Translations under genes and position numbers: made by a program | Notes under the pieces: generated by a model | What the model saw: the letters and a program-made list of their open reading frames with translations, nothing else | Told to the model about the DNA's origin: nothing | Databases searched by the model: none | NCBI GenBank assembly: GCA_003345595.1 | Contig: PRDI01000110.1 | Location: forward strand, 1-63,836 | Source: Candidatus Thorarchaeota archaeon | Lineage (GTDB): Archaea > Asgardarchaeota > Thorarchaeia > Thorarchaeales > Thorarchaeaceae | Direction: 5' to 3' | DNA length: 63,836 nt | Shown here: positions 1-63,836 of the stretch, piece after piece | How positions within the stretch are numbered: the first letter of the stretch is position 1 | Layout of the letters: every line of letters begins with the position of its first letter

Positions 1-2885
1 AGAGTCGAACCACCAATGGCTACGTTGCTACCACCCGTCGTGTTCGACGTCAAAGCCGAACCACCAATGGCTATGTTATTATTACCCGTCGTGTTCGCAG
101 CTAGAGTCGAACCACCAATGGCTACGTTGCTACCACCCACTGTGTTTACACTCAGTGCTAAGCTACCAACGGCTACGTTGTAAGTACCTGTCGTGTTCGC
201 GGCTAAAGCCGATGCACCGACGGCTATGTTGTCATTACCTGTCGTATTTGCCGTCAAAGCCGATGCACCGACAGCTATATTACTAGTACCTGTCGTATTC
301 ACGGCTAAAGCAGAGCTACCGACAGCTATGTTACCAGTACCTGTCGTATTCACGGCTAAAGCAGAGCTACCGACAGCTATGTTACCAGTACCTGTCGTAT
401 TCACGGCTAAAGCAGAGCTACCGACAGCTATGTTATTACTGCCTGTCGTATTCGCGGCTAAAGCAGAGCTACCAACAGCTACGTTACTACTGCCTATTGT
501 ATTTGCCGTCAGAGCTATGTCACCAACAGCTACGTTACCGGCACCCGTTGTGTTCGCGGCTAGGGCTGCATAGCCAACGGCTACGTTACTGCCACCTATT
601 GTGTTCACGGCTAAAGCTGTATAACCAACAGCTACGTTACCAGCACCCGTCGTGTTTGCGGCTAAAGCCGATGCACCGACGGCTACGTTGTCGATACCTG
701 TCGTGTTCGCAGCTAGGGCTGATGCACCGACAGCTACGTTATTACTGCCTGTCGTGTTCACGGCTAGAGTTGATCTACCAACGGCTACGTTACTAGCACC
801 TGTCGTATTCACGGCTAGGGCTGATCTACCAACAGCTACATTGTATGTACCTGTCGTGTTCGCGGCTAAGGCTAAGTAACCAACGGCTACATTACTATAA
901 CCTGTCGTGTTCGCGGCTAGAGCAGTGCTGCCGACAGCTACGTTACAAACACCCGTCGTATTTGCAACTAGAGCTAAATAGCCGATGGCTACATTGTCAG
1001 TACCTGTGGTATTTAGCATCAGAGCTTCATAGCCAATGGCTACGTTGCTACCACCCACTGTGTTTACACTCAGTGCTAAGCTACCAACGGCTATGTTACT
1101 AATACCTGTCGTGTTCGCAGCTAAAGCCGATGCACCGACAGCTACGTTGTCATTACCTGTCGTGTTCGCAGCTAGAGTCGAACTACCAATAGCTACGTTG
1201 GCAGCACCTGTCGTATTCATGGCTAAGGCCGTGTAACCAACGGCTACGTTGTTAATACCCGTTGTGTTCGCGGCTAGAGCTAAGTAACCAACAGCTACGT
1301 TGTCATTACCTGTCGTATTCGCGGCTAAAGCCGATGTACCGATGGCTACGTTACCGACACCTGTCGTACTCACGGCTAAAGCAGAGCTACCAACAGCTAC
1401 GTTGTCATTACCTGTCGTATTCGCGGCTAAAGCCGATGTACCGATGGCTACGTTACCGGCACCTGTCGTATTCACGGCTAAGGCCGTGTAACCAACGGCT
1501 ACATTACTATAACCCGTCGTGTTCGCGGCTAAGGCTGTGTAACCAACGGCTATGTTGTAAGCACCTGTAGTGTTCGCGGCTAAGGCTGATGCACCGACGG
1601 CTACGTTGTCGATACCTGCTGTATTCGTGGCTAAGGCTGATCTACCAACGGCTACGTTACTGGTACCTATTGTATTTGCCGTCAGAGCTACATAGCCAAC
1701 GGCTACGTTGTCGATACCTGTCGTGTTTCCACTTAGGGCTGCATAACCAACAGCTACATTACTAGTACCCGTCGTGTTTCCGCTTAGGGCCGTGTAACCA
1801 ACGGCTACGTTATTGTTACCGATTGTATTTGCAGCTAAAGCCAAGTTACCAACAGCTACGTTATCAACGCCTGTCGTATTCGCTTTCAAAGCTGATGCAC
1901 CGATAGCTACGTTGTAAACACCTATCGTATTTGCCGTCAAAGCTTCATAGCCAACAGCCACGTTACCAGTACCTGTCGTGTTCGCGGCTAAGGCTGTGTA
2001 ACCAACGGCTACGTTATAAGCACCCATCGTATTTACATTCAGCGCCGATACACCAACGGCTACGTTGTAAATACCTATCGTGTTCGCGGCTAAGGCTGTG
2101 TAACCAACGGCTACGTTGTAAGCACCTGTAGTGTTCGATGCCAAAGCCGATGTACCGACGGCTACGTTATTATAACCTATCGTGTTCGATGCCAAAGCCG
2201 ATGTACCGACGGCTACATTACTAGTGCCTGTCGTGTTTCCGCTTAGGGCTGTGTAACCAACGGCTACGTTACCGCCACCTATTGTGTTCACGGCTAAAGC
2301 TGTATAACCAACAGCTACGTTACCAGCACCCGTCGTGTTTGCCATCAGAGCTGATCTACCAACAGCCACGTTATTACCGCCTATCGTGTTCACGGCTAAG
2401 GCTGATGCACCGACAGCTACGTTACTAGCACCCGTCGTATTTGCCGTCAAAGCCGATGCACCGACAGCTACGTTACTAGCACCTGTCGTATTCACGGCTA
2501 GGGCTGATCTACCAACAGCTACATTGTATGTACCTGTCGTGTTCGCGGCTAAGGCTAAGTAACCAACGGCTACATTACTATAACCTGTCGTATTTGCCAT
2601 CAGAGCTGATCTACCAACAGCTACGTTATCAACGCCTGTTGTATTCGCGGCTAAAGCCGATGCACCGACAGCTACATTGTTAACACCTATCGTACTTGCT
2701 GTCAAAGCCGATGCACCGACAGCCACATTACCAGTACCCGTTGTATTCGCGGCTAGAGCTAAGTAACCAACGGCTATATTGTCAATACCTATCGTGTTCG
2801 CGGCTAAGGCTGTATAACCAACGGCTACATTACTAGTGCCTGTCGTGTTCGCAGCTAGAGCTAAGTAACCAACGGCTACATTAAA
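1..2885 (-). repeat. Tandem 51-bp (17-aa) coding repeat, about 56 copies, NVAVGxxALxANTTGxx
   Basis: CCAAC(A/G)GCTACGTT recurs at 51-bp spacing (e.g. 1237 and 1288). Identical blocks recur at offsets of 918 (18 units) and 1683 (33 units). Confidence 0.95.
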
Positions 2886-3542
2886 CAACGCTTTCGATGA
2901 CAACAAGTAGAACTTACTCCATTCAAAGGTAATAGCTTTCTCAGTTGTCCAAGCTGGTGAGCTTTCTCCGTCTACACCGGCAGTGCAGTTCTTGATATTA
3001 GCATCAAGAATAGTTGTAGCTCCAGCAGGAACCGTAATTTCCGCTAGCTTTACCCATCCGCTATCAACAGTAGGAGCAACAGCTCCGCTGCCAGCTACTC
3101 CTGTCTTCGCTTTGATCGTAGCTACATACTGGTTTTTCGTCGCCACATTGGAGTACGAAATTGGGTTCGGAGAAACGGGACTCCTGAACGCACGTTGTTG
3201 AATATCATATGCTACTTCTTCTTGTTGTATCTCAATAATATCAATACGTGTGTTGCTCACATCAGCTGCATCAATCGCTATAGGTCCTGCCAAAGCTGAG
3301 TTGTTAATCATCGTCTCCGAAGTAGGATCGAATGCAAACCCGGCAGTTACATCAATATTCATCGATGGAGTATCTCGTTCTTGGACAAGAAGTCCTTGAA
3401 AAATGACTGCATTTGTAAATGGCCCAAAACATCGAGCTAAAAACACCGCTACGTTATCGATAGAATTAGCCGCATCAAAACTAATGTCATCATTCTTGAG
3501 AACTTCATTAGCATAATACGCTGTCGACTTAATCTCACTCAT
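1..3542 (-). CDS. Long tail fibre/adhesin with 17-aa repeats (3' end outside window)
   Basis: Not in the ORF track because it has no stop in the window. ATG at 3542 follows GGGGGAAG; it reads MSEIKSTAYYANEVL...RIDIIEI...GWVKLAEITVPAGATTI, then NVAVGxxALxANTTGxx repeats. It is the last gene after the baseplate genes. Confidence 0.85.
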   Translation of the reverse strand, partial: MSEIKSTAYYANEVLKNDDISFDAANSIDNVAVFLARCFGPFTNAVIFQGLLVQERDTPSMNIDVTAGFAFDPTSETMINNSALAGPIAIDAADVSNTRIDIIEIQQEEVAYDIQQRAFRSPVSPNPISYSNVATKNQYVATIKAKTGVAGSGAVAPTVDSGWVKLAEITVPAGATTILDANIKNCTAGVDGESSPAWTTEKAITFEWSKFYLLSSKALFNVAVGYLALAANTTGTSNVAVGYTALAANTIGIDNIAVGYLALAANTTGTGNVAVGASALTASTIGVNNVAVGASALAANTTGVDNVAVGRSALMANTTGYSNVAVGYLALAANTTGTYNVAVGRSALAVNTTGASNVAVGASALTANTTGASNVAVGASALAVNTIGGNNVAVGRSALMANTTGAGNVAVGYTALAVNTIGGGNVAVGYTALSGNTTGTSNVAVGTSALASNTIGYNNVAVGTSALASNTTGAYNVAVGYTALAANTIGIYNVAVGVSALNVNTMGAYNVAVGYTALAANTTGTGNVAVGYEALTANTIGVYNVAIGASALKANTTGVDNVAVGNLALAANTIGNNNVAVGYTALSGNTTGTSNVAVGYAALSGNTTGIDNVAVGYVALTANTIGTSNVAVGRSALATNTAGIDNVAVGASALAANTTGAYNIAVGYTALAANTTGYSNVAVGYTALAVNTTGAGNVAIGTSALAANTTGNDNVAVGSSALAVSTTGVGNVAIGTSALAANTTGNDNVAVGYLALAANTTGINNVAVGYTALAMNTTGAANVAIGSSTLAANTTGNDNVAVGASALAANTTGISNIAVGSLALSVNTVGGSNVAIGYEALMLNTTGTDNVAIGYLALVANTTGVCNVAVGSTALAANTTGYSNVAVGYLALAANTTGTYNVAVGRSALAVNTTGASNVAVGRSTLAVNTTGSNNVAVGASALAANTTGIDNVAVGASALAANTTGAGNVAVGYTALAVNTIGGSNVAVGYAALAANTTGAGNVAVGDIALTANTIGSSNVAVGSSALAANTTGSNNIAVGSSALAVNTTGTGNIAVGSSALAVNTTGTGNIAVGSSALAVNTTGTSNIAVGASALTANTTGNDNIAVGASALAANTTGTYNVAVGSLALSVNTVGGSNVAIGGSTLAANTTGNNNIAIGGSALTSNTTGGSNVAIGGST

Positions 3543-3553
3543 ATTTCTTCCCC

Positions 3554-4708
3554 CTATGTATGTGCACGCCAAACTACTTCTATCATACTCTTTACCCCTG
3601 CAGGACGAATAATTTCAAGCAGATCATAAAAGTATGGAAGAAGCCCAGTCCCACCAAACCCAGATACATAACACTGTTCTATATAACTAGCTTCTGTGTA
3701 TTCATATGTCGCAATAGGATCTTCCCCACTAGGCCAAATACTTAAATACCCTGTGCCTAAATTTTCATCTACAAAAATCAACTTGATAGTAGGATAGTCC
3801 AACATCGTTCCAAATTCTACTCGGTCAATCCAGAACGTGTATTCTTCAGAGGTGCTGCCGACATTTTCAAAAGTTAGAGTCAAATCATCATCGATAGTCA
3901 TCTCAACGAAAACTTGTTTTGATTCATATTCTGCGCTTGAATTCTTGCTCATGACCTTATATGTTGCAGCCGCCTGCCATGAAAAAGATGTAAAATTGTA
4001 GTAGTAACTGTCACTAGATCGCTGGAGCATAAGCTTAAACAAGTTTGATGTTGCTGATGGTTGGTCATCTTTAACAAAGAAATTGAGTATGTAATACCCC
4101 TCGGGTACCGCAGACAAAGTTTGTGATAAAGAACATGTACTCCCTAGTGCATCAACAACAAACTCAGCACAAGTGGACCCATAAAACATATCGTGTGCAA
4201 CAAAACTAATACTAGACCCCCCACTTGTATTTACCACCCAATTCAAAGTCGGATCAATTTCAAAACTACCATCAACGACAAAATCATCTAGTACGTAATT
4301 TTCCACTACATAAATAGTATTTACGTCAAAGAAATAACTGAAAACATCTCGAATCATCCATGTAGTCAACCACGAGAAATTATTCTTCCTTACAACAAGC
4401 GCATTGAAACGCAGACGAAGTTCTGCATCAGTTTCTGAGGGATTTCGAGTCAAACCAGTAAAGAAACTCACCACTTTTTCTAAATAAACACCATAAAAAT
4501 CGTCAATACTTGCCGTCCGAGTAATATAATCAATAAATCCCTTCACGTACTCCAACTCGTTTGCAATCGCACCACATTGAAAATCCGAAGATTCCTCGAT
4601 AGGAGAAATTGATGTAAATGTCTCATTACCAAATATAGAGATGTACTCAGCAGTCGTTTTGTCAAGATTAGTGGGCATTAACTGATTCAATTCATCTATT
4701 TGAGACAT
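3554..4708 (-). CDS. Baseplate wedge/fibre-attachment protein with probable carbohydrate-binding jelly-roll domain
   Basis: Follows baseplate J. N-terminal GLTRNPSETDAELRLR is typical of wedge proteins; VVDGSFE...W is CBM-like. Confidence 0.6.
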   Translation of the reverse strand: MSQIDELNQLMPTNLDKTTAEYISIFGNETFTSISPIEESSDFQCGAIANELEYVKGFIDYITRTASIDDFYGVYLEKVVSFFTGLTRNPSETDAELRLRFNALVVRKNNFSWLTTWMIRDVFSYFFDVNTIYVVENYVLDDFVVDGSFEIDPTLNWVVNTSGGSSISFVAHDMFYGSTCAEFVVDALGSTCSLSQTLSAVPEGYYILNFFVKDDQPSATSNLFKLMLQRSSDSYYYNFTSFSWQAAATYKVMSKNSSAEYESKQVFVEMTIDDDLTLTFENVGSTSEEYTFWIDRVEFGTMLDYPTIKLIFVDENLGTGYLSIWPSGEDPIATYEYTEASYIEQCYVSGFGGTGLLPYFYDLLEIIRPAGVKSMIEVVWRAHT

Positions 4709-4723
4709 TTTACCCCCCCCCTC

Positions 4724-5809
4724 TCATACTGCAAATGTAATAGTAATCGTACCGGTTCTAGCTATCTGAGTTTCAGCAATAGTCACATCATCTGTAGGAG
4801 TACTTAGTACAAGATTGTAGACCCCAGGTACACCCATAAGTACGTTTATTAACTCATAGTAGATGAAATCTTCGCCTAAAACCAGGGTGTTGATGTAATT
4901 TTCGATTGCAGTCTGGATATTTGTTTTTATTGTATCATCAGAAATGCTTCCTGTACTAGTAACAACTACAGTTACTGGGATTGGTACCAAGGTTGGACCA
5001 AGAACACGTACATTGATTCCAGCAGGTTTGTACCCCGGATTAGATGTAGTACCATCACCAATTAACACTTCTTCAACAGCAGTAATAAGAGTATCAGGGG
5101 CTAGTCCCGTCCCGTCGTCTATATACAAAGAGACATTCCAGAACCCTGTTATGGGTGGAAAGTGCTCGACCACACTAGCCGAACGTACACCTTCAACTGA
5201 CTTCGCACAAGTTATCAACCCTGAAACATTCCCTCGCCCAAGACCCAAAACGTATGTGTGGAACCTCTGTTCAAAAGCATTGTCAGTCTCTTCGTCTAAT
5301 CCACCTGTCGTTGCCGCAGCATTGTCAACAGTATCAACGCCAACTACAGATGTGGTCATGACATCGATTGTGTTTGCCGGAACGTTGTATTGTGTACCAA
5401 TGTCATAAGCCTCAATTGCTACATCATCAGATGCTGTTTCATTTGCTAGAATCGTCCCCAGCGTAGTAGTAATAAAACGTAATCCAGAAGATGTGGACAC
5501 AATCGTCCCAATGGGGATAGAAACAGAGTCGGTGGTTGCTGTATTTCTCGAAAAAACAACTACACCTACTGCATTTGTGCCTGAGTTTTTAGCAAATCCA
5601 AAGGCATAGAAAGGAAGATTTGGCAGATACTTAATAAACCCAATCTTTGCTCGGAGATAAATCTGCTCAACTTGCTGTGCTACTGCTTCAACAAAGGAAG
5701 TTATTCCTGCTCCCTCGTTGAAATCGGTGATCTTGTCTTGCGTTGCAATGATCCACGCCTCCATATCGGCAAGAATTGCTCGATAAGTTTTGGCATTGTA
5801 TGTTGCCAT
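4724..5809 (-). CDS. Baseplate J/gp47-like protein
   Basis: TDFNEGA, IPIGTIV, GTQYNVPANTI, GGLDEETD, KPAGINV motifs. Confidence 0.9.
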   Translation of the reverse strand: MATYNAKTYRAILADMEAWIIATQDKITDFNEGAGITSFVEAVAQQVEQIYLRAKIGFIKYLPNLPFYAFGFAKNSGTNAVGVVVFSRNTATTDSVSIPIGTIVSTSSGLRFITTTLGTILANETASDDVAIEAYDIGTQYNVPANTIDVMTTSVVGVDTVDNAAATTGGLDEETDNAFEQRFHTYVLGLGRGNVSGLITCAKSVEGVRSASVVEHFPPITGFWNVSLYIDDGTGLAPDTLITAVEEVLIGDGTTSNPGYKPAGINVRVLGPTLVPIPVTVVVTSTGSISDDTIKTNIQTAIENYINTLVLGEDFIYYELINVLMGVPGVYNLVLSTPTDDVTIAETQIARTGTITITFAV

Positions 5810-7509
5810 TACAATACTCCTTCATAGGAAATAGAGTCACTAATAGCTTGAACGTTAAACGCTACATACAAACTATCCCCTACTCCGTTCAATTTGATAT
5901 TGTCAATCGACTTCACTCGAGGATCCTGCTTCAAGGTATCCCGTAGATTAGAAAGAATGTACTCAATTGGAGCTGTATTTGTTCTCGGCGAGCCAATCGC
6001 GACTGAGAGGCCATAAACGGTCAACCGCAACCGCTTACCCAACTGCTCATTCAGACGGAGATTGATTGCTTGGAGTAAGTTGTCTTTACCCGAAACATAA
6101 GAGAAATCTCCAGATTCTGCAATGACTAACTTCGCTCCTTGAGACGAAGAAGCAAGAAGGATGTCTGTTCCATAATTCGACAAACGATCCCAAGAATAAA
6201 TCTTGTTATCAAGAACAAGATTCGATCGAACTGTTTGAGGGATTCTAATAACTACACCTGCTACAACGTCATTGTTAGTCAAGCCATTGTACACAGCAAT
6301 TAACATAGCTAAAGATGGATCACCATAGTACTGCGCAGCCAACTTATCCAATGTAACCGCAGAATCTGCAGTGATTGAGATTGTCCCGTAAATTGTAACG
6401 TTCTGCCCATTAACTTGGACAGTAACCTCAGTATCGACTACTTGTGACTTGCCAAAATTAACAATTCTCGCGGCGATTCTTTTGGTCTCCTCACAAAGTT
6501 GAACAACATAATCGTAATTATTCCCTAAAGTTTCTGTAATGGCGGTGCTGTCCTCTATTTCATCCTCTATTTCTTGCATTACCTCATTCGTTGTACTCAT
6601 AGCCGTAACAGCTGCTGCACCTGGAAACTCTGCGACCTCAAAAATCTTCGAGTACAAACCGGAAGCCTCAGTAACAAGATTTCCTGTAGCATCAATGTAT
6701 TCAAGGCAAAGTTCTTCCAAATCATCCAAAGTGGCAAATACATTATCAATCTTGTTCAAAAGATTCGCTGACCACGAATAAGCAGCTTTCACTGCATTGA
6801 TACACCGTCGCATGCCATAAATTGCATCTTGGAGCCAATCTTTTGCCGTTGGAACTTTAACTGTGGCTAGTCCTTGGTTTACCTCATTACTTAGAGTAGC
6901 AAGATCTGTATCCCCAGTTGGACTTACAATTGGATCCATTTCATCAGCAACCTTCGATCGAGGAGTGGGAAGAGGATACAGTCCAACAAGCTCGATAGAA
7001 TAGTTATACCAAAGAGGACGATCTTTCGATCTACTAATTTTGAAATCGTCAAGGGAAACGACCCAACCATCTGTCGTCGAGTTTTGAACTGTGTCTAGAG
7101 CAGTAGTGTCAGGAACAGTTGAGAAATCATACATCCTCATTTCATAAGATTCAAAACCCTTTCCAACCAAGAGATTCTTGTACCGTGCGATTTTGTCACG
7201 GAAGGCATAAATTGCATCTTTGCCTGAGTACTGTTCAAGTGCCCCGCTCTTACCCGGAATGTATGTTGCTCGAAGGTCTCCATTTCCTGTCGTACCAGAA
7301 ATAGTAATCTTAGCCACATCCAAACCGTAGTCGTCAATAAATACCCCACCAAAGGTCTTAGTTCTGGTAATACGCTGACCTTGTGTGATTTCAATTGAGT
7401 CGGGCGGGATTGTTAGTGTAAACGCAGAGACAATCTCGCTAGGATTTTTAATGTTGATGATCTCGAAGAGAATTGATCTCTGGTAAAGGTTTGGATAGGA
7501 TACACTCAT
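5809..7509 (-). CDS. Baseplate protein: tube-initiator-like N-terminus, LysM-like segment and C-terminal gp25/W-like domain
   Basis: TRTKTFGGVFIDDYG..ITISGTTG; TLDKLAAQYYGDP; GDFSYVSGKDNLLQAINLRL...LKQDPRVKSI. Confidence 0.7.
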   Translation of the reverse strand: MSVSYPNLYQRSILFEIINIKNPSEIVSAFTLTIPPDSIEITQGQRITRTKTFGGVFIDDYGLDVAKITISGTTGNGDLRATYIPGKSGALEQYSGKDAIYAFRDKIARYKNLLVGKGFESYEMRMYDFSTVPDTTALDTVQNSTTDGWVVSLDDFKISRSKDRPLWYNYSIELVGLYPLPTPRSKVADEMDPIVSPTGDTDLATLSNEVNQGLATVKVPTAKDWLQDAIYGMRRCINAVKAAYSWSANLLNKIDNVFATLDDLEELCLEYIDATGNLVTEASGLYSKIFEVAEFPGAAAVTAMSTTNEVMQEIEDEIEDSTAITETLGNNYDYVVQLCEETKRIAARIVNFGKSQVVDTEVTVQVNGQNVTIYGTISITADSAVTLDKLAAQYYGDPSLAMLIAVYNGLTNNDVVAGVVIRIPQTVRSNLVLDNKIYSWDRLSNYGTDILLASSSQGAKLVIAESGDFSYVSGKDNLLQAINLRLNEQLGKRLRLTVYGLSVAIGSPRTNTAPIEYILSNLRDTLKQDPRVKSIDNIKLNGVGDSLYVAFNVQAISDSISYEGVL

Positions 7510-7510
7510 A

Positions 7511-7891
7511 TCACCCTCCTACAACCTTTATTTGTGTATCGTGACAATGACAAGGGATGCTCACTGGGACAGGTGAGCCACCACCCGTCGGCTGTCCTGT
7601 TCCTATCAAAGTCCCTGAATCTTCATCACGGAGGATTCCGAGTGACGGAATCTCGTAGTTCTTACTCGTCGTCGGCGCGATGGTTCCAGCGCCCGCGACA
7701 GATCCTGGAACCATCCCAGACATGTTCCCTCCGCTGAATGATACAGTGATAGTAGGCCCAATGTATACGAAGTTGCCAGAAGCCTTGATCTTCGTGGACG
7801 CAGGGGTAGAAATGGAGAAGGACCCGCCAGAGACGACCGATCCTGAGTCGTGTTCTATCGACCCTGCGGTGGTGAAGAAGGCCTTACTCAC
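7511..7891 (-). CDS. PAAR-like spike tip protein
   Basis: Small and Gly/Ser-rich, with STKIKASG, ILRDEDSG and a C-terminal CHCH. It lies directly after the spike gene. Confidence 0.55.
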   Translation of the reverse strand: MSKAFFTTAGSIEHDSGSVVSGGSFSISTPASTKIKASGNFVYIGPTITVSFSGGNMSGMVPGSVAGAGTIAPTTSKNYEIPSLGILRDEDSGTLIGTGQPTGGGSPVPVSIPCHCHDTQIKVVGG

Positions 7892-8637
7892 TGTAAAACC
7901 TCCAGGTTGCCGTTCAGCTTTAAGCTCGTCGTTCCTCCTTCTATCGTGTTGCCGTTCAAATCTGTTATTTTCACCCCAGTACTTGCAAACTCAAACTCAT
8001 TGCCGAATGTATCGACCAAGGAAATCCCGTTCGTGTCGATAGTGATCGTGTTCCGGTCGGTCGAGTCCGTCGAGTAACGATGATCCAGGACAATCGACTT
8101 GTTCTCCACATCGACGGTAAGCGTAATCTGGTTATAGTCGTCGACGTCAGGGCTCTGATAAATCAGCTTACCTGTCTCCTTGTCGTAGGTCATCTTCCAT
8201 CCATACTCATCCACATTTATAACTTTCGATTGTTGATCTGACTTCAGAAGTACCTTCAACTGATTGCTGATCAAAATATCGAAACCAGATATTGGGAGTA
8301 CAACCGGATTGTCAATCACCCCATCTATAAAGGCAATGAGGACTTTGGCGTTGACAGGTGGAAGATCGATCTGACCAGAAGAAAGCGTGCTGTCTTGTAC
8401 TGTTCCTGGTGCAACCCATTCCTTCGAGGCAACCGGTACATCCTTAATCTTCAAACCGTTTATCAACTCGATATTTACGGTTTGCATTCCAGTTTTTTCC
8501 TTGACCTTCCCCCACATCAAAGGCAGGAAGGAGTTTCCGAAGGAGGTTTCATCCATCCGCTTCTTGTTCTGTACCTCTGAGGCTTGGGAAATTTGCTCTG
8601 GGGGTTTACGAAAAATGATATTCATATTCTTAGCCAT
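7888..8637 (-). CDS. Baseplate central spike (gpV/gp45-like)
   Basis: OB-fold-like LPPVNAKVLIAFIDG followed by beta-helix-like repeats; start at 8637 has a GGAG RBS. Confidence 0.7.
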   Translation of the reverse strand: MAKNMNIIFRKPPEQISQASEVQNKKRMDETSFGNSFLPLMWGKVKEKTGMQTVNIELINGLKIKDVPVASKEWVAPGTVQDSTLSSGQIDLPPVNAKVLIAFIDGVIDNPVVLPISGFDILISNQLKVLLKSDQQSKVINVDEYGWKMTYDKETGKLIYQSPDVDDYNQITLTVDVENKSIVLDHRYSTDSTDRNTITIDTNGISLVDTFGNEFEFASTGVKITDLNGNTIEGGTTSLKLNGNLEVLQ

Positions 8638-10045
8638 TAGCTGCTCCTTGCTCAAGTACACCAATCTTTGGTCCGACTTGTTGGATCGGTTCACGCTGAC
8701 TACCAGTTGCCGTATACATGTACCCCCTCGAAACAGACAACGAGCGAGTCATTTGTCCTTCATATTGCCAAGAGGACTTTGTTGCCTCAATGTAAAATTC
8801 ACCGCCGAGAAACCCTAGGCGTTCACCAATCCTCGGATAGGCCTTATATGTATTATCTTCAACGGACATGATTGTGACTGTCCCGGTCAGAAAATCTGCG
8901 TTGTTCGAGTACCAGTCGTAGAGCTTCTGTGACAAGTCGTGCATCAACTGCTCCGCGCCCGAGAAGTTCTTTTGATTCTCCTCCGAGCGAGAAAAAAAAC
9001 GACACTCCACGTACATTGGCCTAAACCCATAATAAGGCCACTTCGTGTCATCAACTACTGCACTTCGAGAGTAGCTATCAAGTGTCAATGCTTTCTCGCG
9101 AGAAATACCAGAACCCGGCAGAGTGCAGACAAAAAAGGTCTTGACATCTGCGTCTGAGGCCCCCACATCATAATCAACCAATAAAAGAGCCGGGATATCA
9201 TCTGGAATCTTAAAGATTGGGAGATTCATCCAATCAGAAGCATCAAAAGGAGTCTGACGAAGCCATATCTGATACTTCTTCGCATCAGGATCCCACATTC
9301 CATACAATTCATGGAAGGGTGGGTTGAGGACCTGGGAGATCGTGTCCCAGAGATTGTTTTCCTGCGTCTGGAATGCAGAGATGGCAATTGGGTACTGGGC
9401 AGTCAACGAGGTGGACATTCTAGTAGAAAAGTCAAACATTGAGTCGATAATATGCTTCACGCCGAGATTTTGGTTCCCTCCGATCGCTTCCATCATCTCA
9501 AAGTAAGCATCTTTGATAGCAACGATGACTGCGGCCATCTGCTGTCCTGTATCAACATTCGCTGCGATAGCTTCCATAAACTTTGTTTGTGCTGTCTGCG
9601 CCGTGGTCGAGGCAGAAAGTATATGAAGATCCAAAATAATTGAAAACGTGACTAGGAAAGAACCGATTGATTTTCCGCTGAACAAGATCGAACGCTCTGG
9701 TCCTCGTTCAGCCATTCGTGCTATGTACCGTTTGTCTGCAAGATACCCCACAAATCTGACCTTTCCATGCTCGGAGATGCGCACGAGGTCCCGGGACTTA
9801 ATCTTATCATACCAAGTTTTTCCTTGTGAATCGCGTTCCAAAGTCGTGGTGAAAGAAAAACTTCCTTCAAGACTGGCTGTCAACTCCTGGAACTCGTAAG
9901 AAATACAAGCAGTGGACTGCCCTGAATTACCAGACATTCCAAAGACTACGATCAGATCTTCCTTGTAGGACTGTGCTTGCGTATAGTCTGGTCGAACCAC
10001 CTCGATTGAAAAGGCTGGGGTTCTGCTATACGTACTAATTGCCAT
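8630..10045 (-). CDS. Baseplate hub protein
   Basis: Lies between tape measure and spike; PRIGERL..GEFYIE..SWQY..LSVSRG C-terminus. Confidence 0.65.
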   Translation of the reverse strand: MAISTYSRTPAFSIEVVRPDYTQAQSYKEDLIVVFGMSGNSGQSTACISYEFQELTASLEGSFSFTTTLERDSQGKTWYDKIKSRDLVRISEHGKVRFVGYLADKRYIARMAERGPERSILFSGKSIGSFLVTFSIILDLHILSASTTAQTAQTKFMEAIAANVDTGQQMAAVIVAIKDAYFEMMEAIGGNQNLGVKHIIDSMFDFSTRMSTSLTAQYPIAISAFQTQENNLWDTISQVLNPPFHELYGMWDPDAKKYQIWLRQTPFDASDWMNLPIFKIPDDIPALLLVDYDVGASDADVKTFFVCTLPGSGISREKALTLDSYSRSAVVDDTKWPYYGFRPMYVECRFFSRSEENQKNFSGAEQLMHDLSQKLYDWYSNNADFLTGTVTIMSVEDNTYKAYPRIGERLGFLGGEFYIEATKSSWQYEGQMTRSLSVSRGYMYTATGSQREPIQQVGPKIGVLEQGAANG

Positions 10046-10054
10046 CTTTCACTC

Positions 10055-12418
10055 CTACTTCGACTGCACAGTAACAGTTGCCGGGGCATTCAAGGCCGCG
10101 GTGTTATCCTTCAACGCTTTGATTAAGGCATCTACATCCTTCGTCGAAAGTTGATTCTTTGCATACATCTCACCTAGGGAGCCTGAACTAATCAATCCTT
10201 CCACTTGTCCAGGCGTAAGCCCTGTCAAGGCATCTTCCAACTTCTGTGCTTTAGCTAAACGAGCTGAGTAAGTCTCGTCTGATTCCCCGAACAAACCTTT
10301 CTTCCGCGGCCGCTGAAGATCAGTAAGTTGATCCATAAGCTGTTGAAGACCATATCGTCCCACTGCTTGAAGAGAATTGGGGTTCTCCTCTGGAAGACCC
10401 ATAGTATACCGGGAGAGTGCTGCAAGACTTCCAACGGCTGGGGCCTTGCTAGTATATCCAGCTGCCTCTTTAGTCACTGCTGCGAGTATGGGTTGAAATT
10501 CCTGGTAGAAGCTACCAGTCTCTTCTGACTGGAGTACACGATCCTTGTTTCCAATACTAGCCAAAATACCTTGCATTTGCGATCCGTATTTGCCACCTGA
10601 GAGCATCCCTATTTGTGTTGGATTCAGTCCTTGAAGTGCAGTCATCAGCTTTGCCGCCGCATCCTGATTTACAGTATCAGTTCCGCTCATGAGATCTATG
10701 AGTGCTCCATTCGCCCCACCAATACCGATGTCAGATAATTCAGAGACGAACTGCTGTCCAGGTAAAGTTTGACTAGTGGTCTGGCCCCAATCAATAAACT
10801 TTTGTTCGTAATTTTTTCTAAACTCTTTGGAAGCAGTCACCTGTGCTTCGCGTGTTGCCTTACCCCTTGTCGCATTCGTCTGAGATTCCAGGTCAACACC
10901 TGCAATTTTCGACAAGAGTTTTACAACATCAGCAAGAGAACTAACAATTTCTGTTTTTGCCGGAAGCAGTGTTTCCCCAGCTTCAATAACTGCCATTCGA
11001 ATCATGTTCTCTTGTTTTGTAAGTTTCATCTCGTCTGACTCAGCCGTTGGTGGGGGTAGTTTAGCCACGAGGCTTGCCAGGTCCCCACCGCCCCCAGCCC
11101 CAGCCTGGTAGAGACTCGAAGCCATCGAATAGTTTACACCGAAGGTCTGACGAAGCATCTCAATCATGTCCGTCTTTGACCCCCCAGTCATCTGCTTCAC
11201 CTGGTCATATATTTGCTTGAACATCCCGACTGTCATGCCTTGCTCCATCCGCTGCATGACGTCGATGTAGTCAAACTGACCCTTGGCACTTTTCACAGCC
11301 TCAGCCTTAGCCGCTCGGTAGAGGATAACATCTGTCTCGCTCTGGAGTCCGGTCGCGCCTGCCAGCGCCTGGTTCAACCCTGCAACCTTCTGCGCACCCA
11401 CCTGCCCTTGCCACATCGGACCAAGGCGGGAGAAGAAATTAAGTGATCCAGAAATGTCCTCGAAGCTCCTGGATACACCCTTTCCTACGGCGTCCTCCAT
11501 CGCAGAAGTTAAGGCATTCAAATACTCTTCGTACCTGCCACTACCGATCCCCTGAATGCCTACGCCGCCTGCGGTCAGACCTAGAACGTTTGATCCTTTA
11601 TCATACGTCGCAGCCATGATCTTAGCGTTGGTCAAATCACCTGGGCTTACGCCGAAGCCTCTCGCGTAAGCCAAGACATCCCTGGTCGCAGCTACACCAC
11701 CTACTCCTCCGTGGGCGAGTTTGCTCATCACCTCGTTGCCAGTCTCGATAGAGTAGCCAAACTGGGAGGCAGCGTCAGCAGCTTCGCGTAGGTTCTTTCT
11801 GAACGCGATTGAGTTCTCGCCCGCAGATTTCCCGAGTTGGCCTAGGGCAGCAGTCGTATCCATAATCGTGGGCACAAAGGCCTCGTAAGTCTTGGTCAGC
11901 TGGTCGGTGATAACCGCGGTTACGGAGACAACACCTGCGACCGCGGCGATCCCTGCACCGACCGGTCCCGCCTTAGAAACTGCTCCACCCAGGGACTCAA
12001 GTATGTTCGCCCCAGGCCCTATTGCGTTCCCCGTCTCTCCTGCTTGTGCGACTGCGCTTCCTGCACGGGAGACAGTCATCAGCGCGCGGCTGCCAGCACC
12101 ACCCTCACTACTCCGGGCGATTGCTCGCTCCTCGGGGGTGTTAAGCTTCTGCTCCATAGTCTGATTGCGGAGCTCCATATACCGTGTCTGGAGCTCTCGT
12201 TGCTTACCAAGCTTAGTCTCGTACAAACGGTCGACTTTTTCAGCAAAGCCCTCGAGCTGACTACTGAGTTTGGAAAAGTCGAAGGCGTCTTGTAAAGATG
12301 CCCCCGCTTGCTGCCCAGCATCTCCGATGTTCTCGAAGACCTGAGCAACGCGGGGGCCTACTACTGAGGCGTTTTCGTGAACATCTATCTGAATGCCGAC
12401 TACCTGAGCTCCCGGCAT
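10055..12418 (-). CDS. Tail tape measure protein
   Basis: 787 aa, Ala/Gly-rich and helical, downstream of the tail chaperones. Confidence 0.8.
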   Translation of the reverse strand: MPGAQVVGIQIDVHENASVVGPRVAQVFENIGDAGQQAGASLQDAFDFSKLSSQLEGFAEKVDRLYETKLGKQRELQTRYMELRNQTMEQKLNTPEERAIARSSEGGAGSRALMTVSRAGSAVAQAGETGNAIGPGANILESLGGAVSKAGPVGAGIAAVAGVVSVTAVITDQLTKTYEAFVPTIMDTTAALGQLGKSAGENSIAFRKNLREAADAASQFGYSIETGNEVMSKLAHGGVGGVAATRDVLAYARGFGVSPGDLTNAKIMAATYDKGSNVLGLTAGGVGIQGIGSGRYEEYLNALTSAMEDAVGKGVSRSFEDISGSLNFFSRLGPMWQGQVGAQKVAGLNQALAGATGLQSETDVILYRAAKAEAVKSAKGQFDYIDVMQRMEQGMTVGMFKQIYDQVKQMTGGSKTDMIEMLRQTFGVNYSMASSLYQAGAGGGGDLASLVAKLPPPTAESDEMKLTKQENMIRMAVIEAGETLLPAKTEIVSSLADVVKLLSKIAGVDLESQTNATRGKATREAQVTASKEFRKNYEQKFIDWGQTTSQTLPGQQFVSELSDIGIGGANGALIDLMSGTDTVNQDAAAKLMTALQGLNPTQIGMLSGGKYGSQMQGILASIGNKDRVLQSEETGSFYQEFQPILAAVTKEAAGYTSKAPAVGSLAALSRYTMGLPEENPNSLQAVGRYGLQQLMDQLTDLQRPRKKGLFGESDETYSARLAKAQKLEDALTGLTPGQVEGLISSGSLGEMYAKNQLSTKDVDALIKALKDNTAALNAPATVTVQSK

Positions 12419-12781
12419 CTACTTCTTCCTCTCCCCTGAGACTGCCAGGGGGATTGCTGCTCTCATCCGCTCGATCTGCTCGTCAGTGTACCCTTGGGCT
12501 TTCAGCAACTCGACAGGAAGTGTCTCTTGGACCTGCCCTGTCTTGACCTCCTGCCGGTAGTACTCCCGAAGCTGCTCGTCGCTCGGACGCATGACATGGT
12601 ACAAGAACAGAACGTCAATCTGTTCTTCCATCAGCTCCTGGTACTCCTTCGTCGTGGGCAATACCCGAAAATGCTCCAGCAACCACATCCGCTTTTTCAG
12701 TTCCGCTGGCGCCTGCTGGAGGCTCTTTTCCAGATCCCGCTCCAGCTCCGCCAATTTCCGACTGAATTCTATTGTAAAAGC
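12419..12781 (-). CDS. Tail assembly chaperone C-terminal extension (GT-like), probably reached by +1 frameshift
   Basis: Open +1 frame AFTIEFSRKLAELERDLEKSL...MWLLEHFRVLPT overlaps the chaperone gene and ends at the TMP start. Confidence 0.65.
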   Translation of the reverse strand, partial: AFTIEFSRKLAELERDLEKSLQQAPAELKKRMWLLEHFRVLPTTKEYQELMEEQIDVLFLYHVMRPSDEQLREYYRQEVKTGQVQETLPVELLKAQGYTDEQIERMRAAIPLAVSGERKK

Positions 12782-13166
12782 GAAGATACCTCCTGTAGAG
12801 ATCGCCGATGAGCTTGTCGTCAGGGCAATCTTCTGACGAGTCCAGATCGTCCCACCACTGAGGTGCCTTGACAATGACAATGTCGAGCGTTGCATAGATT
12901 TCGTAGAAGCGAAGCGTCGACGGGGCAATATTCCCCAGATTGACGTCATCGAACCTCTGCGCGAGGAGGACTTGGATCTGGCGTAGGACTTTGGGGCGAG
13001 GGTACTTGATGGTGAACGTTCCTCGATCGGTCTCGACAGTCTCGAAGAGATCCTCGCCGGACAAAAGCTTTTTCAGCGTCTCGTTCACTTCCGGCTTGTT
13101 CTGCTCCGCTGTCATCTTCTTCGCCTCTTCCCTCTGGTCTCCTGCTGCCTTTCCTGCTCGGTTCAT
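12615..13166 (-). CDS. Tail assembly chaperone (G-like)
   Basis: Lies between tube and TMP; GTFTIKYP, ATLDIVIVKAPQWW; AAGGAG RBS. Confidence 0.75.
   Translation of the reverse strand: MNRAGKAAGDQREEAKKMTAEQNKPEVNETLKKLLSGEDLFETVETDRGTFTIKYPRPKVLRQIQVLLAQRFDDVNLGNIAPSTLRFYEIYATLDIVIVKAPQWWDDLDSSEDCPDDKLIGDLYRRYLRFYNRIQSEIGGAGAGSGKEPPAGASGTEKADVVAGAFSGIAHDEGVPGADGRTD
12780..12794 (-). promoter_or_regulatory. prfB-like +1 programmed frameshift site AGG AGG TAT CTT C
   Basis: Internal SD 3 nt upstream of an in-frame CTT, matching the prfB layout AGG GGG UAU CUU U. Confidence 0.6.
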
Positions 13167-13237
13167 TGCATGTCTCCTTAAATGGACTCGCTCTCCCAAC
13201 CCCATAGTGAGGCTGGGTTAGATGTGTTTCTCGACGG

Positions 13238-13702
13238 CTACTTCGTCCGTTTCACCGCGTTCATCCGAATGTTCGCTGTCACGTAGCTGTTAGGTGCCAC
13301 CTGCTCGCCGTTGGAGGCGATGATGACGTCCGCGAACTCGTGAAGTGACTCCTGGGTAGCGGTGTTGACGAACTGAAGTCCATCGAACTGCTTGCCCTTC
13401 CCGTCGGTCTGGACCGTGTCCCTCGTGGGGAGGAGATCCTTGATCGTGATCTCGCCTCCATCGGGTAAGATCGAGATCGCTGCCGGGTTCTCGGGCACGA
13501 AGGTGTTGATTGTGATCGTGCACGAGTAGCCTTGTGAGTCATACGAGATGGGGCCGAGATGATTGAGCACGTTGGCGGGCTGGATGGCCCAGTCTTCGTC
13601 GTAGGAGCAGCCGGAAGCGAGGCCGATTGCCTTCCACTTTCCGTCCGTATCCTTGACCTTGACTTGGACCCACGCACCGCCGGCTATCAGTTTCTGTGAC
13701 AT
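13238..13702 (-). CDS. Tail tube protein
   Basis: 154 aa, directly after the sheath gene. Confidence 0.8.
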   Translation of the reverse strand: MSQKLIAGGAWVQVKVKDTDGKWKAIGLASGCSYDEDWAIQPANVLNHLGPISYDSQGYSCTITINTFVPENPAAISILPDGGEITIKDLLPTRDTVQTDGKGKQFDGLQFVNTATQESLHEFADVIIASNGEQVAPNSYVTANIRMNAVKRTK

Positions 13703-13738
13703 GTTCTAGTTCCTCCCTTCCTTTTCAGACTGCTCTCA

Positions 13739-15757
13739 TCACGCTGTCGTCGAGGCGTAGACCGCCATGTGCGAGGTGATGAAGATAAAGTTCGTCGGTG
13801 GGGTCAGGTAACAGTTGAATTCAACGATAATCTGATCCCCGTTGACCTTCCTCAGGTAGCCCCAGTACATCGGGTCACCGTTAAAGAGGCCGAGTGCTGC
13901 ATACTGAGCAAGCTTGAGGTTGACTGTCGCGTCCACGTCCGTGAGCAGGCTGTTGGTCATCGCCCGACCAACGAAACTTTGCTCCAAAGTGTTGCGAAGA
14001 TCCCTGTTGATATACAAGGCCTCTCGCATCATTGAGAACTCATTTTTCTGGAGCAGATTTCCTTGGTAAGTAGTAATCTGTCGCAAGTTAACGAACTGCC
14101 CTAACGGATTCTTGTACGCAGCGCAAACACCTCCTTGAATAAGCTTCTCCAGGTCGGTTGTCTTAATCGACGTGAGGCCTAAGACGGAAAGTTGTTTGTT
14201 TGTCAACGGCTCATTCAACGCCAAGCAGGTTGCCAAACCAATAAGCTTGCACGCGTAATAAGCCGGGGCCCACCAAATAACCTCGCTTTCATCGTCATTC
14301 CAATCTTGAAATTCTGGGTAGGCAAGGCAGACCGCGGACGAATTGATAGCCTGAGCCCTGGCGATCACCTGAGCAATAGTCTCCCCGGATGCACCACCGA
14401 GTATGGCCTGGCGCTCCGACTTGCCAGTCACACTGTTCATCTTCTCCACGTGAGTTCGGATGAGGGCGTGTATTGCCGCGTCGGTCGAGGAGGTACCAAT
14501 GAGCTGGATGTCCTGCGTCTCCAAGTACTCCAGCGAGGTTGCCCACTCCGAGGAGGTGTAGGCACCGTCGGTACCGCCAGTGAAGTACGACCAGGTCGTG
14601 ATGTTGTCCGGGAGGACTCGGCCGACCTGCGTAACATCGTATTGAGCGTTTGCGCACCAAGGGCAATCATTCAGGGCATCAACTAAGGCTTGCACTGTTG
14701 ATTCGAGAGTTACTGCAGCAGTCTTGATGTCTAGAGCAGTAACCCAATCAAGTTCGTTTGACGGATCAGTGGACACGAGGGCACTAAGAGTCGCTGAGTA
14801 TCCAGATTGGTCGTTGATGTAATTCACCACATCTTCGACAGTTTCAAACGAGGCGAAATCGACCGAGATCTCCTGAGTGTGAGCCGGAGTGACGGTGAAA
14901 AGCTCAGTATCCGTAATACTCAGTACGCAGGAGGCCTCAGACCCAGTGTACTGGATCAGGATCGATGCTTTGTAGACGTCGTCAGCCACGTAAGCAGTCT
15001 CGGACATGAACTGCACGGTTAGCATCTTGCCTTGGTTCGTGCCCGCAGCTAGCTTGAGCTTCACCTGATTGCCGTGTAGGCCCCAGTCCCAGGCATCCAC
15101 ATCCATTGGGTAGTAAGTCGCGGCGTCAATACCCACGACTGTTCTCGCGATGGTTCCTGTGACTCCGGTGGTCCCACCGCTGAAGGTGTTCGCTCCACTG
15201 TTCTTTCCGACCGCGGAGGCCGTGAAGGTGACCGTGTCAGTCGACGCGGCCGCGGAGTAGCCAGGGAAAGTCCCGGCGGCGATCTTGGTCGCGATCTGAG
15301 CAGGCGTATCCCCGCTGGCCACTGCAATGGTGACCGCCGAGGCACCGTTCAGAATGATCGAGACGTCCTCACTGGCCGTCGCAGCGTGAGTGACGATAAG
15401 CCTGACTTTTTCTGCCAAGCCTGCCGACACTTTGGAGAGCGTCCTATTTGCCTGGAGACCTGGATTAACACGCAAAGCAGCGATGGTTTGAGGTGTGTAA
15501 TCCGGGCTAGGTTGGAAAGCATGTTTAATTGCTTTGAGGAGTGGCCCACTCCTCAAAGTTGCTTCGGCTTCGCTAGGCGAACTGAACCAGAGGAGTTCAT
15601 TGGGTTCGCCTCCTCGGGCATCACCAACAATGACTGCATTGTTGATGGATGAAAGACCACCAGCTGACTTCTGGAAGTCGATCCGCGAATATGCTCCCGG
15701 TATGTAGTGCGAGGAAGCCATGCTCCCTGACTGGAAAACGGCAGCTTTAACTCCCAT
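13739..15757 (-). CDS. Contractile tail sheath protein
   Basis: YIPGAYSRID, GDARGGEPN, FTGGTDG, ITTY and FNCYLTPPTNFIFIT sheath motifs. Confidence 0.9.
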   Translation of the reverse strand: MGVKAAVFQSGSMASSHYIPGAYSRIDFQKSAGGLSSINNAVIVGDARGGEPNELLWFSSPSEAEATLRSGPLLKAIKHAFQPSPDYTPQTIAALRVNPGLQANRTLSKVSAGLAEKVRLIVTHAATASEDVSIILNGASAVTIAVASGDTPAQIATKIAAGTFPGYSAAASTDTVTFTASAVGKNSGANTFSGGTTGVTGTIARTVVGIDAATYYPMDVDAWDWGLHGNQVKLKLAAGTNQGKMLTVQFMSETAYVADDVYKASILIQYTGSEASCVLSITDTELFTVTPAHTQEISVDFASFETVEDVVNYINDQSGYSATLSALVSTDPSNELDWVTALDIKTAAVTLESTVQALVDALNDCPWCANAQYDVTQVGRVLPDNITTWSYFTGGTDGAYTSSEWATSLEYLETQDIQLIGTSSTDAAIHALIRTHVEKMNSVTGKSERQAILGGASGETIAQVIARAQAINSSAVCLAYPEFQDWNDDESEVIWWAPAYYACKLIGLATCLALNEPLTNKQLSVLGLTSIKTTDLEKLIQGGVCAAYKNPLGQFVNLRQITTYQGNLLQKNEFSMMREALYINRDLRNTLEQSFVGRAMTNSLLTDVDATVNLKLAQYAALGLFNGDPMYWGYLRKVNGDQIIVEFNCYLTPPTNFIFITSHMAVYASTTA

Positions 15758-15772
15758 GAATATCCTCCTTCT

Positions 15773-16063
15773 TTATTCCGCTCGACGCGTATGATCATTG
15801 TGGATGAGCGTTTTCCACTCAGCGTAGGGAAGGATCTTACCTCGGTAATGCCACCTCAGGGCTTCCTTCTGCGTTGGGTGGAGATTAAGCTCTCCTTCGT
15901 CCTCTTCCAAATACGTTCGCACGTCCATAAGGCGAGGATCTTCGACTGGAGACTCTTTAACTTGGGTTGTCTCCTTGACCCCCTTCTTGCCCTTTACTGG
16001 CCGATACTGCGAGGTGTCGACATCCACGCTGGCCTCGGCCACTGTCTCTTCTCCGTTTTCCAT
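15773..16063 (-). CDS. Hypothetical protein (neck region)
   Basis: ORF with RBS within the structural operon. Confidence 0.6.
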   Translation of the reverse strand: MENGEETVAEASVDVDTSQYRPVKGKKGVKETTQVKESPVEDPRLMDVRTYLEEDEGELNLHPTQKEALRWHYRGKILPYAEWKTLIHNDHTRRAE

Positions 16064-16065
16064 CT

Positions 16066-16782
16066 CTAATCCTCCCCTACCATTCCATGAGCTTCTACCG
16101 TGATTGCTCCAACTATAGTGTAGTCCTTCACTTCATAGTAGCCAACAGTGTAGGCAGTGCTGAAGTGGATCATTGCCCCGTACAAGACTTCACCGAAGTC
16201 GAAGTTGTAGATTCCTGACTTCTCACCGTTGATTGACTCTTCCTCGATGATAACCTCATTCTCGGTATGCTGCTTGAACCTCTGCTCGCCAACCAGGTAA
16301 GCAGAGATCAGATCGAAGATCTTGTCCTTCTGGACCTTATTCGCCGCCCAAACTTCGATAGCCATCTGAGTCCGGCGCAGCGTCTGGTACCCCTCGGCGC
16401 GGAGGAACTCCTTCCCCTTGAATGCCGCTTCCAGCTCCGCCAGGGCTTGCTTCGACATGATGAACTTGTTCCTACCCCCAGCCCTAATCTCATCGACCAG
16501 AATGGGAAGGAGCTTCATCGTCTGCGGCAGGACCGGAGTCTCCACGAGCTTCGAGAAGTTCGTGTCGATGACAGTAATGCAGGGGAAGCCAGTTACGTCG
16601 TACTTGCCCCCCTCAGGGACTGATTGCTGAAGCAAGCCGACGAACGGATGGTCTGTCGAGACCTTCAGATTGACCTTGGGGAAGAGTTCCGAGAACTTCT
16701 GCTCCGTATCAAACCAAGCACGGATATCATCTGCGATGAGTGCCTCGCAATCTGGAATCTTGGTCAGAACGAGTTTTGCCAT
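16066..16782 (-). CDS. Probable tail terminator/completion protein
   Basis: FPCITV and IEVWAANK...DKIFD; position upstream of the sheath. Confidence 0.55.
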   Translation of the reverse strand: MAKLVLTKIPDCEALIADDIRAWFDTEQKFSELFPKVNLKVSTDHPFVGLLQQSVPEGGKYDVTGFPCITVIDTNFSKLVETPVLPQTMKLLPILVDEIRAGGRNKFIMSKQALAELEAAFKGKEFLRAEGYQTLRRTQMAIEVWAANKVQKDKIFDLISAYLVGEQRFKQHTENEVIIEEESINGEKSGIYNFDFGEVLYGAMIHFSTAYTVGYYEVKDYTIVGAITVEAHGMVGED

Positions 16783-16792
16783 CTAGCCCCTC

Positions 16793-17623
16793 CTATGGCA
16801 TGAGATCCATCGTGATCCCAGCCCGGATGGCCTCGCCGATCACTTCTTTGGTGTTCGCTACGACGTAGCGAGTGAGATGCATCCCCTGCCGTGCAGGAAC
16901 CACCCACGAGTTGGCCCAGCCCTTCTGCGCATTCGACTGCTTCGGGGCATTCGCCGAGACGACTCGGAAGGTTAAGTATTCCCCGCGAGCCTGGTTACCA
17001 GCCGAGACGTTGAAGACAACCATGCCCTCTAGGTTCGGGAACTGGGGGAGCTTCATCCTCGATCCCCACTTGTACTTGTTGGTCAGCACGACCTCGCCGG
17101 CCGCGTTGAAACCAGGCACCTTCTTCTGTACCGTCGACTTCTTGATCTCTCCGGCCCTAATCTTTGCCAGGATCTGCCCATACACTGCCGAAGGCATCGG
17201 CGCGCTGAGGGAGCCTGGAGCCCCGTGACGGAAGGGGACGATCGAGTATGGACCATTCTTGCCCATCCGTGCCCTGGGCCCGAAGGGGATGATCTTCTTC
17301 AGATCCTTCGCTTCCTCGCCATCCTCGATGGACGCGGCGTAGGGACTGTCAGAGTAGACGACTCCGTGCAGGCCTTGGAACGACTTGTGGATCGACTTTG
17401 CATACTCGCCGCGGACCGACTTCAGTCGGATCTTCGTTCCAGGGATTGCTGCGCCCATCGCATAGGCTTTCCACGTATACTCTAGGAGAGCGGTTGAGAC
17501 CTTGATAGCCCTAACCGTGTTTGGCAAGTACTTCGTGGAGACCATCTCTAAAGCCCCGATGAGATCTGCTAATCCCTGGTCGTCAGGAACGATTGACACC
17601 TGGAGCATCGACGCTTCCGTCAT
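16793..17623 (-). CDS. Neck/tail completion protein
   Basis: YSIVPFRHG and YLTFRVVS..SWVVP motifs as in SPO1-like neck genes. Confidence 0.6.
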   Translation of the reverse strand: MTEASMLQVSIVPDDQGLADLIGALEMVSTKYLPNTVRAIKVSTALLEYTWKAYAMGAAIPGTKIRLKSVRGEYAKSIHKSFQGLHGVVYSDSPYAASIEDGEEAKDLKKIIPFGPRARMGKNGPYSIVPFRHGAPGSLSAPMPSAVYGQILAKIRAGEIKKSTVQKKVPGFNAAGEVVLTNKYKWGSRMKLPQFPNLEGMVVFNVSAGNQARGEYLTFRVVSANAPKQSNAQKGWANSWVVPARQGMHLTRYVVANTKEVIGEAIRAGITMDLMP

Positions 17624-18774
17624 AGTAAACCCCCCTGCTCTGAATCCTTGAGAGGATCATCGAGCAGGCCGATGTCTGAGGCGTCTGCATCCACAGACTC
17701 CAGAGAAAGCATCCTCGAAGAATGTAAAAACGTGCTGAACTTCTTGAGGAAGACACGTTTCGGCCAGATCTTGTTCTCGGAGTATCGGACAGTCGGCAGA
17801 TCATCCAATACGGTAAAGGCAGGGTGGTAGGCAAAAGTGCAAGAGAAGCGATCAGGCTTTCTCAAACCCCAGAGGATCTCGTTCTCTCTGACCAGGGTGT
17901 AGTCAGTGATCTCTCCATACTTGTCTTCGACGCGCAGAATCGTCGCGATCGATTGGAAGGGGAAGACAAATGAGTCCCCCTCGTTGTAGCCGATCATCGT
18001 CTCCTTCATCTCAGCCATCTGCAAAACGATGACGTCACCGCGACCGATGTGGAAGGTCCCAGGGAAGGACATCATCGCGTCCGCCTGCTGCAAGACCATG
18101 TTGTTCTCGATCTTGGACTTCGGATTGATCGACGTGATAAGAAATTTCGCAGCCTTCAGGTAGGTGCAGACAACAGTGAGCTCGTCAGTCTCATCGCAGG
18201 CGTCGGAGGTGAGAATCTTGTTCCCCCAGATCGCGTCGATCTTCATCGACTTGCCCTTCGTGACGTTCTGAAGTTCCGCTACTTCGACAAGCGCTCCGGC
18301 GAAGTAGTTCTGGTTGTTGACCAACCTAATTGGTACGTCTATTAGACCTCGGCCTATGTAAGTACAGGTACCAGAATAGGTGTTCTCGAAGCTCTCCTCG
18401 TAGTCCAGGGTGAAGCGAATGCCCTTCTTGATCTGCACTGCGGGTGTGATCGACGTGGACGTAAAAGACTGGATGACGATCTCCTGGTCAGCGGCCAGGA
18501 AGACACGGTTAATCGATTTGATGTGAATCTTCATGGACGTCAGATCCAAGGTAGCTTTCCCATCTGTGACACCCCAGACGATCCTTCTCGTGGAACGCAC
18601 TGGCGAGTAGGTAAAGCCCTTCCCGTAGCATCGAGGGCAGTTCGGGTCGACTCGTCCGTTGTCGGACATACAGAAACAGGCAGAAGCTGAGTACCAGAGA
18701 ACGTGTTGGCCTCGGCGATCTATTGACTCCTCCCACAACGAGGGGGAAGATGGCCTCATCTGCATTATGCCCAT
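17620..18774 (-). CDS. Head-closure/neck protein
   Basis: ACFC...PNCPRCYGKGF zinc motif; position after the adaptor. Confidence 0.6.
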   Translation of the reverse strand: MGIMQMRPSSPSLWEESIDRRGQHVLWYSASACFCMSDNGRVDPNCPRCYGKGFTYSPVRSTRRIVWGVTDGKATLDLTSMKIHIKSINRVFLAADQEIVIQSFTSTSITPAVQIKKGIRFTLDYEESFENTYSGTCTYIGRGLIDVPIRLVNNQNYFAGALVEVAELQNVTKGKSMKIDAIWGNKILTSDACDETDELTVVCTYLKAAKFLITSINPKSKIENNMVLQQADAMMSFPGTFHIGRGDVIVLQMAEMKETMIGYNEGDSFVFPFQSIATILRVEDKYGEITDYTLVRENEILWGLRKPDRFSCTFAYHPAFTVLDDLPTVRYSENKIWPKRVFLKKFSTFLHSSRMLSLESVDADASDIGLLDDPLKDSEQGGLL

Positions 18775-18775
18775 A

Positions 18776-19924
18776 TCAATTGCCCTTCACGAAACCGAGG
18801 GGTATACCTCCATACTTGTATTTGTTCTTCGACAACCAGTCTGCGATCTCCTTCAGGTACTGATTGATCCTCGCACCGAAATACGCGTTCGTCGGGCTCT
18901 GCGTGGACGAAAACGACTCACTGAGTCCATCCAGGCTGACTGACTGGGAACTGAATCCCGGCAGAATACCATCACCAGTGATGTTCAGCATCTTGCAAGC
19001 GCTCCACTTGCCAATCACATCTCGCAGATCGGCAGGTACGGCGTCTGAGTTCTCGAACCCACTCTCATAGTCGATTTCCAAACCTTGCGGGTATCTTTTC
19101 ATTTGCCAGAGCAAGACCGTGCCGTAAGCACCCAGGAAGGGCCCGTAGAGCATTTGGTTCCTCGGGAAGGCGTGGAGCTGACCGAAGTCCTTTTCTACCC
19201 TTGCCCACTCCCTCAAGTCCAGGATGGAACTCTCTGTCGGACCGACCAGCTCGAACCTCGTTACTTCTATGATGGGGGAGTGGCGGAGTTGGACAAACCC
19301 GAAGTTGAGCCAGGTATCAGGGTCGAAGTCGTAGGGGAACTCCTCATCCGTGTAGATCAAGGGGTCCCCGTCCATCCAGACCGCTGCCTTCCTATCCTTT
19401 CCGGTGACAGGCTTGGTTTTCCACTTCCTTCTAAGGATGTCAATGTTCAAGATTTTCTCGAAGTCGCGGACACCGGCAGCGACGGCGTAGTCTGACTGCG
19501 TGTCGTCCCAGTTGTCATACGCAGCATTGTTCGACACGAGATCCAGGCCCCAGAGATAGTTGTATCTCATGTCGTCAGGGGTCAGGACTTTCCCGAACGA
19601 GCCGAGAGGGGACTGATAGTTGTTGAACGAGTAACCAACCTTTGATGGATCTCCGAGTTGGATCCTGAACGGCGGGGAGATGATCGACTCGATGGTGTCG
19701 TTGCCAAAGGAGTACTTGAACCACTTCGTTTCCGCCTCGACATCTACGACGAAGGAGTAGTTTAGTACTCCAATCTGAAGTGCAATTCTCGTCACTGACG
19801 TCGTGATCTCTGCGAAGGTACCTGTCTGAGTGTCACCTTGGTAAATGCGGATGTGTGTGTAGCCCTTCGTCTTCATCAGCAGGTAGAGGTCTTCCGGCTG
19901 AGTGAAGATCTTCAACGTGATCAT
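18776..19924 (-). CDS. Head-tail adaptor protein
   Basis: IDYESGF..VPADL and SQSVSLDGLSESFSST..YFGARI. Confidence 0.7.
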   Translation of the reverse strand: MITLKIFTQPEDLYLLMKTKGYTHIRIYQGDTQTGTFAEITTSVTRIALQIGVLNYSFVVDVEAETKWFKYSFGNDTIESIISPPFRIQLGDPSKVGYSFNNYQSPLGSFGKVLTPDDMRYNYLWGLDLVSNNAAYDNWDDTQSDYAVAAGVRDFEKILNIDILRRKWKTKPVTGKDRKAAVWMDGDPLIYTDEEFPYDFDPDTWLNFGFVQLRHSPIIEVTRFELVGPTESSILDLREWARVEKDFGQLHAFPRNQMLYGPFLGAYGTVLLWQMKRYPQGLEIDYESGFENSDAVPADLRDVIGKWSACKMLNITGDGILPGFSSQSVSLDGLSESFSSTQSPTNAYFGARINQYLKEIADWLSKNKYKYGGIPLGFVKGN

Positions 19925-19927
19925 AGC

Positions 19928-20272
19928 CTACACACTCCCGTAGGCGTAGAGCTTGACAGTCGCATCCACCAGAGAATCAAGGTTCTGGATGGAGACGATG
20001 TCCATGCCCTCCGTCATAAACAAAACGGAGGTGACTACGAAGGTCGCCCCGTCGTTAAGACCCACCGTAATCGGGGCCGAGGTTTCCAAGTAAAGCAAGG
20101 ACTGAGTCCCTACGACAGACAAGTCGACGGTTACTGCTCCGTCGGTGGACTTGAGTACTCGCTCTAGGCAGTAACGACGATTGAAGTCAACCGCTGTCAG
20201 GTCAACATTCTTCGTGAGGTCTTCATCTGCAATCTTGATCGCGTATCTTGCGGTACTCATCTTCTTATTCAA
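19928..20272 (-). CDS. Hypothetical virion protein
   Basis: Beta-rich ORF in the structural operon. Confidence 0.55.
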   Translation of the reverse strand: MNKKMSTARYAIKIADEDLTKNVDLTAVDFNRRYCLERVLKSTDGAVTVDLSVVGTQSLLYLETSAPITVGLNDGATFVVTSVLFMTEGMDIVSIQNLDSLVDATVKLYAYGSV

Positions 20273-20309
20273 AAGGGAGGAGTGAACCCATTACTGAGGT
20301 ACACTCCTC
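20271..20309 (-). terminator. Hairpin followed by TTTT, downstream of the decoration gene
   Basis: GAGGAGTG (20277-84) pairs with CACTCCTC (20302-09). Confidence 0.45.
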
Positions 20310-20339
20310 ACCTCCCTCCTTGTATCAGGCGTTCTCGCC

Positions 20340-21590
20340 TTAGACTGTAGTCGCGATGCCGCCCCCGCCGCTGGCCACGGCCGCTGAGTTGGCAACGTAG
20401 ACCATGTCATTGCCGGCCACTGAATCCCAGGCTGACCAGCCAACCAGGGAGCAGGCGTCTATGAGGATCGCTCCCGAGGTGGGCTTTGTGCCGATGAAGG
20501 CACTAGTGAGTGCTCCAATCCCGTTGTCGTTCCAGTTCATGAACCGGCACCGGGCGAAGACCGTCACACCCTGCATCGAGGTCGCCCCGTTAGAGATAAT
20601 GGCACCCTTACCAGCCGTATCCGAATACGACAGGATGTCACAGTCGTAGAACGCGTTCCGGTCGGGAGCCGTCGCTGCCGAGGAACCGGAGAACGAGATG
20701 TTCCCGTTCGCTGCGGCCCTGATGATTGTGTTGGAACCAAAGGTGCATCGCTCGAAGGTGTTCTCCTCGCCGCCGTCGCCCAGGTCGAGGTCATAGGCCC
20801 CAGTCTGAGCAGCGGGCGTCGCGTGGCACGCACCAAGCATGTGCACCCTGTCGAAGTAATTCCTGGCCCCCGTGACTTTGACACCACCAAGCGACCCGAC
20901 CTGTGAGCCATAATTCCCGATTGAGACGTTGAAGAAAGCGTTATTGCTCCCGCTAACCGTGATGTCACTCGGAAGGTAACTGGTGAGCACGCAGGAGACA
21001 GTCTGAGCCTTGGTCTGGACGTTCAGGGTCTCAGAGACCCCAAGACTGAGAGCATCAACGGAGGTAACAGTAAATGTTGCTCCGTTGTTCGAGCCCGAGT
21101 CTGCAATGTAGCCCTTCATCCCTACGACCCAGCCATCGGTGACGAAACTGCCCGTCTCGCGAGTGATGGCATTAGCTGCTTGCGCGAAGGTCGTGCCAGA
21201 ACTGGTGATCTCCTTGGAGGCAATCCTAGCCCGACTAGCCCTTCTGGTCCCTGACGCTAAGCCAAGAACGGTAATGCCGCTCTTGGCCCAGGTGAGAGTC
21301 TGTTTTAGATAACTTGTGGTACCGGCCGAGGTAGTACCCGCCGACATAAGAACGATTCCATCTCCAGCGCCATCAACGCACTTGGCGTACGCTGCAACGA
21401 TGTCCTTGACTGCGGTATCTGGCGTTAAGCCGTCAGCCGCGTTATCTCCCGCTGTTGGATCTACGAAATACCAAGTACCTCTGACCATACTGGGGAGAAA
21501 GCCCTCGAAGCTGTCGAGAAGCGTGCCTAGTTGCGCCGCTTTCAGCGCAGGGCACGCTCCGTTCAGCCTCTCTTTTATACTCGTATCCAT
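20340..21590 (-). CDS. Capsid decoration/head fibre protein with beta-helix
   Basis: Directly after MCP; N-terminal LNGACPALKAAQLGTLL, then YFVDPTAGDNAADGLTPDTA and pectate-lyase-like repeats. Confidence 0.6.
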   Translation of the reverse strand: MDTSIKERLNGACPALKAAQLGTLLDSFEGFLPSMVRGTWYFVDPTAGDNAADGLTPDTAVKDIVAAYAKCVDGAGDGIVLMSAGTTSAGTTSYLKQTLTWAKSGITVLGLASGTRRASRARIASKEITSSGTTFAQAANAITRETGSFVTDGWVVGMKGYIADSGSNNGATFTVTSVDALSLGVSETLNVQTKAQTVSCVLTSYLPSDITVSGSNNAFFNVSIGNYGSQVGSLGGVKVTGARNYFDRVHMLGACHATPAAQTGAYDLDLGDGGEENTFERCTFGSNTIIRAAANGNISFSGSSAATAPDRNAFYDCDILSYSDTAGKGAIISNGATSMQGVTVFARCRFMNWNDNGIGALTSAFIGTKPTSGAILIDACSLVGWSAWDSVAGNDMVYVANSAAVASGGGGIATTV

Positions 21591-21614
21591 TCTCTCCCTC
21601 CTTTTTTTGGAAGA

Positions 21615-21650
21615 GTAAAGGGGGCTCCGCCTTACTCGAATGAGCCCCTC
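21615..21650 (-). terminator. Hairpin/terminator after the major capsid gene
   Basis: GGGGCTC/GAGCCCC stem followed by CTTT on the minus strand. Confidence 0.5.
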
Positions 21651-21659
21651 AACCGTTGA

Positions 21660-23096
21660 TCAGAACCAACCTCCGTTGGTCGGGCAGACGTTCTTAATCC
21701 TAATGTGCTGGACGGGCTTCTTAAGCGCCATCGCACCGTAGAGGATCATGAGGAACGGGTAAACTGCCGCGTTGACCGGGTAGAGGTCGAACTTCATGAG
21801 TGGGAGGAACTGGAACCACTCGATCGCGTCAAACGACGGATCCAAGGTAAGAAGGTAAACATCAGAGCAGCCAGGCAGATCCGCGTTGAGATCGCTGAGG
21901 GTCTGATAAACCTGACCAGAGTCAAGTGCATAAGCCACCTCGCTCATGAATTTGACCTCGGCCCCAGTAGTACCACCAACTTTGGACCGATAAATCTTCC
22001 ACGCAGTCGGGACGATGACACCAGGAGTCGCTTGGAAGGTAACCTTGTCCCCAGCTGCAACGCCGGTCACAAGAACCTCCGCTGAGGCAACTGAGTCACC
22101 ATACTTGTTGACACCAACGACCTTGTAGACGTAATCACCTGCGTCAGCTGAACCAAACTTCGATGATGCGTCCGCTCCATGAGCAACACCAGCAACGGTG
22201 GGCTGGCTGGGGCATTTCGTAGTAAGGGTTGAAGCGACAGGAATGCTCCCCTCCTGGATGAATACATCATCCAGAACCTCAGGATTACCAAAGGGAGTGG
22301 GGAAGTTGATGGGGAAGGTGGCCCCAGCTACTCCACCGACTGCTCCGGCGCCAGGAAGACCAAGTTGGCTGGGCGCTCCGACGGCAGGAAGAGGCACACG
22401 ATATTTGTCTCGAAGCATGTGCGAAATGTCTGTGGTCACTTTGATAGATGACAAGAGCAGATTGCCTTTACCATAACTGGCACGAATGGTGCCAAGGCCC
22501 TCAGTAATCTTATTCTCGAACGTCTCCCTATCGGCGTGACCACCTCGGAAGTCGATGACGTTCGTGGACGGAATCTGGACTTTCAGACCATCGGGCTGCT
22601 CAGAGATGAATGAAGAATTTCCATCAAAGAGGCCCTTCTCGACATTTCGGATGATCCAACGCGTACCGGCATCTTTTTCAATAGCCATTGCGTTCTCGGT
22701 CATCTCACTCATCGCAGCCTGGAGAGTGACCTGCCTATAGGTCTGCAAGTACTTCGCGACTGCAAACATACGAGCGATTGTTTGATCGGACGATTCAGAA
22801 GTGCCCCCCTCGGTTACCCATGCACCATCATCCTGACCAACTTCAGTACGCGTGTTCCACTGGCGTACGACCGATTTGACTGGGGTCTTCTTGAGCCTCT
22901 GGAAAAGCCTCGCCTCGTCCTGCGAAAACAGGATATTAACGAGAGTGAAATCCAAGGATTCTGGAGTGAGCGCACGCCCACCCGTAAACGCTGAGGCATC
23001 AACGCCAGTTCCGGCAGTCAAAGCCTTGCTCAGTAACTCCATAGTCTCAGAGTTACTCTGGGCGAAGCCGTTATAATTTCTCTCGAAGAGATCCAT
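21660..23096 (-). CDS. Major capsid protein (SPO1/Herelleviridae-like)
   Basis: LSKALTAG..GGRALTPESLD, EKGLFDGN..QPDGL, FLPLMKFDL..LYGAMAL..RIKNV. Confidence 0.92.
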   Translation of the reverse strand: MDLFERNYNGFAQSNSETMELLSKALTAGTGVDASAFTGGRALTPESLDFTLVNILFSQDEARLFQRLKKTPVKSVVRQWNTRTEVGQDDGAWVTEGGTSESSDQTIARMFAVAKYLQTYRQVTLQAAMSEMTENAMAIEKDAGTRWIIRNVEKGLFDGNSSFISEQPDGLKVQIPSTNVIDFRGGHADRETFENKITEGLGTIRASYGKGNLLLSSIKVTTDISHMLRDKYRVPLPAVGAPSQLGLPGAGAVGGVAGATFPINFPTPFGNPEVLDDVFIQEGSIPVASTLTTKCPSQPTVAGVAHGADASSKFGSADAGDYVYKVVGVNKYGDSVASAEVLVTGVAAGDKVTFQATPGVIVPTAWKIYRSKVGGTTGAEVKFMSEVAYALDSGQVYQTLSDLNADLPGCSDVYLLTLDPSFDAIEWFQFLPLMKFDLYPVNAAVYPFLMILYGAMALKKPVQHIRIKNVCPTNGGWF

Positions 23097-23113
23097 TCTA
23101 GTCCTCCTTTACC

Positions 23114-23902
23114 TTATACTTTCTTCGCGAAGAGCGGCTTCATGCTCTCCGGAATGCCACCACCAGATTGGAGGCGACTCTCGAGAATTGAGATGTCAGT
23201 CGTGGATATCTCGCCCTTACGACAGAGCTCTGTAGCCTTCGCCATGACTTCCATGACAGTCATCTCAGCACCACCTTCCTCTACCTGGAAGCGATCACCG
23301 CCCTTGCGCAAACGCGCCATAGATGGGATCTCAATGGAGCCGAACTTGGCGATATCAGTCTTGATGCTTTTCTGCATCTCGGCGTTCGCCAGGACAGCTT
23401 TCCCGATAGCTTTAACGATGCTTGAGAGCTCAGACACTGACTTCTCAAGCTTGGCCAAGCGATCGAGGGGTTTCCTCGCCTTCTCGAGACTCTCGCCGAT
23501 TTCGTGGGCGAGAGACTTGAGGTAGGGCTCGATGTCCATTGCGATCTCTGCCTCAGGATCATCTTCGGCCACTGCCTCCTCAAAAGACTTCTTGGCCGGG
23601 GGAGGTGTACTCTCAGACTCGCTCTCCTCAGTCGAGATTGACTCCTCTTCCTCCTGCTCGGCGCCCTCGCCCTTGTCAGATGCAGACATTGCCTTAGCCA
23701 AGATCGTTTGGGCCTTCTTGAGCTCGTCCGCGGTGGCGCCAGACTTGGCGAGGATGGCATTAGCCTCCTCGAGCTCCTTCTTGTCCACGGCGGGGGTGGC
23801 TCCGTCCCCGAGGGACTTCCTCAGATCCTCACACGCCTCGTTCCAGCTCTTTTCGAGAGTGGCCGCGTCGAGGTTCTGATCTTTATTCTCCTTGCCGTCC
23901 AT
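23114..23902 (-). CDS. Capsid scaffold protein
   Basis: Acidic coiled coil between protease and MCP, with many xxK-[SA] motifs. Confidence 0.75.
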   Translation of the reverse strand: MDGKENKDQNLDAATLEKSWNEACEDLRKSLGDGATPAVDKKELEEANAILAKSGATADELKKAQTILAKAMSASDKGEGAEQEEEESISTEESESESTPPPAKKSFEEAVAEDDPEAEIAMDIEPYLKSLAHEIGESLEKARKPLDRLAKLEKSVSELSSIVKAIGKAVLANAEMQKSIKTDIAKFGSIEIPSMARLRKGGDRFQVEEGGAEMTVMEVMAKATELCRKGEISTTDISILESRLQSGGGIPESMKPLFAKKV

Positions 23903-23915
23903 CTAAATACCTCCT

Positions 23916-24719
23916 CTAGGATTTCTTCGTGAGCTTTGCGAATATGAAGTTCATGACCTGGTCAGTCGAGACTCCCAACGGGACTGTCTCCGCGACCCAG
24001 GCACGAGTGTCTTGATAACTCCCCAGCGTACCCTCCTTTACTCCCTTGAGGAAGGCTTTGAATAGCTTTGTCATCTCCGGTTCGCCGAACTTGGCACCTT
24101 GGAGTGACTCGCCAATCAAGGCCCTGCCCCCCGAGAACGAACTCGCGTCTACGCCGCCTCCCGCAGTCAAACTCTTGGCAAAGGATGTGAAAGGGACAAG
24201 TTGAACATGTCCGAGTGTCGTATCATTGACAGGCTTGTGGGTGATGGCAGTGTCGTCCCAGATAACGCGGCGAATGAATTTCTGCGCGTTCTCAATCGCC
24301 TTCTTCAGGATATAACCCCCAATGGAAGCGCCGAAGCGGGAGGTCTTCGATAGAACATTCTCCATGACCCCCTGCGCTCGCTTGTTCTCTTTGTAGAGCA
24401 TCGCTTTCACCAAGGTTGACTTGGCTGAGGTGAAGGCTACGTCCAGAGGCTCGCCGATGATGTATGCTGGATCCTTCTGGAGCTTGTGCTGATGGTCCCA
24501 GGAGATCACTCCGTGTGTCATGTAGTAGTTGGCGGCGTCCTTCAACGCCTTCATGACCGTGATCTCTTCCTCCTGGTCCTGCTGCTCGTTCGACGCCTCG
24601 AGGTAGACGACCCATTTGGAGCCCTCTTCCTCCGCCTTGATCAGCGTCGCGGAAGCGAAGCCGGCGTAGAACGGGTTGTCAGATTCTATGTCAATTGGAA
24701 GATCTGGAAATCCTCTCAT
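23916..24719 (-). CDS. Prohead maturation protease
   Basis: ASNEQQDQEEE, ISWDH, IIGEP, GASIGG, AITHKPVN. Confidence 0.85.
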   Translation of the reverse strand: MRGFPDLPIDIESDNPFYAGFASATLIKAEEEGSKWVVYLEASNEQQDQEEEITVMKALKDAANYYMTHGVISWDHQHKLQKDPAYIIGEPLDVAFTSAKSTLVKAMLYKENKRAQGVMENVLSKTSRFGASIGGYILKKAIENAQKFIRRVIWDDTAITHKPVNDTTLGHVQLVPFTSFAKSLTAGGGVDASSFSGGRALIGESLQGAKFGEPEMTKLFKAFLKGVKEGTLGSYQDTRAWVAETVPLGVSTDQVMNFIFAKLTKKS

Positions 24720-24737
24720 CCACTCACTCCTAGTTAC

Positions 24738-24805
24738 AAAGAAAAAGCCGTCATCCGTTTAGATCGGCGAAGATGACCAATCTATAAAAGACGGATGACG
24801 GCTTT
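24738..24805 (-). terminator. Leader hairpin/attenuator upstream of the protease gene
   Basis: Perfect 15-bp inverted repeat AAAGCCGTCATCCGT (24744-58 and 24791-805), followed by TTCTTT. Confidence 0.7.
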
Positions 24806-24825
24806 CTGGAAGCTCGACAATATTA

Positions 24826-24854
24826 AGTATAGGGGAACTTCAACAAACTGTAAA
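24826..24854 (-). promoter_or_regulatory. Sigma70-like promoter TTTACA-N17-TATACT
   Basis: Near-consensus hexamers with exact 17-bp spacing, upstream of the head operon. Confidence 0.7.
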
Positions 24855-24871
24855 CCCCTTCTACAACCTTT

Positions 24872-25051
24872 TTAGAACCGATTGATTTTACCACACCGTC
24901 GACACTTCACTTCAATACCCATAGGCTGCTCCGACTTCAGGAGTGGTATCTTTGCTTTGAACAACAAGGCTGAGCAGTCCCTACACCGGATATGCTCGAC
25001 GTAATCCGAGTGGACGACGAGCTTGACCCTCACCTTCTTAGCCTCTCCCAT
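24872..25051 (-). CDS. Com-family zinc-ribbon regulator (59 aa, not in ORF track)
   Basis: MGEAKK...IRCRDCSALLFKAK...IEVKCRRCGKINRF matches the Mu Com pattern; GGGGAG RBS. Confidence 0.75.
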   Translation of the reverse strand: MGEAKKVRVKLVVHSDYVEHIRCRDCSALLFKAKIPLLKSEQPMGIEVKCRRCGKINRF

Positions 25052-25061
25052 GGACTCCCCT

Positions 25062-25307
25062 TTACCACAAATCTTCTGAACTGAGGCAGCTCTTCAGGAT
25101 CTCGGTCTGGCCGGCCTCAAAGGCGAGGACAGCAGCGTCGTATCGATCGACGAACCGCCCCTCGGAAGTGAGAAAGCCCTGCTCGGACTGGCGGACTGGC
25201 ATGCCCAAACCTTCGTTAAACATCTGCTCGATGATCTTATTATGTCTCTCGCCGGTCCAGACCTTTTCCCCTCTCTTGCAAGCCGCGGAGACGATCTTCT
25301 CGTTCAC
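25062..25307 (-). CDS. Hypothetical phage protein
   Basis: GERH..QGFLTSEGRFVDR..LSSEDLW. Confidence 0.65.
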   Translation of the reverse strand: MNEKIVSAACKRGEKVWTGERHNKIIEQMFNEGLGMPVRQSEQGFLTSEGRFVDRYDAAVLAFEAGQTEILKSCLSSEDLW

Positions 25308-26680
25308 GACGTCACTTCCTTAGCTTTCTTCCCCAGCTCCTTCAACGCCCTTGCCCGCTCATCTTTGAAGAGCGGTGTTTTGTAGTAGTCTTCCCTCTCA
25401 GTCAGGTGATCCTTAGCAATGTACTTCGCGGCGTCGAAGTTGTTTGTGTGCTCGCCCTCGATCCAGATCCCAATAGCCAACTCAGTCTGGTTGAAGTCCG
25501 AGTCGGGCCGCTTCGATCCTTTCCCAGTGAAGATGTCAGCCAACTTTATCATTATCTTCTCCTCTGGCTCCTTGACCGACTTCCCTAAACCAAGGAGTTC
25601 TTTCATCTCCGGGTAGTACCGAGTCCACGAGCACCGGCAATGAGGGTGAAGCGGCGTGCACGCCCAGAGGTTGGAACCCTTCCTCCCGATGTTGTTCTTA
25701 CCTATCCAAATAACATCATACTCTTCGCCATCAATCTTCATCGTCCCGCTCGGCGTAGGCTCATCGGAGAGAACTACGACCTGCTTATTGATGAGCCGCA
25801 TGCAGTCAGAACAAGCACCAGGGGCAGAGATGCCGATCATGTAGACCGTCTCCCCTTCCTTCCTGTCCCCTGTCTCTTCCATAAGAATCCCAGCGTTGAC
25901 ATTGGTCGCAATTTCAGTCTCGGCTATCATCCTCCAATCGCGGTTTAGGTCAGCAAACTCGTCGAATAGTGCGACCTCGAGCTGCCTAGTAGTCTGCTTG
26001 TTCTTAATCGCATTCAAGATAGTCGTCGAGATCTTCTTCCGTGCCGACGCCTCCAAGTCGACCATCTGCTCCGCAGCATGCTGGCGGCCGAAGGTGTAGG
26101 CGTTCTGCCACATGTCGTCCTTTGGTAGTTGGAGTGCAGTGGGGATCTGATCCAGGGAGGAAGTCATCCTCGACTCGTAATCCATACCCTGCAAGATCTT
26201 GCCGAGGAGCATAGCCTTGCGGACCAAGACGTCAGGCTGGTCCTTGAAAATCCGAGCCATTGACTGGTCCAAGGTCTTCACCACCTCGTCCCACTGTTTC
26301 TGCGTCAGTGGCTTCCCTGTCTTCGGACTGATAAAGATCCTACCGTTCAGCTTGAAAAGCTGATCTGCCGGCACTGCTTTGTGAAACTCACCCGTCTGGT
26401 GAAGCCACTGACGCCGAATAGTGAGGAAAAGGGCGAGGAGTCGGTCGGAGACGACAGTAGTTGCCTGCTCCTCGAACTGCTGGTGAGCCTTCCAGGGACT
26501 TGTCTCCTGGTGAGTATGTGGTACGCGCGTCGGTGCAACAGCTTTTCGGGGTGCCAACTTGTGAGCACGAGCCTTCTCCAATCTGCTCGCCGAGACATAG
26601 AGTGCTACCTTGGTCACGACTCCTCCGTATCCTTCGACTTGATCGGGATGGTCAGGCGAATAGATTTCATCACCTTCCAT
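25304..26680 (-). CDS. MuF/SPP1 gp7-like minor head protein with C-terminal DUF5661-like domain
   Basis: NRDWRMIAETE, ACSDC, PLHPHCRCSW; C-terminal ELAIGIWIEGEHT..IAKDHLTEREDYY. Confidence 0.8.
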   Translation of the reverse strand: MEGDEIYSPDHPDQVEGYGGVVTKVALYVSASRLEKARAHKLAPRKAVAPTRVPHTHQETSPWKAHQQFEEQATTVVSDRLLALFLTIRRQWLHQTGEFHKAVPADQLFKLNGRIFISPKTGKPLTQKQWDEVVKTLDQSMARIFKDQPDVLVRKAMLLGKILQGMDYESRMTSSLDQIPTALQLPKDDMWQNAYTFGRQHAAEQMVDLEASARKKISTTILNAIKNKQTTRQLEVALFDEFADLNRDWRMIAETEIATNVNAGILMEETGDRKEGETVYMIGISAPGACSDCMRLINKQVVVLSDEPTPSGTMKIDGEEYDVIWIGKNNIGRKGSNLWACTPLHPHCRCSWTRYYPEMKELLGLGKSVKEPEEKIMIKLADIFTGKGSKRPDSDFNQTELAIGIWIEGEHTNNFDAAKYIAKDHLTEREDYYKTPLFKDERARALKELGKKAKEVTS

Positions 26681-27240
26681 CCCTTCTCGGTCTTCATGTA
26701 CCTCTTGCCGTTCTGGACCTTGACCGAGCCCATCGGTGTACTCGCCTTCCGTGCCTTCTTCGGCCCACCAAAGCCGAAGCCCTTCCGCCTAAACCCTTTC
26801 TCAAGCTCCTCGAGGATCTCATCCACACTATAAATACTCTTAGCAAAGGTTAGGGCGGAGGCCGGGACGCGGAAGACGTTTCCTGCCTCGTTCACTACGC
26901 GCACAAAGTCTTCGCCGATCTCTTTGATCGTTCCCACCACTCCTCGACCCAAACTCCTCAGATGAGAACTTTTAATCTGGACCTTCTGCCCTACCTTCAG
27001 CGGGGCCTTGCCGACGTCCTTGTGTTCCTTGACTTTCTCCTCGAACGCCTCAGCTTTCTTCGGATCGTTCGTAATTTTCATCTCATCCATATAATAATAG
27101 CCGTCAGACTTCTTGGTCAACTTGAATGAGTCAATTTGTTCCTGGGTGTAGAAATACTTAGACCCTACTTTCTTGATGTACTTGTGGTTTGCTCGCTCGG
27201 CTTTTTTCAAGACTTCCCAAACGATCTTACTCATACTCAA
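26614..27240 (-). CDS. Putative internal head protein (basic, SH3/KOW-like core)
   Basis: LKKA..HKYIKKVGSKYFY, LKVGQKVQI, and C-terminal KASTPMGSVK..GKRYMKTEKGW. Confidence 0.6.
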   Translation of the reverse strand: MSMSKIVWEVLKKAERANHKYIKKVGSKYFYTQEQIDSFKLTKKSDGYYYMDEMKITNDPKKAEAFEEKVKEHKDVGKAPLKVGQKVQIKSSHLRSLGRGVVGTIKEIGEDFVRVVNEAGNVFRVPASALTFAKSIYSVDEILEELEKGFRRKGFGFGGPKKARKASTPMGSVKVQNGKRYMKTEKGWKVMKSIRLTIPIKSKDTEES

Positions 27241-27244
27241 TCTC

Positions 27245-27349
27245 CTAAATGATTAAGGTGACCAAAACAAGTACACCTAGAACAGTAAAGAGGTAGACCC
27301 AGATCTCCTTGAAGGCTAGACAAAGTTGACTAACTACCTTCTTCTTCAT
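27245..27349 (-). CDS. 34-aa single-TM peptide
   Basis: MKKKVVSQLCLAFKEIWVYLFTVLGVLVLVTLII; ATGA overlap with the upstream gene. Confidence 0.45.
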   Translation of the reverse strand: MKKKVVSQLCLAFKEIWVYLFTVLGVLVLVTLII

Positions 27350-27534
27350 CTCTCATTCCCCCACAAGATCGGAAACATCTTCGCGATTTCCTGCTGCTCC
27401 TCGTAGGAGATGATGTTTCTGCTAAGCATATACTTCAGCAGGTGAACAATTGCATTCTCGAGAGGTGTGTGCTTCGAGTCGTCCCAGTTGTCTACGATGG
27501 GTTTTTGCTCCGTCCCACCTACTGTTAAAGCCAT
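27346..27534 (-). CDS. Hypothetical protein
   Basis: Tightly packed ORF with RBS. Confidence 0.55.
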   Translation of the reverse strand: MALTVGGTEQKPIVDNWDDSKHTPLENAIVHLLKYMLSRNIISYEEQQEIAKMFPILWGNER

Positions 27535-27537
27535 GCT

Positions 27538-27873
27538 TTATTTCCCTTCATATTCTTCGACTGCACGTTTCACTATATCAAGTGCCATCTTCTTCTTTTC
27601 TTTCTCAGTCCTATTTGTTTTGGCTGCGGCTTCTTGCGCCATAGACAATGTCTTTTTCCAGTCGAATCCATTCTTTTCCCCATCGGCTAGAATTGCCTTG
27701 ACAGCATCCTTTATTGGGTCATTATCACTGTCTGCATTATCTAAGAAAGACAATGTCTTGTCCTTTCCACCTTCTTTATATATATACACCCACTCCCCAT
27801 TTGGACCACGGTAACGACGAAGGTACTTCGATTTCATCAACATCTGAATCTGCGATGGCCTCAGGCGCTCCAT
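27538..27873 (-). CDS. Putative internal head protein
   Basis: LMKSKYLRRYRGPNGEWVYIY module shared with neighbours. Confidence 0.6.
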   Translation of the reverse strand: MERLRPSQIQMLMKSKYLRRYRGPNGEWVYIYKEGGKDKTLSFLDNADSDNDPIKDAVKAILADGEKNGFDWKKTLSMAQEAAAKTNRTEKEKKKMALDIVKRAVEEYEGK

Positions 27874-27874
27874 C

Positions 27875-29758
27875 TCACTCTCCCTTCGGCTTCTCCATGA
27901 AACCCTTATCCAACTCCACGTAGGGTGGGAGAGCTTTCTCCGCCACCAGGTACTCCCACCTTCTAGCGAAGATCACTCTGCCTTTCGAGGCTATTCCATA
28001 TTTGACCATCTGGACAAGGATCTCCCTCTTCTTCTCCTGGCTGAACAAGCGGACGATATCGTCCATGAGGGCGAGTGTCTGGTGCTCGTTCAGATACCAA
28101 TGAGGCCGGGAGCGATAGCCCTCGAACAGACCATACTCCGCCTTCTCCGGGAAGCTTAGATCGTTGTCGATGGCCCAGAACTTGCCGCTGTCATCCACCA
28201 GCCAGTTGCGGCGGTGGCGATCGGTAGCACAGATCAACCAGTCTAAAACGGCGAGCTTCTGCCACTCGCGGACGTAGACATCTTTGTACTCCAGGCCTGA
28301 CGCTTTCCACGTGTCGGCATAGACCATGCTCATCGCGGAGCCGATCTTCCCATCAACTCGCCTGACTACGACTGGGGGCACGTTCTGCAAGCCCAGGATC
28401 TCCGACACTAGGTACGCAAGTCGTTCCCGCTTCCACTCCGTACCGGCTGGGATGTTGCCCTTCCTAACATCGCGGTCCTGCTTAGTCTTCCACGCTGCCT
28501 CGACGATCGTTCCTGTCGGGCTGAGCAGGATGAGCTTCTGTGTCTTCCCGCTCTTCGCGCCTGGCATGTCCTGAACCTTGACCACTGCTCCCTTGTATAA
28601 ATCCTCCTCGCCTAGCGAGTAGTAGACAGTGGGTTTTGCTAGTACCAGGCGAGCTGTTACGTCAAGAGTGGCTTTAATCAAGATCCCCTGCTTCTTCTCC
28701 TCAGGTCCGGGCTCAGTGGTCTTCTGCTTGGCGAATGCCTTCTCAAGGAGTGGCTTCAGCTTGACAAATTCTGAGGGTGAGAAGTCCGTCCTGTACGGAG
28801 CTTGTACCATGCGAATTGCAGGCTTCTCACCCGAGTTCTTGACGTGATAATAGACATACTCCGCGCCCAAGCGAGCAATCATCTCCCCGACGTCGCTGTA
28901 GTAAGTCTTGCCTCGCTTGATGTCCAGCGCGACGAACTTCTGGTAGCTCTTCGTGGCTTTCAGCGCGTTGATGAGCGCGAGCTGGGCTTCCATACGCTCC
29001 TTGTAGTCCTCTGCTCCGCCAGTGGCATCGAGATGATGGAAGTACTCGTGCACGAAGCTGTCCTTGTACTTCGGACTCAACTCGATGCGGTGCTCATTCT
29101 CTTGGTAGTATGCCTTGCAGAGGCCCCCGTTCAAGCGAAGGTTCCCGTCCTTGTCAAGTGCGTCTTTCTCGAAACCGATTGTGAGCAGCCTCTTGTTGAT
29201 GAAACCTAGGTCGTGGAGGGTGTCGAGCTGGTAGAAGATTGAGTGCCAAGCAGCTTTGTTCTCCTTGGTAATCTTGTCCTCGATTGATACTTTGAACTTG
29301 TCACTAGCATAATTGTACATCTGCTCGACAGACATCTTCTCATAGGTACTCATCCTGGGGAACGCGATCCCCTTCTCCTCCGCACCCTGGGCCCAGTTCT
29401 CCTCAACCCACTTGCGGTACTCGGGATTATTCACGCCCCCGTTAGCCTGCCACTCCTTCCTCAGGTCAGGAGGGATCGGGTGAGCTTTCACCTTGGCAGG
29501 ATCGACTGCGATGTTCGTCGATGCCTTGGATGTCGAGGGCTTCTGGGGTTGTTGCTGTCCGCCACCGGCCTTGGGCTCGGCGTGGATGATTGGAAGCCCG
29601 TTCTTCCTAGCTTCTTCCTCCGCTGCCTTCGCCTTGGCTGATCCCATCTTACCCACGTACTCCCAGCCCTTGGTCCCGCCAACCTTCCTGAAGGTCTCAC
29701 CGTTCGCGTAGTGGCGAATAGCCCCCGTGGGCATGGCCCGAGCCTTCAGCAAGACCAT
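27875..29758 (-). CDS. Polyvalent head protein: N-terminal targeting module, zincin/LPD1-like metallopeptidase, HipA/PI3-4-kinase-like domain
   Basis: FVHEYFHHLD...EMIARL; AAWK, RERLAY, VPPVV, LDWLICATDRHRRNWL, AIDNDLSFP. Confidence 0.75.
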   Translation of the reverse strand: MVLLKARAMPTGAIRHYANGETFRKVGGTKGWEYVGKMGSAKAKAAEEEARKNGLPIIHAEPKAGGGQQQPQKPSTSKASTNIAVDPAKVKAHPIPPDLRKEWQANGGVNNPEYRKWVEENWAQGAEEKGIAFPRMSTYEKMSVEQMYNYASDKFKVSIEDKITKENKAAWHSIFYQLDTLHDLGFINKRLLTIGFEKDALDKDGNLRLNGGLCKAYYQENEHRIELSPKYKDSFVHEYFHHLDATGGAEDYKERMEAQLALINALKATKSYQKFVALDIKRGKTYYSDVGEMIARLGAEYVYYHVKNSGEKPAIRMVQAPYRTDFSPSEFVKLKPLLEKAFAKQKTTEPGPEEKKQGILIKATLDVTARLVLAKPTVYYSLGEEDLYKGAVVKVQDMPGAKSGKTQKLILLSPTGTIVEAAWKTKQDRDVRKGNIPAGTEWKRERLAYLVSEILGLQNVPPVVVRRVDGKIGSAMSMVYADTWKASGLEYKDVYVREWQKLAVLDWLICATDRHRRNWLVDDSGKFWAIDNDLSFPEKAEYGLFEGYRSRPHWYLNEHQTLALMDDIVRLFSQEKKREILVQMVKYGIASKGRVIFARRWEYLVAEKALPPYVELDKGFMEKPKGE

Positions 29759-29760
29759 GA

Positions 29761-30012
29761 TTACTTGACCTCCACTTCCTCGGCGAAGAAACGACTGCCA
29801 TGATAATTGTAAGGTAACGCCTCAAGCCAATCGATACCATTCTCTGGTGTCTTAGCCTTGTTATCGAGACCTATGATTTCATCTGTCTTAAGCCGTGTCT
29901 TAAGCCCAGATTTCGATGTGACAATAACGACCTTCCCGTCGACCAGCTTAGCCGTCCCTACGATCTTGACCGTTCCGTCATCCTGGACGGACTTGAATTG
30001 TATCATTCTCAT
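29761..30012 (-). CDS. Small protein between the two kinases (possible immunity/partner)
   Basis: ATGA overlap with the upstream kinase; TPENGIDWLEALPYNYHGSRFFA. Confidence 0.6.
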   Translation of the reverse strand: MRMIQFKSVQDDGTVKIVGTAKLVDGKVVIVTSKSGLKTRLKTDEIIGLDNKAKTPENGIDWLEALPYNYHGSRFFAEEVEVK

Positions 30013-31961
30013 CTTACTCTCTCCAATGACGCCCAGTTAGGCGTCTCACGATTCAGGACCATAAATCCCTCCACCTCGTTATACTCAGGGAAGGCTCCAT
30101 GTTTTACTAGGTAATCCCATCTCTTCTCGAACAACTCAACAGCCTTCCCTCCGAGGTTGAACATCTGTATCGCTCCGATGATCCGCTTCTTCTTCTCCGG
30201 GGTTAGCAAGCCCTTGAGCTCGTCCGGCAGTTCGAGGCCGTGGCGTCTTTGGAGGATCTGGTGAGGTATGCACCTATATCCGTTCCACTCCCCAAAATTG
30301 ACTTTTTCGGGGAAGGCTAAGCCGTTGTCGATCGCATACACCTTTCCGGCGTTGTCAATCATCCAGTTCATGCCATGGCGATCAGTGTTGCAGATGAGCC
30401 AGTCCAGAAGGACTAGCTTCTGGTACTCAAGCGTGGGTACCTTATTCTGCATCGCCTCACTAGCCTCAGCCCAGACCTTGCCGTCGACGAAGTCCATCAT
30501 GGCACCTGGCTTGCCATCGACTTCTTTGACAACAACCGTGGGCACAACGCCAATATTTACAATCTGGTCGACTATATAGGTTAGGCGCTCCCTCTTCCAC
30601 TGCTCGCCAAGTGGGATATTCCCCTCTCTGAGGTCCATCTCACATTCGCCTTCGATGGGCTTGAAAATGGCCTTGGCCTCCTTGCCTTCCGGGGACTTGA
30701 TGTCCAGGACCCGGACGACGTTGACATGCCCATTGCTTACGTTCTTCTTCCCGACCACGTCTGACTGGGCAAGCGCGATCTCCTGCGGGGACTTCGGAGT
30801 GTCCCTATCGATGATCTCCTTGAGGAGCTTCTTGGCCGCGATGCTCTTCTCCTCGGCTTCTGCCTTGGCCTCGGCCTGGCGCTTGGCCTTGACAGGATCC
30901 TTCCGGATGGCTTCCATCATCCCCACCAGGGCCCTGGGGCCAGCTTTCATCCACTCTTTAACATTCTTGCGGTCGTCAGCATTCTTCGGGTCGAAAGGCC
31001 GCTCATCCCCCTTGACCTTTCGAGCCTCCTCCAACATATTCTCGACGAACAGCTTCCGGTTGGCAACGACCTGCTCGCCGTAGTCCATCTTGTCCCAGCT
31101 CTTAGGGACATTCCCCCTCTTGGCCCTCCCTACACTGGCCTCGTGCTTCTCCTTGACAGGATCCTTCCGGACGGCTTCCATTATGTTCACCAGAGCTGTG
31201 GAGCCGGCGTTCATCCATAGCTTAACATTCTTGTGGTCCTCGGCGTTCTTCGGATCGAAGGGCTTCCCACCCCACTTAGCTCTCCGGGCTTCCATCATCT
31301 GCTCGACGAACAGCTTCCGATTGGCGACGATCTGTTCGCCGTAGTCCATCTTGTCCCATCCTTCAGGGATGGCTTCTCTCTCAGCCTTCGCAGCACTAGC
31401 CTCTGCCCTAGCCTTGGCTTCCGCCTTGGCCTCATCTTTAACCTCGCGCTTCTGCTTGGCCTCATTCACGAGCACTGGCTTGACTTTCGGCTCAGGTGCT
31501 ACCAAACCGTGCTCGGCGGCCACTTTAACCATCATTGCCAGGTCCCAGCGAGACATCTTGCCCTTAATGTCTGCCGAGCCGAACATCGGGTGAGGGTTCT
31601 TGACGTTGATAGCGTGGGCGACGGCGGCTTTGAACGCTCCTGGATCTTCCTTGGCCCACTTCTCTAGGTGAACCTTAGCCCCAAGGTTTATCCTCGGCTT
31701 CTTGACAGCCCCACCAGCAACTACATTAGCCTTCTGTCCTCCACCCTGCGCTGAGGGCATGACTACCGGTAAACCTTTCGTCTTGGCCTCATCCACGACC
31801 TGCTTGGCCTTGGCCCCGCCCTGCTTACCGACATACTCCCATCCCTTCGCTCCTCCTACTTTGCGGAACCACTCGCCGTTTTTGTACATACGAACAGCCC
31901 CCATCGGGAGGCCTTTGGCTTTGACGAGATCAGCGTACTGGGACGGCTTGACGAACTTCAC
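30009..31961 (-). CDS. Head protein: N-terminal targeting module, two ~75-aa repeats, HipA/PI3-4-kinase-like domain
   Basis: AIFKP, RERLTY, VVPTVV, LDWLICNTDRHGMNWM, AIDNGLAFP. Confidence 0.78.
   Translation of the reverse strand: MKFVKPSQYADLVKAKGLPMGAVRMYKNGEWFRKVGGAKGWEYVGKQGGAKAKQVVDEAKTKGLPVVMPSAQGGGQKANVVAGGAVKKPRINLGAKVHLEKWAKEDPGAFKAAVAHAINVKNPHPMFGSADIKGKMSRWDLAMMVKVAAEHGLVAPEPKVKPVLVNEAKQKREVKDEAKAEAKARAEASAAKAEREAIPEGWDKMDYGEQIVANRKLFVEQMMEARRAKWGGKPFDPKNAEDHKNVKLWMNAGSTALVNIMEAVRKDPVKEKHEASVGRAKRGNVPKSWDKMDYGEQVVANRKLFVENMLEEARKVKGDERPFDPKNADDRKNVKEWMKAGPRALVGMMEAIRKDPVKAKRQAEAKAEAEEKSIAAKKLLKEIIDRDTPKSPQEIALAQSDVVGKKNVSNGHVNVVRVLDIKSPEGKEAKAIFKPIEGECEMDLREGNIPLGEQWKRERLTYIVDQIVNIGVVPTVVVKEVDGKPGAMMDFVDGKVWAEASEAMQNKVPTLEYQKLVLLDWLICNTDRHGMNWMIDNAGKVYAIDNGLAFPEKVNFGEWNGYRCIPHQILQRRHGLELPDELKGLLTPEKKKRIIGAIQMFNLGGKAVELFEKRWDYLVKHGAFPEYNEVEGFMVLNRETPNWASLERVR
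30887..31370 (-). repeat. Intragenic tandem duplication (WDKMDYGEQxVANRKLFVE...PFDPKNA...RKDPVK)
   Basis: Two copies at about 31151-31370 and 30887-31110. Confidence 0.9.
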
Positions 31962-31973
31962 GATCTTCTGCTC

Positions 31974-33029
31974 TTACTTGCCTTTCTTGCTGGTCCAGGC
32001 GTGGACACGGTAACCGTAGCCGTGGTGAGGGATGTAGTCCTCCTCGGTACTGACATGTGCCTCAGGATACTTCTCGTGGAGCTGCTTGACAACAGCATCC
32101 ACTTCCTCCCACGAGAGCGGACGGGTCTGCGAACCAACCGTCTTAAGGATGGTCGAGCCTTTGGGAATGGTGTACCCTAGCGACTGCTTCGTCTCGTCAG
32201 GATTCCCTTGGTAGTGCTCGTGCTTGACGTACTTTTCGTACTTCGAGACCCTGCCTCCACCGCCACCTTTGCCATCCGCGTAGGTATACTTGTAATGACC
32301 TGGCCCACCCTCCCTCTTAATATACCGAGCTTTCTGAAGATCCTCGAATGCCATGTACTCGTGATCGAGTTTCCCGATCATCCCCGCCTTGTAGAGTGGG
32401 CGAAGGAACTTGCGGTCTGGCTCGGACTTCTGGAGGTCCATTGTGATCCTGATTAGACCGCTGATAGCCTCCTGGATCTTCCACGTCGTGTCGTCGTCCA
32501 TAGTCTTCAAGCCCTTCAGCTTGTCCAGAGCTGCGAAGACTATCGTCTTGATCTCTCCGTCAGGCATGACAGCCAGGCTTGTCTTAAGCATCTCGATCTT
32601 GGCCGCCACTTCGTCGTCAGTGAGCATAACAGCCATGTTCTTCAGCGTGTACAAGGCACTGTTGACTACCGAGGCGTAGCAGATCTTCTTCGGCGTGATA
32701 ACCGTGGCTAGCGCCTCACCTCCTTTAATCAACTCGACGAGCTCCCCGGCATTCATCTTGGACTTGAGGAACGCTAGGTCAGAAGGCTCCATGGCCTTCT
32801 TGTACGAGATGCCAGCCTCAGAGGCAGCGATAGCTAAGGCCTGCTGCCTGTCTTTAACGATCTCGCCCGAACCAGAATGGAGCGTGCCGGCTTTGAACTC
32901 CCTCATGACTTTCTCGAACTTCGCGTCCTTGGCCTTCTTGGTCTTGGGCTTTGCCGGGCCCCCTGTGGCTGCCTTATTCAGTTTCATCGGGATCATCTCA
33001 TCTTCCTCCTTCTCGGTGTTCTTCCCCAA
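31974..33029 (-). CDS. Putative internal head protein with DUF6496-like domain
   Basis: KVMREFKAGTLHSGSG..RQQALAIAASEAG; LQKARYIKREGGPGHYKYTY. Confidence 0.65.
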   Translation of the reverse strand: MGKNTEKEEDEMIPMKLNKAATGGPAKPKTKKAKDAKFEKVMREFKAGTLHSGSGEIVKDRQQALAIAASEAGISYKKAMEPSDLAFLKSKMNAGELVELIKGGEALATVITPKKICYASVVNSALYTLKNMAVMLTDDEVAAKIEMLKTSLAVMPDGEIKTIVFAALDKLKGLKTMDDDTTWKIQEAISGLIRITMDLQKSEPDRKFLRPLYKAGMIGKLDHEYMAFEDLQKARYIKREGGPGHYKYTYADGKGGGGGRVSKYEKYVKHEHYQGNPDETKQSLGYTIPKGSTILKTVGSQTRPLSWEEVDAVVKQLHEKYPEAHVSTEEDYIPHHGYGYRVHAWTSKKGK

Positions 33030-33066
33030 CCAACTTCTAATACAAGGTGATTTCTTTTCAACCTTG

Positions 33067-33237
33067 TTACATATCGAAATCTGGGTCAGTCTCAGACGTC
33101 TCTACATCAGTATGTACACGTGACTTGAACAGAGGTGTACAATCACTTACGGGTTTCTGGTCGCTCTTGATTAGATCTTTAAGTGCGCCTAGTGGTGCAG
33201 TGAAGTCCTCCCTAGTCTCTTCTACTGGTTCAAGCAT
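33067..33237 (-). CDS. 56-aa acidic peptide with LIKS and LFKS motifs (not in ORF track)
   Basis: AGGAG RBS; MLEPVEETREDFTAPLGALKDLIKSDQKPVSDCTPLFKS... Confidence 0.45.
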   Translation of the reverse strand: MLEPVEETREDFTAPLGALKDLIKSDQKPVSDCTPLFKSRVHTDVETSETDPDFDM

Positions 33238-33333
33238 GTTCTTCTCCTATACTAAGGCGTGGGAATGATGAGTTTACTGCATTCGTGCCTGTTTGAGTCA
33301 CCAGGACTTTCTGCTTTTTCGTCTTCAAGCACC

Positions 33334-34926
33334 TCATCGGATGATCTCTCTCTCTCGCGTACGTCCAGCAAACTTCTTACGCCATGTACTCCAATCGTCG
33401 GACTGCGACTTGGCTACTTCTTCTTCCTGCTCGGCTTGACCCTCTTCACCTTCAGGACTTTCCTCTTCTTCCTGCTCGACACCACCTTCGCTGCTTCCAG
33501 ACTCCTGCTCACCGAACATCTCATTACCAAACATGTTTTGCTGGGCTTCCTGCGCTTCTTTCTGTGCCGCAGCATTCTTCTCAGACATAACCATCTGCAC
33601 GACCAGGGGGTTAAGGATAATGTTCGCCCAATCTTCCTTCCGCTCCTCCTTACCCTCTTTCTTGAGGATGTCGTTAATCGTTAGATCAGTTTGAAGACGA
33701 GCTTGCATGATCTGCGTTAACTTCATCTGATCTTTTACTTCCTGACCAGAAAAAGCAAAACGATATTTCTTGCCCCAACACGTTTTGCGCATGATCTTGT
33801 TCATGTGCTGAGAGATAAACATGAGGAGGCTATCTAGACCACGATCTTTCGATGCCTCAATCCTCGGCCCAATCTCATTAGCCCCAATAACAGACGTACT
33901 ATCCTCGGCTTTGATCCCTAACTCAGCCATGTCAATGGCAAAAACGGCGCAGATAATCGAACTTAGAAACATCATCCCCCGATGATACTCCATCTCCTTG
34001 TTACTCGTACCAATCGCCTTGAAATCGAGGCCAACTCCATCCTTACCCGATGGAAGAATTGGCAATGCCCACTGACCCCCAGCACCTGACATTGCCGAAT
34101 ACCAATACTGCTGAATAGCCGTAACTCCTTTTGAGTCGATGTCTCCCATCACAGAAATAAATCCACGAGGTATCTTGTCCCTGACAAACTGATCGCGGAG
34201 ATGATTGTAACCGAAGAGCAAAGTGGTAATGAGATCGATTGCCATTTCTGCGTCGGAGTAGCCATATCCCCGGAACCTGATGTCTACTCGCTTGTTTTTG
34301 TAATCGAATATCAAGTTGTTGTCATTAAACTCCTCAATCAACTTGTCGTCAATCACCTGGACAAATCTAATATCCTTCTTCGGATAGTCCTCCGACGTCC
34401 TTTTCAACGTAGCCCCATCTAACAAACGAAAGGCAGCAACATCGCCGCCTAGATTATACTGTAGTTCAGTCCCAATCTGGTCAATCGTTCCTATCTCGCG
34501 GACGAGCATCTGCAAGTAGTCACTAAAATCATCTTCTCTTTCGGACGAGTAAACAACCCCAGTCTGCTCGATAAACTCCCTAATCTGCTTTACTTCCTCA
34601 TCATCCACATTCTCGTCAACAATAGGAACAACCCGAAAGCCCTTCTCCCCATCTTTAACCCTATCTTCTGACACGTAGACAGAGAAAGGAAGAACTTGAT
34701 TTATCCGGGTCTTTACAATGGCATTTAACAGAGGAACGCGGTCTACAACGTTCCTGACCACAGCATAGTCAACTTTAAGCAAACGTTCGCGAATACCCCG
34801 CATTCCTCCCCTAAGCATCCAATTAACTACAGAGGGGTCAAGGATGTCACTTTCTAATTTCTTTAACTTGGCTTCGACATCAACGAGTTCTCGATGTTGT
34901 TTTTTTGCGTGTGAATTTTTTCTCAT
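33334..34926 (-). CDS. Portal protein
   Basis: AIVKTRINQV, LDGATL, GYGYSDAE, SNKEMEY, ICAVFAIDMAELG, ASKDRGL, TINDI. Confidence 0.9.
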   Translation of the reverse strand: MRKNSHAKKQHRELVDVEAKLKKLESDILDPSVVNWMLRGGMRGIRERLLKVDYAVVRNVVDRVPLLNAIVKTRINQVLPFSVYVSEDRVKDGEKGFRVVPIVDENVDDEEVKQIREFIEQTGVVYSSEREDDFSDYLQMLVREIGTIDQIGTELQYNLGGDVAAFRLLDGATLKRTSEDYPKKDIRFVQVIDDKLIEEFNDNNLIFDYKNKRVDIRFRGYGYSDAEMAIDLITTLLFGYNHLRDQFVRDKIPRGFISVMGDIDSKGVTAIQQYWYSAMSGAGGQWALPILPSGKDGVGLDFKAIGTSNKEMEYHRGMMFLSSIICAVFAIDMAELGIKAEDSTSVIGANEIGPRIEASKDRGLDSLLMFISQHMNKIMRKTCWGKKYRFAFSGQEVKDQMKLTQIMQARLQTDLTINDILKKEGKEERKEDWANIILNPLVVQMVMSEKNAAAQKEAQEAQQNMFGNEMFGEQESGSSEGGVEQEEEESPEGEEGQAEQEEEVAKSQSDDWSTWRKKFAGRTREREIIR

Positions 34927-34983
34927 GCTAATACCCTCCTATACAATCAAGGCTCTCATTTTTGTGGAAGGCGCTTAACTACA

Positions 34984-35012
34984 AGTATATACCAAACTCG
35001 TTAGAATGTCAA
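34984..35012 (-). promoter_or_regulatory. Sigma70-like promoter TTGACA-N17-TATACT upstream of portal
   Basis: Perfect -35, 17-bp spacer; CCAAACT/AGTTTGG inverted repeat flanks the -35. Confidence 0.8.
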
Positions 35013-35026
35013 CAATTAGTTTGGAT

Positions 35027-35245
35027 TTAAGTTCTTTTTTGGTGGTCGCTCGAAGTTCTTTTCTGCGAATATTTCTTACCACAAGAAAAGCATTTCCACA
35101 GTCCTTGCCCGTTCGTAAAAAGTTCTTGACCGCAGCTACATCGAGCGCAGGTACGAAAATAGTGGGCCGTACTATAATCATGTAGCAAAGGAAAGAGTGA
35201 CCACAGATCTCTCGTAGCACCGCCCATCTCACAAATACTTCGCAT
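35027..35245 (-). CDS. Small zinc-finger protein
   Basis: CSCG...CFSCGKK; GGGAGG RBS. Confidence 0.5.
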   Translation of the reverse strand: MRSICEMGGATRDLWSLFPLLHDYSTAHYFRTCARCSCGQELFTNGQGLWKCFSCGKKYSQKRTSSDHQKRT

Positions 35246-35386
35246 TTGACCCTTCCTCCCTTCTAACTAGACAGCCTCCAATCCTGCACCGTGTCATATC
35301 AAAAGTCATTTTCTCCTCCTACTCAATCCTTACAAATAATTCCAAGCCACTAACGCTTGGATCGTCTCTTCGACACATATAAAGTT

Positions 35387-35647
35387 TTATAAGTGCATAA
35401 GCACTCGGAGACACATTGCTCCAGTTTGTGCCAACTCTTTCTTTAGATGCTCAATATCGCCGTTTGCATAAGTATAATCAAGTACGGCTTGCATCGATTC
35501 TCCTGCTTCTTCGACCATTATTGCGACGGCGTGTATTTTATCCTCTGGCCATTCAGGATGCTTTTTCTCTGCGGCCGCGAGTTCATCGAAGATCGAATCA
35601 ATAATTGATCCCACTTTTGCATTACTCATATAGATTCGGTTGTACAT
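35387..35647 (-). CDS. MazG-like nucleotide pyrophosphohydrolase domain protein
   Basis: EEAGE...KELAQTGAM. Confidence 0.6.
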   Translation of the reverse strand: MYNRIYMSNAKVGSIIDSIFDELAAAEKKHPEWPEDKIHAVAIMVEEAGESMQAVLDYTYANGDIEHLKKELAQTGAMCLRVLMHL

Positions 35648-35648
35648 C

Positions 35649-36014
35649 TTACACCTCCCCCCAACCCTCAAACCAAAGGTCCTCAATATCAGAAGCCTTA
35701 ATATTCGCCCTAACATACAAATACTTCCCTGAACAAATAGCTTCTCGTAGCTTCTCCGGTAAATCGCGCAAAGGCAAGATGATTTTTCTATCCTTATACC
35801 GTCCTGGAATGATGAATGAGAAATTCGCCGCCTGTTTATTAACTTCTATAACGTAGACACATATCCTATACAAACGCTTTGGACCTTCGTCATAATCGAA
35901 AGGGACAAGTCGATCACAATCAACATTCAATTTCTTCATCGCATCTCGAACCATCCAGACAACAACTACGGCAACAAAGACCAAAACAAAAATCACTCCA
36001 AAGTTCCTAAGCAT
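35649..36014 (-). CDS. Hypothetical membrane-anchored protein
   Basis: N-terminal hydrophobic segment; GGAGGAGG RBS. Confidence 0.55.
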   Translation of the reverse strand: MLRNFGVIFVLVFVAVVVVWMVRDAMKKLNVDCDRLVPFDYDEGPKRLYRICVYVIEVNKQAANFSFIIPGRYKDRKIILPLRDLPEKLREAICSGKYLYVRANIKASDIEDLWFEGWGEV

Positions 36015-36098
36015 AGCACCCTCCTCCCTCTAAGACTCAGTTGATATCACTTTCTTAAATGTGAAGCATAGCACCCTTCGATAACTTCCATAATAAAA

Positions 36099-37889
36099 CT
36101 ACAACTTTCTCAAAGAGTCCAAAAATTGCTCAGGTGACTGCTGGGCCAGAGTGTTCAACTCAGCCTGAGACATTGCTTGCCCCCCACCTATCGGTGTCAC
36201 AATCGCCTGCTGCGTGGGAGCTGCACCTTGCGCTGCCACCTGCGCGTAATAATCCAAGACTGATTCACTGGGGAGGAGTCTGCTTGCCTGGTTGCAATAC
36301 GTCTCAGCGAGCATAAAGTGGTCCGGCGAGTTCTCCTCCCACGAATAGTAGGACTTCTCAGGGTTGTTCTCGTTCACAACCAGGACACGCGTTGAAGCCT
36401 GCATCTGCGACCAGTATCGACCCCCAACTAAGACCTCCGATCCTTCTGGGTTCATCAAAGCATGCGCCTCGATCGCTGCTTTCAAGCTGTCGATAGCTGC
36501 CGTCCGGTCCTCATTCAGGACTCTGTCTTCTCGATTGATGCGAAACTCAAGCAGGGCGTGCTGGAAACGGGAGGAGAAAATATTCTTGAACTCCCCCTTC
36601 AAAGAAGCGATGTTGTGAATCTCGGGGTCAGCGTCGATAACGCATACTCGAGGATTCCACTCCCTAATCATGTCCTTGAGCAAGGTGAAGCTGGGAAGCT
36701 CCGTAGCCAAGACCAGACGACGGTTCAAAATCCCATGCTCATCTCTGATCCTCTCGCGTATCACCACGGTCAGCACATCGCCGACGTCCACGCCCATGAA
36801 CAACGGCCCGTGAACGGTGGTTCGATCAACTGGATATTGGTAAGGGATCTGGATGCCAGTGAGTAGACCGGAGGAGAACTTCGCACCTTCCGACGTGTAA
36901 GGAAGACCTAGGCGGGAATTGTAAAAGAACTCCTTCTTCAAAGGGTTCAGGAAGGACTCATCCCACACAGTAACAAGTTCTCGCATCGTCACCGTCGGGC
37001 TGACCGTCGGGGCGACGATCCGTCCTACCCACTCCCGCCCTGGATACTCCTCAACATACTCCCCCTTAGAAAAGCGATTGACTGGTCGGTTGCACTTCGG
37101 GCAAATCACTCGGGGCTCGTCAAACTCCCCGCACTTCTCGTCTCGGGGGATCCACTTCCTCTCCTCTACCTGCTTCATCACTGCCTCGAAGAAGCCGGGA
37201 AAGAAGCGATAATTGCAACCTTCACACTTGATCATCCAGTAGCCTTTCGTGCTCGTCTGGATCCGCCCATCAATACCCCTCCCCTCGATAGTTGGCGTCG
37301 AAATCTCCCGATGGAACTTATGTGGGCTGGCGGAATAGCGGTCTGGCAAAAGCAGAAGATTTCGCTGATTGCATCTATCTTTCTCGTCAACGAAGGCTGA
37401 GTCCACTGGAACCTCAACAAACTCATCTTCCACGTTAGAGCCGACATACAAGAGTTGCCCCTTACCAAACTGCTTCAGAGCAACTCGACTGGTTCCGGCT
37501 GCATCACTCATCATCCTTCCATAAGCTGGAACCCTGCGAATAACTGTATCCACGCGCGAGTTGACAAATCGATCTCGGCCTTTGTACTTCGGCAAGACGT
37601 ACATGACGATATATCCGAGTTCTGCTGCTTCGTAGAACGAGCCGACGATAAACAACTCAGATAAGCCATGCTGGACAGGTTTCATCACTGCTAACTTATG
37701 AAACTTGAGGAAATCGCGATACAAAGAAGCTAAATACCATCGATCTTTGAAAGACATCCGATCACCGCGAATGTTTCTATGATAATTTGTTGCCCAGTAC
37801 AATATTGGAGCTTTATCTTTCAAAAGCTCTTTCAAATCCACATCTTTCAAAGTAATTTGCTCAGCTAAATGTTGTACTTCATCCGGCAT
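36099..37889 (-). CDS. Terminase large subunit (gpA-like)
   Basis: MKPVQHGLSE (Walker A variant), FVDEKDR, ISTPT, CEGC/CPKC, MGVDVG, PDHF. Confidence 0.9.
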   Translation of the reverse strand: MPDEVQHLAEQITLKDVDLKELLKDKAPILYWATNYHRNIRGDRMSFKDRWYLASLYRDFLKFHKLAVMKPVQHGLSELFIVGSFYEAAELGYIVMYVLPKYKGRDRFVNSRVDTVIRRVPAYGRMMSDAAGTSRVALKQFGKGQLLYVGSNVEDEFVEVPVDSAFVDEKDRCNQRNLLLLPDRYSASPHKFHREISTPTIEGRGIDGRIQTSTKGYWMIKCEGCNYRFFPGFFEAVMKQVEERKWIPRDEKCGEFDEPRVICPKCNRPVNRFSKGEYVEEYPGREWVGRIVAPTVSPTVTMRELVTVWDESFLNPLKKEFFYNSRLGLPYTSEGAKFSSGLLTGIQIPYQYPVDRTTVHGPLFMGVDVGDVLTVVIRERIRDEHGILNRRLVLATELPSFTLLKDMIREWNPRVCVIDADPEIHNIASLKGEFKNIFSSRFQHALLEFRINREDRVLNEDRTAAIDSLKAAIEAHALMNPEGSEVLVGGRYWSQMQASTRVLVVNENNPEKSYYSWEENSPDHFMLAETYCNQASRLLPSESVLDYYAQVAAQGAAPTQQAIVTPIGGGQAMSQAELNTLAQQSPEQFLDSLRKL

Positions 37890-38103
37890 CTTCTACTCCT
37901 GCGAGGCACTCCCCAATAATCATGGAGTTACTTCTAAGTTCTCCCGAGTTACATTGGCTATCGGGAAAAACAGATCCAATCCCTACCTTAAATCGGCCTC
38001 TCCCAAATTCATCAAATCCAATAAAACGGCAAGGGCCGATAAGATCAAACGGATGATACCAGGTGTAATCATAGGGATTTATTCTCACCGAATTACTAAT
38101 CAC
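37879..38103 (-). CDS. Hypothetical protein
   Basis: AAGGAG RBS; AT-rich island. Confidence 0.5.
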   Translation of the reverse strand: MISNSVRINPYDYTWYHPFDLIGPCRFIGFDEFGRGRFKVGIGSVFPDSQCNSGELRSNSMIIGECLAGVEDAG

Positions 38104-38211
38104 AATTTACTCCTTTGCATTTCTCGTCGATACATTCTCAGCCTGACCCCCAATCAAATGCACAACTGTCTCCATGTGAGGCCATTGGTTTTCATACAAT
38201 CTTTCTCCTCT

Positions 38212-38275
38212 CGCAGATTATCTGTATACCTGACAACCGGCCTTTGTGGTTGTCAGGTCAAACTCGTTGTCAAAT
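38212..38275 (-). mobile_element. attC-like site C (degenerate R')
   Basis: ATTTGAC directly after the stop codon; 11-bp stem ACCTGACAACC/GGTTGTCAGGT shares its core with site B. Confidence 0.4.
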
Positions 38276-38653
38276 TCATATCCTTTTCATGTGATATAAT
38301 TTAACTTCTTTTGCATCAGCAGTAGTCAACCCGTCTACCCCTACAAGCCTATCTATACAATCTGGAATTGTCATCCCTGTTTCATTACAGATTATTTCTA
38401 CTGCATCTGCGATATGGACAATTCTAATTAATTTCTTTACGTGCATACATCCTCCACAATCCGAAGTCTTAGTAACAAGCGAAGTAGTTGTTCTACGCCC
38501 CGGCGCATTAATACATGTAAACCATGAGGCTTTCCAGATATTCCAAAACTGCCCCATACGGATAGTGTCGGAGAGTGGGTTCATACCAACACTTCGCATA
38601 TATTTTTCAAATGCTTCAATACATTCTTTTTCAATTTCAATCCCATCTTCCAT
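38276..38653 (-). CDS. Hypothetical protein (cassette-like)
   Basis: MEDGIEIE start with GAGG RBS; bounded by attC-like sites. Confidence 0.6.
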   Translation of the reverse strand: MEDGIEIEKECIEAFEKYMRSVGMNPLSDTIRMGQFWNIWKASWFTCINAPGRRTTTSLVTKTSDCGGCMHVKKLIRIVHIADAVEIICNETGMTIPDCIDRLVGVDGLTTADAKEVKLYHMKRI

Positions 38654-38673
38654 AACAACCTCTACCCAGGCCC

Positions 38674-38734
38674 ATATAACATTTAGATAACCTGACAACG
38701 CGCAAGCATTGTCAGATTGATTCAGTTGTTAGAC
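38674..38734 (-). mobile_element. attC-like site B (61 bp)
   Basis: GTCTAAC-AACTG-AATCAATC...GGTTATC-TAAAT-GTTATAT; extra C at position 4 of L''; the upstream gene's TAA lies inside R''. Confidence 0.6.
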
Positions 38735-38893
38735 TCTCTTTACCTGCGAAACTCTCTCAAGTTCTTTGTCAGTACAATCCAACATAAGCTTTTTACCAAG
38801 TCGGCGAAGGGCTTTTGGTGCGCGTTCAGCGCCATTGGAGATAGACCGTACTCCATTCGGATTCGACTGTGACTTGCTCTTTCCGTGTGCCAT
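38729..38893 (-). CDS. 54-aa basic protein (cassette-like, not in ORF track)
   Basis: AAGGAG RBS; MAHGKSKSQSNPNG...VSQVKRV; stop inside the attC-like R''. Confidence 0.55.
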   Translation of the reverse strand: MAHGKSKSQSNPNGVRSISNGAERAPKALRRLGKKLMLDCTDKELERVSQVKRV

Positions 38894-38926
38894 ATTTCTC
38901 TCCTTGCAAATTATCCGCCGTGATTG

Positions 38927-39211
38927 TCAGCCTAACATTGACTTGCAACTGCTACACGGCGTAGCAAATTCATCAAGTTTTGTCACTGTGGACATTTTGC
39001 ATTGTCCTACACTGGTAGTTGTCGAGTTGAAATCTGTGTTGGATATGGCATGATCTTCAAACATCTTAAGAAGCGCTTGTTTTATTCCTATTCCATGCCT
39101 GCTCTTTTTAACACAAGCAGGGCTGCAATAAAAAAATATCTTTTCCCTGAAAATAGTTATTGTGACTTTTGCACCTTTTTCTGACTCTTTACCGCAAACT
39201 GTGCATTTCAT
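38927..39211 (-). CDS. TRASH/YHS-like zinc-binding small protein that reads through the attC-like site
   Basis: CTVCG...FFYCSPAC; GGAGGAG RBS. Confidence 0.55.
   Translation of the reverse strand: MKCTVCGKESEKGAKVTITIFREKIFFYCSPACVKKSRHGIGIKQALLKMFEDHAISNTDFNSTTTSVGQCKMSTVTKLDEFATPCSSCKSMLG
38930..39044 (-). mobile_element. attC-like site A (115 bp)
   Basis: ATCCAAC (RYYYAAC)-ACAGA-TTTCAACT...AGTTGCAA-GTCAAT-GTTAGGC (GTTRRRY). Confidence 0.55.
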
Positions 39212-39241
39212 CTTCTCCTCCTACGAAGAAACTCCGGTGGA

Positions 39242-39727
39242 CTACTCAAGGACACTCTTAGAATCTTCAAAGCATTGATTCTCCTTGTCCATCTCAGCCA
39301 AGATCTGCATCTGCACCTCGTCGACGAACTGCTGAAAATACTCATCAATAGCCTTCCAGACAATCGGCACACCCTGAATCTGACTACGATTCTTAATGAT
39401 ATTTTGACGGCAGAAGATCCAGGCTTCCACGGCGATACTAAGAGAGTACTTCTTAATCACTTTCAAGCCAAGCTTGCGACTCCTGATAACGATTTGTTGT
39501 TTCCAGTCGTCAAAAAGCTTCATAATGATCTCCTCAGTAACCGGGGAGCAAATAACTTCTCCATCGGCGATGCCTTCATTAACACGGTACTCGTCAAAAC
39601 GCTTCTTAGCCTCGGCAAAAACCTCGGAAGACAACGCGTAGATCGGCTGGAGAAGGTCTTTAATTGCCTCTTGGACCTTGAGCAATCGCTTCCTCGCTTG
39701 GTTCTTCTTCAAACTTTTCCTGTCCAT
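39242..39727 (-). CDS. Hypothetical protein
   Basis: GGAGG RBS before MDRKS. Confidence 0.6.
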   Translation of the reverse strand: MDRKSLKKNQARKRLLKVQEAIKDLLQPIYALSSEVFAEAKKRFDEYRVNEGIADGEVICSPVTEEIIMKLFDDWKQQIVIRSRKLGLKVIKKYSLSIAVEAWIFCRQNIIKNRSQIQGVPIVWKAIDEYFQQFVDEVQMQILAEMDKENQCFEDSKSVLE

Positions 39728-40452
39728 TCTGTTCCTCCTGACCGTCTTTCTTGCCACACTTGTTTCATCTTAATAGAAATCTTGTCTTTGATTTCTTTAG
39801 ATTGTGTCCTACCTACATGTTGCCCAGCATACTCAGGTAACTTTCGCCCTTTCATTTTTCTACGCTGTTGTTCTTTTTGTTCTTCGGTTCGTATCTTTCC
39901 TTTATTTGCAATCCCAATCTTTCTTCGTGTCTCATCAGATGTTATATGTCCCTTAAGAGATTTTGCTCTTTTCTGTACAACTTCATTGGGTTGTTTTCTT
40001 CCTCTCAAAATAGTACTCATTTTCTTTCCATATTCTTCGGGGTAAATACGTCCCTTATTTGCAACACTAATTTTCTGTCTTGTCTCAATGGATGTTATAT
40101 GCCCTTCAAGAGCTGCTCCTATTTTTCTTTTCGTTTCTCCTGACAATTTATTTCCTGCTGTATTTCCATCTCCACCCATCGTCAAATTATAACCAAACTG
40201 GGGATCAAACGACTTATAGAACTGGATCCAGTACTTTTCCTTCTCGTTAAGTTCTTGTTTGGACTCAGCTTGATCAATCACTTGCCAGTCAAAGTTCCCG
40301 ACGCCATACTTTCGAAGAGCATTATGAAAATAAACTCTACTCCCTCGCTTTGCATCATACAAATGATAATACTTACGCGCATTCAACGACATACATGTTT
40401 TCCCGATATAAAGCATACCAGTACAATAACAAATAACTTTATATATTATCAT
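39709..40452 (-). mobile_element. GIY-YIG homing endonuclease with NUMOD3 repeats
   Basis: IIYKV..LYIGKT..R..H; GYNLTMGGDG; repeated (H)xSxETRxKIS; AT-rich. Confidence 0.9.
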
Positions 40453-41092
40453 TATTTTCTACCTTGTCATTAACATCTGACTCTACAGGTTCCGGTTCTA
40501 CTATTACTAAGTCCTCCAAAAGGGCCATCTCGTCTAGCCTGTCGCGCAGTTTCTTGATATCTAGACTCGTCTCAACCTTGGCTGCTGCCTTAGCCTCACC
40601 GCCCAATGCACTTGTGGAGGCTACGGCCCTGGCCTCCGCAGTCACCCTCAAGTTGAGGGTTCCTTCAACATCGACACCCAGGACATTCATAATTGTCTTC
40701 CTGATGACATCAGCATTCTTATCCGTGATATCCATATCTAAGAGCTCATACAACTTCTGGAAAGCTTTCGTCTCGAGAAGCTTCATCCTCTCCATCAAAA
40801 CGAGATTCTGCTTCCGCCGAATAATTAAATAATACTTAAGAATCTTCGGGTTCTTCTTCCACTCGGCAATCCGTGTATCACTGACATGGAAAATCCTCCC
40901 CCAGTCAGCGTTCGTCCTGAACTCCGTAGCCCATCGGAAGGCAAACATCCGATGCTTCTCAGGAAGAAGAGGGAGCTCAGGGTCGTCTTGGGAGTAAACG
41001 GACGCGAAAATCTTCTCCATCTTCTCCCTGAAAACTGGTGTCGTATCCGGCGGCTGATCCAGCGGGGTCAAGTCTTTGCTCTCTGCCATCAC
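40439..41092 (-). CDS. Probable terminase small subunit (HTH)
   Basis: HTH-like RIFHVSDTRIAEWKKNP followed by helical AFQKLYELLD; upstream of TerL. Confidence 0.55.
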   Translation of the reverse strand: MMAESKDLTPLDQPPDTTPVFREKMEKIFASVYSQDDPELPLLPEKHRMFAFRWATEFRTNADWGRIFHVSDTRIAEWKKNPKILKYYLIIRRKQNLVLMERMKLLETKAFQKLYELLDMDITDKNADVIRKTIMNVLGVDVEGTLNLRVTAEARAVASTSALGGEAKAAAKVETSLDIKKLRDRLDEMALLEDLVIVEPEPVESDVNDKVENNDNI

Positions 41093-41478
41093 ACACCTTC
41101 GAGGTTCAACAACTTCAAGAGCCTTCTGGTCTTGGCAACGTCTAAAACGATGACTCCCTCCTTTACCCGATCATCCATAGTGAGGTTCACGAGGAACTCA
41201 CACTGAGTATAGGTGTCTCCCTTGTCCGCGGAGAGCGATTTCATGATCGTGATCTCGAGCTCACCTCGGACATCAATCACGCGCGGAGGGCGATCAGGCT
41301 TCGCTTCAGCCTCCGACTTCGTCTGCTGAGACGACTCCTCCGGCTCCGGTGGAGCTTCCTGCTCCGGCAAGGAGGGCTTTTTCCCCGAGTTCAAGCGATC
41401 CACTGTCTCTTGATAGCTGTCCAACATATTTCTTCTCCAATGTAACGCACTTGTAAGCTGAGAGATCACGACCGGCAT
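41089..41478 (-). CDS. Hypothetical protein
   Basis: ORF; start uncertain because it overlaps the upstream ORF. Confidence 0.5.
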   Translation of the reverse strand: MPVVISQLTSALHWRRNMLDSYQETVDRLNSGKKPSLPEQEAPPEPEESSQQTKSEAEAKPDRPPRVIDVRGELEITIMKSLSADKGDTYTQCEFLVNLTMDDRVKEGVIVLDVAKTRRLLKLLNLEGV

Positions 41479-41725
41479 ACTGGAGACCCTTTCGCTTCAG
41501 GTCGGTCTTGAGCCAGCGATGGAAAGCGTTAGCCTTCAAGGAAATCCGCTTCTTTTTCTTGCAGTTCATCGACTTGTTAACCTTCGCCGCAACCTTTATC
41601 CCCTTAACATCCACCTTCCGGCAGAGCTCAGAATCAACGAAGTATGCCCCAGCCAGGCAGAAGGGAGCAACGCCTTTCACGACCATCAAGTAGGCACACT
41701 TGTTACAGACGACTTTCGCTTTCAT
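41306..41725 (-). CDS. Cys-rich basic hypothetical protein
   Basis: CNKCAY..C..C pattern. Confidence 0.5.
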   Translation of the reverse strand: MKAKVVCNKCAYLMVVKGVAPFCLAGAYFVDSELCRKVDVKGIKVAAKVNKSMNCKKKKRISLKANAFHRWLKTDLKRKGLQYAGRDLSAYKCVTLEKKYVGQLSRDSGSLELGEKALLAGAGSSTGAGGVVSADEVGG

Positions 41726-41728
41726 CCT

Positions 41729-42277
41729 TCACCTCGCATTTATGATTCGGAGCGCATAGGCATCCGTCTCGTCTGGGATCGTTTTGACGTCCCCATGATT
41801 GTAGTAGCAGAGCGCCAAGTACCAAGTACCAAATCGTCTGTGTAGCGCTGCCAAATACGTCAACGCCACTTCTGCATTGTCCCTCGGATCATAAATGTCA
41901 AATGAATACTTTCGATGCCAATAGGTATCCAACAACCATTCAATATTTGAAGGTCGGTCGTACAACTGGAACAGACCTCGCGAAGAGTAACCTTCTATCG
42001 TAAGCTTACTAACAGCTGTCGGGATTCTATCTGATTCCTCGATCATCAACTGCCTCGTCACTGAAGCCGGTATCCCCTTGCTCAAACCGTAGTTGATAAC
42101 CCACTGCTCAGTCTCGGCATCAATGGTCTGCCCCCAGGCAAAGAAAGCTACAAACAAAAGAAGAGGAAGGAGAAGCTTACGAAGGAGCTTCGCGGGGGTT
42201 TGTACCTTTCGGTTTTGTTCCGCGGAACTTGAGGTGAACGCTTCCGTGGGTCGTACAACGCGCCTCATACCCAGCAC
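41729..42277 (-). CDS. Lytic transglycosylase (SLT) with N-terminal signal/TM segment
   Basis: IEES, SRGLFQL, DPRDN..YL, ALCYYNHG; hydrophobic LLLPLLLFVAFFAWG. Confidence 0.85.
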   Translation of the reverse strand: MLGMRRVVRPTEAFTSSSAEQNRKVQTPAKLLRKLLLPLLLFVAFFAWGQTIDAETEQWVINYGLSKGIPASVTRQLMIEESDRIPTAVSKLTIEGYSSRGLFQLYDRPSNIEWLLDTYWHRKYSFDIYDPRDNAEVALTYLAALHRRFGTWYLALCYYNHGDVKTIPDETDAYALRIINAR

Positions 42278-42333
42278 TTCGTTTACTTCTCCTTCCCCAA
42301 TTTACCCAGTTCTATTTCTAGCCAAGTACACGA

Positions 42334-42828
42334 TCACTTCAAGCCCCTTAATAAGTTCTCAAAGGAAGTCCACTCAAGAATAACAATCGGCTCCATCAAA
42401 GCTTTTCGTTTATGCACAATCATCCAAGAAGTGCCGTCCTTCTGGTTGGCCCTAACCTGCTCGATAGTCTTTATCAGCTCAAAGGTCTCAGCCGACTTGC
42501 ACTCGACTGTGAACGGGAACTTTTTCTGTGCCTCGATCGTGCGCAGAACGATGTCACTTCCAGATTGACCCATCTCGCGCGAGTGGACCGGGCAGAGATC
42601 ATCCGACTGGACGAACTTCACGCCCAGGATGACACCAATCTTCTCGCAGACCCAGTATTGAAGACCTCGTCCTTTGCTCTTAGCCGACTGGACTGTGATC
42701 TTCTTCGTCGCCCTGACCATCCGCTTGTACAGGACTTCGACTTCCTTCGGCATCAGTTCGGACTTGAAGCAATCATCGATGATGTTGATGAGGGTGTGGA
42801 GTTCTTTGTTACTGAGGCTGGTCGGCAT
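42334..42828 (-). CDS. Holliday junction resolvase-like PD-(D/E)XK nuclease
   Basis: SAKSKGRGLQ, MGQSGSDI, FTVECK. Confidence 0.75.
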   Translation of the reverse strand: MPTSLSNKELHTLINIIDDCFKSELMPKEVEVLYKRMVRATKKITVQSAKSKGRGLQYWVCEKIGVILGVKFVQSDDLCPVHSREMGQSGSDIVLRTIEAQKKFPFTVECKSAETFELIKTIEQVRANQKDGTSWMIVHKRKALMEPIVILEWTSFENLLRGLK

Positions 42829-43039
42829 GCTCCCTCCTCGCCACTTCTTTAGATATGGATTCCATAAAGAGATCCATCCCCATCATCGTAAAGTAGTCCA
42901 AGGTCCTTGGATCAATCTGCGAGGACTCTCTCATCGCTCGGAGTACGTCCGGCGATTTCACCTTGTGGGCCAGGCCGTGGATATAAGCAATCCACGTCTT
43001 ATAAAGCTCCCGCTCATCGACGCCAAAGTCCTGAATCAT
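42809..43039 (-). CDS. Hypothetical protein
   Basis: ATGA overlap with the recA stop. Confidence 0.5.
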   Translation of the reverse strand: MIQDFGVDERELYKTWIAYIHGLAHKVKSPDVLRAMRESSQIDPRTLDYFTMMGMDLFMESISKEVARREHADQPQ

Positions 43040-44223
43040 TCGGCGTACTTCTTCGGGCGATCTGACTTGACTGCATCCTCGATCAATTCCCACTTAGTCT
43101 TGACCCTCTCGCTAAGTTCGGCTTGCTTACCGTTTGCCTCGATCCAGTTAATTAGCTCGCCGCGGCGCATTGACACTCCGAACTCAGCCTCGAACTGCTC
43201 CTTCAGACCTGCTTCACCGACGATCCATTCGGTGATCTTCCGAACACCTTCTAAATTATATTGCTTTTTGGCGATCTTAAAAAGCTCTTCTTTTTCCGAG
43301 CCTTGGACTTTGATGAACTCAACGAGCGCCTTCGGAGTCACCTCCTTCGCGTTCTCCGACCACTGAAGTGACTCTGACGACGAGCGCATCTCGCCTTTGT
43401 CGGTTCTGAGGTCGTAGAGGAAGTCGAGGTTTGAGCCGACGTTGTCCAGCCCGTAGTCGAAGAGTAGGGTGAAAAAGCAATTGCGGAACGGTCTAGGGGT
43501 CTTCGACTTCTTAGTCATCGCCTTGACTACTACGCCTACAACTCGGTCCTTACGAATGACCTTCTGCGCCGTCGAGAGCCAGAGGGCGGTGTGGGCATAG
43601 AAGTCAAGAGCACGACCGCCGGAACGGGTTTGCTCATTGAACATCGAATCGATCTTGTCCCGGACCTGAGAGACTACAACCAGGAGGACCTTCTTGTCCT
43701 CCGTCATAGCCGTGAGCTCCTTGAAGAACTCCTGAGAGAGAAACTTCGCGGACTCCATCTGATAAGAGCCCTTGACTGCAGCGGCACCTTTCGACTTGAA
43801 GGTCTTAAACCGCTCCTCCGCCCGGTCATGTATTTGCTGAGACGAAAGGCCGTCCAGAGTGTCCAAAACATAGATCCCGACCTCGTCGTCTTCTAGCGTT
43901 CCGAGGAATTCGCGGAAGTTGCAGGACCACTCCTCAACTGTCCTCGACTTGACTCTCTTGTCCTCGTCGGGGATGATCTTGAAACCGTAAAGAGCTTCGG
44001 TGTCAAAGGTGAACCCAGACTCCGCGTCGTCGTATATCCACTTAAGCTTATCCTTCCACTTATGGTATGCAGCGGCGATGAGCTCGCAGGTCAGAAAGGT
44101 CTTTCCACTCGACTTGTCACCGACAATGTTAATCACCCTACCAGCAGGGTAGCCAAACCTCTGCCCGCCACCGACCACCAGGTCGAGGAGGTCTGATCCA
44201 GTCGAGAAGGTTTCTTCATTCAT
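43036..44223 (-). CDS. recA: RecA/UvsX-like recombinase
   Basis: STGSDLLDL, GDKSSGKT, SQVRD, GGRALDFYA. Confidence 0.88.
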   Translation of the reverse strand: MNEETFSTGSDLLDLVVGGGQRFGYPAGRVINIVGDKSSGKTFLTCELIAAAYHKWKDKLKWIYDDAESGFTFDTEALYGFKIIPDEDKRVKSRTVEEWSCNFREFLGTLEDDEVGIYVLDTLDGLSSQQIHDRAEERFKTFKSKGAAAVKGSYQMESAKFLSQEFFKELTAMTEDKKVLLVVVSQVRDKIDSMFNEQTRSGGRALDFYAHTALWLSTAQKVIRKDRVVGVVVKAMTKKSKTPRPFRNCFFTLLFDYGLDNVGSNLDFLYDLRTDKGEMRSSSESLQWSENAKEVTPKALVEFIKVQGSEKEELFKIAKKQYNLEGVRKITEWIVGEAGLKEQFEAEFGVSMRRGELINWIEANGKQAELSERVKTKWELIEDAVKSDRPKKYAE

Positions 44224-44614
44224 CGAGGGGTATTCTCTCCTTCACTCTTCGTCGACGCTCGTATGAGAGCTCACTGACATAGATTGTCTTCTTCGGCCCC
44301 ACCTTGATTGTCTCAACGCCCCAGTCCTTGATCCGCTGATAGACAATGGATAAGTTAAGGTTCACTTTCTTCGCCAACTCAGCGACAGACAAATACCCGG
44401 GTGGGGCCTGAAGGTTCTTCTGCATCAAGAACTTGCTTAAACCCGCCCGACTGAACTGCCAGTGGTACCCATCGAGTGATTTCGTCATAAAGCCGAACCG
44501 GAGGCCCTGGTAATAGAGGGCAGCCGAGGACGTCGACCACCCCCTGAAACGACAGAAGCGGAGTGCATCTGCCGTTGTCAAGACCTCCTTGTCAGGGAAG
44601 TCAGATCCTTTCAC
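44216..44614 (-). CDS. HTH DNA-binding protein
   Basis: YLSVAELAKKVNLNLSIVYQRI. Confidence 0.55.
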   Translation of the reverse strand: MKGSDFPDKEVLTTADALRFCRFRGWSTSSAALYYQGLRFGFMTKSLDGYHWQFSRAGLSKFLMQKNLQAPPGYLSVAELAKKVNLNLSIVYQRIKDWGVETIKVGPKKTIYVSELSYERRRRVKERIPLDE

Positions 44615-45726
44615 TTCTTCGCCTTCTTCGTCGCTTCGAGGGCGTCTCCGCATCGGTCCCAGACCTTGCACTTCGAGCACTCAGGCTTCTTGTCCCAATC
44701 ATCCGGGAACTTGTAGCCGGCCGGGCAGGTGTCACCCTTCGGCTCGTCCTTCGGCTTCTCCTCCCTAGGCTCGTCCCTGCGGCGATCTTGGTCGCGGTCG
44801 CGCTCCCTGGGCCGATCGTCGTCCCTGCTCGGCCTGTGGTCATCCTCCCGATCGCTCCCGCGCTCGCGATCATCGTCCCGGTTGGACCTGTTAGGCCGCT
44901 CGTCCTGCTCCTCGCCCCTGCCTCGACCAGACTCGCCGCGCTCTTCCTCTTCCTCATCATCATCCTGCCCGTAGACGGCACTCTGCATGTCGTCGTAGGA
45001 CATGACAGTCAACGCCTCGTCCAGGGAGATAACCTCGCTCTGGATATCGCGGGGGAGAGACTCGTCGCGGGTCTCGAACGAGAAGGACTTGAACTCCAAA
45101 TACTCGTTCTGGCCGAGCTTGGTCATCGCCCCACGGAAGGAGATGACTTTCCCGTTCTCAACGCCGAGGTCCACACGGCCGTTTTCATCCTTACGGAGGA
45201 AGTCGACTGCGAAATCGACAGGCTCACCGCCGACACCGGAGGCAATGGCTTCCTCGATGAGCTCGTGCTCGAAGAGGTAATGAGAGGTGGAGAAGATCAT
45301 CACGCCCTTCTCAGGCGAACGGGCGTCAAGAACGTTGTAAACAACACGCCTGGAAGCCTTGGCGGCCTTATACTCCTCCTCCTTCCCGGCCTGTCGATAC
45401 TCCTCGGCGAGCTCGCAACACGGGCAAGGCTTGTTGTAGTTCTTCTTCAGACAGACAAAGTCTTGGTCTCCACCGCCAAATCGTTGATGAACCCAGACGT
45501 CCATCACATAGTCATAGTCGCCGATCTTCCAGCGACCCTTGGCGACGAGGGGGTGCTTCTTCGTCTTGATCGGGAACGATAGGATGATGAGACGGTTCCT
45601 CGCCTCCTTAGCCTTGTAAAACTTGGTCTCGGAAGGGAAGCTGAATGGGCCGTTGCTGCCCCCTGAGTCCTTCGTCCTAGCCGACTCTGCATACCTGTTC
45701 TTGAGACTGCTGCTAGAGGTCTTCAT
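44611..45726 (-). CDS. Single-stranded DNA-binding protein (gp32-like)
   Basis: H..FVCLKKNYNKPCPCCE, YNVLD, long acidic tail. Confidence 0.75.
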   Translation of the reverse strand: MKTSSSSLKNRYAESARTKDSGGSNGPFSFPSETKFYKAKEARNRLIILSFPIKTKKHPLVAKGRWKIGDYDYVMDVWVHQRFGGGDQDFVCLKKNYNKPCPCCELAEEYRQAGKEEEYKAAKASRRVVYNVLDARSPEKGVMIFSTSHYLFEHELIEEAIASGVGGEPVDFAVDFLRKDENGRVDLGVENGKVISFRGAMTKLGQNEYLEFKSFSFETRDESLPRDIQSEVISLDEALTVMSYDDMQSAVYGQDDDEEEEERGESGRGRGEEQDERPNRSNRDDDRERGSDREDDHRPSRDDDRPRERDRDQDRRRDEPREEKPKDEPKGDTCPAGYKFPDDWDKKPECSKCKVWDRCGDALEATKKAKK

Positions 45727-46238
45727 TTCTTCTCCTCTCCTTCTTTTCTGTTGTTGAGGTTGCCCCTGAGACGTTCCGAAGCCTCATCCGCGCCCGTCCG
45801 AGGTGTCCCGGCGTCGGACATGTAGTACCCCCTGGACCAGAGCACGACAAGGTTGTCGAGCCCCGACTTCTTGTGCCCCATCGAGTTGACGATGCCCTCG
45901 ATACGGTACTTCCACTTCTTCGCCTTCCGAAGCTTCTCCTTAGCCTTATCGACCTCGTCGTCCTTAGCCACCAGAGCCTTGATTGTCGAGTCAGTGACCT
46001 TGACTCCTTCAGGCGGACTGTCCCGGAGCTTCATCTCGACCACACCCAGGACCTTGTCGAGTGCGTCGTCGGCTTCGTCCTCGGAGTCTTTCGCTTCGGC
46101 GAGGAGATCGGAATAGTAAAGGTACAAGGTCGACTGACGAGCACACTCCTCGTCGAGCTTGTACTTATTGATGCGAACGTCTCGCTGAACACTCTCGAGC
46201 TCGGCGAGGAGCTTCTCTTCCTGACTGTCCATGATCAC
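45723..46238 (-). CDS. UvsY-like recombination mediator
   Basis: Coiled coil with KVTDSTIKALV..D; upstream of SSB and RecA. Confidence 0.65.
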   Translation of the reverse strand: MIMDSQEEKLLAELESVQRDVRINKYKLDEECARQSTLYLYYSDLLAEAKDSEDEADDALDKVLGVVEMKLRDSPPEGVKVTDSTIKALVAKDDEVDKAKEKLRKAKKWKYRIEGIVNSMGHKKSGLDNLVVLWSRGYYMSDAGTPRTGADEASERLRGNLNNRKEGEEKK

Positions 46239-46248
46239 TCCTTCAACT

Positions 46249-46281
46249 TATTATTGGTCTTCACCGCCCCAAGTTTGAAAA
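46249..46281 (-). promoter_or_regulatory. Conserved phage promoter-like motif, copy 1: TTTTCAAACT-N10-AAGACCAATAATA
   Basis: Identical boxes and spacing to 57423-57455; directly before a GAAGGAG RBS. Confidence 0.65.
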
Positions 46282-47004
46282 TTACTTGAAGACCAACGGA
46301 CTGTATGTCGCAGCGCCAATGGTGTCAACGCCTTCCACCTTCTTCACCGTGGCAACGACTTTGTAAGTGAGGGGTGTGAACACAATCTCGATTCCACACT
46401 TGAATACCCACTGCCAAAAGATCATCATCAGTACTGCCCCGAACGGCATAGTCCCAAAGAAACCGATGATAACAAATAGTATAGAATCAAGGCCTTCGCC
46501 CACGATGGTCGAGCCGATCGTCCTCATCCAGAGGTGTTTGTGATTCGGATCCCACTTGATCATCCACTCCTTCATCCTTGCCAAGACGTAGGAGTTCATG
46601 AACTCACCAACCCAGTATGCTATCAGGGAGGCGAGGACAATCCTCGGAACAGAGCCGAGCACAGTGACGAGCGCTTCCTGGTTCTTCCAGAACACAGGCG
46701 CCGGCAGAGAGATAGCCAACCAAAAGGCAAGGACCATCAGGATGTTGGCCGCAAAGCCGAGCCAGATCATCCGCCTAGACCTCGCATAGCCGTAGACCTC
46801 CGTGAGCACATCGCCGAAAATGTAGGACAGGGGAAATAGGAAGACTGCGGCGGTTAGGACTATAGGCCCCACCGCAATCAGCTTGACAGCGATGATGTTC
46901 GACAGGAGCAGAAGCGCGACGAAGGCGGCGAGAAAAACGTCGTAGAGCTTAAAGCCCTTCGCGCCGATCTTGTCGACTTCCTTGAAACTCTTCATTAAGT
47001 CCAT
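46282..47004 (-). CDS. yhhQ: Queuosine precursor (preQ0/preQ1) transporter, YhhQ/Vut_1 family
   Basis: SNIIAVK, FPLSYIFGDVLTEVYG, PRIVLASLIAY, RTIGSTIVGEGLDS. Confidence 0.9.
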   Translation of the reverse strand: MDLMKSFKEVDKIGAKGFKLYDVFLAAFVALLLLSNIIAVKLIAVGPIVLTAAVFLFPLSYIFGDVLTEVYGYARSRRMIWLGFAANILMVLAFWLAISLPAPVFWKNQEALVTVLGSVPRIVLASLIAYWVGEFMNSYVLARMKEWMIKWDPNHKHLWMRTIGSTIVGEGLDSILFVIIGFFGTMPFGAVLMMIFWQWVFKCGIEIVFTPLTYKVVATVKKVEGVDTIGAATYSPLVFK

Positions 47005-47019
47005 TCAAAAACCTCCTTA

Positions 47020-47961
47020 CTACCCTCTCCCGAGGGTCATACTCTGATAAGCCGCTAGTGTCAACCCTGCCTTCCCAGAATCGTAGAAGGGCTGGGAGAA
47101 GCACTCGACAATCAACGCTGCCCTCGAGTTCTCCCTCCCTTGTAAGAGAATCGAGTTAGCATACCCCAGCACCTGGTAACGGATCTTCTCGAAATCTGAC
47201 TCCTCCTCATAGACGCCCTTGAGAGTATCCGCTACATCCCCCCAGGTTCCGTCTTTCTTCATGAGTGCCCGACAGAGGTCGAGCGTTTTCCCCTCCTCCA
47301 TCTCGAGGTCCGACGGATTCGAGCGGAGGAGCTTGAGAGCTTGTTCCTTATCGAGCTTCGCCACCTTCTCCAGGGCGACGAGTGCGGCTCGGGCGGAGCC
47401 TTGGCAGGCGTCGACGATCTCCTCGGACACCTCCGGGAGCAGCTCGATGTTCTCCTCTCGGACTGTCCGCTTCAGGAGGAGGGAGATGTATCGGGGTTCC
47501 AAGGACGAGAACTGGATCTCCGAGCACCGCGTCTTGATCGGCTTGATCAGCTTCTCGGGGTTCGTGGTGCAGAGGAAGAAGTAGACGTGCTCCGGCGTGT
47601 CCTCGAGGGGCTTCAACATCGCGTTCTGGAAGTCCTTCGACGTCATATGCACCTCGTCGATGATCCAGACCCAGATCTTCCCTTGAAAGGGGAAGGACTG
47701 CATCTGCGAGATGATTCCTCGAGCGGTGTCGATGCCTCTGTTGTTCGCCGAGTTGACCTCGATCAGGGCAAGGTCATCGACGCCGAGCTTCTTCGCGAAG
47801 ATGCGCGCCGCCGTGGTCTTCCCGCACCCGCTAGGCCCGGTGAACAGGAAGGCGTGAGAACGTTCTGGGTTGGCCAGAGCGTCGTTGAGGGTCTGGATGA
47901 CCTCCTTGTTGCCGAGCATGTCCTCGAAATTCTGCGGCCTGTACTTGTGATAAAGACCCAT
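47020..47961 (-). CDS. DnaX-like clamp loader AAA+ ATPase
   Basis: LYHKYRP, GPSGCGKTT, IIDEVH, LKPLED, IKTRC. Confidence 0.88.
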   Translation of the reverse strand: MGLYHKYRPQNFEDMLGNKEVIQTLNDALANPERSHAFLFTGPSGCGKTTAARIFAKKLGVDDLALIEVNSANNRGIDTARGIISQMQSFPFQGKIWVWIIDEVHMTSKDFQNAMLKPLEDTPEHVYFFLCTTNPEKLIKPIKTRCSEIQFSSLEPRYISLLLKRTVREENIELLPEVSEEIVDACQGSARAALVALEKVAKLDKEQALKLLRSNPSDLEMEEGKTLDLCRALMKKDGTWGDVADTLKGVYEEESDFEKIRYQVLGYANSILLQGRENSRAALIVECFSQPFYDSGKAGLTLAAYQSMTLGRG

Positions 47962-47972
47962 ACATATCCTCC

Positions 47973-48200
47973 TTACCAATCTCGATTTTCTACGGACCGC
48001 CGAATGTTAACGATCGCCTTCCTCTGCCCAGGCGTGACTGACTTGTTCTCCACGATGTGGTCACGGATGCCCTGGATTGTGTCTGAGGCGAAGTCATAAT
48101 CGTCGTCGAAGAGCATCTTGTCACACTGGTCGAGAATGGTTCTCCACTCTTCCTCTTCGGCCTGGTGCTCATCGACGGCTTCTTGCAACCGCTTGTTCAT
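47973..48200 (-). CDS. Hypothetical protein
   Basis: ATGA overlap with the polymerase stop. Confidence 0.55.
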   Translation of the reverse strand: MNKRLQEAVDEHQAEEEEWRTILDQCDKMLFDDDYDFASDTIQGIRDHIVENKSVTPGQRKAIVNIRRSVENRDW

Positions 48201-50878
48201 TCTCTGCCTCCTCCAAGATACCCACATCCGTTCATCACGGCCCAGGTCCCGTCTACTTCGCTCCGCTCCTTCTCGAGGAGCAGGGGGACGATGATCCACT
48301 TCCAATCCTGCGCCACCTTCTCCATACCATGGTAGCGGACTGTCTCATCCAGCCAAGCCTCGTCGTCAGGATTCACGTCGAAGAGCATCGAGTCATGGAT
48401 CTCCATGATCGGCAAGATGTCCTTCTTCTCGTCGACGATCCTCTGCGACACCTCGGACAAGGTCTTGAGCTTGACGTGTGAGGCTGGGCCCTGAACCGGG
48501 TAGTTCACGACTTGCATGAACGACATCGGCCCGTAGCAGCGGAACCCGGTGACTTGCTCAATATACCCCTTCTTTTCGTAGGACTTGAACAAATCACGGC
48601 GGTTCTTGTCGTAGATGGGGTAGCGCACACCCCAATAGTCCTTCTCGTAGGCAATCATCCTCTTAGTAAAGCCTTCGAGGTCCTTGATGCCAATGTGTAC
48701 CCTGAGATGACGCTTGATGTCGTCTGGGAGCTGCTCCCACATCCCTGCCGCAGCTGACTTACCAGACGAGCCGTAGACTGAAGGGAAGACGAAGCCGTTC
48801 TTGGACGCCTGCCGCACCTGCTTGGCGATCTTCTTCTCGATCCCCTCCCAAGGCATCCCATACTCGTCAGTCAGGTACAGAATCTCGATCGCTGTATCGC
48901 GGTGCATGTCCTTCGACGTGTCCCGGCAATAGGAGAGCCAGTTGGGGTCCCGGAAGACGCAGCCCGCGATCGAGACCTCCAGAGCCTTGTAGTCATACTC
49001 GATGATCCGATGACCCGGCCGCGGACGGATGATCGAGCGGATCAAGTTCTTGACCTGCTCGTCTCGCTTTGGCACGTTCTGGAGGTTGGGGTCGAAGGAG
49101 GAGGAGCGGAAGGTATCCACGTTGCCCAGACCAAAGTTGGCATGGAGCAGGCCATTCATCACCTCCCGCTCGTACTGACCCAGGTAGGTCGTCAAGACCT
49201 TCGACCAATGGCGGTAGTCGACAATATCATGAACCATCGGAATATCCGCGTCGATCTTCTCCAGAGCTTCCTCGTCAGTACTGGCCTTGTCCAACCCAGT
49301 CTTCTTCTTGACCTCGATGCCCATGATGTCGTACAGGAGGTGGGAGAGTTGGGGGCCTGACTTGAAGTTGAACGCCGTCAGGCCATCCCACTTCTTGACC
49401 TCGGGACTGGAGTCGATTCGGTCCTTGATGCACTCGAGGCGCCTGGTGATCTTGGTCTTCACCGACTTGAGTTCGTCCATGTCGACGCAGACGCCATTCT
49501 GCTGCATCCGTGCCAAGCTGCCCACGGACTCGAAGAAGAAAGCTGCGCCACGGCCGGTGTGGGGATCTTTCTTGAACGTCTCGTACTGATCGAGGAAGAT
49601 CTTGTAGGTGAAAAAGGAATCTTCGGCACCATACCGTAGGAGCTTCTTCTGGTCAGCCTCGTCAATCCGGTTGAATGAGTTGCAGGAGTCGTTGTCCTCT
49701 CCCTGCTTCTTGGTCTCGATGTAGTAGTCAACGTCCTGGTCGTATCCCAGGACGCCGAACTTCGTGTAGACGAGGAACTTCAATCCGCACGACCGCTTGT
49801 TGTCGATGATGTGCGCGCCGAGCATAGTGTCCCAGCGGCACTTCATGTCCAACTTCGTGCCCAGGATCTCCATCGACCACATCTCCTCGAAGGACATGTG
49901 GTGCGCGATGACCCCAGTATGATTCTCGTCGCACGACTGAAGGAGCTTGGCCCACCACTTCCCCGTCTCCATGGTGTTCTTGAACGCTCGGGTCTTGACC
50001 CCATCGCAGAAGGAGACCACTCGAATCCCGTGTCCCGCCCTGTGGGGCTTCAGGCCAGTGGTCTCGTAGTCGAAGGTGAGCCATCGGGGCTGCTCGGCCA
50101 TCTCGGCCTTGATCCACTCGATTGCTGTCGCCTCGTCGTCTGTCGTCTGGATATCGCCATAGTCGAGGGTGGGCACGGGCTCATCGGCCAAGTCGATAAT
50201 ACGCTGGAGCTGTCGCCGGTACATCGCGGCGAGGACTTTGTCCTCCTGCTCCTCCCGATCTCTCCTGCCTTCATTCTGGAGGCGGAGGAGGTAGGAGGGG
50301 TGGTAGAGCGGGCAGATCCATCGCCCGGTTTCTTGGTCGGGGATTGTCATTCCCACCCAACTACTATACGGCACATTTTTAATTCTGCCTACCAGCCTAG
50401 GCCCCAGGTAGGAGTCGAAGGCCGGCTGGCCAATCAAGACAACGACTTTCGGCTGGTAGACCTCGATCGTGTTCAGGAGGTTTTCTCGGCAGATCCGAAG
50501 CTCCTTGGGCGTCGGCGTGCGGTTGTCCGGCGGCCGGCAGATCACTGCGTTTGTCTTCCAGAAGTCACGATCCAGGTCAGCCCCGAGGTCTTCTAGTGCT
50601 GTCCTCAGGTAGTGGCCCGACTTGCCGATCAGCTGGATCCCCTCCTCATCTTCTGTCTTCCCCGGAGCTTCTGCGACGATAAGGATGCCTTTCTCGCCTT
50701 TGCCCGTTGGGGGCATCTTTGGCGACTGGCAGGTCTTGTACAACCCGCAATCCTCGCAGGTCTCATTCTCCTTCTTGGTCAGGTTGGAGGACCTGCGAGG
50801 GGGGCCGGAACGAGAAGAACTCGGCCTGGAGGTCTTGGTCACTTCCAGGCCGAGCTGCTCGAAGAAGCCTTGTTTCAT
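48197..50878 (-). CDS. polA: Family A DNA polymerase with N-terminal family-4 UDG-like domain and 3'-5' exonuclease
   Basis: CEDC..AEAPG..CRPP..HPSYLLR; FDYETTG; PNLQNVP, DYKALE, RQASKNGFVFPSVYG, EIHDS. Confidence 0.92.
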   Translation of the reverse strand: MKQGFFEQLGLEVTKTSRPSSSRSGPPRRSSNLTKKENETCEDCGLYKTCQSPKMPPTGKGEKGILIVAEAPGKTEDEEGIQLIGKSGHYLRTALEDLGADLDRDFWKTNAVICRPPDNRTPTPKELRICRENLLNTIEVYQPKVVVLIGQPAFDSYLGPRLVGRIKNVPYSSWVGMTIPDQETGRWICPLYHPSYLLRLQNEGRRDREEQEDKVLAAMYRRQLQRIIDLADEPVPTLDYGDIQTTDDEATAIEWIKAEMAEQPRWLTFDYETTGLKPHRAGHGIRVVSFCDGVKTRAFKNTMETGKWWAKLLQSCDENHTGVIAHHMSFEEMWSMEILGTKLDMKCRWDTMLGAHIIDNKRSCGLKFLVYTKFGVLGYDQDVDYYIETKKQGEDNDSCNSFNRIDEADQKKLLRYGAEDSFFTYKIFLDQYETFKKDPHTGRGAAFFFESVGSLARMQQNGVCVDMDELKSVKTKITRRLECIKDRIDSSPEVKKWDGLTAFNFKSGPQLSHLLYDIMGIEVKKKTGLDKASTDEEALEKIDADIPMVHDIVDYRHWSKVLTTYLGQYEREVMNGLLHANFGLGNVDTFRSSSFDPNLQNVPKRDEQVKNLIRSIIRPRPGHRIIEYDYKALEVSIAGCVFRDPNWLSYCRDTSKDMHRDTAIEILYLTDEYGMPWEGIEKKIAKQVRQASKNGFVFPSVYGSSGKSAAAGMWEQLPDDIKRHLRVHIGIKDLEGFTKRMIAYEKDYWGVRYPIYDKNRRDLFKSYEKKGYIEQVTGFRCYGPMSFMQVVNYPVQGPASHVKLKTLSEVSQRIVDEKKDILPIMEIHDSMLFDVNPDDEAWLDETVRYHGMEKVAQDWKWIIVPLLLEKERSEVDGTWAVMNGCGYLGGGRE

Positions 50879-51927
50879 TCCTTGCCCTCGGTGTACGCGG
50901 CCAGGAAACACTTGCAGTTATCGCCGATGAAGACGAGGCGCTTCAGACCCTCGGTCGACTTGATGGCGAAGGTCCTCGACTTCTCGAGCGCATACAAGGC
51001 GGCGGACGACTCGAGAAACACCGTGATCGGCTGATCGAGGCCAGCAGGTATCTCCTCCCAATCGAGCTTCTCGTCGTACTTTCCAGTCGCACGCTCGGAC
51101 GACGCTTCGATGAACTCCTTGTCGAAGACCATCTTGATAACCGCCAGGCCAGACATCTCGGAGGAGAGGACCGACGCGCGGCCAATCATCGACTTGAAGC
51201 TCGTAGGCAGCTTGCCCTTCGGGTCTTCCTCGGTGGGAGTGATCTGCTCGATCATCGCCGTGATCTTGTCAAGCGGGTAATCAACGTCCATCTTCCTTCG
51301 CCCAGAGACAATAGTTCCATCGCCGAGCTTGACGAACACTCGCTGGTCGGACTGGGCCAGCTGGACAAAGTCCTGGAACTTGAGGAGCTCGGTGACGACC
51401 TTCTCCTCGAGGAGGAAATCGCCGGCCGTCTCCTTCATCTCGAAGTAGTTTACCCTCTTGGAATCGACCGAGAGAGCAAGCTTCCCCTTCACCCTGACGC
51501 CTTCGAGATTGTACTCGCGGACGCCGAGGAGGCAGAAGGAGAGGGCGTCGCGGAAGTCGTCAGGCATCGGGTACCAGACGAGCGACTCGAGGGCCATGTT
51601 ATCGACCTGCTTGAGGACGGACTCTTCGAGAAAGGTGAATAGAGCCTTAGACCGACCACTACAAACCTCCAGCCCGTTGTCGAGGACATTGATATCAACT
51701 TTCTCCATCGTGTACTTGGACAAGAGGGAAAAGAACTCAGTGGCCCGGATCGACCCCTTGAGAAACTTGAACTCGTCCCCCAGGTGGATCGACAAGGCGA
51801 CGAAGTCCTTGAAGGTGTGGACATAGCCGTCCTTGAAGGAGAAAGCATTATTCAAAAACTCTCCTTTCTCCGAGCCCACGATCGCGTTCTGAAGCGATTG
51901 AAGTAGCCGCTCCCTATTCACTTCCAT
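50875..51927 (-). CDS. Sliding clamp (beta-clamp-like)
   Basis: 350 aa, MEVNRERLLQSL start, DSKR, DYP; adjacent to the polymerase with a DnaX-like loader nearby. Confidence 0.65.
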   Translation of the reverse strand: MEVNRERLLQSLQNAIVGSEKGEFLNNAFSFKDGYVHTFKDFVALSIHLGDEFKFLKGSIRATEFFSLLSKYTMEKVDINVLDNGLEVCSGRSKALFTFLEESVLKQVDNMALESLVWYPMPDDFRDALSFCLLGVREYNLEGVRVKGKLALSVDSKRVNYFEMKETAGDFLLEEKVVTELLKFQDFVQLAQSDQRVFVKLGDGTIVSGRRKMDVDYPLDKITAMIEQITPTEEDPKGKLPTSFKSMIGRASVLSSEMSGLAVIKMVFDKEFIEASSERATGKYDEKLDWEEIPAGLDQPITVFLESSAALYALEKSRTFAIKSTEGLKRLVFIGDNCKCFLAAYTEGKE

Positions 51928-52099
51928 TGTTCACTCCTTGTTCTTGTACTGCTTTGTACTCGTGGACCTTCTTCAAGAAGTCCCTGAGGTCTTTTTGGTA
52001 ATAGTAAGACCTGAGGACATGAAGCTCCTGGATGTCTTTGATCGGCTCCAAGTACTCTGGCTTCAAGTTGTAGAACCCTGCATAGTAGACACGCATCAC
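51914..52099 (-). CDS. Small protein resembling the N-terminal strands of DpdA-like proteins
   Basis: MRVYYAG...HVLRSYYY. Confidence 0.5.
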   Translation of the reverse strand: MMRVYYAGFYNLKPEYLEPIKDIQELHVLRSYYYQKDLRDFLKKVHEYKAVQEQGVNNGSE

Positions 52100-52395
52100 T
52101 TCTCCTTGATCTCGTAGTAAGCACCCTCGACCGTGATGTCTAGAGGTACTCCGTTTCGGATGGCGAGGAGTTTGATGTTCCCTTTCTGCTCCTTCAAAAA
52201 CTCGTTCGCAGCCTCCATGTCAGCCGGGCGAGGAAAGTCCGTCCGAGCGAGAGTCGCCTCAATACCACCGAAACCATTGTCCTTGAGGGCGAGGTCCATC
52301 CTTGTCAGAATCGCATCCACCACTTCCTCGCCTAAGCCAGTGTTAAGTTCGACGTCGCGATAGAAGTCGCGGCACTGTTCGCTTCGATAGACCAT
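52096..52395 (-). CDS. Hypothetical protein
   Basis: GGAGGGAG RBS; packed in the operon. Confidence 0.6.
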   Translation of the reverse strand: MVYRSEQCRDFYRDVELNTGLGEEVVDAILTRMDLALKDNGFGGIEATLARTDFPRPADMEAANEFLKEQKGNIKLLAIRNGVPLDITVEGAYYEIKEK

Positions 52396-52405
52396 TCTCT
52401 CCCTC

Positions 52406-53284
52406 CTATGTAAAGTTGAAGCCTTGAACCAGAAGCTCCTTACCCTTGTACCGGCGGTGCGGGAAGGGGTCGATCCGGGCTAGGAAGTCCTCGAAGAACA
52501 TGATGTTCAGGAGCTCCCGCTGCTTGTGCGAGTTGACAAGTCCCTCCTCAATAATCTTCTCCTTGCCATCTTCCATGACAGACTTGCCCATCTTAAAGCC
52601 CTTGGAAGCGATGTACTCGTAGACCTTGTCCTTCTCCTGGGTGGAGAGGAAGTCAAACCTCCGCATGACGATCTCCCTCGTCGAGCCGCGGACCGTGATC
52701 TTCGTCGCCAAGGGCGTGCGACTGTAGATGAACTCCCCCTTCATGTTCCAGGCGGGTACGAAGATACCGCCATACCCAGCGCAGAGGCGCCAAGTCAAGG
52801 AATCCACTGAGAACCAAGGGTAGCGGTACATGAAACCGACGCCCGTGACAGCAAACCCATGAGTCTTGACCAAAGGATAGCCACAGTCGTCAGTCGTGTA
52901 CATCATACACTCGTCCAGCCACCGCTTCTTGCTCGGCTGAGTAGAATCGTTGGCGGGGGAAAGGCCAATGTAAGGGATCTCCTTGACCATCTTTTTCAAC
53001 CACTTCCAGTCCTCGTGCTGATGGAAAACGTGGATCAGACGGTCTTTCTCAATCCCCTTAGACAGCATGTACTCGTAGTTCGCATACCCCTTCGCCGCTG
53101 AGGCCTCGATCTCCTCGCGCGTCGGCTTCCGTCCCCACTCGCCAGGAATGCAGTCGAGATTAACGTAGTACTCGAAGTCATCCTTGTGCTCCTTGATGAA
53201 CGCGATGTAAGCGTCCAAATCGACTGACGAGTGCTTCGTCCACGCGGAGAATGCTCCCGAATCCAGAAGCATACTTAGCTGCAT
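52406..53284 (-). CDS. dpdA: DpdA-like 7-deazaguanine DNA transglycosylase (TGT fold)
   Basis: LLDSGAFSAW, NLDCIPG, HVFH, KTHGFAVT, YPWFSVDS; located in the que cluster. Confidence 0.8.
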   Translation of the reverse strand: MQLSMLLDSGAFSAWTKHSSVDLDAYIAFIKEHKDDFEYYVNLDCIPGEWGRKPTREEIEASAAKGYANYEYMLSKGIEKDRLIHVFHQHEDWKWLKKMVKEIPYIGLSPANDSTQPSKKRWLDECMMYTTDDCGYPLVKTHGFAVTGVGFMYRYPWFSVDSLTWRLCAGYGGIFVPAWNMKGEFIYSRTPLATKITVRGSTREIVMRRFDFLSTQEKDKVYEYIASKGFKMGKSVMEDGKEKIIEEGLVNSHKQRELLNIMFFEDFLARIDPFPHRRYKGKELLVQGFNFT

Positions 53285-53465
53285 GTACTCTCCTTCTTTC
53301 CTTCTACTACGCTCTTCGGGATGAACTTTCCAATTCGTCCGACCAGCTCCTGGCGCAGATCCTCAGCGGATCCAGGGCCGATGATGAGCATAGGCTCCTT
53401 TACTCCGCACTTTACTGCGCTCATCTATGCCAGGTTGATCCGGTCGAGCATCAGCATGGATAACA

Positions 53466-53915
53466 TCATATCTCATCCGTCCCGATGTCGACAGTCGTCA
53501 TGATCCCCCCTCGGACAGCGACATCCAGGATGACACGCAGAAGCTGCGGATTCACCTGCGCGTTGAACTGGTCGTAGATCCTCGACGCCAGATGCTCGTG
53601 GGAGATGGGGAGCTCTGCGTAGTCAAGGAAGTAATACTTCAGCGACTTGAGCTCTGGAATCTTCTCCCCGGGGACGTAGCGAATCTTGATCTTGTAGACG
53701 TCAGGGAGGAAGGTCACAGGGCAGAGGCCTATGAGCTCTGCCGATGCGTATTCCACGACCTCAGGCTTACCAAGATAGGGGATAAGTGTAAGCTTCTCGT
53801 GTGGGAGCTCGACCTCCATCGCGCCCTGGATCCTCTTCCTGAACTCATCCTCGCCAGCTGACTCCATCTTGGCCAGCGGGACCCATTTCTTGATCTCATC
53901 GAGTGTGGTCTTCAT
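53466..53915 (-). CDS. queF: preQ0 nitrile reductase
   Basis: LCPVT..PD, QueF motif ELKSLKYY, SHE, RGG. Confidence 0.85.
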   Translation of the reverse strand: MKTTLDEIKKWVPLAKMESAGEDEFRKRIQGAMEVELPHEKLTLIPYLGKPEVVEYASAELIGLCPVTFLPDVYKIKIRYVPGEKIPELKSLKYYFLDYAELPISHEHLASRIYDQFNAQVNPQLLRVILDVAVRGGIMTTVDIGTDEI

Positions 53916-54567
53916 CTACTTGCTCCTTGTTCTTACTGACTTTCGGAATAGAAAACACCTTTAATCCAACATGATCACAACAAATAGTTGTGTCTACATA
54001 CACATGCTCCTTCAAAGATCTCCACTTATTACACACGGCAAGATCTTCTCCCACTAATTCACCCTTGTCGTCGATAGTAACTTCGTACACCATTCGTGAC
54101 ACCTCAAGTCCGTTTTTGTATGGACTTGACATATTCCACAACTTGTTCAGCGCGAAAGACGTGAGTCGAACCATACCCCCCACACCATCTACCTCCAACA
54201 AACCTGATTCTTGGGGGATAGCATTTTCGTGGGCGTAAATTGTTAGTACTACTTCATCAATTTTCTGTCGACAAAGAGCTCCAACAAAATGGACGTCATG
54301 TGCCATCAACCGCCAGAAATCAGCAGGAGCCCACCCCATGTCAGAATCGATCATGACCAAATCGTCCACCTGTGCACGCATTGCTAAACTAAACAAGTAG
54401 TTCCGCGCGCGCTGAACCAACGCATCCCCAGGGACGAAAACAGGAAACACATAAGTGTCCACAGGACTTGTCCTGATCGTATTGATTAACGCGTCGACAT
54501 ATCGAACATCAAGACGTCCGTCATATGTGGGAGTTCCGATCATAACCTTTCTCGTAAGTTTCTCCAT
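53896..54567 (-). CDS. GT-A fold glycosyltransferase
   Basis: MIGTPTY, VQRARN, MIDSDM (DxD), GEDLAVC, DHVG; true start MEKLTRK after GGAG. Confidence 0.75.
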   Translation of the reverse strand: MEKLTRKVMIGTPTYDGRLDVRYVDALINTIRTSPVDTYVFPVFVPGDALVQRARNYLFSLAMRAQVDDLVMIDSDMGWAPADFWRLMAHDVHFVGALCRQKIDEVVLTIYAHENAIPQESGLLEVDGVGGMVRLTSFALNKLWNMSSPYKNGLEVSRMVYEVTIDDKGELVGEDLAVCNKWRSLKEHVYVDTTICCDHVGLKVFSIPKVSKNKEQVDEDHTR

Positions 54568-54572
54568 GAAAT

Positions 54573-54872
54573 CTACTCCTTCTTCTTTGCCAGGACGGCA
54601 AGGTTGACATCGCCACAGTAGCAGTCGTTGCAGAGGAAGATCTCCACACCAAGCTCGGCGTGCTCCTTGTCGTCCATGGCTACCGAAACTACGTCCGGCT
54701 TCGAGGTCATCACCTCCGCCAGACCCAGGTGACCACCGAACATCTGGCTGAGGCCCAGCGTCTCCCTCGCTGCCTGCTGACTGACGACAGCGGGCGAATA
54801 TCTGACGACGTGGAAGATCGGATTGATCGGTCCCCCACACTTGTCGCACGGACGCAATTCTGACAGCTTCAT
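54573..54872 (-). CDS. Small Cys-motif protein
   Basis: CDKCGG...LCNDCYC; ATGA overlap with the queC stop. Confidence 0.6.
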   Translation of the reverse strand: MKLSELRPCDKCGGPINPIFHVVRYSPAVVSQQAARETLGLSQMFGGHLGLAEVMTSKPDVVSVAMDDKEHAELGVEIFLCNDCYCGDVNLAVLAKKKE

Positions 54873-55519
54873 AGCCAAGCCTCGTAAACCGTGTTGTCGA
54901 AGCCCGCAAGAGCCTCCCTTCGTTCAGTGCATGCACCACACTTGCCGCAATGGCGAACGCGACCCTTATAGCAAGTCCAAGTATCATTCCCGTAATCAAT
55001 ACCCAGATCATGGCCGATGAGGCCGATATCACGCTTGGTCTTGTATGTATAAGGGGCCTCAAGGACAATCCTTGCGTAGGTCCCATACTTCATCGCGTTA
55101 GCCATCGGCTCGATAAACGTGTCCCGGCAGTCCGGGTAGATAGCATGGTCACCAGCGTGGTTGGCGATCAGGACGGACTTGCACCCGCAGGACTCCGCGA
55201 TGCCACAGGCGATCGAGAGCATAATCCCATTCCTGAACGGGACGACAGTGAGCTTCTGGTTCTCGTCCTCATAATGCCCTTCGGGAATGTCACCACCCCC
55301 ATAAAGCAAGTTGGACTTGAGATCAGGAAGGAGGCTGGACAGGTCGATAAGCGACCAGCTTATTCCCAGCTTCTCACAGTTGCACCGCGCGAAGTCGAGC
55401 TCCTTCTTGTGCTTCTGCCCATACCAGAAGGACAGTGCTCGCTTAATGTTGTCCTTCTGCTCGTAGAGGAGAGTGATCGAATCCATGCCCCCACTCGTCA
55501 CGATAAGCTTATCTCGCAT
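54869..55519 (-). CDS. queC: 7-cyano-7-deazaguanine synthase
   Basis: SGGMDS, YGQKH, VPFRN, YPDCR, CY..CGKCGAC. Confidence 0.95.
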   Translation of the reverse strand: MRDKLIVTSGGMDSITLLYEQKDNIKRALSFWYGQKHKKELDFARCNCEKLGISWSLIDLSSLLPDLKSNLLYGGGDIPEGHYEDENQKLTVVPFRNGIMLSIACGIAESCGCKSVLIANHAGDHAIYPDCRDTFIEPMANAMKYGTYARIVLEAPYTYKTKRDIGLIGHDLGIDYGNDTWTCYKGRVRHCGKCGACTERREALAGFDNTVYEAWL

Positions 55520-55572
55520 TTCTTCCTCCTAGTAATAAGGGCCAGGAATTCTTCCCAGACCGTTTCTTCCTC

Positions 55573-55603
55573 GTTTCAATCCACGTTCTCATCTGAGAAC
55601 GAC
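55573..55603 (-). CRISPR. Solitary type I-C-like CRISPR repeat unit (no array)
   Basis: GTCGTTCTCAGATGAGAACGTGGATTGAAAC: GTCG start, 7-bp stem, TGGATTGAAAC end. Confidence 0.65.
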
Positions 55604-56304
55604 TAGCCCTTCGTCAAAGACAAGAACTCCGCTTGAACTTCTGGTTCCTCGAAGCAGCCCCGGATTGCCGAGGTCACTGTCTTGGCTTGAACCTGCTTAG
55701 CACCCCGCATCTTCATGCAGTAGTGCGTTCCCTCGACCCAGACGCCTACACCCAAGGCCTCGACGCCTTTGAAGAGTTCCTCTGCAATCTCCTCAGTAAA
55801 GGTCTCCTGAAGGACTGGACGCTTGGCCAAGACCTCAGCCAGGCGGGACAGCTTCGAGATCCCTAGGACCTTCCCGTTCGAGATGTAGGCGACAGTGATG
55901 TCGTACTCGACGGGCAAGAAGTGGTGAGGACACATCGAGAAGGCCTTGACGTCCTTCACGACGATCATCTCCTTCACCTCAGCAGGGAAGGAGGTTCCGA
56001 GGATCCGCTGAACCTGCTTGTCCGTGTCCTTCACGCCGCGGAAGATCTCCGCGTACGCCCTGGCCACTCTCCTCGGCGTGTCCTTAAAATTGACGTCCTC
56101 CAGGTCCAGGCCGAAGGCATCATGGAGACCTTCGAGGATCGTCGTCATCCCTTTCTCGATCTTCGCCACGCCTACGAACTCCGACTGGAGGGACTGCTTG
56201 GCCGCGAGGTATCGCTCTTCGCACTTCACGCAGAGAGTCAAATCTCCTTCCTCGGAGTTGCCGCCAGTCAAGGCAGCTCCGCACCGCTGGCACCTCTCTT
56301 CCAT
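55603..56304 (-). CDS. folE: GTP cyclohydrolase I with N-terminal CxxC...CxxC extension
   Basis: DTPRRVARAY, SMCPHHFLP, GISKLSRL, LQE, HYCMKMRG; GGAGGAGG RBS. Confidence 0.93.
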   Translation of the reverse strand: MEERCQRCGAALTGGNSEEGDLTLCVKCEERYLAAKQSLQSEFVGVAKIEKGMTTILEGLHDAFGLDLEDVNFKDTPRRVARAYAEIFRGVKDTDKQVQRILGTSFPAEVKEMIVVKDVKAFSMCPHHFLPVEYDITVAYISNGKVLGISKLSRLAEVLAKRPVLQETFTEEIAEELFKGVEALGVGVWVEGTHYCMKMRGAKQVQAKTVTSAIRGCFEEPEVQAEFLSLTKG

Positions 56305-56324
56305 CACTGTACCTCCTCCATTTT

Positions 56325-56471
56325 TCATTCTCCGTGTCTCCCATATATTTTCCATCTCTTTAGTTGGGCAAGTCGCATATTTTCCCTAGTTTTCTCTGAA
56401 ATCTTGCACCCCACAACCTTTCTACACAACCACAAAACTCAGGAATATCCTGCCCAGTCCTCATACTTCAC
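56325..56471 (-). pseudogene. Possible homing endonuclease remnant (NUMOD3-like)
   Basis: ..EDWAGYS*VLWLCRK..GCKISEKTRENMRLAQLKRW, with an internal stop. Confidence 0.3.
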
Positions 56472-57082
56472 CTTACACCAATCAACTTGTGAATCTGAAG
56501 GGAGAGTCGCCAGCGCGGATCGGCCTTGATGTACTCGACCGTCGCCTCGACGTTGGAACCCTCCGGTGTGGAGCAGGGTTGGAGGAAGCGATGCTTGAAG
56601 TAGACCTTGTCTGAGGACTCTAGGTACTGCTCGAGTTCCTCCTTGGACTGACCGGTGTAGACGACCTTGATCTCATCGCCGATCTTCTGCTTCCACTCCG
56701 GTCCCTTGGGGCTGACTGTAAGCCAATCCACTTCCGAGGGATCGACCTCGAAGTCGCCGTTCGTCTCGAGATGAACCTCGTACCCCGCGGCCGCGAAAGC
56801 GAGGGAGAGATCGTGAAAACCTTCCAACTGTGTCATCGGCTCACCGCCAGTCACGACTACCCTTCGTGCCGATCCGAGACTCATCACCTTCTGGAGAATG
56901 TCCTTGACAGACATCGTGGAGAAGAAGTTGTGCTGGGTGTCGCAGAACGAGCAAAAACGATTGCATCCAGAGAAGCGAACGAACACCGCTGGGATCCCTG
57001 CCCAGTAACCCTCACCTTGCAAACTATAAAATATCTCTGAAATCTTCATCTTGATGCCAATACTAGTCTCGATCGGGTTCAT
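56468..57082 (-). CDS. queE: 7-carboxy-7-deazaguanine synthase (radical SAM)
   Basis: EIFYSLQGEG, CNRFCSFCDT, TGGEP, ETNG, VSPK, LQIHK. Confidence 0.95.
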   Translation of the reverse strand: MNPIETSIGIKMKISEIFYSLQGEGYWAGIPAVFVRFSGCNRFCSFCDTQHNFFSTMSVKDILQKVMSLGSARRVVVTGGEPMTQLEGFHDLSLAFAAAGYEVHLETNGDFEVDPSEVDWLTVSPKGPEWKQKIGDEIKVVYTGQSKEELEQYLESSDKVYFKHRFLQPCSTPEGSNVEATVEYIKADPRWRLSLQIHKLIGVR

Positions 57083-57401
57083 ATACTACCTTATTCCCTT
57101 CAGTCTCCTCGACCTCAATCCTGGCGCAGTGTGGAATCTCCTCGTAGAGGTACTTCGCGATGTTCTCCGCCGTCGGCTGGACGACGAAATCATTGAGGTT
57201 GGCATGGTCGAACTTGTTGACGATCTTCTTGATGTCAGTGAAGTCTACGACCATGCCGTTGACGTCTAGGCCATCATCCTTAACGCGGCAAACAACTGTA
57301 ATTCGCCAATTATGTCCATGAAGACTAGAACACCTGGACTCGTAGTTCAAGTTAAGATGATGAGCCCCAGCCACAGTCATCGTCTTGTGAACCTCGTACA
57401 T
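57063..57401 (-). CDS. queD: 6-carboxytetrahydropterin synthase
   Basis: AHHL, CSSLHGHNW, GMVVDF, DHANLN, PTAENIA, ETE. Confidence 0.93.
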   Translation of the reverse strand: MYEVHKTMTVAGAHHLNLNYESRCSSLHGHNWRITVVCRVKDDGLDVNGMVVDFTDIKKIVNKFDHANLNDFVVQPTAENIAKYLYEEIPHCARIEVEETEGNKVVYEPDRD

Positions 57402-57422
57402 TCCCTTTCTTCTCCTTCGATA

Positions 57423-57455
57423 TATTATTGGTCTTGGCGACCAATAGTTTGAAAA
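57423..57455 (-). promoter_or_regulatory. Conserved phage promoter-like motif, copy 2
   Basis: TTTTCAAACT-N10-AAGACCAATAATA directly before the queD RBS. Confidence 0.65.
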
Positions 57456-57459
57456 CTTG

Positions 57460-58902
57460 TCAGTCCTTGCCGTTCGGTGGCTTGGGCAGGATGACGTCCT
57501 TCTGCAACCTGGAGTCAAGGCACACCTGACCAAGATCTAGGCATTGCAGCACCACTACCTTCCTCCCTCCTGTTCTATCGTCGCGCTCGACGAGCTGTTG
57601 AATCCGAATTACACCAACATCTCGTTCCACTCTAGTCTGGTTGATCGAGATCAGCTTCGAGACGTGAGCAATCTTGCGTATGTCTTCTGCTATGTCCTTC
57701 TCCGCCGCGTCAGCATCGAAGGCGGCTCGACCTGCCTGAGAAGCTGTCACGACCAAGGCATTCCTCTCCTGGGCGATCCTCCTAAGGCTCTTCCAGATCT
57801 CGTCGAGCTGTTGACGATACTCGCCCCTGTAGTTCCCCGTCGGGGCGATCAGATCCGCGTAGTCCACGACGATCACGTCTGGGGCAAACTCGTCGTAGTA
57901 GAGCAAGTTGTCAAGATGGGCCTGGATATCATTCACCGTCGCCGAATAGGCAGGAAGGGAGAAGATGCGGATGTTGCCGGAACGGAATTGCCGCCGGAAG
58001 CCCCTCTGCTTTGTCGCCACCTTCGTCAAGTCGATAGTGTTGTATTCCTTCTCCCGAGTCTCAATCCTCCATGGACCCTCCTCGCCGTCACGATCGAAGT
58101 ATGGGATCTCGATCATCCGCTTGAGCTGGGTCTCCTTCCTGCGGCGGGGCATCCCGGTCAGAGAGGTCCAGGAGCGGCGGATCACCTGGTTCGACGTCAT
58201 CTCCAGGTTGAAGACAACGGCGCGGAAGCCGTGATACGTCGCCATCTGCGCGGTGTACCACTCCCACCAGGACTTCCCCCTCTTCGCAGCTGCGAGGTAG
58301 GCGATCAGATCGCCCCTGGTGAAGGTTCCGACCTCATCGCCCAGGACGCCGGGGAAACGGAAGAGTGCATCTTCTTCTTCCAGGAAGGCCGTCGTCACCG
58401 CCACTGTGTCCTCGAACATCGAGACACCCTTGTCCCTCGGCGTCTCAACGCGACGGAAGTTCGCGACCTCCTGCTCCGCCTTCACTGAATCCTTGTTCAG
58501 CAGGCAGACATCTAGGTTCTCTTTCAAGCGCTTCACCGACTGGAGCTTCAGGTAGGTGATCGCGTTCTTGACGATGAAGTCGATGTTGTCCTTGTCCCCG
58601 GCTACGTCTCCGTCCTTGTACTGGTCGGAGAGCCGAACGAGGAACTCAGAGACGAGCTCCGTGTCGTCTTCATCTCTGATCTGGGAACTGTTCTTCTGGT
58701 ACAACTCCTGGATGTGTTTCCCTGGGGCCTCTCGGTATTCCTTGTAGTACTCCAAGACCCATTTGACGACGATCCTCGCGTACGAGGACTCCAAGTACTC
58801 CGGCTGCAACGCGACACTGACATCGCGAAGGAACCTGCTAGATGTGATCGCATAGGTTACAATCTGACGCTCAGACGATGCGTCAATTTCCTTCGCCTTC
58901 AA
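57460..58902 (-). CDS. DnaB-like replicative helicase
   Basis: AAKRGKS, NLEM, VVDYADL, TASQ, AEDIRK. Confidence 0.85.
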   Translation of the reverse strand: MKAKEIDASSERQIVTYAITSSRFLRDVSVALQPEYLESSYARIVVKWVLEYYKEYREAPGKHIQELYQKNSSQIRDEDDTELVSEFLVRLSDQYKDGDVAGDKDNIDFIVKNAITYLKLQSVKRLKENLDVCLLNKDSVKAEQEVANFRRVETPRDKGVSMFEDTVAVTTAFLEEEDALFRFPGVLGDEVGTFTRGDLIAYLAAAKRGKSWWEWYTAQMATYHGFRAVVFNLEMTSNQVIRRSWTSLTGMPRRRKETQLKRMIEIPYFDRDGEEGPWRIETREKEYNTIDLTKVATKQRGFRRQFRSGNIRIFSLPAYSATVNDIQAHLDNLLYYDEFAPDVIVVDYADLIAPTGNYRGEYRQQLDEIWKSLRRIAQERNALVVTASQAGRAAFDADAAEKDIAEDIRKIAHVSKLISINQTRVERDVGVIRIQQLVERDDRTGGRKVVVLQCLDLGQVCLDSRLQKDVILPKPPNGKD

Positions 58903-60547
58903 CCTCTGCCTCCTCCCCTTTTAGATAGTCCTCAAGCAGATTGGCCAGAAGATCGGTGTCCTGGACCTCCTTCCCATCCAGGAGTTTCTTCACGACTGCT
59001 CGGTTCGTGTCCAAGTGCTTGATGATCTTGTTCTCGATCGTCCCGTTCGCGGTCAGGAAGTAGACGTTGACCGTGTCCTTCTGCCCGATACGATGGCAGC
59101 GGTCGGCCGGCTGGTCGATGTCTGCGTTGGTCCAGGGGAACTCCAAGAAGGCGACTGCCGAAGACGCTGTCAAGGTGATCGCCACGCCTGCCGCTACGTC
59201 TTGGCCGATGAACAACTTGACGAGTGGATCCTTCTGGAACTGCTGTTCGATCGCCTTCCGGTCTTCGGGCTTTGTCTTCCCGTCAATCCTGACCGAGATA
59301 TCCTTGAACTCGCGCTCGATGTCGTCTAGGACGTGAAGGTGAATGGCAAAGACGACGAGCTTTTGCCCGGTGGCGAGGAACTCTCTCATCCACCTCAGGA
59401 TGGAGTTCCGCTTCGCCAAGTAGGCGAGCTGCTTCAGATGTTCGACCTGGTTCTTGGCCTCAGCCGAACCCTTCTTCGACAAGTTGTCCTTGACCCACTC
59501 GCGGAACTCCTTGTCCGCGTTCTCGTAGGTGGCAAACTCGACGGCTTCGCATTCGAGCGGAACGACTTGCTTCAGCTTCGGCGGCAGGTCGGGAAGCACT
59601 TCCGCTTTCTCGCGGCGGAGCATCAACGGCTCGATCAGACGGCGGAGTTCGTCCTGGTTGGATGCTCCCTTGAACGTCCAACCGAAGCCGTTGTGCCGCG
59701 GATCGCAGTACCTCTGGAGGTAGGCCCACTGGTTCGAGAACACCTTCGGCTCCGTCAGGTTCAGGACGGTGAAGAACTCGTAGGGGTAGGACTTGATCGG
59801 CGTGCCCGAGAGGAAGATCTTCTTCTTGACGTGCTTGGCAACGCGGACGAAGGCTTTAGTCCTCTGGGCCTTCGTATTCGAGATGTACTGGACCTCGTCG
59901 CCGATGACGATCTGGATGCCCAAAGTAGAGATCACCTCCTCCCAGTCCTTTAGGATGTCATAGTTGATAATGTACAAGGGGCGTTCGCCTCGGAGGTTGG
60001 ACGTCGTCCTCGTCGACAAGACTGCGATCTCTGACTTCCTGACCTTCAGCCACTGCCGAGCCGCGTCGAACCAGACATACTTGGCAACGGCAGGACAGAC
60101 GACAAGGGCCGGACGGACCTCTGGATGGATCTTCAGGTACCCCAGGGCCTGCACCGTCTTCCCCAGGCCCATCTCGTCTCCAATGACGCCTACCCCATCG
60201 CGTCCTTCCAGGAACCTGACTCCTTCGACTTGGTAGGGAAAGAAACCAACGAGCTTAGACTCGTCGATCTGTACGGCTGAGAGTGTTGACTTGGCCGGGA
60301 CAATGAACGTCTTCGGAGCTGCCTCGCTCATGAGCTCTCGAACTGGATTAGTGAAAGTGAATCCCAAGTCCTTCAAGTACTCAAGATTCTTCTTCGTTGG
60401 CAAGGCATTCCACGCGTTCGCCTTCGAGTTCCAGGTCCGGCCTTCCACTCCGTTCTTCACCTTATCCAGAAGCTCGAAGAATTCCTTTTGGGACTCGAGC
60501 CGAAATCGGATGACTAAGATATTGTAATCGATATCAACTACTTTCAC
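58883..60547 (-). CDS. SNF2/HARP-like helicase
   Basis: GDEMGLGKT, DEVQ, LSGTP, QPADRCHRIGQ. Confidence 0.9.
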   Translation of the reverse strand: MKVVDIDYNILVIRFRLESQKEFFELLDKVKNGVEGRTWNSKANAWNALPTKKNLEYLKDLGFTFTNPVRELMSEAAPKTFIVPAKSTLSAVQIDESKLVGFFPYQVEGVRFLEGRDGVGVIGDEMGLGKTVQALGYLKIHPEVRPALVVCPAVAKYVWFDAARQWLKVRKSEIAVLSTRTTSNLRGERPLYIINYDILKDWEEVISTLGIQIVIGDEVQYISNTKAQRTKAFVRVAKHVKKKIFLSGTPIKSYPYEFFTVLNLTEPKVFSNQWAYLQRYCDPRHNGFGWTFKGASNQDELRRLIEPLMLRREKAEVLPDLPPKLKQVVPLECEAVEFATYENADKEFREWVKDNLSKKGSAEAKNQVEHLKQLAYLAKRNSILRWMREFLATGQKLVVFAIHLHVLDDIEREFKDISVRIDGKTKPEDRKAIEQQFQKDPLVKLFIGQDVAAGVAITLTASSAVAFLEFPWTNADIDQPADRCHRIGQKDTVNVYFLTANGTIENKIIKHLDTNRAVVKKLLDGKEVQDTDLLANLLEDYLKGEEAEVEGEGN

Positions 60548-61440
60548 AATAGCTCTCCTACCTTCCGTCTCACTCGTTCAGCCATCCGCTCCGAAAACTC
60601 CGCCGGGTCCTTGTTCGTCTCGATGTCCGCGACGATGACCTTCTTAACGCCGAGGGATGAGAGCTGCATCCCGTACTTCTCTGCCCTGGCCTGTGCCTCG
60701 GGCTCTGAGTCGAAGAGGAAGACCACTTTGTCGTAGAAGGAGAGGAGTCGAATCTGCTGGTCAGTGAAGGTCGTTCCGAGACCGGCGCAGTAGTCATCAC
60801 CCATGCGCCAGCAGTCGAACGGACCCTCGACAACACCCACCCAGTCCTTCTTGCAGTTATCCAAGTTGTACAGGACGTGCTTAGGATTAATGACACTTTC
60901 CTCGACACTGCAAGTCTTGTAGCGGATAACTTGCTTTCCAGTGATGTCGCGACCACTGAACGAGACGAGTTGGCCATGATATATTATGGGTACCATCAAC
61001 CGGAGTTTGAAACTTCCCACAGGACCAGTCCCTTTGACCTGGTACTTCGTCGAGATGTAGTCAGGATCGAATCCGCGGCCCAGAAGGTACCGGCGATGGA
61101 ACTTGCCAAGCTCTTCACCTGGCATGTCCACCTTCTTCGCCTTCGCGACCTTCTTGTCGTTGAGGTGCTGAAGAATCGTCGTCCTTGACGAATAATCATC
61201 GTAGATGTCGATGGCTTCGTGTTCAGGGACGCGAAGAAGCTCTTGGATGTAGGCAATGACTCGGTGGCCCCCGCACTTCCAGCAGTTGTAGTACCCTTTA
61301 GCAAGATTGAAACCACCGTGGTTGGAATGGTCGTAGCAAAACGGACACCTGACACCAACCCATCCTCTCTGTACGTTGGCACCTTCCTCGAAGTACTGGA
61401 TACCGTTGTCGCGGAGAAAGGCGATAACATCAAAGACCAT
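60544..61440 (-). CDS. DNA primase (zinc finger plus Toprim)
   Basis: CPFC..H..CWKC, VVEGPFD, LFDSE, KDPAE. Confidence 0.85.
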   Translation of the reverse strand: MVFDVIAFLRDNGIQYFEEGANVQRGWVGVRCPFCYDHSNHGGFNLAKGYYNCWKCGGHRVIAYIQELLRVPEHEAIDIYDDYSSRTTILQHLNDKKVAKAKKVDMPGEELGKFHRRYLLGRGFDPDYISTKYQVKGTGPVGSFKLRLMVPIIYHGQLVSFSGRDITGKQVIRYKTCSVEESVINPKHVLYNLDNCKKDWVGVVEGPFDCWRMGDDYCAGLGTTFTDQQIRLLSFYDKVVFLFDSEPEAQARAEKYGMQLSSLGVKKVIVADIETNKDPAEFSERMAERVRRKVGELL

Positions 61441-61894
61441 TCGACTTCTTCCTCGCCCGAAGCTTGAGTGCTTTACTAAGAAGTCCCTTGTTCTGGTAGA
61501 TTTTGAAATCTACTTTGTACCCGCATGTCCTCGAGTAAAAGATAAAACCAGGCGAGGGAGAACGCCCATACCAAGGGTAGTCGGAGCAGACGAGAGGTCG
61601 CTTATCGTAAACCGTGCAAATCGCTCCCTCAGGACTATCAACAAGAGCCAAACAAGAGTAGATGTAACCATGACATCCTTCGATGAAATGACCCCGGCCC
61701 TCGACATACTCACGAATTTCAAGCAGGCTAAAGTGACCAGGATTGATCTTCATCGCCTCGTCCAAGGTGAGAGGCTTCCACATTTTCATGTAGTCAAAAG
61801 AGTAGGGATCGGCATCCTTGAAATCTTTTAAGCGCTCTGGTGCGATAGGGACTATTAAGGCACGGCAACACATCCCACACCTCATGCAACTCAC
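61430..61894 (-). CDS. YkgJ-family CxxCxxCC cysteine-cluster protein
   Basis: CMRCGMCC..CLAL..CTVYDKRPLVCSDYP; GTGA overlap. Confidence 0.8.
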   Translation of the reverse strand: MSCMRCGMCCRALIVPIAPERLKDFKDADPYSFDYMKMWKPLTLDEAMKINPGHFSLLEIREYVEGRGHFIEGCHGYIYSCLALVDSPEGAICTVYDKRPLVCSDYPWYGRSPSPGFIFYSRTCGYKVDFKIYQNKGLLSKALKLRARKKSNGL

Positions 61895-62664
61895 TTCTTC
61901 GCCTCCTTCAAGGCTGCTTCGAGCTCCTTGAGATTGGACATCGCTGCCTGGATCCTCATCAAGATCTCTTCGCTCGAGCCGTTCTTGTAATGCTCGAGCT
62001 GACGGTACAAGCTCCACTTCGGCGCCTTGGGATCGAGGCCAAGATCCTTGATCTTCTGCCCGATCTCTTCCAAGGACTCGATCCTCGCCTTGAGTCGATC
62101 ATTCTCCTCTTGTACTGTCTCCGTGTACTTCTTGATCTCCACGGCCAGGGCCTTGCTCACGCGGCGACCTAAGTAACGGTCGACTTCTCTCTTCTCAATC
62201 CAGATCTTCCAGAACTCAGTCTGATCGACTTCGAGCTGGGCCTCAGTAGTGATCTGAGTCCTGCACATCAAGATGTAGCGGTAGAGCATGATCGGGTCGT
62301 CTATCTGCCGGTGCTGGGCTCGCTTCTTGATGATCAAACGGTTCCCCGTCCCCGTGACCTGAAGCCAGCCAGCTTCAAGTGGGAGCTCCGAGGCGAACTT
62401 GACCACGCCCGGGGGACAAACGACGAAGAAGTCATTGCAGAGAGGGATGTAGTCAGACATTTTCTGATCGGCCAAGAAGTCCGATCGTGAGACCTTGATC
62501 TCGTAGCCGATGGTGTTGAAAGACGACCACGACTTCTTCATCACCCAAGCATCGAGGCGGCGATGATGGCTTGTCCATGTCGGACCGTTCTTGCATTCAG
62601 GAACGAACAAGTCCTCCGCGTGCCTCTGCCGAAGAAGCTCAACGATATCGCGTGAAGTCATCAC
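61891..62664 (-). CDS. MmcB-like PD-(D/E)XK nuclease
   Basis: RRLDAW..GYEIKVSRSDFLAD.K...CNDFFVVCP. Confidence 0.75.
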   Translation of the reverse strand: MMTSRDIVELLRQRHAEDLFVPECKNGPTWTSHHRRLDAWVMKKSWSSFNTIGYEIKVSRSDFLADQKMSDYIPLCNDFFVVCPPGVVKFASELPLEAGWLQVTGTGNRLIIKKRAQHRQIDDPIMLYRYILMCRTQITTEAQLEVDQTEFWKIWIEKREVDRYLGRRVSKALAVEIKKYTETVQEENDRLKARIESLEEIGQKIKDLGLDPKAPKWSLYRQLEHYKNGSSEEILMRIQAAMSNLKELEAALKEAKK

Positions 62665-62671
62665 CGGCGCC

Positions 62672-63103
62672 TCAGAGGATGATTTCGTATAAGCCTTGGT
62701 CTAGATGAGGTACGAGCTTGATCTCCTCATGCCACTTGATCTTCTCGACGATAGCACTGATCGATACCTTGCTCTGAATCACTGCTGACTCGTCGAGGAG
62801 GAGCATCTTCCAGTTGCCAGCCCCGAGGTCGAATGAACGGGAGATGATAACCCAAGGGAAAACTACGATCTTCTCCTTCTCGAGTAGATAGCGAGCGACA
62901 AACATAGCATTCATGGTAATCGAGACGTCTGAGTTCTTCGCACAGAGCTCTTTGAACTTCTCCACGCGATCTGGACATTCCAGATAAGTCTCAGTAATCC
63001 ACTGCCTCTGCCAGTCAGCGAGGTACAAGGACATGTAGTCGTAAAGATCAAACACGCTCATCTCCGCCCCCCCTGACTGATTCTCCAAAACCTGATTGAC
63101 CAT
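62672..63103 (-). CDS. Hypothetical protein
   Basis: Packed ORF. Confidence 0.55.
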   Translation of the reverse strand: MVNQVLENQSGGAEMSVFDLYDYMSLYLADWQRQWITETYLECPDRVEKFKELCAKNSDVSITMNAMFVARYLLEKEKIVVFPWVIISRSFDLGAGNWKMLLLDESAVIQSKVSISAIVEKIKWHEEIKLVPHLDQGLYEIIL

Positions 63104-63836
63104 TCAGTCCTCCTTCTGCGTGACAATATAATCTGCGTACCTAGGCCAGGCTGCTTTGTAGCTGGCAACCGATCCCAAAGACACGTAAATACATCGTCCG
63201 CTTTTGTTTTCGTCAAAAGCAGAATTGCCCAAGGCTGGCACGCTCGTGGCGTTTATCGTGACTGATGTCAAGCTCGTGCAGCCATAGAAGGCGGTATCCC
63301 CAATGCTGGTCACAGAATCAGGAATCGTAATCGATACTAAGCCTTCGCAGCCATAGAAAGCATCATCCCCGATGCTGGTCACTGAATCGGGAATCGTAAT
63401 CGATACTAGGCCTTCGCAGCCATAGAAGGCATCATCCCCAATACTGGTCACTGAATCAGGGATGGTGATCGATGTCAGGCTCTTGCAGCACGCGAAGGTG
63501 TCATTCCCAATGCTGGTCACAGAATCGGGGATCGTGACTGATGTTAGTCTCTCGCAGCACGCAAAAGCTGATTTCCCAATGCTGGTCACTGAATCAGGGA
63601 TCGTGACCGATACGAGGCTTGTGCACCACGCAAAGGCGTAACTCCCAATGCTGGTCACCGAATCGGGGATGGTGACTGATGTTAGACTGTCGCAGCCATA
63701 GAAGGCGTCATTCCCAATGCTAGTCACGGAATCGGGGATGGTGATCGATTTTAGGCTTGTGCACCACGCAAAGGCGTACTCTCCAATGCTAGTCACTGAA
63801 TCAGGAATCGTGACTGATGCAAGGCTCTTGCAGTCA
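63104..63836 (-). CDS. BspA-type (LRR_5) leucine-rich repeat protein, 5' end outside window
   Basis: 23-aa repeats LTSVTIPDSVTSIGxxAFxxCxx; C-cap IYV..SVASYKAAW..YADYI. Confidence 0.9.
   Translation of the reverse strand, partial: DCKSLASVTIPDSVTSIGEYAFAWCTSLKSITIPDSVTSIGNDAFYGCDSLTSVTIPDSVTSIGSYAFAWCTSLVSVTIPDSVTSIGKSAFACCERLTSVTIPDSVTSIGNDTFACCKSLTSITIPDSVTSIGDDAFYGCEGLVSITIPDSVTSIGDDAFYGCEGLVSITIPDSVTSIGDTAFYGCTSLTSVTINATSVPALGNSAFDENKSGRCIYVSLGSVASYKAAWPRYADYIVTQKED

Follow-up and report, generated by a model that had tools for sequence, protein, structure and literature searches.

What is the function of the approximately 8-kb insert that lies between the portal and prohead protease genes of this archaeal-bin contig, and are the two large kinase-like proteins encoded in it carried in the phage head? 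The window, i.e. the whole 63.8-kb stretch of DNA analyzed here, is an entire phage-like contig, and no close relatives of this phage were found among cultured viruses. The original prediction described the insert as a cassette of capsid-loaded effectors, and all elements that it listed were recovered in place, on the minus strand, as are the flanking head genes (Table 1).

Table 1. Cassette and flanking head genes, with domains (all on the minus strand)
Feature	Coordinates	Strand	Evidence and remarks
TerL	36099-37889	-	flanking head gene
Portal, 530 aa	33334..34926	-	upstream border; phrog_12 E 2.5e-27; Phage_portal match; no L.K[AS] site in motif scan
Acidic ORF, 56 aa	33067..33237	-	pI 4.2; two L.K[AS] sites
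P0004, basic protein, 351 aa	31974..33029	-	N-terminal DUF6496; internal KARYIKREGGPGHYKYTY tag; four L.K[AS] sites
Kinase 1, 650 aa	30009..31961	-	Pfam PI3_PI4_kinase
Kinase 1 N-terminal module, aa 12-70	31752..31928	-	alignments A1, A7; local HMM E 3e-31
Kinase 1 kinase domain, aa 395-650	30012..30779	-	AF2 model, PI4KIIalpha structural match
83-aa partner (p83)	29761..30012	-	motif LP.NY.G[ST]; start overlaps kinase 1 stop
Kinase 2, 627 aa	27875..29758	-	Pfam PI3_PI4_kinase
Kinase 2 N-terminal module, aa 1-62	29573..29758	-	HMM E 3e-30
Kinase 2 middle domain, aa ~107-359	28682..29440	-	LPD1-like or IrrE-like; HEYFHHLD at aa 236-243
Kinase 2 kinase domain, aa 385-627	27878..28606	-	44% identity to kinase 1 domain
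Basic protein, 111 aa	27538..27873	-	N-terminal LMKS↓KYLRRYRGPNGEWVYIY tag; homologs in L006, L010
ORF, 62 aa	27346..27534	-	homologous to part of 157-aa L008 ORF
Very basic protein, 208 aa	26614..27240	-	pI 9.9; tag-like segments at both ends; homologs in L005, L008
MuF-like head protein, 458 aa	25304..26680	-	Phage_Mu_F sub-threshold; C-terminal DUF5661-like segment
ORF, 81 aa	25062..25307	-	conserved in L005, whose copy is T4_Y16D by Pfam
Com-like zinc-ribbon protein, 59 aa	24872..25051	-	Zn_ribbon_Com E 5e-4, sub-threshold
Prohead protease, 267 aa	23916..24719	-	downstream border; phrog_1028 E 1.8e-20; four L.K[AS] sites
Scaffold-like acidic protein, 262 aa	23114..23902	-	position; pI 4.7; seven L.K[AS] sites
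Major capsid protein (MCP), 478 aa	21660..23096	-	phrog_752 E 4.8e-60

Organization of the cassette

The gene order portal, kinase, 82-84-aa ORF, MuF, Com, protease, scaffold, MCP is kept in the related loci L004 and L005 and in a third contig, and the portal is 66-76% identical to those of L004, L005 and L008. It is reasonably likely that the insert serves a tailed phage as a cargo cassette of variable content. Position and low pI of the 262-aa acidic protein fit the role of a scaffold, and the C-terminal 80 aa of the prohead protease are similar to the MCP N-terminus (E 1e-8).

The 458-aa protein had been called a MuF protein; its Phage_Mu_F match extends over profile positions 1-110 of 112, but scores 18.8 bits, below the cutoff of 29.6, so that the assignment is a candidate one, drawn from this match and the same match in homologs. 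Such homologs exist in L005, L007 and L010, in L004 as a fusion with an ADP-ribosyltransferase and in L008 as a fusion with the N-terminal module described below. The expected basic proteins are present as well: both kinases and the proteins of 351, 111 and 208 aa have pI values of 9.1-9.9. P0004 matches DUF6496 in Pfam (28.6 bits against the cutoff of 24), and its position immediately 3' of the portal is kept in L004, L005, L006 and L008. The gene of the 208-aa protein, which has a weak match to the N-terminal module HMM at aa 162-192, shares its last 67 nt with the beginning of the MuF gene. The Com-like protein is kept in L004, L005, L007 and L010. For the 56-aa acidic ORF, no homolog turned up in the related loci, and its status as a genuine gene is uncertain.

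Two kinases with a predicted fold like that of type II PI 4-kinases

Both kinases, predicted as paralogs of about 630-650 aa, score above the Pfam PI3_PI4_kinase cutoff of 27.1 bits (39.8 and 39.4 bits), and their kinase domains are 44% identical across 217 aa. The K, RE, DRHxxN and IDN motifs are present in both, suggesting that both are catalytically intact; among 111 family members, K40, E64, D133-R-H, N138 and I-D151 are invariant or almost so. The kinase 2 domain is 47-50% identical to stand-alone kinases of 266-277 aa from L004, L007 and L008.

The original label, HipA/PI3-4-kinase-like, holds on its PI4K side. The AF2 model of the kinase 1 domain (pLDDT 94.3, pTM 0.92) matches PI4KIIalpha with Z 20.8 (rmsd 3.1 A over 234 residues), and type II PI 4-kinases are also retrieved by Foldseek (E 1e-11) and by a profile search against PDB (E 1.5e-17). 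Other structural neighbors are CtkA (Z 13.7), Fam20 (13.5), CotH (11.3) and HipT/HipA (10.9/10.6); hence, type II PI 4-kinases are the nearest match to the modelled fold, HipA being much more distant (Z about 10.7). No HipA_C match was found by Pfam in the proteins of this contig, and some kinase homologs have sub-threshold HipA_2 matches.

The layouts of the two proteins differ in the middle, as predicted. In kinase 1, a leader with an LVKA site is followed by the N-terminal mini-domain, two ~85-aa PEGWDKxxY repeats and the C-terminal PI4KII-like kinase, whereas in kinase 2 an LLKA site and the mini-domain are followed by an LPD1/zincin-like domain with HEYFH and then the kinase; the middle regions are unrelated by alignment. 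The kinase 2 middle domain resembles LPD1 clusters by Atlas features (score 0.89) and structure (TM 0.57-0.60), but matches Pfam LPD1 only with E 0.035. Residues 3-310 of kinase 2 align with the N-terminal half of the L008 MuF protein (30% identity, E 1e-36, HEYFHHLD conserved), and by this alignment the entire N-terminal halves of the two proteins are homologous.

N-terminal modules, tags and a putative cut site

The N-terminal peptides of the kinases, claimed to be near-identical, are both present, but only similar (59% identity over 68 aa). In the AF2 model of the kinase 2 module (pLDDT 80), three strands are followed by a helix and a strand; the structure search retrieved no match for it. 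The module HMM also matches the L008 MuF homolog (E 7e-20) and four L010 proteins, namely an S-AdoMet lyase protein, a 612-aa protein with an unknown body, a kinase and an ART-PolyVal protein. The modularity proposed originally is borne out by these matches, by which the module is a mobile mini-domain found across MuF, S-adenosylmethionine lyase and other proteins. A second tag, KAKY[IT][KR]REG.PGHYKY.Y, is common to P0004 and MuF variants.

In the head module, the motif L-x-K-[A/S] (L.K[AS]) was counted 28 times where 4.3 occurrences would be expected (about 7-fold, z 11.4), and in the remaining genome 9 times against 10.8 expected. The enrichment is repeated in five related loci (z 3.7-11.2), and 15 permuted or substituted control motifs are not enriched, except for a weaker signal of L..K[AS] (z 3.6). 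Sites stand immediately N-terminal to every tag, before both N-terminal modules and in the linker that joins the domains of kinase 2; the single MCP site is at aa 22-25 (LSKA↓LTAG). This distribution suggests that L-x-K-[A/S] is a putative cut site of the prohead protease, one that the cassette proteins have in common with scaffold and protease. Since the tags and the motif are common to other head proteins, the kinases are probably carried in the capsid. Alternatively, the motif could belong to the fold of the tags, and the N-terminal module could bind DNA or another partner instead of addressing cargo to the capsid.

A predicted active-site plug of kinase 1

The gene of the 83-aa partner was overlooked in the original prediction. 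A gene of this kind also lies 3' of the kinase in seven related loci (L004, L005, L006, L007, L010, L011 and L013). The p83 protein itself has neither tags nor L.K[AS] sites, and the Pfam profile search detected no family for it. The complex model of kinase 1 and p83 has a median ipSAE of 0.87 against 0.00 for the best control, a level that 58 of 80 complexes of solved structure attained, as did 2 of 110 mismatched pairs; these counts are only roughly valid here, as the alignments were custom-made. One of three runs gave no interface (0.00). Contacts agreed between runs by at least 0%, and the pLDDT of the partner is at least 77. In the model, partner residues 65-79 contact the G-loop, K40, the hinge and residues 135-138 and 150-151 of the kinase, and a peptide with an invariant Ser/Thr is placed in the cleft. 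Thus p83 is predicted to plug the active site of kinase 1, the prediction covering this kinase only.

The kinase family in other phages

The kinases belong to a large, mostly viral and uncharacterized family. Among its 27 large members, portal domains are found in four (best E 7e-96), Phage_Mu_F in three, the XkdF protease in one and InPase in four; examples of fusions are Portal_Mu (P0085), Phage_portal (P0081), MuF (P0148) and protease (P0153) with the kinase. The same fusion logic has been applied to infer packaged effectors (Iyer et al. 2017, PMC5512222). Toxin-type modules are found near or on family kinases (Gln_amidase fusions, ART neighbors, and WXG100, the latter on one member). In distant phages, the kinase ORF lies immediately 3' of Portal_Mu, SPP1_portal, Phage_portal_3, Phage_portal or TerL, but at two distant loci (L023 and L029) head genes are not adjacent, so the association with head genes does not hold throughout the wider family.

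Distant members from cultured viruses are gp16 of Hafunaviridae (HCTV-6, HSTV-2, HRTV-7) and a "kinase" of Myxococcus phage Mx1, 29-31% identical to a portal-fused family member. Close relatives vary in kinase number (one or two) and type (long or short). Compared with the L005 and L004 counterparts, kinase 1 is 31-43% and p83 35-45% identical, while portal, MCP, protease and MuF are 66-80% identical; this divergence, about twice as fast as that of structural genes, looks like a signature of conflict genes.

Proposed mechanism and alternative explanations

We rather favor the explanation that the cassette is functionally a polyvalent protein divided into separate genes, and that the kinases are active, packaged and injected effectors. 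Under this explanation, packaging, cleavage, injection and substrate all being proposed steps, the kinases would be produced late, alongside the head proteins. The predicted plug changes the mechanism to one in which the kinase is kept inactive in the producing cell: kinase 1 would be held by its translationally coupled partner, with the conserved C-terminal motif in the nucleotide/catalytic cleft. The kinases, MuF and the 351-, 111- and 208-aa proteins would enter the procapsid, where the prohead protease would cut them at L-x-K↓[A/S], right before the short shared tags; sites of this kind are also numerous in the scaffold and in the protease's own sequence. The mature basic proteins would then accompany the DNA as it enters the next host, where the kinases, rid of the plug protein, would phosphorylate a host target.

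A protein is the likelier target, rather than a lipid, although this is a guess, given that the relatives with the nearest solved structures phosphorylate lipids. The opposite possibility, that the enzymes phosphorylate a membrane lipid, sugar or nucleotide signal, seems unlikely. In its favor, no other solved structure comes as near as those of type II PI 4-kinases, and the margin is wide; the xylose kinase Fam20B and the lipid kinase MavQ are also among the structural neighbors, and the haloviral relatives are named "phosphatidylinositol kinase" in GenBank. Yet, in the alignment to PI4KIIbeta, the phage kinases lack the insert between the catalytic and IDNG loops, many structural neighbors are protein kinases (CtkA, CotH, actin-fragmin kinase, HipA/HipT), the modelled partner puts its Ser/Thr peptide into the cleft, and, to our knowledge, phosphatidylinositol is absent from most bacteria.

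It is similarly improbable that the kinases act late in the producing cell, unpackaged, on phage structural proteins or host factors controlling head assembly. CotH phosphorylates spore coats and Fam20C secreted proteins, and these structural neighbors (Z 11-13.5) provide models for such a role, consistent with the location of the kinase genes inside the late head operon and of the Hafunaviridae gene amid head- and tail-completion genes. However, an assembly factor should be as conserved as its substrates, while the kinases vary and diverge about twice as fast; toxin-type fusions and the predicted plug suit an effector better, and the tags and L.K[AS] sites shared with MuF suggest the procapsid interior. 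Least likely, in our estimate, is that kinase 1 and p83 form a MuF polymorphic-type toxin-immunity pair for competition between bacteria or phages, the victims being non-immune neighbors or superinfecting phages, and not for host takeover. It agrees with the presence, downstream of the kinase, of a small conserved gene whose product is predicted to block the active site, and with the WXG100 domain of one family member, and Jamet and co-workers (2017) reportedly described MuF toxins with downstream immunity genes in temperate phages. Such genes are known from temperate phages (Zhang et al. 2012, PMC3482391), but this contig resembles a complete genome of a virulent-type phage, no integrase having been noticed in passing, and no kinase-MuF fusion is present in it. 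A partner free of tags and L.K[AS] sites fits an inhibitor acting in the producer cell, but does not separate the two uses, and capsid delivery would be needed all the same, so that this explanation overlaps with the favored one. On the whole, the original interpretation is partly supported, its computationally testable parts having all come out favorably.

Comparison with known systems

The phage kinases share with PI4KIIalpha/beta (PDB 4pla, 4hnd, 4wtv) the FKPK lysine, the RE..AY helix, the DRxxxN catalytic loop and the IDNGLAFP loop. Unlike them, they are viral and C-terminal in modular proteins, only 22-23% identical, about 100 residues shorter and devoid of the insert before the IDNG loop; their substrate is probably not phosphatidylinositol. 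HipA/HipT belong to the same kinase superfamily (Z 10.6-10.9), and HipS neutralizes HipT via the active site, which the predicted 83-aa plug resembles, but neither an HTH antitoxin nor the chromosomal toxin-antitoxin context of HipB/HipS is seen here. Hafunaviridae gp16 is likewise encoded within a structural operon, though between head- and tail-completion genes and not after the portal, and the Mx1 kinase gene comes after a giant NUDIX protein.

T4 internal proteins and Alt have a capsid targeting sequence and are cleaved by the gp21 prohead protease, and phiKZ and SPN3US have ejection proteins. Similarly, the proteins of the cassette are proposed to be late and head-internal, with an N-terminal address, protease trimming and ejection with DNA, and, as in T4, the short putative cleavage consensus also occurs in scaffold proteins. 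Head-internal ejected proteins are discussed as a precedent in the introduction of Iyer et al. 2017 (PMC5512222). The cassette proteins are unrelated in sequence to those of T4, phiKZ or SPN3US; the motif is L-x-K↓[A/S] and not L/I-x-E, the putative cut precedes a folded mini-domain of ~55 aa that would be retained on the mature protein, and the cargo is a kinase plus a plug protein.

The closest parallel is provided by polyvalent, MuF and portal-fused effectors (PMC5512222 by Iyer, Burroughs, Anand, de Souza and Aravind 2017; PMC3482391; PMC5576092). As in these systems, the genes adjoin portal and terminase, the kinase is joined to MuF or portal in relatives, the partner domains in relatives are those typical of polyvalent proteins, namely ART-PolyVal, SNF2 helicase, InPase, LPD1-like and MuF, and a small partner gene lies downstream, as in MuF toxin-immunity pairs. 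We found no description of a PI4K type II-like kinase in these papers, the kinase of polyvalent proteins being a C-lobe-less STY kinase (PMC5512222). Other differences are that the cargo consists of separate genes with short common tags and not of one giant polypeptide, and that L-x-K-[A/S] connects the cargo with scaffold and protease. The cassette is thus best placed among the capsid-packaged effector (polyvalent/MuF) systems, a class already known, and both kinases are probably capsid-carried effectors, a known strategy employed here with an undescribed kinase family.

Organization of the head region

The window is a complete contig of a 2.7-Mb metagenome bin; its long ORFs all lie on the minus strand and phage-like content extends over the whole length, while tRNAs were not found in the window and a terminal direct repeat was not found on the contig. 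At the contig end (window 1-125) the first 20 bases come back at a distance of 102 bases, suggestive of a short tandem repeat.

Genes of the head region, listed in the order of transcription
Gene	Position	Strand	PHROG
Large terminase	36099-37889	-	phrog_675
Portal	33334-34926	-	
56-aa ORF	33067-33237	-	
351-aa protein, DUF6496 at the N-terminus	31974-33029	-	
Kinase 1	30009-31961	-	
83-aa ORF, overlaps the kinase 1 stop	29761-30012	-	
Kinase 2	27875-29758	-	
ORFs of 111, 62 and 208 aa	26614-27873	-	
MuF-like protein	25304-26680	-	
ORFs of 81 and 59 aa (the latter Com-like)	24872-25307	-	
Prohead protease	23916-24719	-	phrog_1028
Acidic scaffold-like protein	23114-23902	-	
Major capsid protein (MCP)	21660-23096	-	phrog_752

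Gene order confirms the cassette layout of the original prediction, with a MuF protein, several basic proteins and two kinases placed between the portal and the prohead protease; both kinases and the 351-, 111- and 208-aa proteins are basic (pI 9.1-9.9). The N-terminal peptides quoted there are also present, but they are 59% identical over 68 aa rather than near-identical. As had been stated, the middle domains of the two kinases are different, being unrelated by alignment, and the kinase domains are 44% identical over 217 aa.

The MuF-like protein has no NCBIfam match and scores 18.8 bits with Phage_Mu_F, below the cutoff of 29.6, with profile positions 1-110 of 112 covered; the same region scores 21.5 and 18.0 bits in the homologs from two related loci (L004 and L010, respectively). 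The 208-aa ORF and the annotated MuF start overlap by 67 nt (26614-26680), so the true boundary of one of them probably lies elsewhere, and MuF translation may start at a downstream ATG. The gene of the 59-aa Com-like zinc ribbon (24872-25051) is found between MuF and the protease in the related loci L004, L005, L007 and L010 as well.

Kinase family and fold

Both kinases match the Pfam family PI3_PI4_kinase (PF00454; 39.8 bits for kinase 1 and 39.4 bits for kinase 2, gathering cutoff 27.1), as do 26 of the 27 large relatives above the same cutoff, while the NCBIfam search yielded nothing beyond one SCO1664-family match, far below the threshold. In the numbering of the kinase 1 domain (aa 395-650), residues R63, D133, N138 and D151 are invariant across 111 diverse members, and K40, E45, E64, R134, H135, I150 and G153 are kept in at least 90% of them. 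Thus the kinase motifs, reported as intact in the original prediction, are indeed so: the ATP-binding Lys and the DRxxxN and IDN(G) loops are all retained, and they align to FKPK, NTDRGNDN and IDNGLAFP of PI4KIIbeta.

The AlphaFold model of the kinase 1 domain (pLDDT 94.3, pTM 0.92) contains the helical C-lobe. In the Foldseek comparison with solved structures, PI4KII entries occupy all of the top 12 positions, the human type II PI 4-kinases matching at E 1e-11 (TM 0.54-0.65), and VIA-align gave Z 20.8 for PI4KIIalpha (rmsd 3.1 A, 234 of 256 residues), to be compared with 13.7 for CtkA, 13.5 for Fam20, 11.3 for CotH, 10.9 for HipT and 10.6 for HipA. A profile search of PDB sequences ranked the families similarly, with PI4KII at E 1.5e-17, Fam20C at 6e-11 and Vps34 at 1e-6. 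Taken together, the structural and profile matches and the conserved motifs characterize kinases 1 and 2 as atypical kinases with an intact catalytic apparatus, which belong to the PI3/4K-Fam20-HipA superfamily and are most similar to type II PI 4-kinases. Unlike PI4KII, which has an insert before the IDNG loop, the phage kinases align without it.

Two other assignments were considered. The HipA label initially given to these proteins is too distant, as the HipT and HipA Z-scores are about half that of PI4KIIalpha; moreover, neither kinase matches HipA_C (PF07804) or HipA_2 at E<=0.01, and HipA_2 scores in three homologs are 20-24 bits, below the cutoff of 27. Kinase-PolyVal has been described as an STY-type core devoid of the C-terminal subdomain and carrying an insert between the catalytic His and Asp (PMC5512222). 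This family was rejected because there is no such Pfam match, the helical C-lobe is modelled, and only 15 residues separate DRH from IDN.

The complete architecture of kinase 1, consisting of the N-terminal module (N-module), a variable number of PEGWDKxxY repeats and the C-terminal kinase, has only eight relatives in the word-indexed search. The kinase domain itself is far more common: the exhaustive profile search retrieved 8,598 cluster representatives at E<=1e-3 (130 at E<=1e-30), in which the domain is mostly C-terminal and the proteins range from 124 to 5,177 aa. The repeat (PEGWDK.xY...FDPKN, approximately 85 aa) lies between the N-module and the kinase in kinase 1 and its orthologs P0006-P0012, and its copy number varies, with approximately one to four copies in a rough count of the pattern; the two copies of kinase 1 share about 70% identity as read by eye. 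Several giant proteins contain two to six kinase-like stretches, namely P0015 (3,184 aa, with four PI3_PI4_kinase stretches and DUF4347), P0041 (3,027 aa), P0034 (2,892 aa) and P0117 (5,177 aa).

Association of the kinase with head genes

Synteny, portal adjacency in distant phages and domain fusions concur in indicating that the kinase is a head-associated protein. The order of portal, kinase, 82-84-aa ORF, MuF, Com, protease, scaffold and MCP recurs in L004, L005 and a third contig. In distant phages, the kinase ORF directly follows portals of four Pfam families: Portal_Mu (L011, L022), SPP1_portal (L014), Phage_portal_3 (L025-27) and Phage_portal (L024); in L028 it directly follows the terminase, and in L023 and L029 it is not linked to head genes. 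Among the 27 large members of the family, the kinase is fused to portal domains in four cases (best E 7e-96), Phage_Mu_F in three, InPase (a domain of polyvalent proteins) in four, and the XkdF prohead protease and DUF5661 in one each. Examples are P0085 (Portal_Mu and kinase), P0081 (Phage_portal and kinase), P0148 (MuF and kinase) and P0153 (2'-5' ligase, protease and kinase). These fusions to MuF and portal occur in other members of the family and none is present in the window; fusion of this kind is the argument used in the literature for packaging of effector domains in the capsid (PMC5512222).

Close GenBank phage relatives of the cassette were not found by megablast, and tblastn with the domain of kinase 1 or with that of a MuF-fused member retrieved no close GenBank phage relatives either. 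The kinase domain of a portal-fused member was the only query to reach, as distant matches, haloviral and Mx1 genes. The haloviral relative is gp16 of Hafunaviridae, annotated as "phosphatidylinositol kinase" and located inside the structural operon; in HCTV-6 (L040, 10650-12122) it lies between head-completion and tail-completion genes. In Myxococcus phage Mx1 (L041, 28851-30710) the distant kinase relative follows the gene of a 1,479-aa "NUDIX hydrolase". Being cultured viruses, HCTV-6 and Mx1 are possible entry points for experiments. Among reference prokaryotic genomes only two distant relatives were identified, in Amycolatopsis and in a Sansalvadorimonas MAG.

Within the cassette, some genes diverge faster than the other head genes. 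Between the window and L005/L004, the portal, MCP, protease and MuF are 66-80% identical, compared with 31-43% for kinase 1, 35-45% for the 83-aa protein and about 44% for the 351-aa protein. Moreover, the gene content of the interval varies, as there may be one or two kinases, in long or short forms, and MuF may stand alone or be fused to an ADP-ribosyltransferase. Fast divergence combined with variable gene content is the pattern expected of host-conflict genes. A further variable element of the portal-protease interval is the gene of a DUF5662 protein, which follows the portal in L004 (1584-2051) and L008 (5678-6385) and is absent from the window.

Candidate recognition site of the prohead protease

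The motif L-x-K-[A/S] occurs 28 times in the head module, with 4.3 occurrences expected from per-protein shuffles (z 11.4), and 9 times in the other genes of the contig, with 10.8 expected. The same excess is observed in L004, L005, L007, L008 and L010 (z 3.7-11.2), and there is none outside the head interval. The excess is located in the scaffold (seven sites), the protease, the 351-aa protein and kinase 2 (four each), MuF (two), kinase 1 (one, before the N-module) and MCP (one, at aa 22), and none are found in the portal and the 83-aa protein. In kinase 2 they are at aa 3, 213, 338 and 360, the last two falling into the linker that joins the zincin-like domain to the kinase. The Com-like 59-aa protein also has two sites, although it is presumably a regulator. 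Helices rich in Leu, Lys and Ala were rejected as the cause of the excess, since of 15 permuted or substituted control motifs only L..K[AS] showed a weaker signal (z 3.6), the rest having |z|<2.

Scaffold, protease and the capsid protein N-terminus are the classical substrates of prohead proteases; hence, in the simplest reading of these motif statistics, L-x-K-[A/S] would be the recognition site of the protease. The cassette proteins carrying it would likewise be putative substrates, and as such would sit inside the procapsid. The last ~80 residues of the protease (aa 180-261) resemble aa 22-112 of MCP (38% identity, E 1e-8), and the similar segments begin right after [LF]xK[AS], with FAKS followed by LTAGGGVDAS in one and LSKA followed by LTAGTGVDAS in the other. 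The protease may enter the procapsid by mimicry of the MCP N-arm.

Modularity of the N-terminal tags

The N-module is not restricted to kinases, as its HMM also matches proteins of other types. In L008 it begins a 901-aa MuF homolog, and the kinase of this locus is a bare 277-aa protein. In L010 (1-12801), a related IMG/VR phage, four consecutive proteins carry it: an S-adenosylmethionine (SAM) lyase, a protein with an unknown 612-aa body, the kinase and a 1,008-aa ART-PolyVal protein. The genes of this locus follow in the order SNF2 helicase, tagged SAM lyase, tagged 612-aa protein, tagged kinase, 93-aa partner, ART-PolyVal, 177-aa ORF and MuF. In the L010 cassette a complete polyvalent-protein repertoire is encoded as separate tagged genes, and its SAM lyase is a candidate capsid-delivered anti-restriction enzyme. 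The profile search of longer proteins with the N-module added unknown proteins of 612-615 aa, plus a GNAT acetyltransferase and an SNF2 helicase whose E-values are borderline; the word-indexed search with the kinase 2 N-module found nothing but itself.

Over its entire N-terminal half, which comprises the tag and the HEYFH domain, kinase 2 aligns with the corresponding half of the L008 MuF protein at 30% identity (E 1e-36), with the HEYFHHLD motif kept, so two phages join the same module to different partners, one to the kinase and the other to MuF. The middle domain of kinase 2 resembles LPD1 and IrrE-like zincins by language-model features (0.89) and by structure (TM 0.57-0.60); since the Pfam LPD1 match is weak (E 0.035), this similarity is treated as a lead. 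Kinase 2 unites the tag, a putative LPD1-like HExxH domain and the kinase in one chain; kinase 1 offers only the repeats and the kinase.

The N-module is modelled as a small three-stranded sheet with a helix (pLDDT 80), for which no usable structural match was found (best E 0.05 in BFVD, best Z 3.5 PDB-wide). A second tag, KAKY[IT][KR]REG.PGHYKY.Y, is present in the 351-aa protein, as a variant in the 111-aa protein, and in several MuF variants and neighbours of L004, L007 and L008. L-x-K-[A/S] stands immediately before both types of tag. In L004, a close relative, the MuF ortholog (7668-10220) has 850 aa and joins ADPrib_exo_Tox (28.2 bits, cutoff 23.4) to MuF and DUF5661; hence relatives swap the enzyme attached to MuF.

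The predicted 83-aa partner of kinase 1

In seven other loci, the divergent L010, L011 and L013 among them, the gene immediately downstream of the kinase is a homolog of the 83-aa gene; these homologs have the common motif LP.NY.G[ST], and the 83-aa protein matches no known families. The predicted complex with kinase 1 reached a median ipSAE of 0.87, compared with 0.00 for the best control. Among solved complexes 58 of 80 come up to this mark, and among mismatched pairs 2 of 110; these counts hold only roughly here, as the prediction was built on our own alignments. Partner pLDDT was at least 77 and contact agreement between the runs at least 0%, one of the three runs giving 0.00. The modelling supports binding of the 83-aa protein to kinase 1. 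In the modelled interface, the conserved partner residues 65-79 enter the cleft, touching the glycine-rich loop, K40, the hinge, residues 135-138 and I150-D151, a predicted placement with the geometry of an inhibitor or pseudosubstrate. Such geometry suggests that kinase 1 would do harm to the producing cell, where it stays inactive until its exit. The 111-aa gene was considered as an analogous conserved partner of kinase 2; this is not supported, its homologs not being found beside the short kinases of L004 and L007.

Proposed role of the cassette

We consider it fairly probable that the cassette represents a "disaggregated polyvalent protein". The separately encoded cargo proteins would be loaded into the procapsid, trimmed between K and [A/S] of L-x-K-[A/S] and delivered together with the DNA, and the PI4K-like kinases would modify some component of the host at an early stage of infection; the plug protein would guard one of them in the producer cell. 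What the analysis shows directly is the gene arrangement, the fold and catalytic residues, the synteny and fusions, the modular tags, the motif statistics and the divergence, and the plug complex comes from modelling. Packaging, cleavage and ejection are what we infer here, as well as a protein rather than a lipid as the substrate; given kinases closest to type II PI 4-kinases, the alternative is phosphorylation of a lipid or a small molecule, which seems unlikely. It is equally improbable that the kinase acts on assembly in the producer cell. Kinase 1 and its small neighbour could also be a MuF-type toxin-immunity pair used for competition, and of this we are more doubtful still.

A broader version of the cargo reading is put forward tentatively, as possible rather than probable. 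It supposes a portable loading code, in which a short leader ending in L-x-K-[A/S], cut before the last residue, is followed by one of the two small Tyr/Gly/Lys-rich tags, and this element could be placed before any enzyme, be it a PI4K-like kinase, SAM lyase, ADP-ribosyltransferase, zincin or MuF. The tagged enzyme would be loaded into the procapsid and freed by the prohead protease; dangerous cargo, such as the kinase, would be accompanied or guarded by a dedicated active-site plug, lost on ejection. If true, PI4K-like kinases would form a major class of injected phage effectors that has gone unstudied, comprising over 8,000 sequence clusters.

Comparison with known capsid cargo

Proteins that a phage delivers along with its DNA are at work before any of its genes is expressed; acting first, they are prime candidates for disarming host defences. 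The literature searched contained nothing relevant on PI3_PI4_kinase or PI 4-kinase domains in phages, nor a description of this large kinase family, which is mostly viral and recurrently combined with portal, MuF and protease domains. The use of the family as cargo, the plug partner, the two portable tags and the L-x-K-[A/S] link, by which a putative cleavage motif would tie cargo to scaffold and protease, appear to be undescribed there. The cassette offers three concrete handles for testing, namely a candidate prohead-protease motif, two portable tags, which might serve to load foreign proteins into capsids, and a small predicted kinase inhibitor. If confirmed, these would aid in annotating the portal-to-protease "dark matter" of many phages and provide tools for studying and engineering the non-DNA contents of capsids in laboratory phages.

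The cassette would be a variation on the known capsid-cargo strategy, represented by T4 Alt and the internal proteins, MuF-fused toxins and polyvalent proteins (PMC5512222, PMC3482391, PMC5576092). Like packaged polyvalent and MuF effectors, it lies within the head-packaging gene set, with synteny kept; like effectors fused to MuF or portal proteins, the kinase is found in such fusions (P0085, P0081, P0148) and, in P0153, fused to a protease. In cargo of the T4 IP/Alt type the protease consensus is shared with scaffold and capsid proteins; the L-x-K-[A/S] motif, which recurs here at N-termini and domain borders, may be its counterpart.

Follow-up and report, generated by a model that had tools for sequence, protein, structure and literature searches.

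A probable short, partly decayed array of integron-type gene cassettes on a tailed-phage contig

A single-stranded attC site is an imperfect hairpin in which R'' pairs with R' and L'' with L', the spacer remains unpaired, and some bases are bulged. A tyrosine recombinase of the IntI type, for which the bottom strand is the preferred substrate, cuts attC between G and TT (written G/TT below), and cassettes are excised as circles and inserted elsewhere. In T4-type PeSL cassettes (PeSL, early promoter plus stem-loop) and at lambdoid boundary sequences, small accessory genes are situated between repeated intergenic motifs that serve as exchange points.

Integron-type arrays have been described in several settings close to the one considered here. 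In phages, 17 CALINs were found in 10,705 genomes, and of six phage attC examined, five were recombined by IntI1 (Qi, Rajabal, Ghaly, Tetu, Gillings 2023, PMC9892861). For SALINs, it was proposed that an integrase inserts cassettes at genomic sites other than att (attG) and that folded attC decay via replication slippage (Loot and co-workers, bioRxiv 10.1101/2022.09.11.507474). Integrons and CALINs, enriched in the Asgard group, were reported from archaeal MAGs, and in most cases these are clusters of attC on MAG contigs that lack an integrase (Ghaly et al. 2022, PMC9668308).

Here we analyze a stretch of 63,836 nucleotides (the window), which is an entire contig from a 2.7-Mb, 83%-complete bin and has the look of a tailed-phage genome. 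The island of small genes directly upstream of its large terminase gene is most probably a short, partly decayed integron-type cassette array without an integrase, drawn from a pool with attC sites of one family; our rough probability for this reading is 0.78.

Genomic setting of the island

All genes of the window are located on the minus strand; the features of the region are listed in Table 1. The original prediction described an AT-rich island between TerS and TerL. The AT-rich island is confirmed by the GC profile, with GC of 0.40-0.43 within approximately 37500-40500 and approximately 0.52-0.55 in the flanks. The TerS label, in contrast, gained no support from Pfam or PHROG, and the only property of this gene conserved in relatives is its placement directly before TerL.

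Relatives of TerL were found in IMG/VR and in metagenomes, and none among the GTDB species genomes. A blastn search against 50,697 phage records produced just one weak match, to a homing-endonuclease gene. Upstream sequence is available for five distinct relatives (L001/L009, L002/L016, L010, L012, and L005/L014). In all five, the 217-aa gene, the TerS-position gene, and TerL are contiguous, with neither the endonuclease nor the small genes. Identical gene content across relatives had been named as an observation that would speak against the original prediction; the island is missing from five of five distinct contigs, so gene content differs.

The DNA homology to relatives ends near 40630 and returns at the TerL start, at 37884-37890. 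Identity to the L001 counterpart drops to 36% in the TerS-position gene, compared with 74-79% in the flanking genes. The breakpoints and the divergence of this gene indicate that the segment 37890-40630 is a foreign low-GC mosaic block, which contains the tail of the 217-aa gene, the homing endonuclease, the diverged TerS-position gene, and the cassette island. No att-like junction was found at the left edge of the island. This non-att edge, together with the diverged gene and the endonuclease transferred along with the island, suggests that the array was brought in by phage-phage recombination.

The proteins encoded in the island have few relatives. P0003 is an orphan that matched only itself among 5.8 billion clustered proteins and IMG/VR and belongs to no Pfam or PHROG family. 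P0004 and P0005 likewise have no family match in Pfam or PHROG. P0001, which contains a CxxC...CxxxC pattern, is 77-79% identical in residues 1-56 to P0008 and P0009. After codon 56 it is frameshifted relative to these homologues by a 1-nt deletion at GCCAT-ATCCAAC. The homologues of P0001 are located in arrays of small genes with attC sites of the family described below, and the neighbours of P0009 vary by contig, being an SLT gene, a D12 methylase, or other small ORFs.

Table 1. Features of the island and of the surrounding region
Feature	Position	Strand	Remarks
Conserved 217-aa gene	41092-40439	-	
Low-GC mosaic block	40630-37890	-	no DNA counterpart in relatives (blastn breakpoints: L001/L009, L002/L016, L010, L012)
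GIY-YIG/NUMOD3 homing endonuclease gene	40452-39709	-	
TerS-position gene	39757-39242	-	no Pfam or PHROG match
P0001	39211-38927	-	94 aa, zinc-ribbon-like; cassette cargo
Site A, decayed long attC	39044-38930	-	115 nt; P0001 3' end
Site A R''	39044-39038	-	ATCCAAC, exact consensus
Site A R'	38936-38930	-	GTTAGGC, exact consensus
Complete P0002 cassette	38935-38680	-	256 nt; TTAGGC start after G of site A R'
P0002	38893-38729	-	54 aa
Site B, intact integron-type attC (judged from models R1 and R2 and fold)	38734-38674	-	61 nt
Site B R''	38734-38728	-	GTCTAAC; contains P0002 TAA (38731-38729)
Site B left arm after R''		-	spacer AACTG, then L'' AATCAATCTGAC with unpaired C
Site B right arm after terminal stem-loop		-	L' GTCAGGTTATC, then spacer TAAAT
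Site B R'	38680-38674	-	GTTATAT
P0003	38653-38276	-	125 aa
Site C, truncated attC relic (judged by alignment)	38275-38224	-	after P0003
Site C R''-like box	38275-38269	-	ATTTGAC, 6/7; AAC to GAC
Site C interior		-	spacer AACGA, L'' GTTTGACCTGAC, perfect 11-bp stem, L'-like GTCAGGTATAC
Site C perfect 11-bp hairpin	38258-38228	-	z -4.3 to -5.5
Doubtful 30-codon ORF	between P0003 and P0004	-	
P0004	38103-37879	-	74 aa; overlaps TerL start; final gene of island
TerL, gpA-type large terminase	37889-36099	-	

Site B, its attC family, and the relic sites

Two covariance models were used. Model R1 was built from the attC of six class 1 integron cassettes (aadA1, aadA2, qacH, psp, gcuF, and aadB) taken from R100, a P1 phage-plasmid, a Salmonella island, and an Enterobacter plasmid. 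The 70-nt and 90-nt attC were excluded from it because their right arms were misaligned by MAFFT. The attC of cmlA1, estX, ereA2, arr, and aac(6')-Ib were left out, having been missed by the box-and-fold heuristic; in phage MK672802 (Vibrio anguillarum chromosomal attC) this heuristic found one site. R1 is a narrow model of six similar 60-nt sites with an effective number of 2.5, and its E-values are rough. Its search space comprised the window and three sister contigs, with filters off. The second model, R2, is a model of the attC family itself, built from 44 sites with the window excluded.

Site B had been described as a 61-nt palindrome with GTCTAAC and GTTATAT ends, a 5-nt spacer, an unpaired C within L'', and the TAA codon of the gene inside R''; this description matches base for base. 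The covariance-model check proposed with the original prediction gave a significant score for site B with both models. With R1 it is the top match in the window (21.7 bits, E 8e-4, filters off) and is aligned end to end. The opposite strand scores 11.2 bits with the same model, and thus the score is strand-specific. With R2, site B is the sole significant match in the window (47.1 bits, E 6.7e-10). Its R'' box agrees exactly with RYYYAAC, and its R' box agrees with GTTRRRY at six of seven positions. Nineteen of the 21 modelled pairs are standard and two are non-standard, and the fold is more stable than that of shuffled sequences (z -2.8 to -2.95). One of the two usual bulges is retained, the C in L'', whereas the A of GAC is paired here. 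Judged by its sequence and predicted fold, site B is an integron-type attC, and its attC identity is established at that level.

Site B belongs to a large family. Its core pattern was found in 66 IMG/VR stretches, several of which have two or three sites each, and in 20 GTDB species genomes, including those of Desulfosarcina, Treponema, Saccharibacteria, Chloroflexota, Lamprocystis purpurea DSM 4197, and a Methanoperedens MAG (L168). The core of approximately 30 nt, CTTCAACCTGAC ... GCAGGTTAAGCAAATGTT, is nearly invariant, although the invariance of these columns is partly set by the search pattern itself. The terminal stems, in turn, are variable, with 44 distinct stems in the family, and they covary; changes on both sides of the three innermost modelled pairs were observed in 5, 10, and 15 sequences. 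An open frame on the same strand ends at 77 of the 93 family sites, most commonly with TAA inside R''. A text search for the core motif returned no relevant paper.

A clear example of a family site is provided by L066 (positions 871-925), which scores 32.3 bits with R1 (E 3e-7), has standard bases at all 21 pairs, and folds as a textbook attC (z -6.1). The site of L069 scores 14.3 bits with the same model.

Sites A and C are less complete. The original prediction assigned exact RYYYAAC and GTTRRRY ends to site A. ATCCAAC and GTTAGGC are the sole exact pair of this kind in the region and most likely are the site that was meant, and the assignment of the ends is then correct. Both R boxes and the right arm are retained and the L boxes are weakened; the fold is no better than that of shuffles (z 0.14), and across the window neither R1 nor R2 reports a match at site A. 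Site A has a homologue in the P0009 cassette (L065-L070), namely its 107-nt attC, for which R1 gives 12.5 bits. A further counterpart is the attC that follows P0008 in L008, an unrelated AT-rich phage contig, where the site scores 26.7 bits with R2.

Site C was called degenerate, and so it is: AAC has become GAC in its R'' box, no R' (GTT) box is present, and its scores are below significance with R1 (10.5 bits, E 3.5) and R2 (12.3 bits). Its left half is identical to attC3 of the L173 array at 23 of 28 positions, by manual count on the alignment. By these alignments, sites A and C are relics from the attC family of site B and not independent hairpins.

The hairpin sequence CTGACAA-N-TTGTCAG occurs twice in 63.8 kb, both times in the island, with an expectation of 0.01. 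A private hairpin repeat, CCTGACAAC...GTTGTCAGG, was also considered and rejected; it was found in 43 IMG/VR stretches, of which 33 represent one 33-nt hairpin of a single viral-contig family, the rest being at chance level.

Cassette structure and origin of the array

In an integron array, the TTRRRY that follows a site is part of the next cassette and pairs with the R'' of that cassette. Such complementarity is common in the family. Among 13 adjacent pairs of family sites, R' of one site and R'' of the next are complementary at seven of seven positions in six pairs and at six of seven in two more, whereas perfect complementarity is seen in 6.9% of random pairs and in 5 of 80 same-site pairs. 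The perfect pairs include at least four distinct cassettes. The L173 array contributes further pairs, complementary at seven and at six of seven positions. In the window, R' of site A (GTTAGGC) and R'' of site B (GTCTAAC) are complementary at six of seven positions. This signature points to a past crossover at G/TT in a circular cassette, as homologous recombination can preserve such complementarity and cannot create it.

The P0002 cassette is complete and consists of a short leader with an RBS, the P0002 gene, and an end at the G of site B R'. P0002 has only one homologue, with 80% amino acid identity, encoded by the third cassette of the L173 array. The two cassettes are 80% identical in nucleotide sequence in an alignment that begins at TTAGGCTGACAA and extends across the gene as far as the attC, and the start at G/TTAGGC is common to both. 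Upstream of this start the loci differ, with P0001 in the window and a 55-aa gene with a 69-bit attC in L173. The comparison applies to the 5' ends, as L173 ends inside attC3 and the 3' ends are not comparable. A similar boundary is observed upstream of P0009, where the agreement of L065 and L066 begins at G/TTGGAT.

The gene-cassette layout put forward in the original prediction agrees with the R1 match at site B, the G/TT signature in the family, and the recurrence of the P0002 cassette. The integron reading of the island is supported by three independent tests.

The class of the array requires a correction. The island had been called a CALIN-like array; its attC and cassettes are indeed of the integron type, but only site B passes R1 and R2, and a CALIN was taken here to need two or more attC sites that are supported by a model and separated by less than 4 kb. 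With one model-supported site, the locus is formally a SALIN plus two relics under an IntegronFinder-style definition scored with R1 and R2. The set of elements that forms a complete integron (intI, attI, and a Pc promoter adjoining the array) is not found in the window. In agreement with the initial statement that the window has no integrase, a PF00589 search found nothing in the window or in the whole bin (83% complete). No integrase was detected in the extra 3.5 kb of a longer, 67-kb copy of the contig, PF00589 likewise gave nothing in five related viral records (of which two are complete and have terminal repeats), and tblastn with IntI1 and Vibrio IntIA gave no match in any fetched locus.

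A likely scenario for the origin of the island is as follows. Every cassette would have combined one small gene with a short leader before it and an attC after it, and would have been drawn from a pool marked by one conserved attC family, which is present on many integrase-less phage contigs and scattered among genomes from many phyla. The recombinase would have been provided in trans by a host. The array probably reached this phage inside the larger low-GC block through ordinary phage-phage recombination and is probably now decaying. Site A would have lost its stem and site C its R' box. We infer that present-day shuffling by IntI may take place in this phage; by now the array would be mostly relic, and only site B could still recombine.

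An unlikely alternative, though one that deserves attention, is that the attC cores are now mere homology patches for the ordinary homologous exchange of small genes, with no integrase acting. Such exchange would be well served by the near-invariant core of the family. It would also agree with the two complete site-bearing phage genomes, which have direct terminal repeats and lack a tyrosine recombinase, with the non-att edges of the window block and its diverged neighbouring gene, and with some junctions located within L'' and not at G/TT, as in L070 compared with L069. The complementarity between the 5' TTRRRY of a cassette and its own R'', however, needs a one-time joint site in a circle and a crossover at G/TT. 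The similarity to class 1 attC, which reaches the bulged bases and spacer lengths, and the fact that IntI1 has recombined phage attC of such kind (PMC9892861) also argue for attC function as opposed to homology alone.

Two other explanations concern the placement of the island and the nature of the palindromes. The GIY-YIG homing endonuclease might have placed the island by homing and co-conversion, the small genes being passengers: the GIY-YIG/NUMOD3 gene is missing from relatives, the adjoining TerS-position gene is strongly diverged, as in co-conversion tracts, and a single low GC level extends across the entire block. Homing, however, accounts for the spread of a block between related phages and not for the cassette anatomy, and it leaves the attC family, the G/TT boundaries, and the reuse of P0002 and P0001 in unrelated, endonuclease-free contexts unexplained; we consider it improbable. 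Less probable still, to the point of being hardly tenable, is that the palindromes are RNA-level elements such as terminators, processing sites, or stabilising stem-loops, with a coincidental likeness to attC. Their position at the 3' ends of genes on the coding strand, the CTGACAA/TTGTCAG stem that the hairpins A-C have in common, and the view of attC as weak terminators (PMC9892861) would fit such a role. On the other hand, no T-run follows any of the three sites, and the terminator scan is at background and lists none of them. There is no sigma-70-like promoter at the sites, the promoter count being equal to that in shuffles (sigma-70 type only), and an Rfam search at E up to 10 over 36000-41000 gives nothing relevant. 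The strand-specific score came from a model of bacterial integron sites, and the pairing of R' with R'' of the next site would be pointless for an RNA element.

Comparison with known cassette systems

The closest structural counterparts of site B are the class 1 60-nt attC of the aadA1 type (59-base elements). Both have the same order of elements, namely a 7-nt R'', a 5-nt spacer, a 12-nt L'', a terminal stem, L', a spacer, and R'. In the class 1 sites, L'' bulges C and A. The kinship extends to the primary sequence, with GTTCAAGCCGAC in class 1 sites corresponding to CTTCAACCTGAC, and CGGCTTAAC to CAGGTTAAG. Unlike these sites, site B has no second bulge, and its R' is one base off the consensus. 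Also in contrast to class 1 integrons, the cargo here consists of phage genes without assigned function and not of resistance genes, and attI, a Pc promoter, and intI are absent.

The repeated motifs that flank small accessory genes resemble PeSL and lambdoid boundary sequences. Unlike PeSL, the sites in the window have no sigma-70-like promoter signal, and the motif is an attC with integron-specific boxes.

As in SALINs (bioRxiv 10.1101/2022.09.11.507474), a single recognisable attC is located far from an integrase; here, however, the carrier is a phage, and next to the site are two decayed attC from its own family. These neighbours make a shrinking array a likelier explanation than a solitary insertion.

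The window contig sits in a MAG bin, and the family also occurs on a Methanoperedens MAG contig (L168), which is similar to the cases from archaeal MAGs (PMC9668308). In contrast to them, the carrier here is plainly a tailed-phage contig, with a putative link to the Asgard group through its binning.

Like the phage CALINs (PMC9892861), the island has attC-bounded cassettes with small genes in the gene-then-attC orientation and no integron integrase, and a DNA methyltransferase (the D12 methylase) is among the cargo of the sister array L066. The differences are that here one model-supported site is accompanied by two relics, that the sites belong to one sequence-conserved family, and that the evidence is drawn from sequence analysis.

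Taken by itself, the window is a modest finding, with a single intact attC and two relics, all of them probably inherited together in one block. The family may have a wider significance. Tentatively, and with the balance still against it, we suggest that the near-invariant attC family marks a cross-phyla cassette pool carried mainly by integrase-less tailed phages of anoxic habitats. If so, phages would be a major reservoir and vehicle of cassettes, using any host IntI that they meet, and some of the integrase-less attC clusters in MAGs of Asgard and other archaea could be phage contigs. The attC family also provides ready test material, with short sites and defined cassettes such as that of the D12 methylase.

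In summary, phage CALINs were already known and looked rare (Qi 2023, PMC9892861). The present analysis adds one widespread attC family of nearly constant sequence. Its sites were found in at least 66 viral contig stretches and in 20 species genomes, among them genomes of Desulfobacterota, Saccharibacteria, and a methanotrophic archaeon. If the family reading holds, phages move and store integron cassettes far beyond the picture obtained from databases of cultured phages.

The TerS-position gene and its surroundings

The small-gene island is preceded by a gene that is labelled TerS by position only, because it has no match in Pfam or PHROG. It shares 34-44% identity with its counterparts in relatives, whereas the flanking genes on both sides share 57-79%. 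Judged from these identities, the TerS-position gene looks replaced or co-converted. The free-standing homing endonuclease gene next to it overlaps both of its neighbours, and it is missing from the five distinct relatives examined. Within the island, P0001 carries a 1-nt deletion, and therefore its final 38 codons are out of frame; after the deletion, the reading frame runs through the old attC.

Features in the window and in the compared loci
Feature	Sequence	Positions	Strand	Details
TerS-position gene	window	39242-39757	-	directly before the island
GIY-YIG/NUMOD3 homing endonuclease gene, free-standing	window	39709-40452	-	inserted between a 217-aa gene and the TerS-position gene
1-nt deletion in P0001	window	39038-39050	-	GCCAT-ATCCAAC, compared with homologues P0008 and P0009
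D12-class adenine methyltransferase gene with terminal attC	L066	187-925		32 bits (R1, class 1 integron attC model); 73 bits (R2, family model built without the window)
Regions downstream of one 66-aa gene	L069; L070	632-743; 676-712		compared with each other
Short hairpin, three tandem copies	L043	3010-3110		types GTGACAACGTGGTTGTCAC and CCTGACAACGTGGTTGTCAGG; match to the first hairpin pattern

A palindrome at cassette 5' ends

A perfect mini-palindrome, xxTAAC-AA/TT-GTTAxx, composed of two halves of the R-box placed back to back, lies 12-14 nt past R' in 10 of the 89 distinct cassette 5' ends from the family loci L087-L173, and in none of 84 upstream controls. It is present in cassette 3 of L173, the homologue of the P0002 cassette in the window, which has lost it through a 15-nt gap.

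The attC family beyond the window

Members of the same attC family are found in Lamprocystis purpurea DSM 4197, a cultured strain, where they lie on one scaffold (L164), and on a Methanoperedens MAG contig (L168), and lone sites lie within Mb-scale contigs of Desulfosarcina and Desulfamplus and in a Treponemataceae chromosome (also L153, L159, and L166). IntI is absent from the 8-kb loci around these sites.

Tandem hairpins in an unrelated 107-kb viral contig, L043, were noticed only through the first hairpin pattern.

The same 66-aa gene is followed by a full attC in one of two contigs, L069 and L070; the other breaks off within L'' at CTTCAAC|TGGCACGG and continues into a different gene. The break point is thus outside the R box, in a secondary AAC. 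The top-scoring attC of the family ends the adenine methyltransferase gene of L066, which makes it a methylase cassette like those reported in phage CALINs by Qi et al. (PMC9892861).

Follow-up and report, generated by a model that had tools for sequence, protein, structure and literature searches.

A solitary type I-C CRISPR repeat at the folE end of a phage que operon, a candidate protein-free, RNA-guided homing element

The DNA analysed here (the window) is the whole of contig PRDI01000110.1, 63,836 nt in length, which carries capsid-, terminase- and polymerase A-type genes together with a queD-queE-folE-queC-queF cluster. On the minus strand of this cluster, folE (55603..56304; GTP cyclohydrolase I, 233 aa, with a possible 250-aa start at 56355; PF01227, E 5e-53) is followed by queC (54869..55519; PF06508, E 1e-50) and a small Cys-containing gene (54573..54878). 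Between folE and queC lies a solitary type I-C repeat of 31 nt (55573..55603, minus strand), assigned by geometry and fold. The contig is binned with an archaeal assembly, as seen from the presence of ribosomal protein L19e, and a bacterial-type phage contig is probably mis-binned there; Cas1, Cas5d and Cas7 were not found in this archaeal metagenome-assembled genome (MAG), which is 83% complete. Among cultured phages, the best matches of the capsid protein reach just 28–29%.

Several other stretches of the minus strand are of interest in their own right. An open reading frame running off the contig end (1-3560) comprises about 53 tandem repeats of 17 residues (51 nt) and probably encodes a tail fibre or adhesin; the DNA polymerase A (48197-50911) has an N-terminal uracil-DNA glycosylase domain that is kept in relatives; and a BspA-type leucine-rich repeat protein (63104-63796; PF13306) is encoded in this phage. 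A 181-nt gap with a possible short open reading frame (53285-53465) separates queF from a 292-aa gene without Pfam match, its place being taken by an 82-aa gene in the relative L038 and by no gene in other relatives. Endonuclease-like genes are also present. A free-standing GIY-YIG endonuclease gene with a NUMOD3 motif (39709-40452) lies upstream of the terminase region, and about 160 nt between queE and folE (56305-56467) are missing in close relatives, whose genes overlap there; one frame of this stretch resembles a NUMOD3-like endonuclease remnant by eye, and Pfam finds nothing in it. In the relative L011, QueD is extended by a fused C-terminal region that weakly matches DUF559 (L011:787-1695) and a 49-aa HNH remnant follows queC (L011:3742-3888); an HNH domain is also present in several FolE homologues. 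These HNH pieces within the cluster suggest competition among homing elements for the locus.

The repeat reads in the sense direction of the que operon, with which it would be co-transcribed, as the preliminary description implied, and its first G is at the same time the last base of the folE TAG stop codon. Two nucleotides are followed by a 7-bp stem (55601-55595 with 55590-55584), a 4-nt loop and an 11-nt 3' tail starting with UGG (55583-55573), which is the geometry of type I-C repeats; the fold has a free energy of -9.0 kcal/mol, accounts for 84% of the ensemble and has a z-score of -2.1. One match to the type I-C pattern is found in the window, against none in any of 100 shuffles, and neither the window nor the 2.7-Mb assembly holds a second copy, the next best match having nine mismatches. 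The preliminary description had taken this sequence for a genuine solitary type I-C repeat, placed in the sense direction directly at the folE stop, and it is borne out on both points. Given the substrate geometry and cut site established for Cas5c (PMC8524198), the predicted cut falls between 55584 and 55583, and the 11-nt tail would become the 5' handle of a crRNA. The Cas5c of Bacillus halodurans mainly reads the three bases after the cut and tolerates changes in the loop (PMC8524198).

A comparison with known repeats, from which the preliminary description had expected a host prediction, retrieved arrays from Oscillospiraceae and Bacillota MAGs that share the 7-bp stem and all but the last base of the tail, but did not yield the host: these nearest arrays have repeats of 33 nt, and 124 spacers include no match to the phage or to any relative, the best having 8 mismatches in 30. 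Genuine repeats of 31 nt with the same tail and a 4-nt loop are found at loci L022 and L027. The exact repeat and guide patterns gave zero matches in viral contigs, comparison of the repeat with cultured phages returned just two short chance matches, and an Rfam scan of the window found no family.

As one intergenic repeat in a viral genome without cas genes, the sequence is by definition a solitary repeat unit (SRU), a kind of unit that can act as an RNA anti-CRISPR (Racr), and the preliminary description proposed a decoy, in which the repeat RNA would titrate Cas5c and Cas7 and thereby shield the phage from host immunity. Such a role would suit a solitary phage repeat, given that RacrIC1 is likewise found directly behind a gene, as part of a bicistronic RNA, and that any non-targeting crRNA can dampen interference (PMC10651486). 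The genes next to the repeat are que genes. Against a decoy, no promoter consensus was found directly upstream of the repeat, and further observations on the downstream DNA and on related phages, set out below, bear on this proposal.

The 53 nt between the repeat and queC, read in the folE frame, constitute a second FolE C-terminus (beginning EEETVWEEFLALI...), that is, the displaced original folE 3' end, now in spacer position (55520..55572, minus strand), as judged by its folE-frame translation, a FolE C-terminus profile and the relatives. A profile built from 91 FolE tails gives 24.4 bits for the real tail and 18.3 bits for the displaced one, which thereby ranks second among 127,590 window peptides; the other 127,588 reach 4.4 bits at best. 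Since the displaced tail scores as a FolE C-terminus, the folE end is duplicated around the repeat. Its first 34 nt (55572-55539) are the predicted guide, within which hairpins are no stronger than in shuffles, and the queC ribosome-binding site (RBS; 55530-55525) lies inside the displaced end. The 10-nt direct repeat at this RBS, noted in the preliminary description, is present in the window but absent from the relatives L011 and L038, and is thus not a conserved feature. Upstream of the repeat, folE now ends in a replacement tail with its stop codon (55603..55650, minus strand), directly preceded by TTC (55651..55653), which is the Phe codon of an RGCF motif and at the same time the type I-C PAM (PMC11640852). 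The replacement tail has 16/34 mismatches to the guide and, hence, should not be a self-target. In the assembly, which is probably not that of the host, no guide target was found, with no match under 12 mismatches. Read-through of the folE stop into the in-frame second tail was also considered and rejected; it would need two different stops to be read through, and the units of other lineages are built otherwise.

Related loci were gathered via FolE homologues of 61–91% identity, which gave 14 lineages including the window. Among these, L038 holds an empty allele, in which TTC is directly followed by the uninterrupted spacer sequence, ending with a proper stop, an RBS and the queC start. This protospacer has 0/34 mismatches to the guide of L011, which carries a repeat at the same place, and 3/34 mismatches (positions 9, 10 and 16) to that of the window, leaving positions 1–8 intact; the target search for the 34 nt downstream of the repeat, as suggested in the preliminary description, thus led to a PAM-flanked match of 31/34 in a relative. 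As TTC and protospacer are continuous in L038, the unit can be defined as a replacement tail, a stop and a repeat inserted between PAM and protospacer. Empty and filled alleles coexist, with the recognition site split by the insertion (L038 versus L011 and the window), as is expected of homing elements. The carriers keep the TTC. Where counted, their own new tails depart from the guides at between 9 (L011) and 16 (window) of 34 positions, seed included; hence, as in virus-borne mini-arrays, the spacer matches related viruses with the correct PAM, and the carrier itself is not matched.

Seven of the 14 lineages carry a unit at the folE or queC end, always with one repeat, and not with the two or more that define a mini-array. 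The repeat follows the folE stop in five lineages (the window, L011, L013, L018 and L039) and the queC stop in two (L012 and L014/L015/L040), the queC end being empty in the window. No repeat is seen in L001, L016, L017, L019, L037, L038 and L043, with the available sequences of L019 and L037 ending before the end of queC. Six units have a copy of the end of the neighbouring gene behind their repeat. The L014 unit instead has a piece of the small Cys-containing gene found after queC in relatives, and homologues of this gene hold a TTC-flanked counterpart of the L014 spacer; the gene is destroyed in L014, where the repeat unit has deleted its start and the truncated remnant forms the spacer (L014:2053-2160). 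Altogether, there are four spacer registers, and for each of them, related genes have TTC in front of the corresponding position, or TTT in more distant lineages. With TTC at about 2% of positions here, the naive probability that all four registers follow TTC is below 1e-6.

Across the units, the 11-nt tail of the repeat is invariant in 7/7 and the full 7-pair stem is present in six, with three pair types at stem position 4, while loops are reverse-complemented between units (window versus L011; L014 versus L039). Loop inversions and varied stem pairs suggest a long residence of the repeat in phages; the stem variants could as well be separate captures from different host repeats. The units of all seven lineages lie within about 0.8 kb, and the rest of the window and of the retrieved flanks yielded none.

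This distribution bears on the two functions put forward in the preliminary description. For the decoy, a PAM-registered spacer matching relatives is not needed, and the repeat is missing in about half of the relatives. As a main account, it predicts neither the PAM-registered displaced gene end nor the better match to the relatives' empty alleles nor the presence and absence of the unit among near-identical phages, and we regard it as quite improbable, although a decoy effect may still occur on the side. The other proposal is that host Cas5c processes the que mRNA and so tunes folE versus queC, coupling DNA modification to the CRISPR state of the host. A sense-strand repeat between the two genes, 53 nt before the queC start, would suit this purpose, but the position varies between the folE end in five lineages and the queC end in two, about half of the relatives run the operon repeat-free, the L014 unit destroys the gene behind it, and the same three observations are not predicted; this coupling is very improbable as the main story.

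Similar arrangements appear in other phages. A scan of viral contigs for short I-C repeats after TAG returned 17 loci, in which, beyond arrays and stemless matches, a duplicated gene end was found at L028/L031 (terminase end), L021 and L030 (capsid gene end). At the site homologous to that of L028, examined in 80 related loci, TTC precedes in 55 matches and TTT in 15, the carrier having TAT; an unrelated phage family (L028/L031) has the same design at the end of its terminase gene. In L021, the phage's own copy of the duplicated gene end follows TTC. For L030 and L029, the latter without clear duplication, the available relatives are too distant for a PAM comparison. Solitary I-C-like repeats also follow small phage genes at L020:3217-3290 and L034:6534-6600, where the downstream DNA may be an alternative gene end.

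The reading that we favour, with a probability of roughly 55%, is that the guide directs the host's Cascade-Cas3 against empty alleles of co-infecting relatives and that the unit spreads by the repair that follows. That it represents a class of protein-free, RNA-guided homing elements, in which one repeat plus a replacement tail sits at a PAM-protospacer junction, host Cascade-Cas3 serves as the endonuclease, re-targeting is local and unrelated phage families are involved, is proposed more tentatively, at somewhat less than even odds. The sequences themselves show the architecture, the PAM register, a matching empty allele, the self mismatch, presence and absence among close relatives, and short foreign tracts around the insert.

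Mechanistically, the unit would be a protein-free mini-CRISPR of about 80 bp, for which the old tail of the gene becomes the spacer. Host Cas5c would cut the operon mRNA at the stem base, releasing the 11-nt handle plus guide, which the host Cascade would load without a second repeat. Cascade assembly is known to start from the 5' handle (PMC7684278), and lone I-C repeats in Neisseria give rise to Cascade-loaded guides with an 11-nt handle and no second repeat (bioRxiv 10.1101/2024.12.27.630466). Cascade-Cas3 would then attack co-infecting relatives with an empty allele, and repair from the carrier genome would copy the unit, turning the recipient's own tail into a new spacer. New registers would probably arise by PAM-aware adaptation or by host-spacer recombination that joins a nearby protospacer to the repeat. 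Gene ends would suit the unit because it has to supply a functional tail, and Phe codons may offer a PAM that is not easily lost.

Signs of movement come from two lineages. L011 and L038 differ by 3 mismatches in 609 nt of upstream folE and by 21 mismatches in the 86 nt around the PAM (-41 to +45; Fisher P 1e-17), and are identical from the spacer start to +86. L039 equals L012 over the 60 nt before the PAM, while its tail is 49/51 identical to that of the distant L018, of which it also has the repeat type; the spacer of L039, in turn, resembles the native tails of L012 and L013. Both cases have the appearance of short conversion tracts, with the recipient's tail remaining as spacer, and would fit the co-conversion expected of homing. 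Direction and cause of transfer can only be inferred, however, because the region is mosaic in general, with L011 and L038 being 94–98% identical in blocks, and because L038 has private bases within the tract (-36 to -25). The homing reading has further points against it. Cas3 degrades DNA over long distances (PMC11640852), which fits awkwardly with short conversion tracts. Just one exact pair of empty and filled alleles was found, the other guides having 4–10 mismatches to their best empty allele, and the window guide has three mismatches to its sole known target. The non-synonymous codon changes of the window spacer and the broken L039 stem described below, the archaeal assembly without Cas1, Cas5d or Cas7, and a search for host spacers that gave no match likewise count against homing.

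Signs of decay are seen as well. Compared with L038, the window spacer has four changed codons, all of them non-synonymous, and has lost the old stop; the window copy is probably ageing, with a guide that has drifted. The L039 repeat has lost one stem base, which breaks the stem. Both the drift and the broken stem would also be expected if the unit were a scar of escape, left when a host-targeted phage recombined with a host array and took up the repeat in place of the PAM along with a second gene tail, an event that was once useful and is now neutral, with the unit moving by ordinary recombination. Such an origin accounts for the exact PAM register and for a spacer that is continuous with native downstream DNA, and leaderless phage mini-arrays have been proposed to stem from recombination with host arrays (PMC6858448, PMC7099407). 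It does not readily explain why the units of seven lineages are confined to about 0.8 kb, with none found elsewhere in the window or the retrieved flanks, nor why one repeat type with an invariant 11-nt tail goes with different spacers and occurs at both gene ends; the inverted loops, too, suggest a long stay in phages. In addition, the replacement tail keeps the TTC, so that the carrier is protected by the divergence of its tail. We consider a scar unlikely, albeit less so than the other alternatives.

Another possibility is that the guide destroys co-infecting relatives to the benefit of the whole carrier genome, the unit itself not being copied. This exclusion of competitors fits all the targeting evidence, and carrier-sparing mini-arrays against adjacent genes of related viruses were reported by Faure 2019, according to the discussion in PMC6858448. 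However, exclusion does not require an insertion exactly at the PAM junction of the target, and it leaves the short foreign tracts in L011 and L039 unexplained, which makes it distinctly unlikely as the full explanation.

Solitary repeats of viruses have mostly been read as decoys; in this case, the DNA behind the repeat can be read as a guide in PAM register with the homologous locus of sister phages, of which L038 provides an exact empty allele. If the homing reading is true, these units of about 80 bp would be among the smallest selfish elements and a class 1 CRISPR counterpart of TnpB homing with no protein encoded, and a part of the catalogued solitary repeats and Racr candidates would be selfish elements. 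A duplicated gene end downstream of the repeat together with a PAM before the homologous site provides a simple computational criterion by which catalogued solitary repeats can be sorted, and homing would offer a possible cause for the fast turnover of gene ends in phage DNA-modification operons. In the literature searched, which covers few subscription journals, we found no paper on a single repeat at the PAM junction of its own target with a replacement tail, or on homing by single repeats or mini-arrays.

Of the systems described so far, virus-borne mini-CRISPR arrays (Medvedeva 2019, PMC6858448; Faure 2019, according to PMC6858448 and PMC11656645) come close in that a viral guide without cas genes relies on host Cas proteins, close relatives are targeted, sometimes in adjacent genes, and the carrier is spared. 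In contrast to mini-arrays, the window unit has a single repeat and no leader, and its spacer is the displaced end of its own gene running into native DNA; units of this type sit at the PAM-protospacer junction of their own target and bring a replacement gene tail. In these papers, exclusion is discussed and homing is not. With SRUs and Racrs (Camara-Wilpert 2023, PMC10651486), the unit shares a single repeat in a phage intergenic region, in the case of RacrIC1 also following a gene in one transcript. However, Racrs are decoys with no described target, while the window guide is matched almost perfectly, next to a PAM, within a coding region of a sister phage. Viral Cracr RNAs (bioRxiv 10.1101/2024.10.29.618823) are directed at promoters of cas or toxin genes; the present guide derives from phage coding sequence. 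In the regulatory I-C crlRNAs (bioRxiv 10.1101/2024.12.27.630466), a lone I-C repeat likewise yields an 11-nt handle plus guide, and the PAM is TTC, but their limited pairing to promoters in host cas loci leads to repression without cutting, whereas the pairing of the unit can be complete.

Restorative homing by TnpB/IscB (OMEGA) of IS200/IS605 and IS607 elements (PMC13565253) follows the same logic, as the element sits between motif (TAM or PAM) and target, its guide is read out of the element's end from flanking DNA, and the empty site is the sole target. Unlike these elements, the unit is devoid of a nuclease, a transposase and a scaffold RNA; it would move between phage genomes by means of a class 1 effector of the host. 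Finally, the intronless homing of T4 Seg and Mob endonucleases (PMC2988022, PMC13565253) also involves a promoterless operon passenger with a target in a conserved neighbouring gene, sparing of self by sequence differences, and co-conversion tracts; in contrast to Seg and Mob, the unit is RNA-guided and protein-free, and its insertion site is its target. Since the unit, at about 80 bp and without any gene, encodes no nuclease of its own and would borrow the host's Cas3, it stands outside both the homing endonuclease and the OMEGA families.
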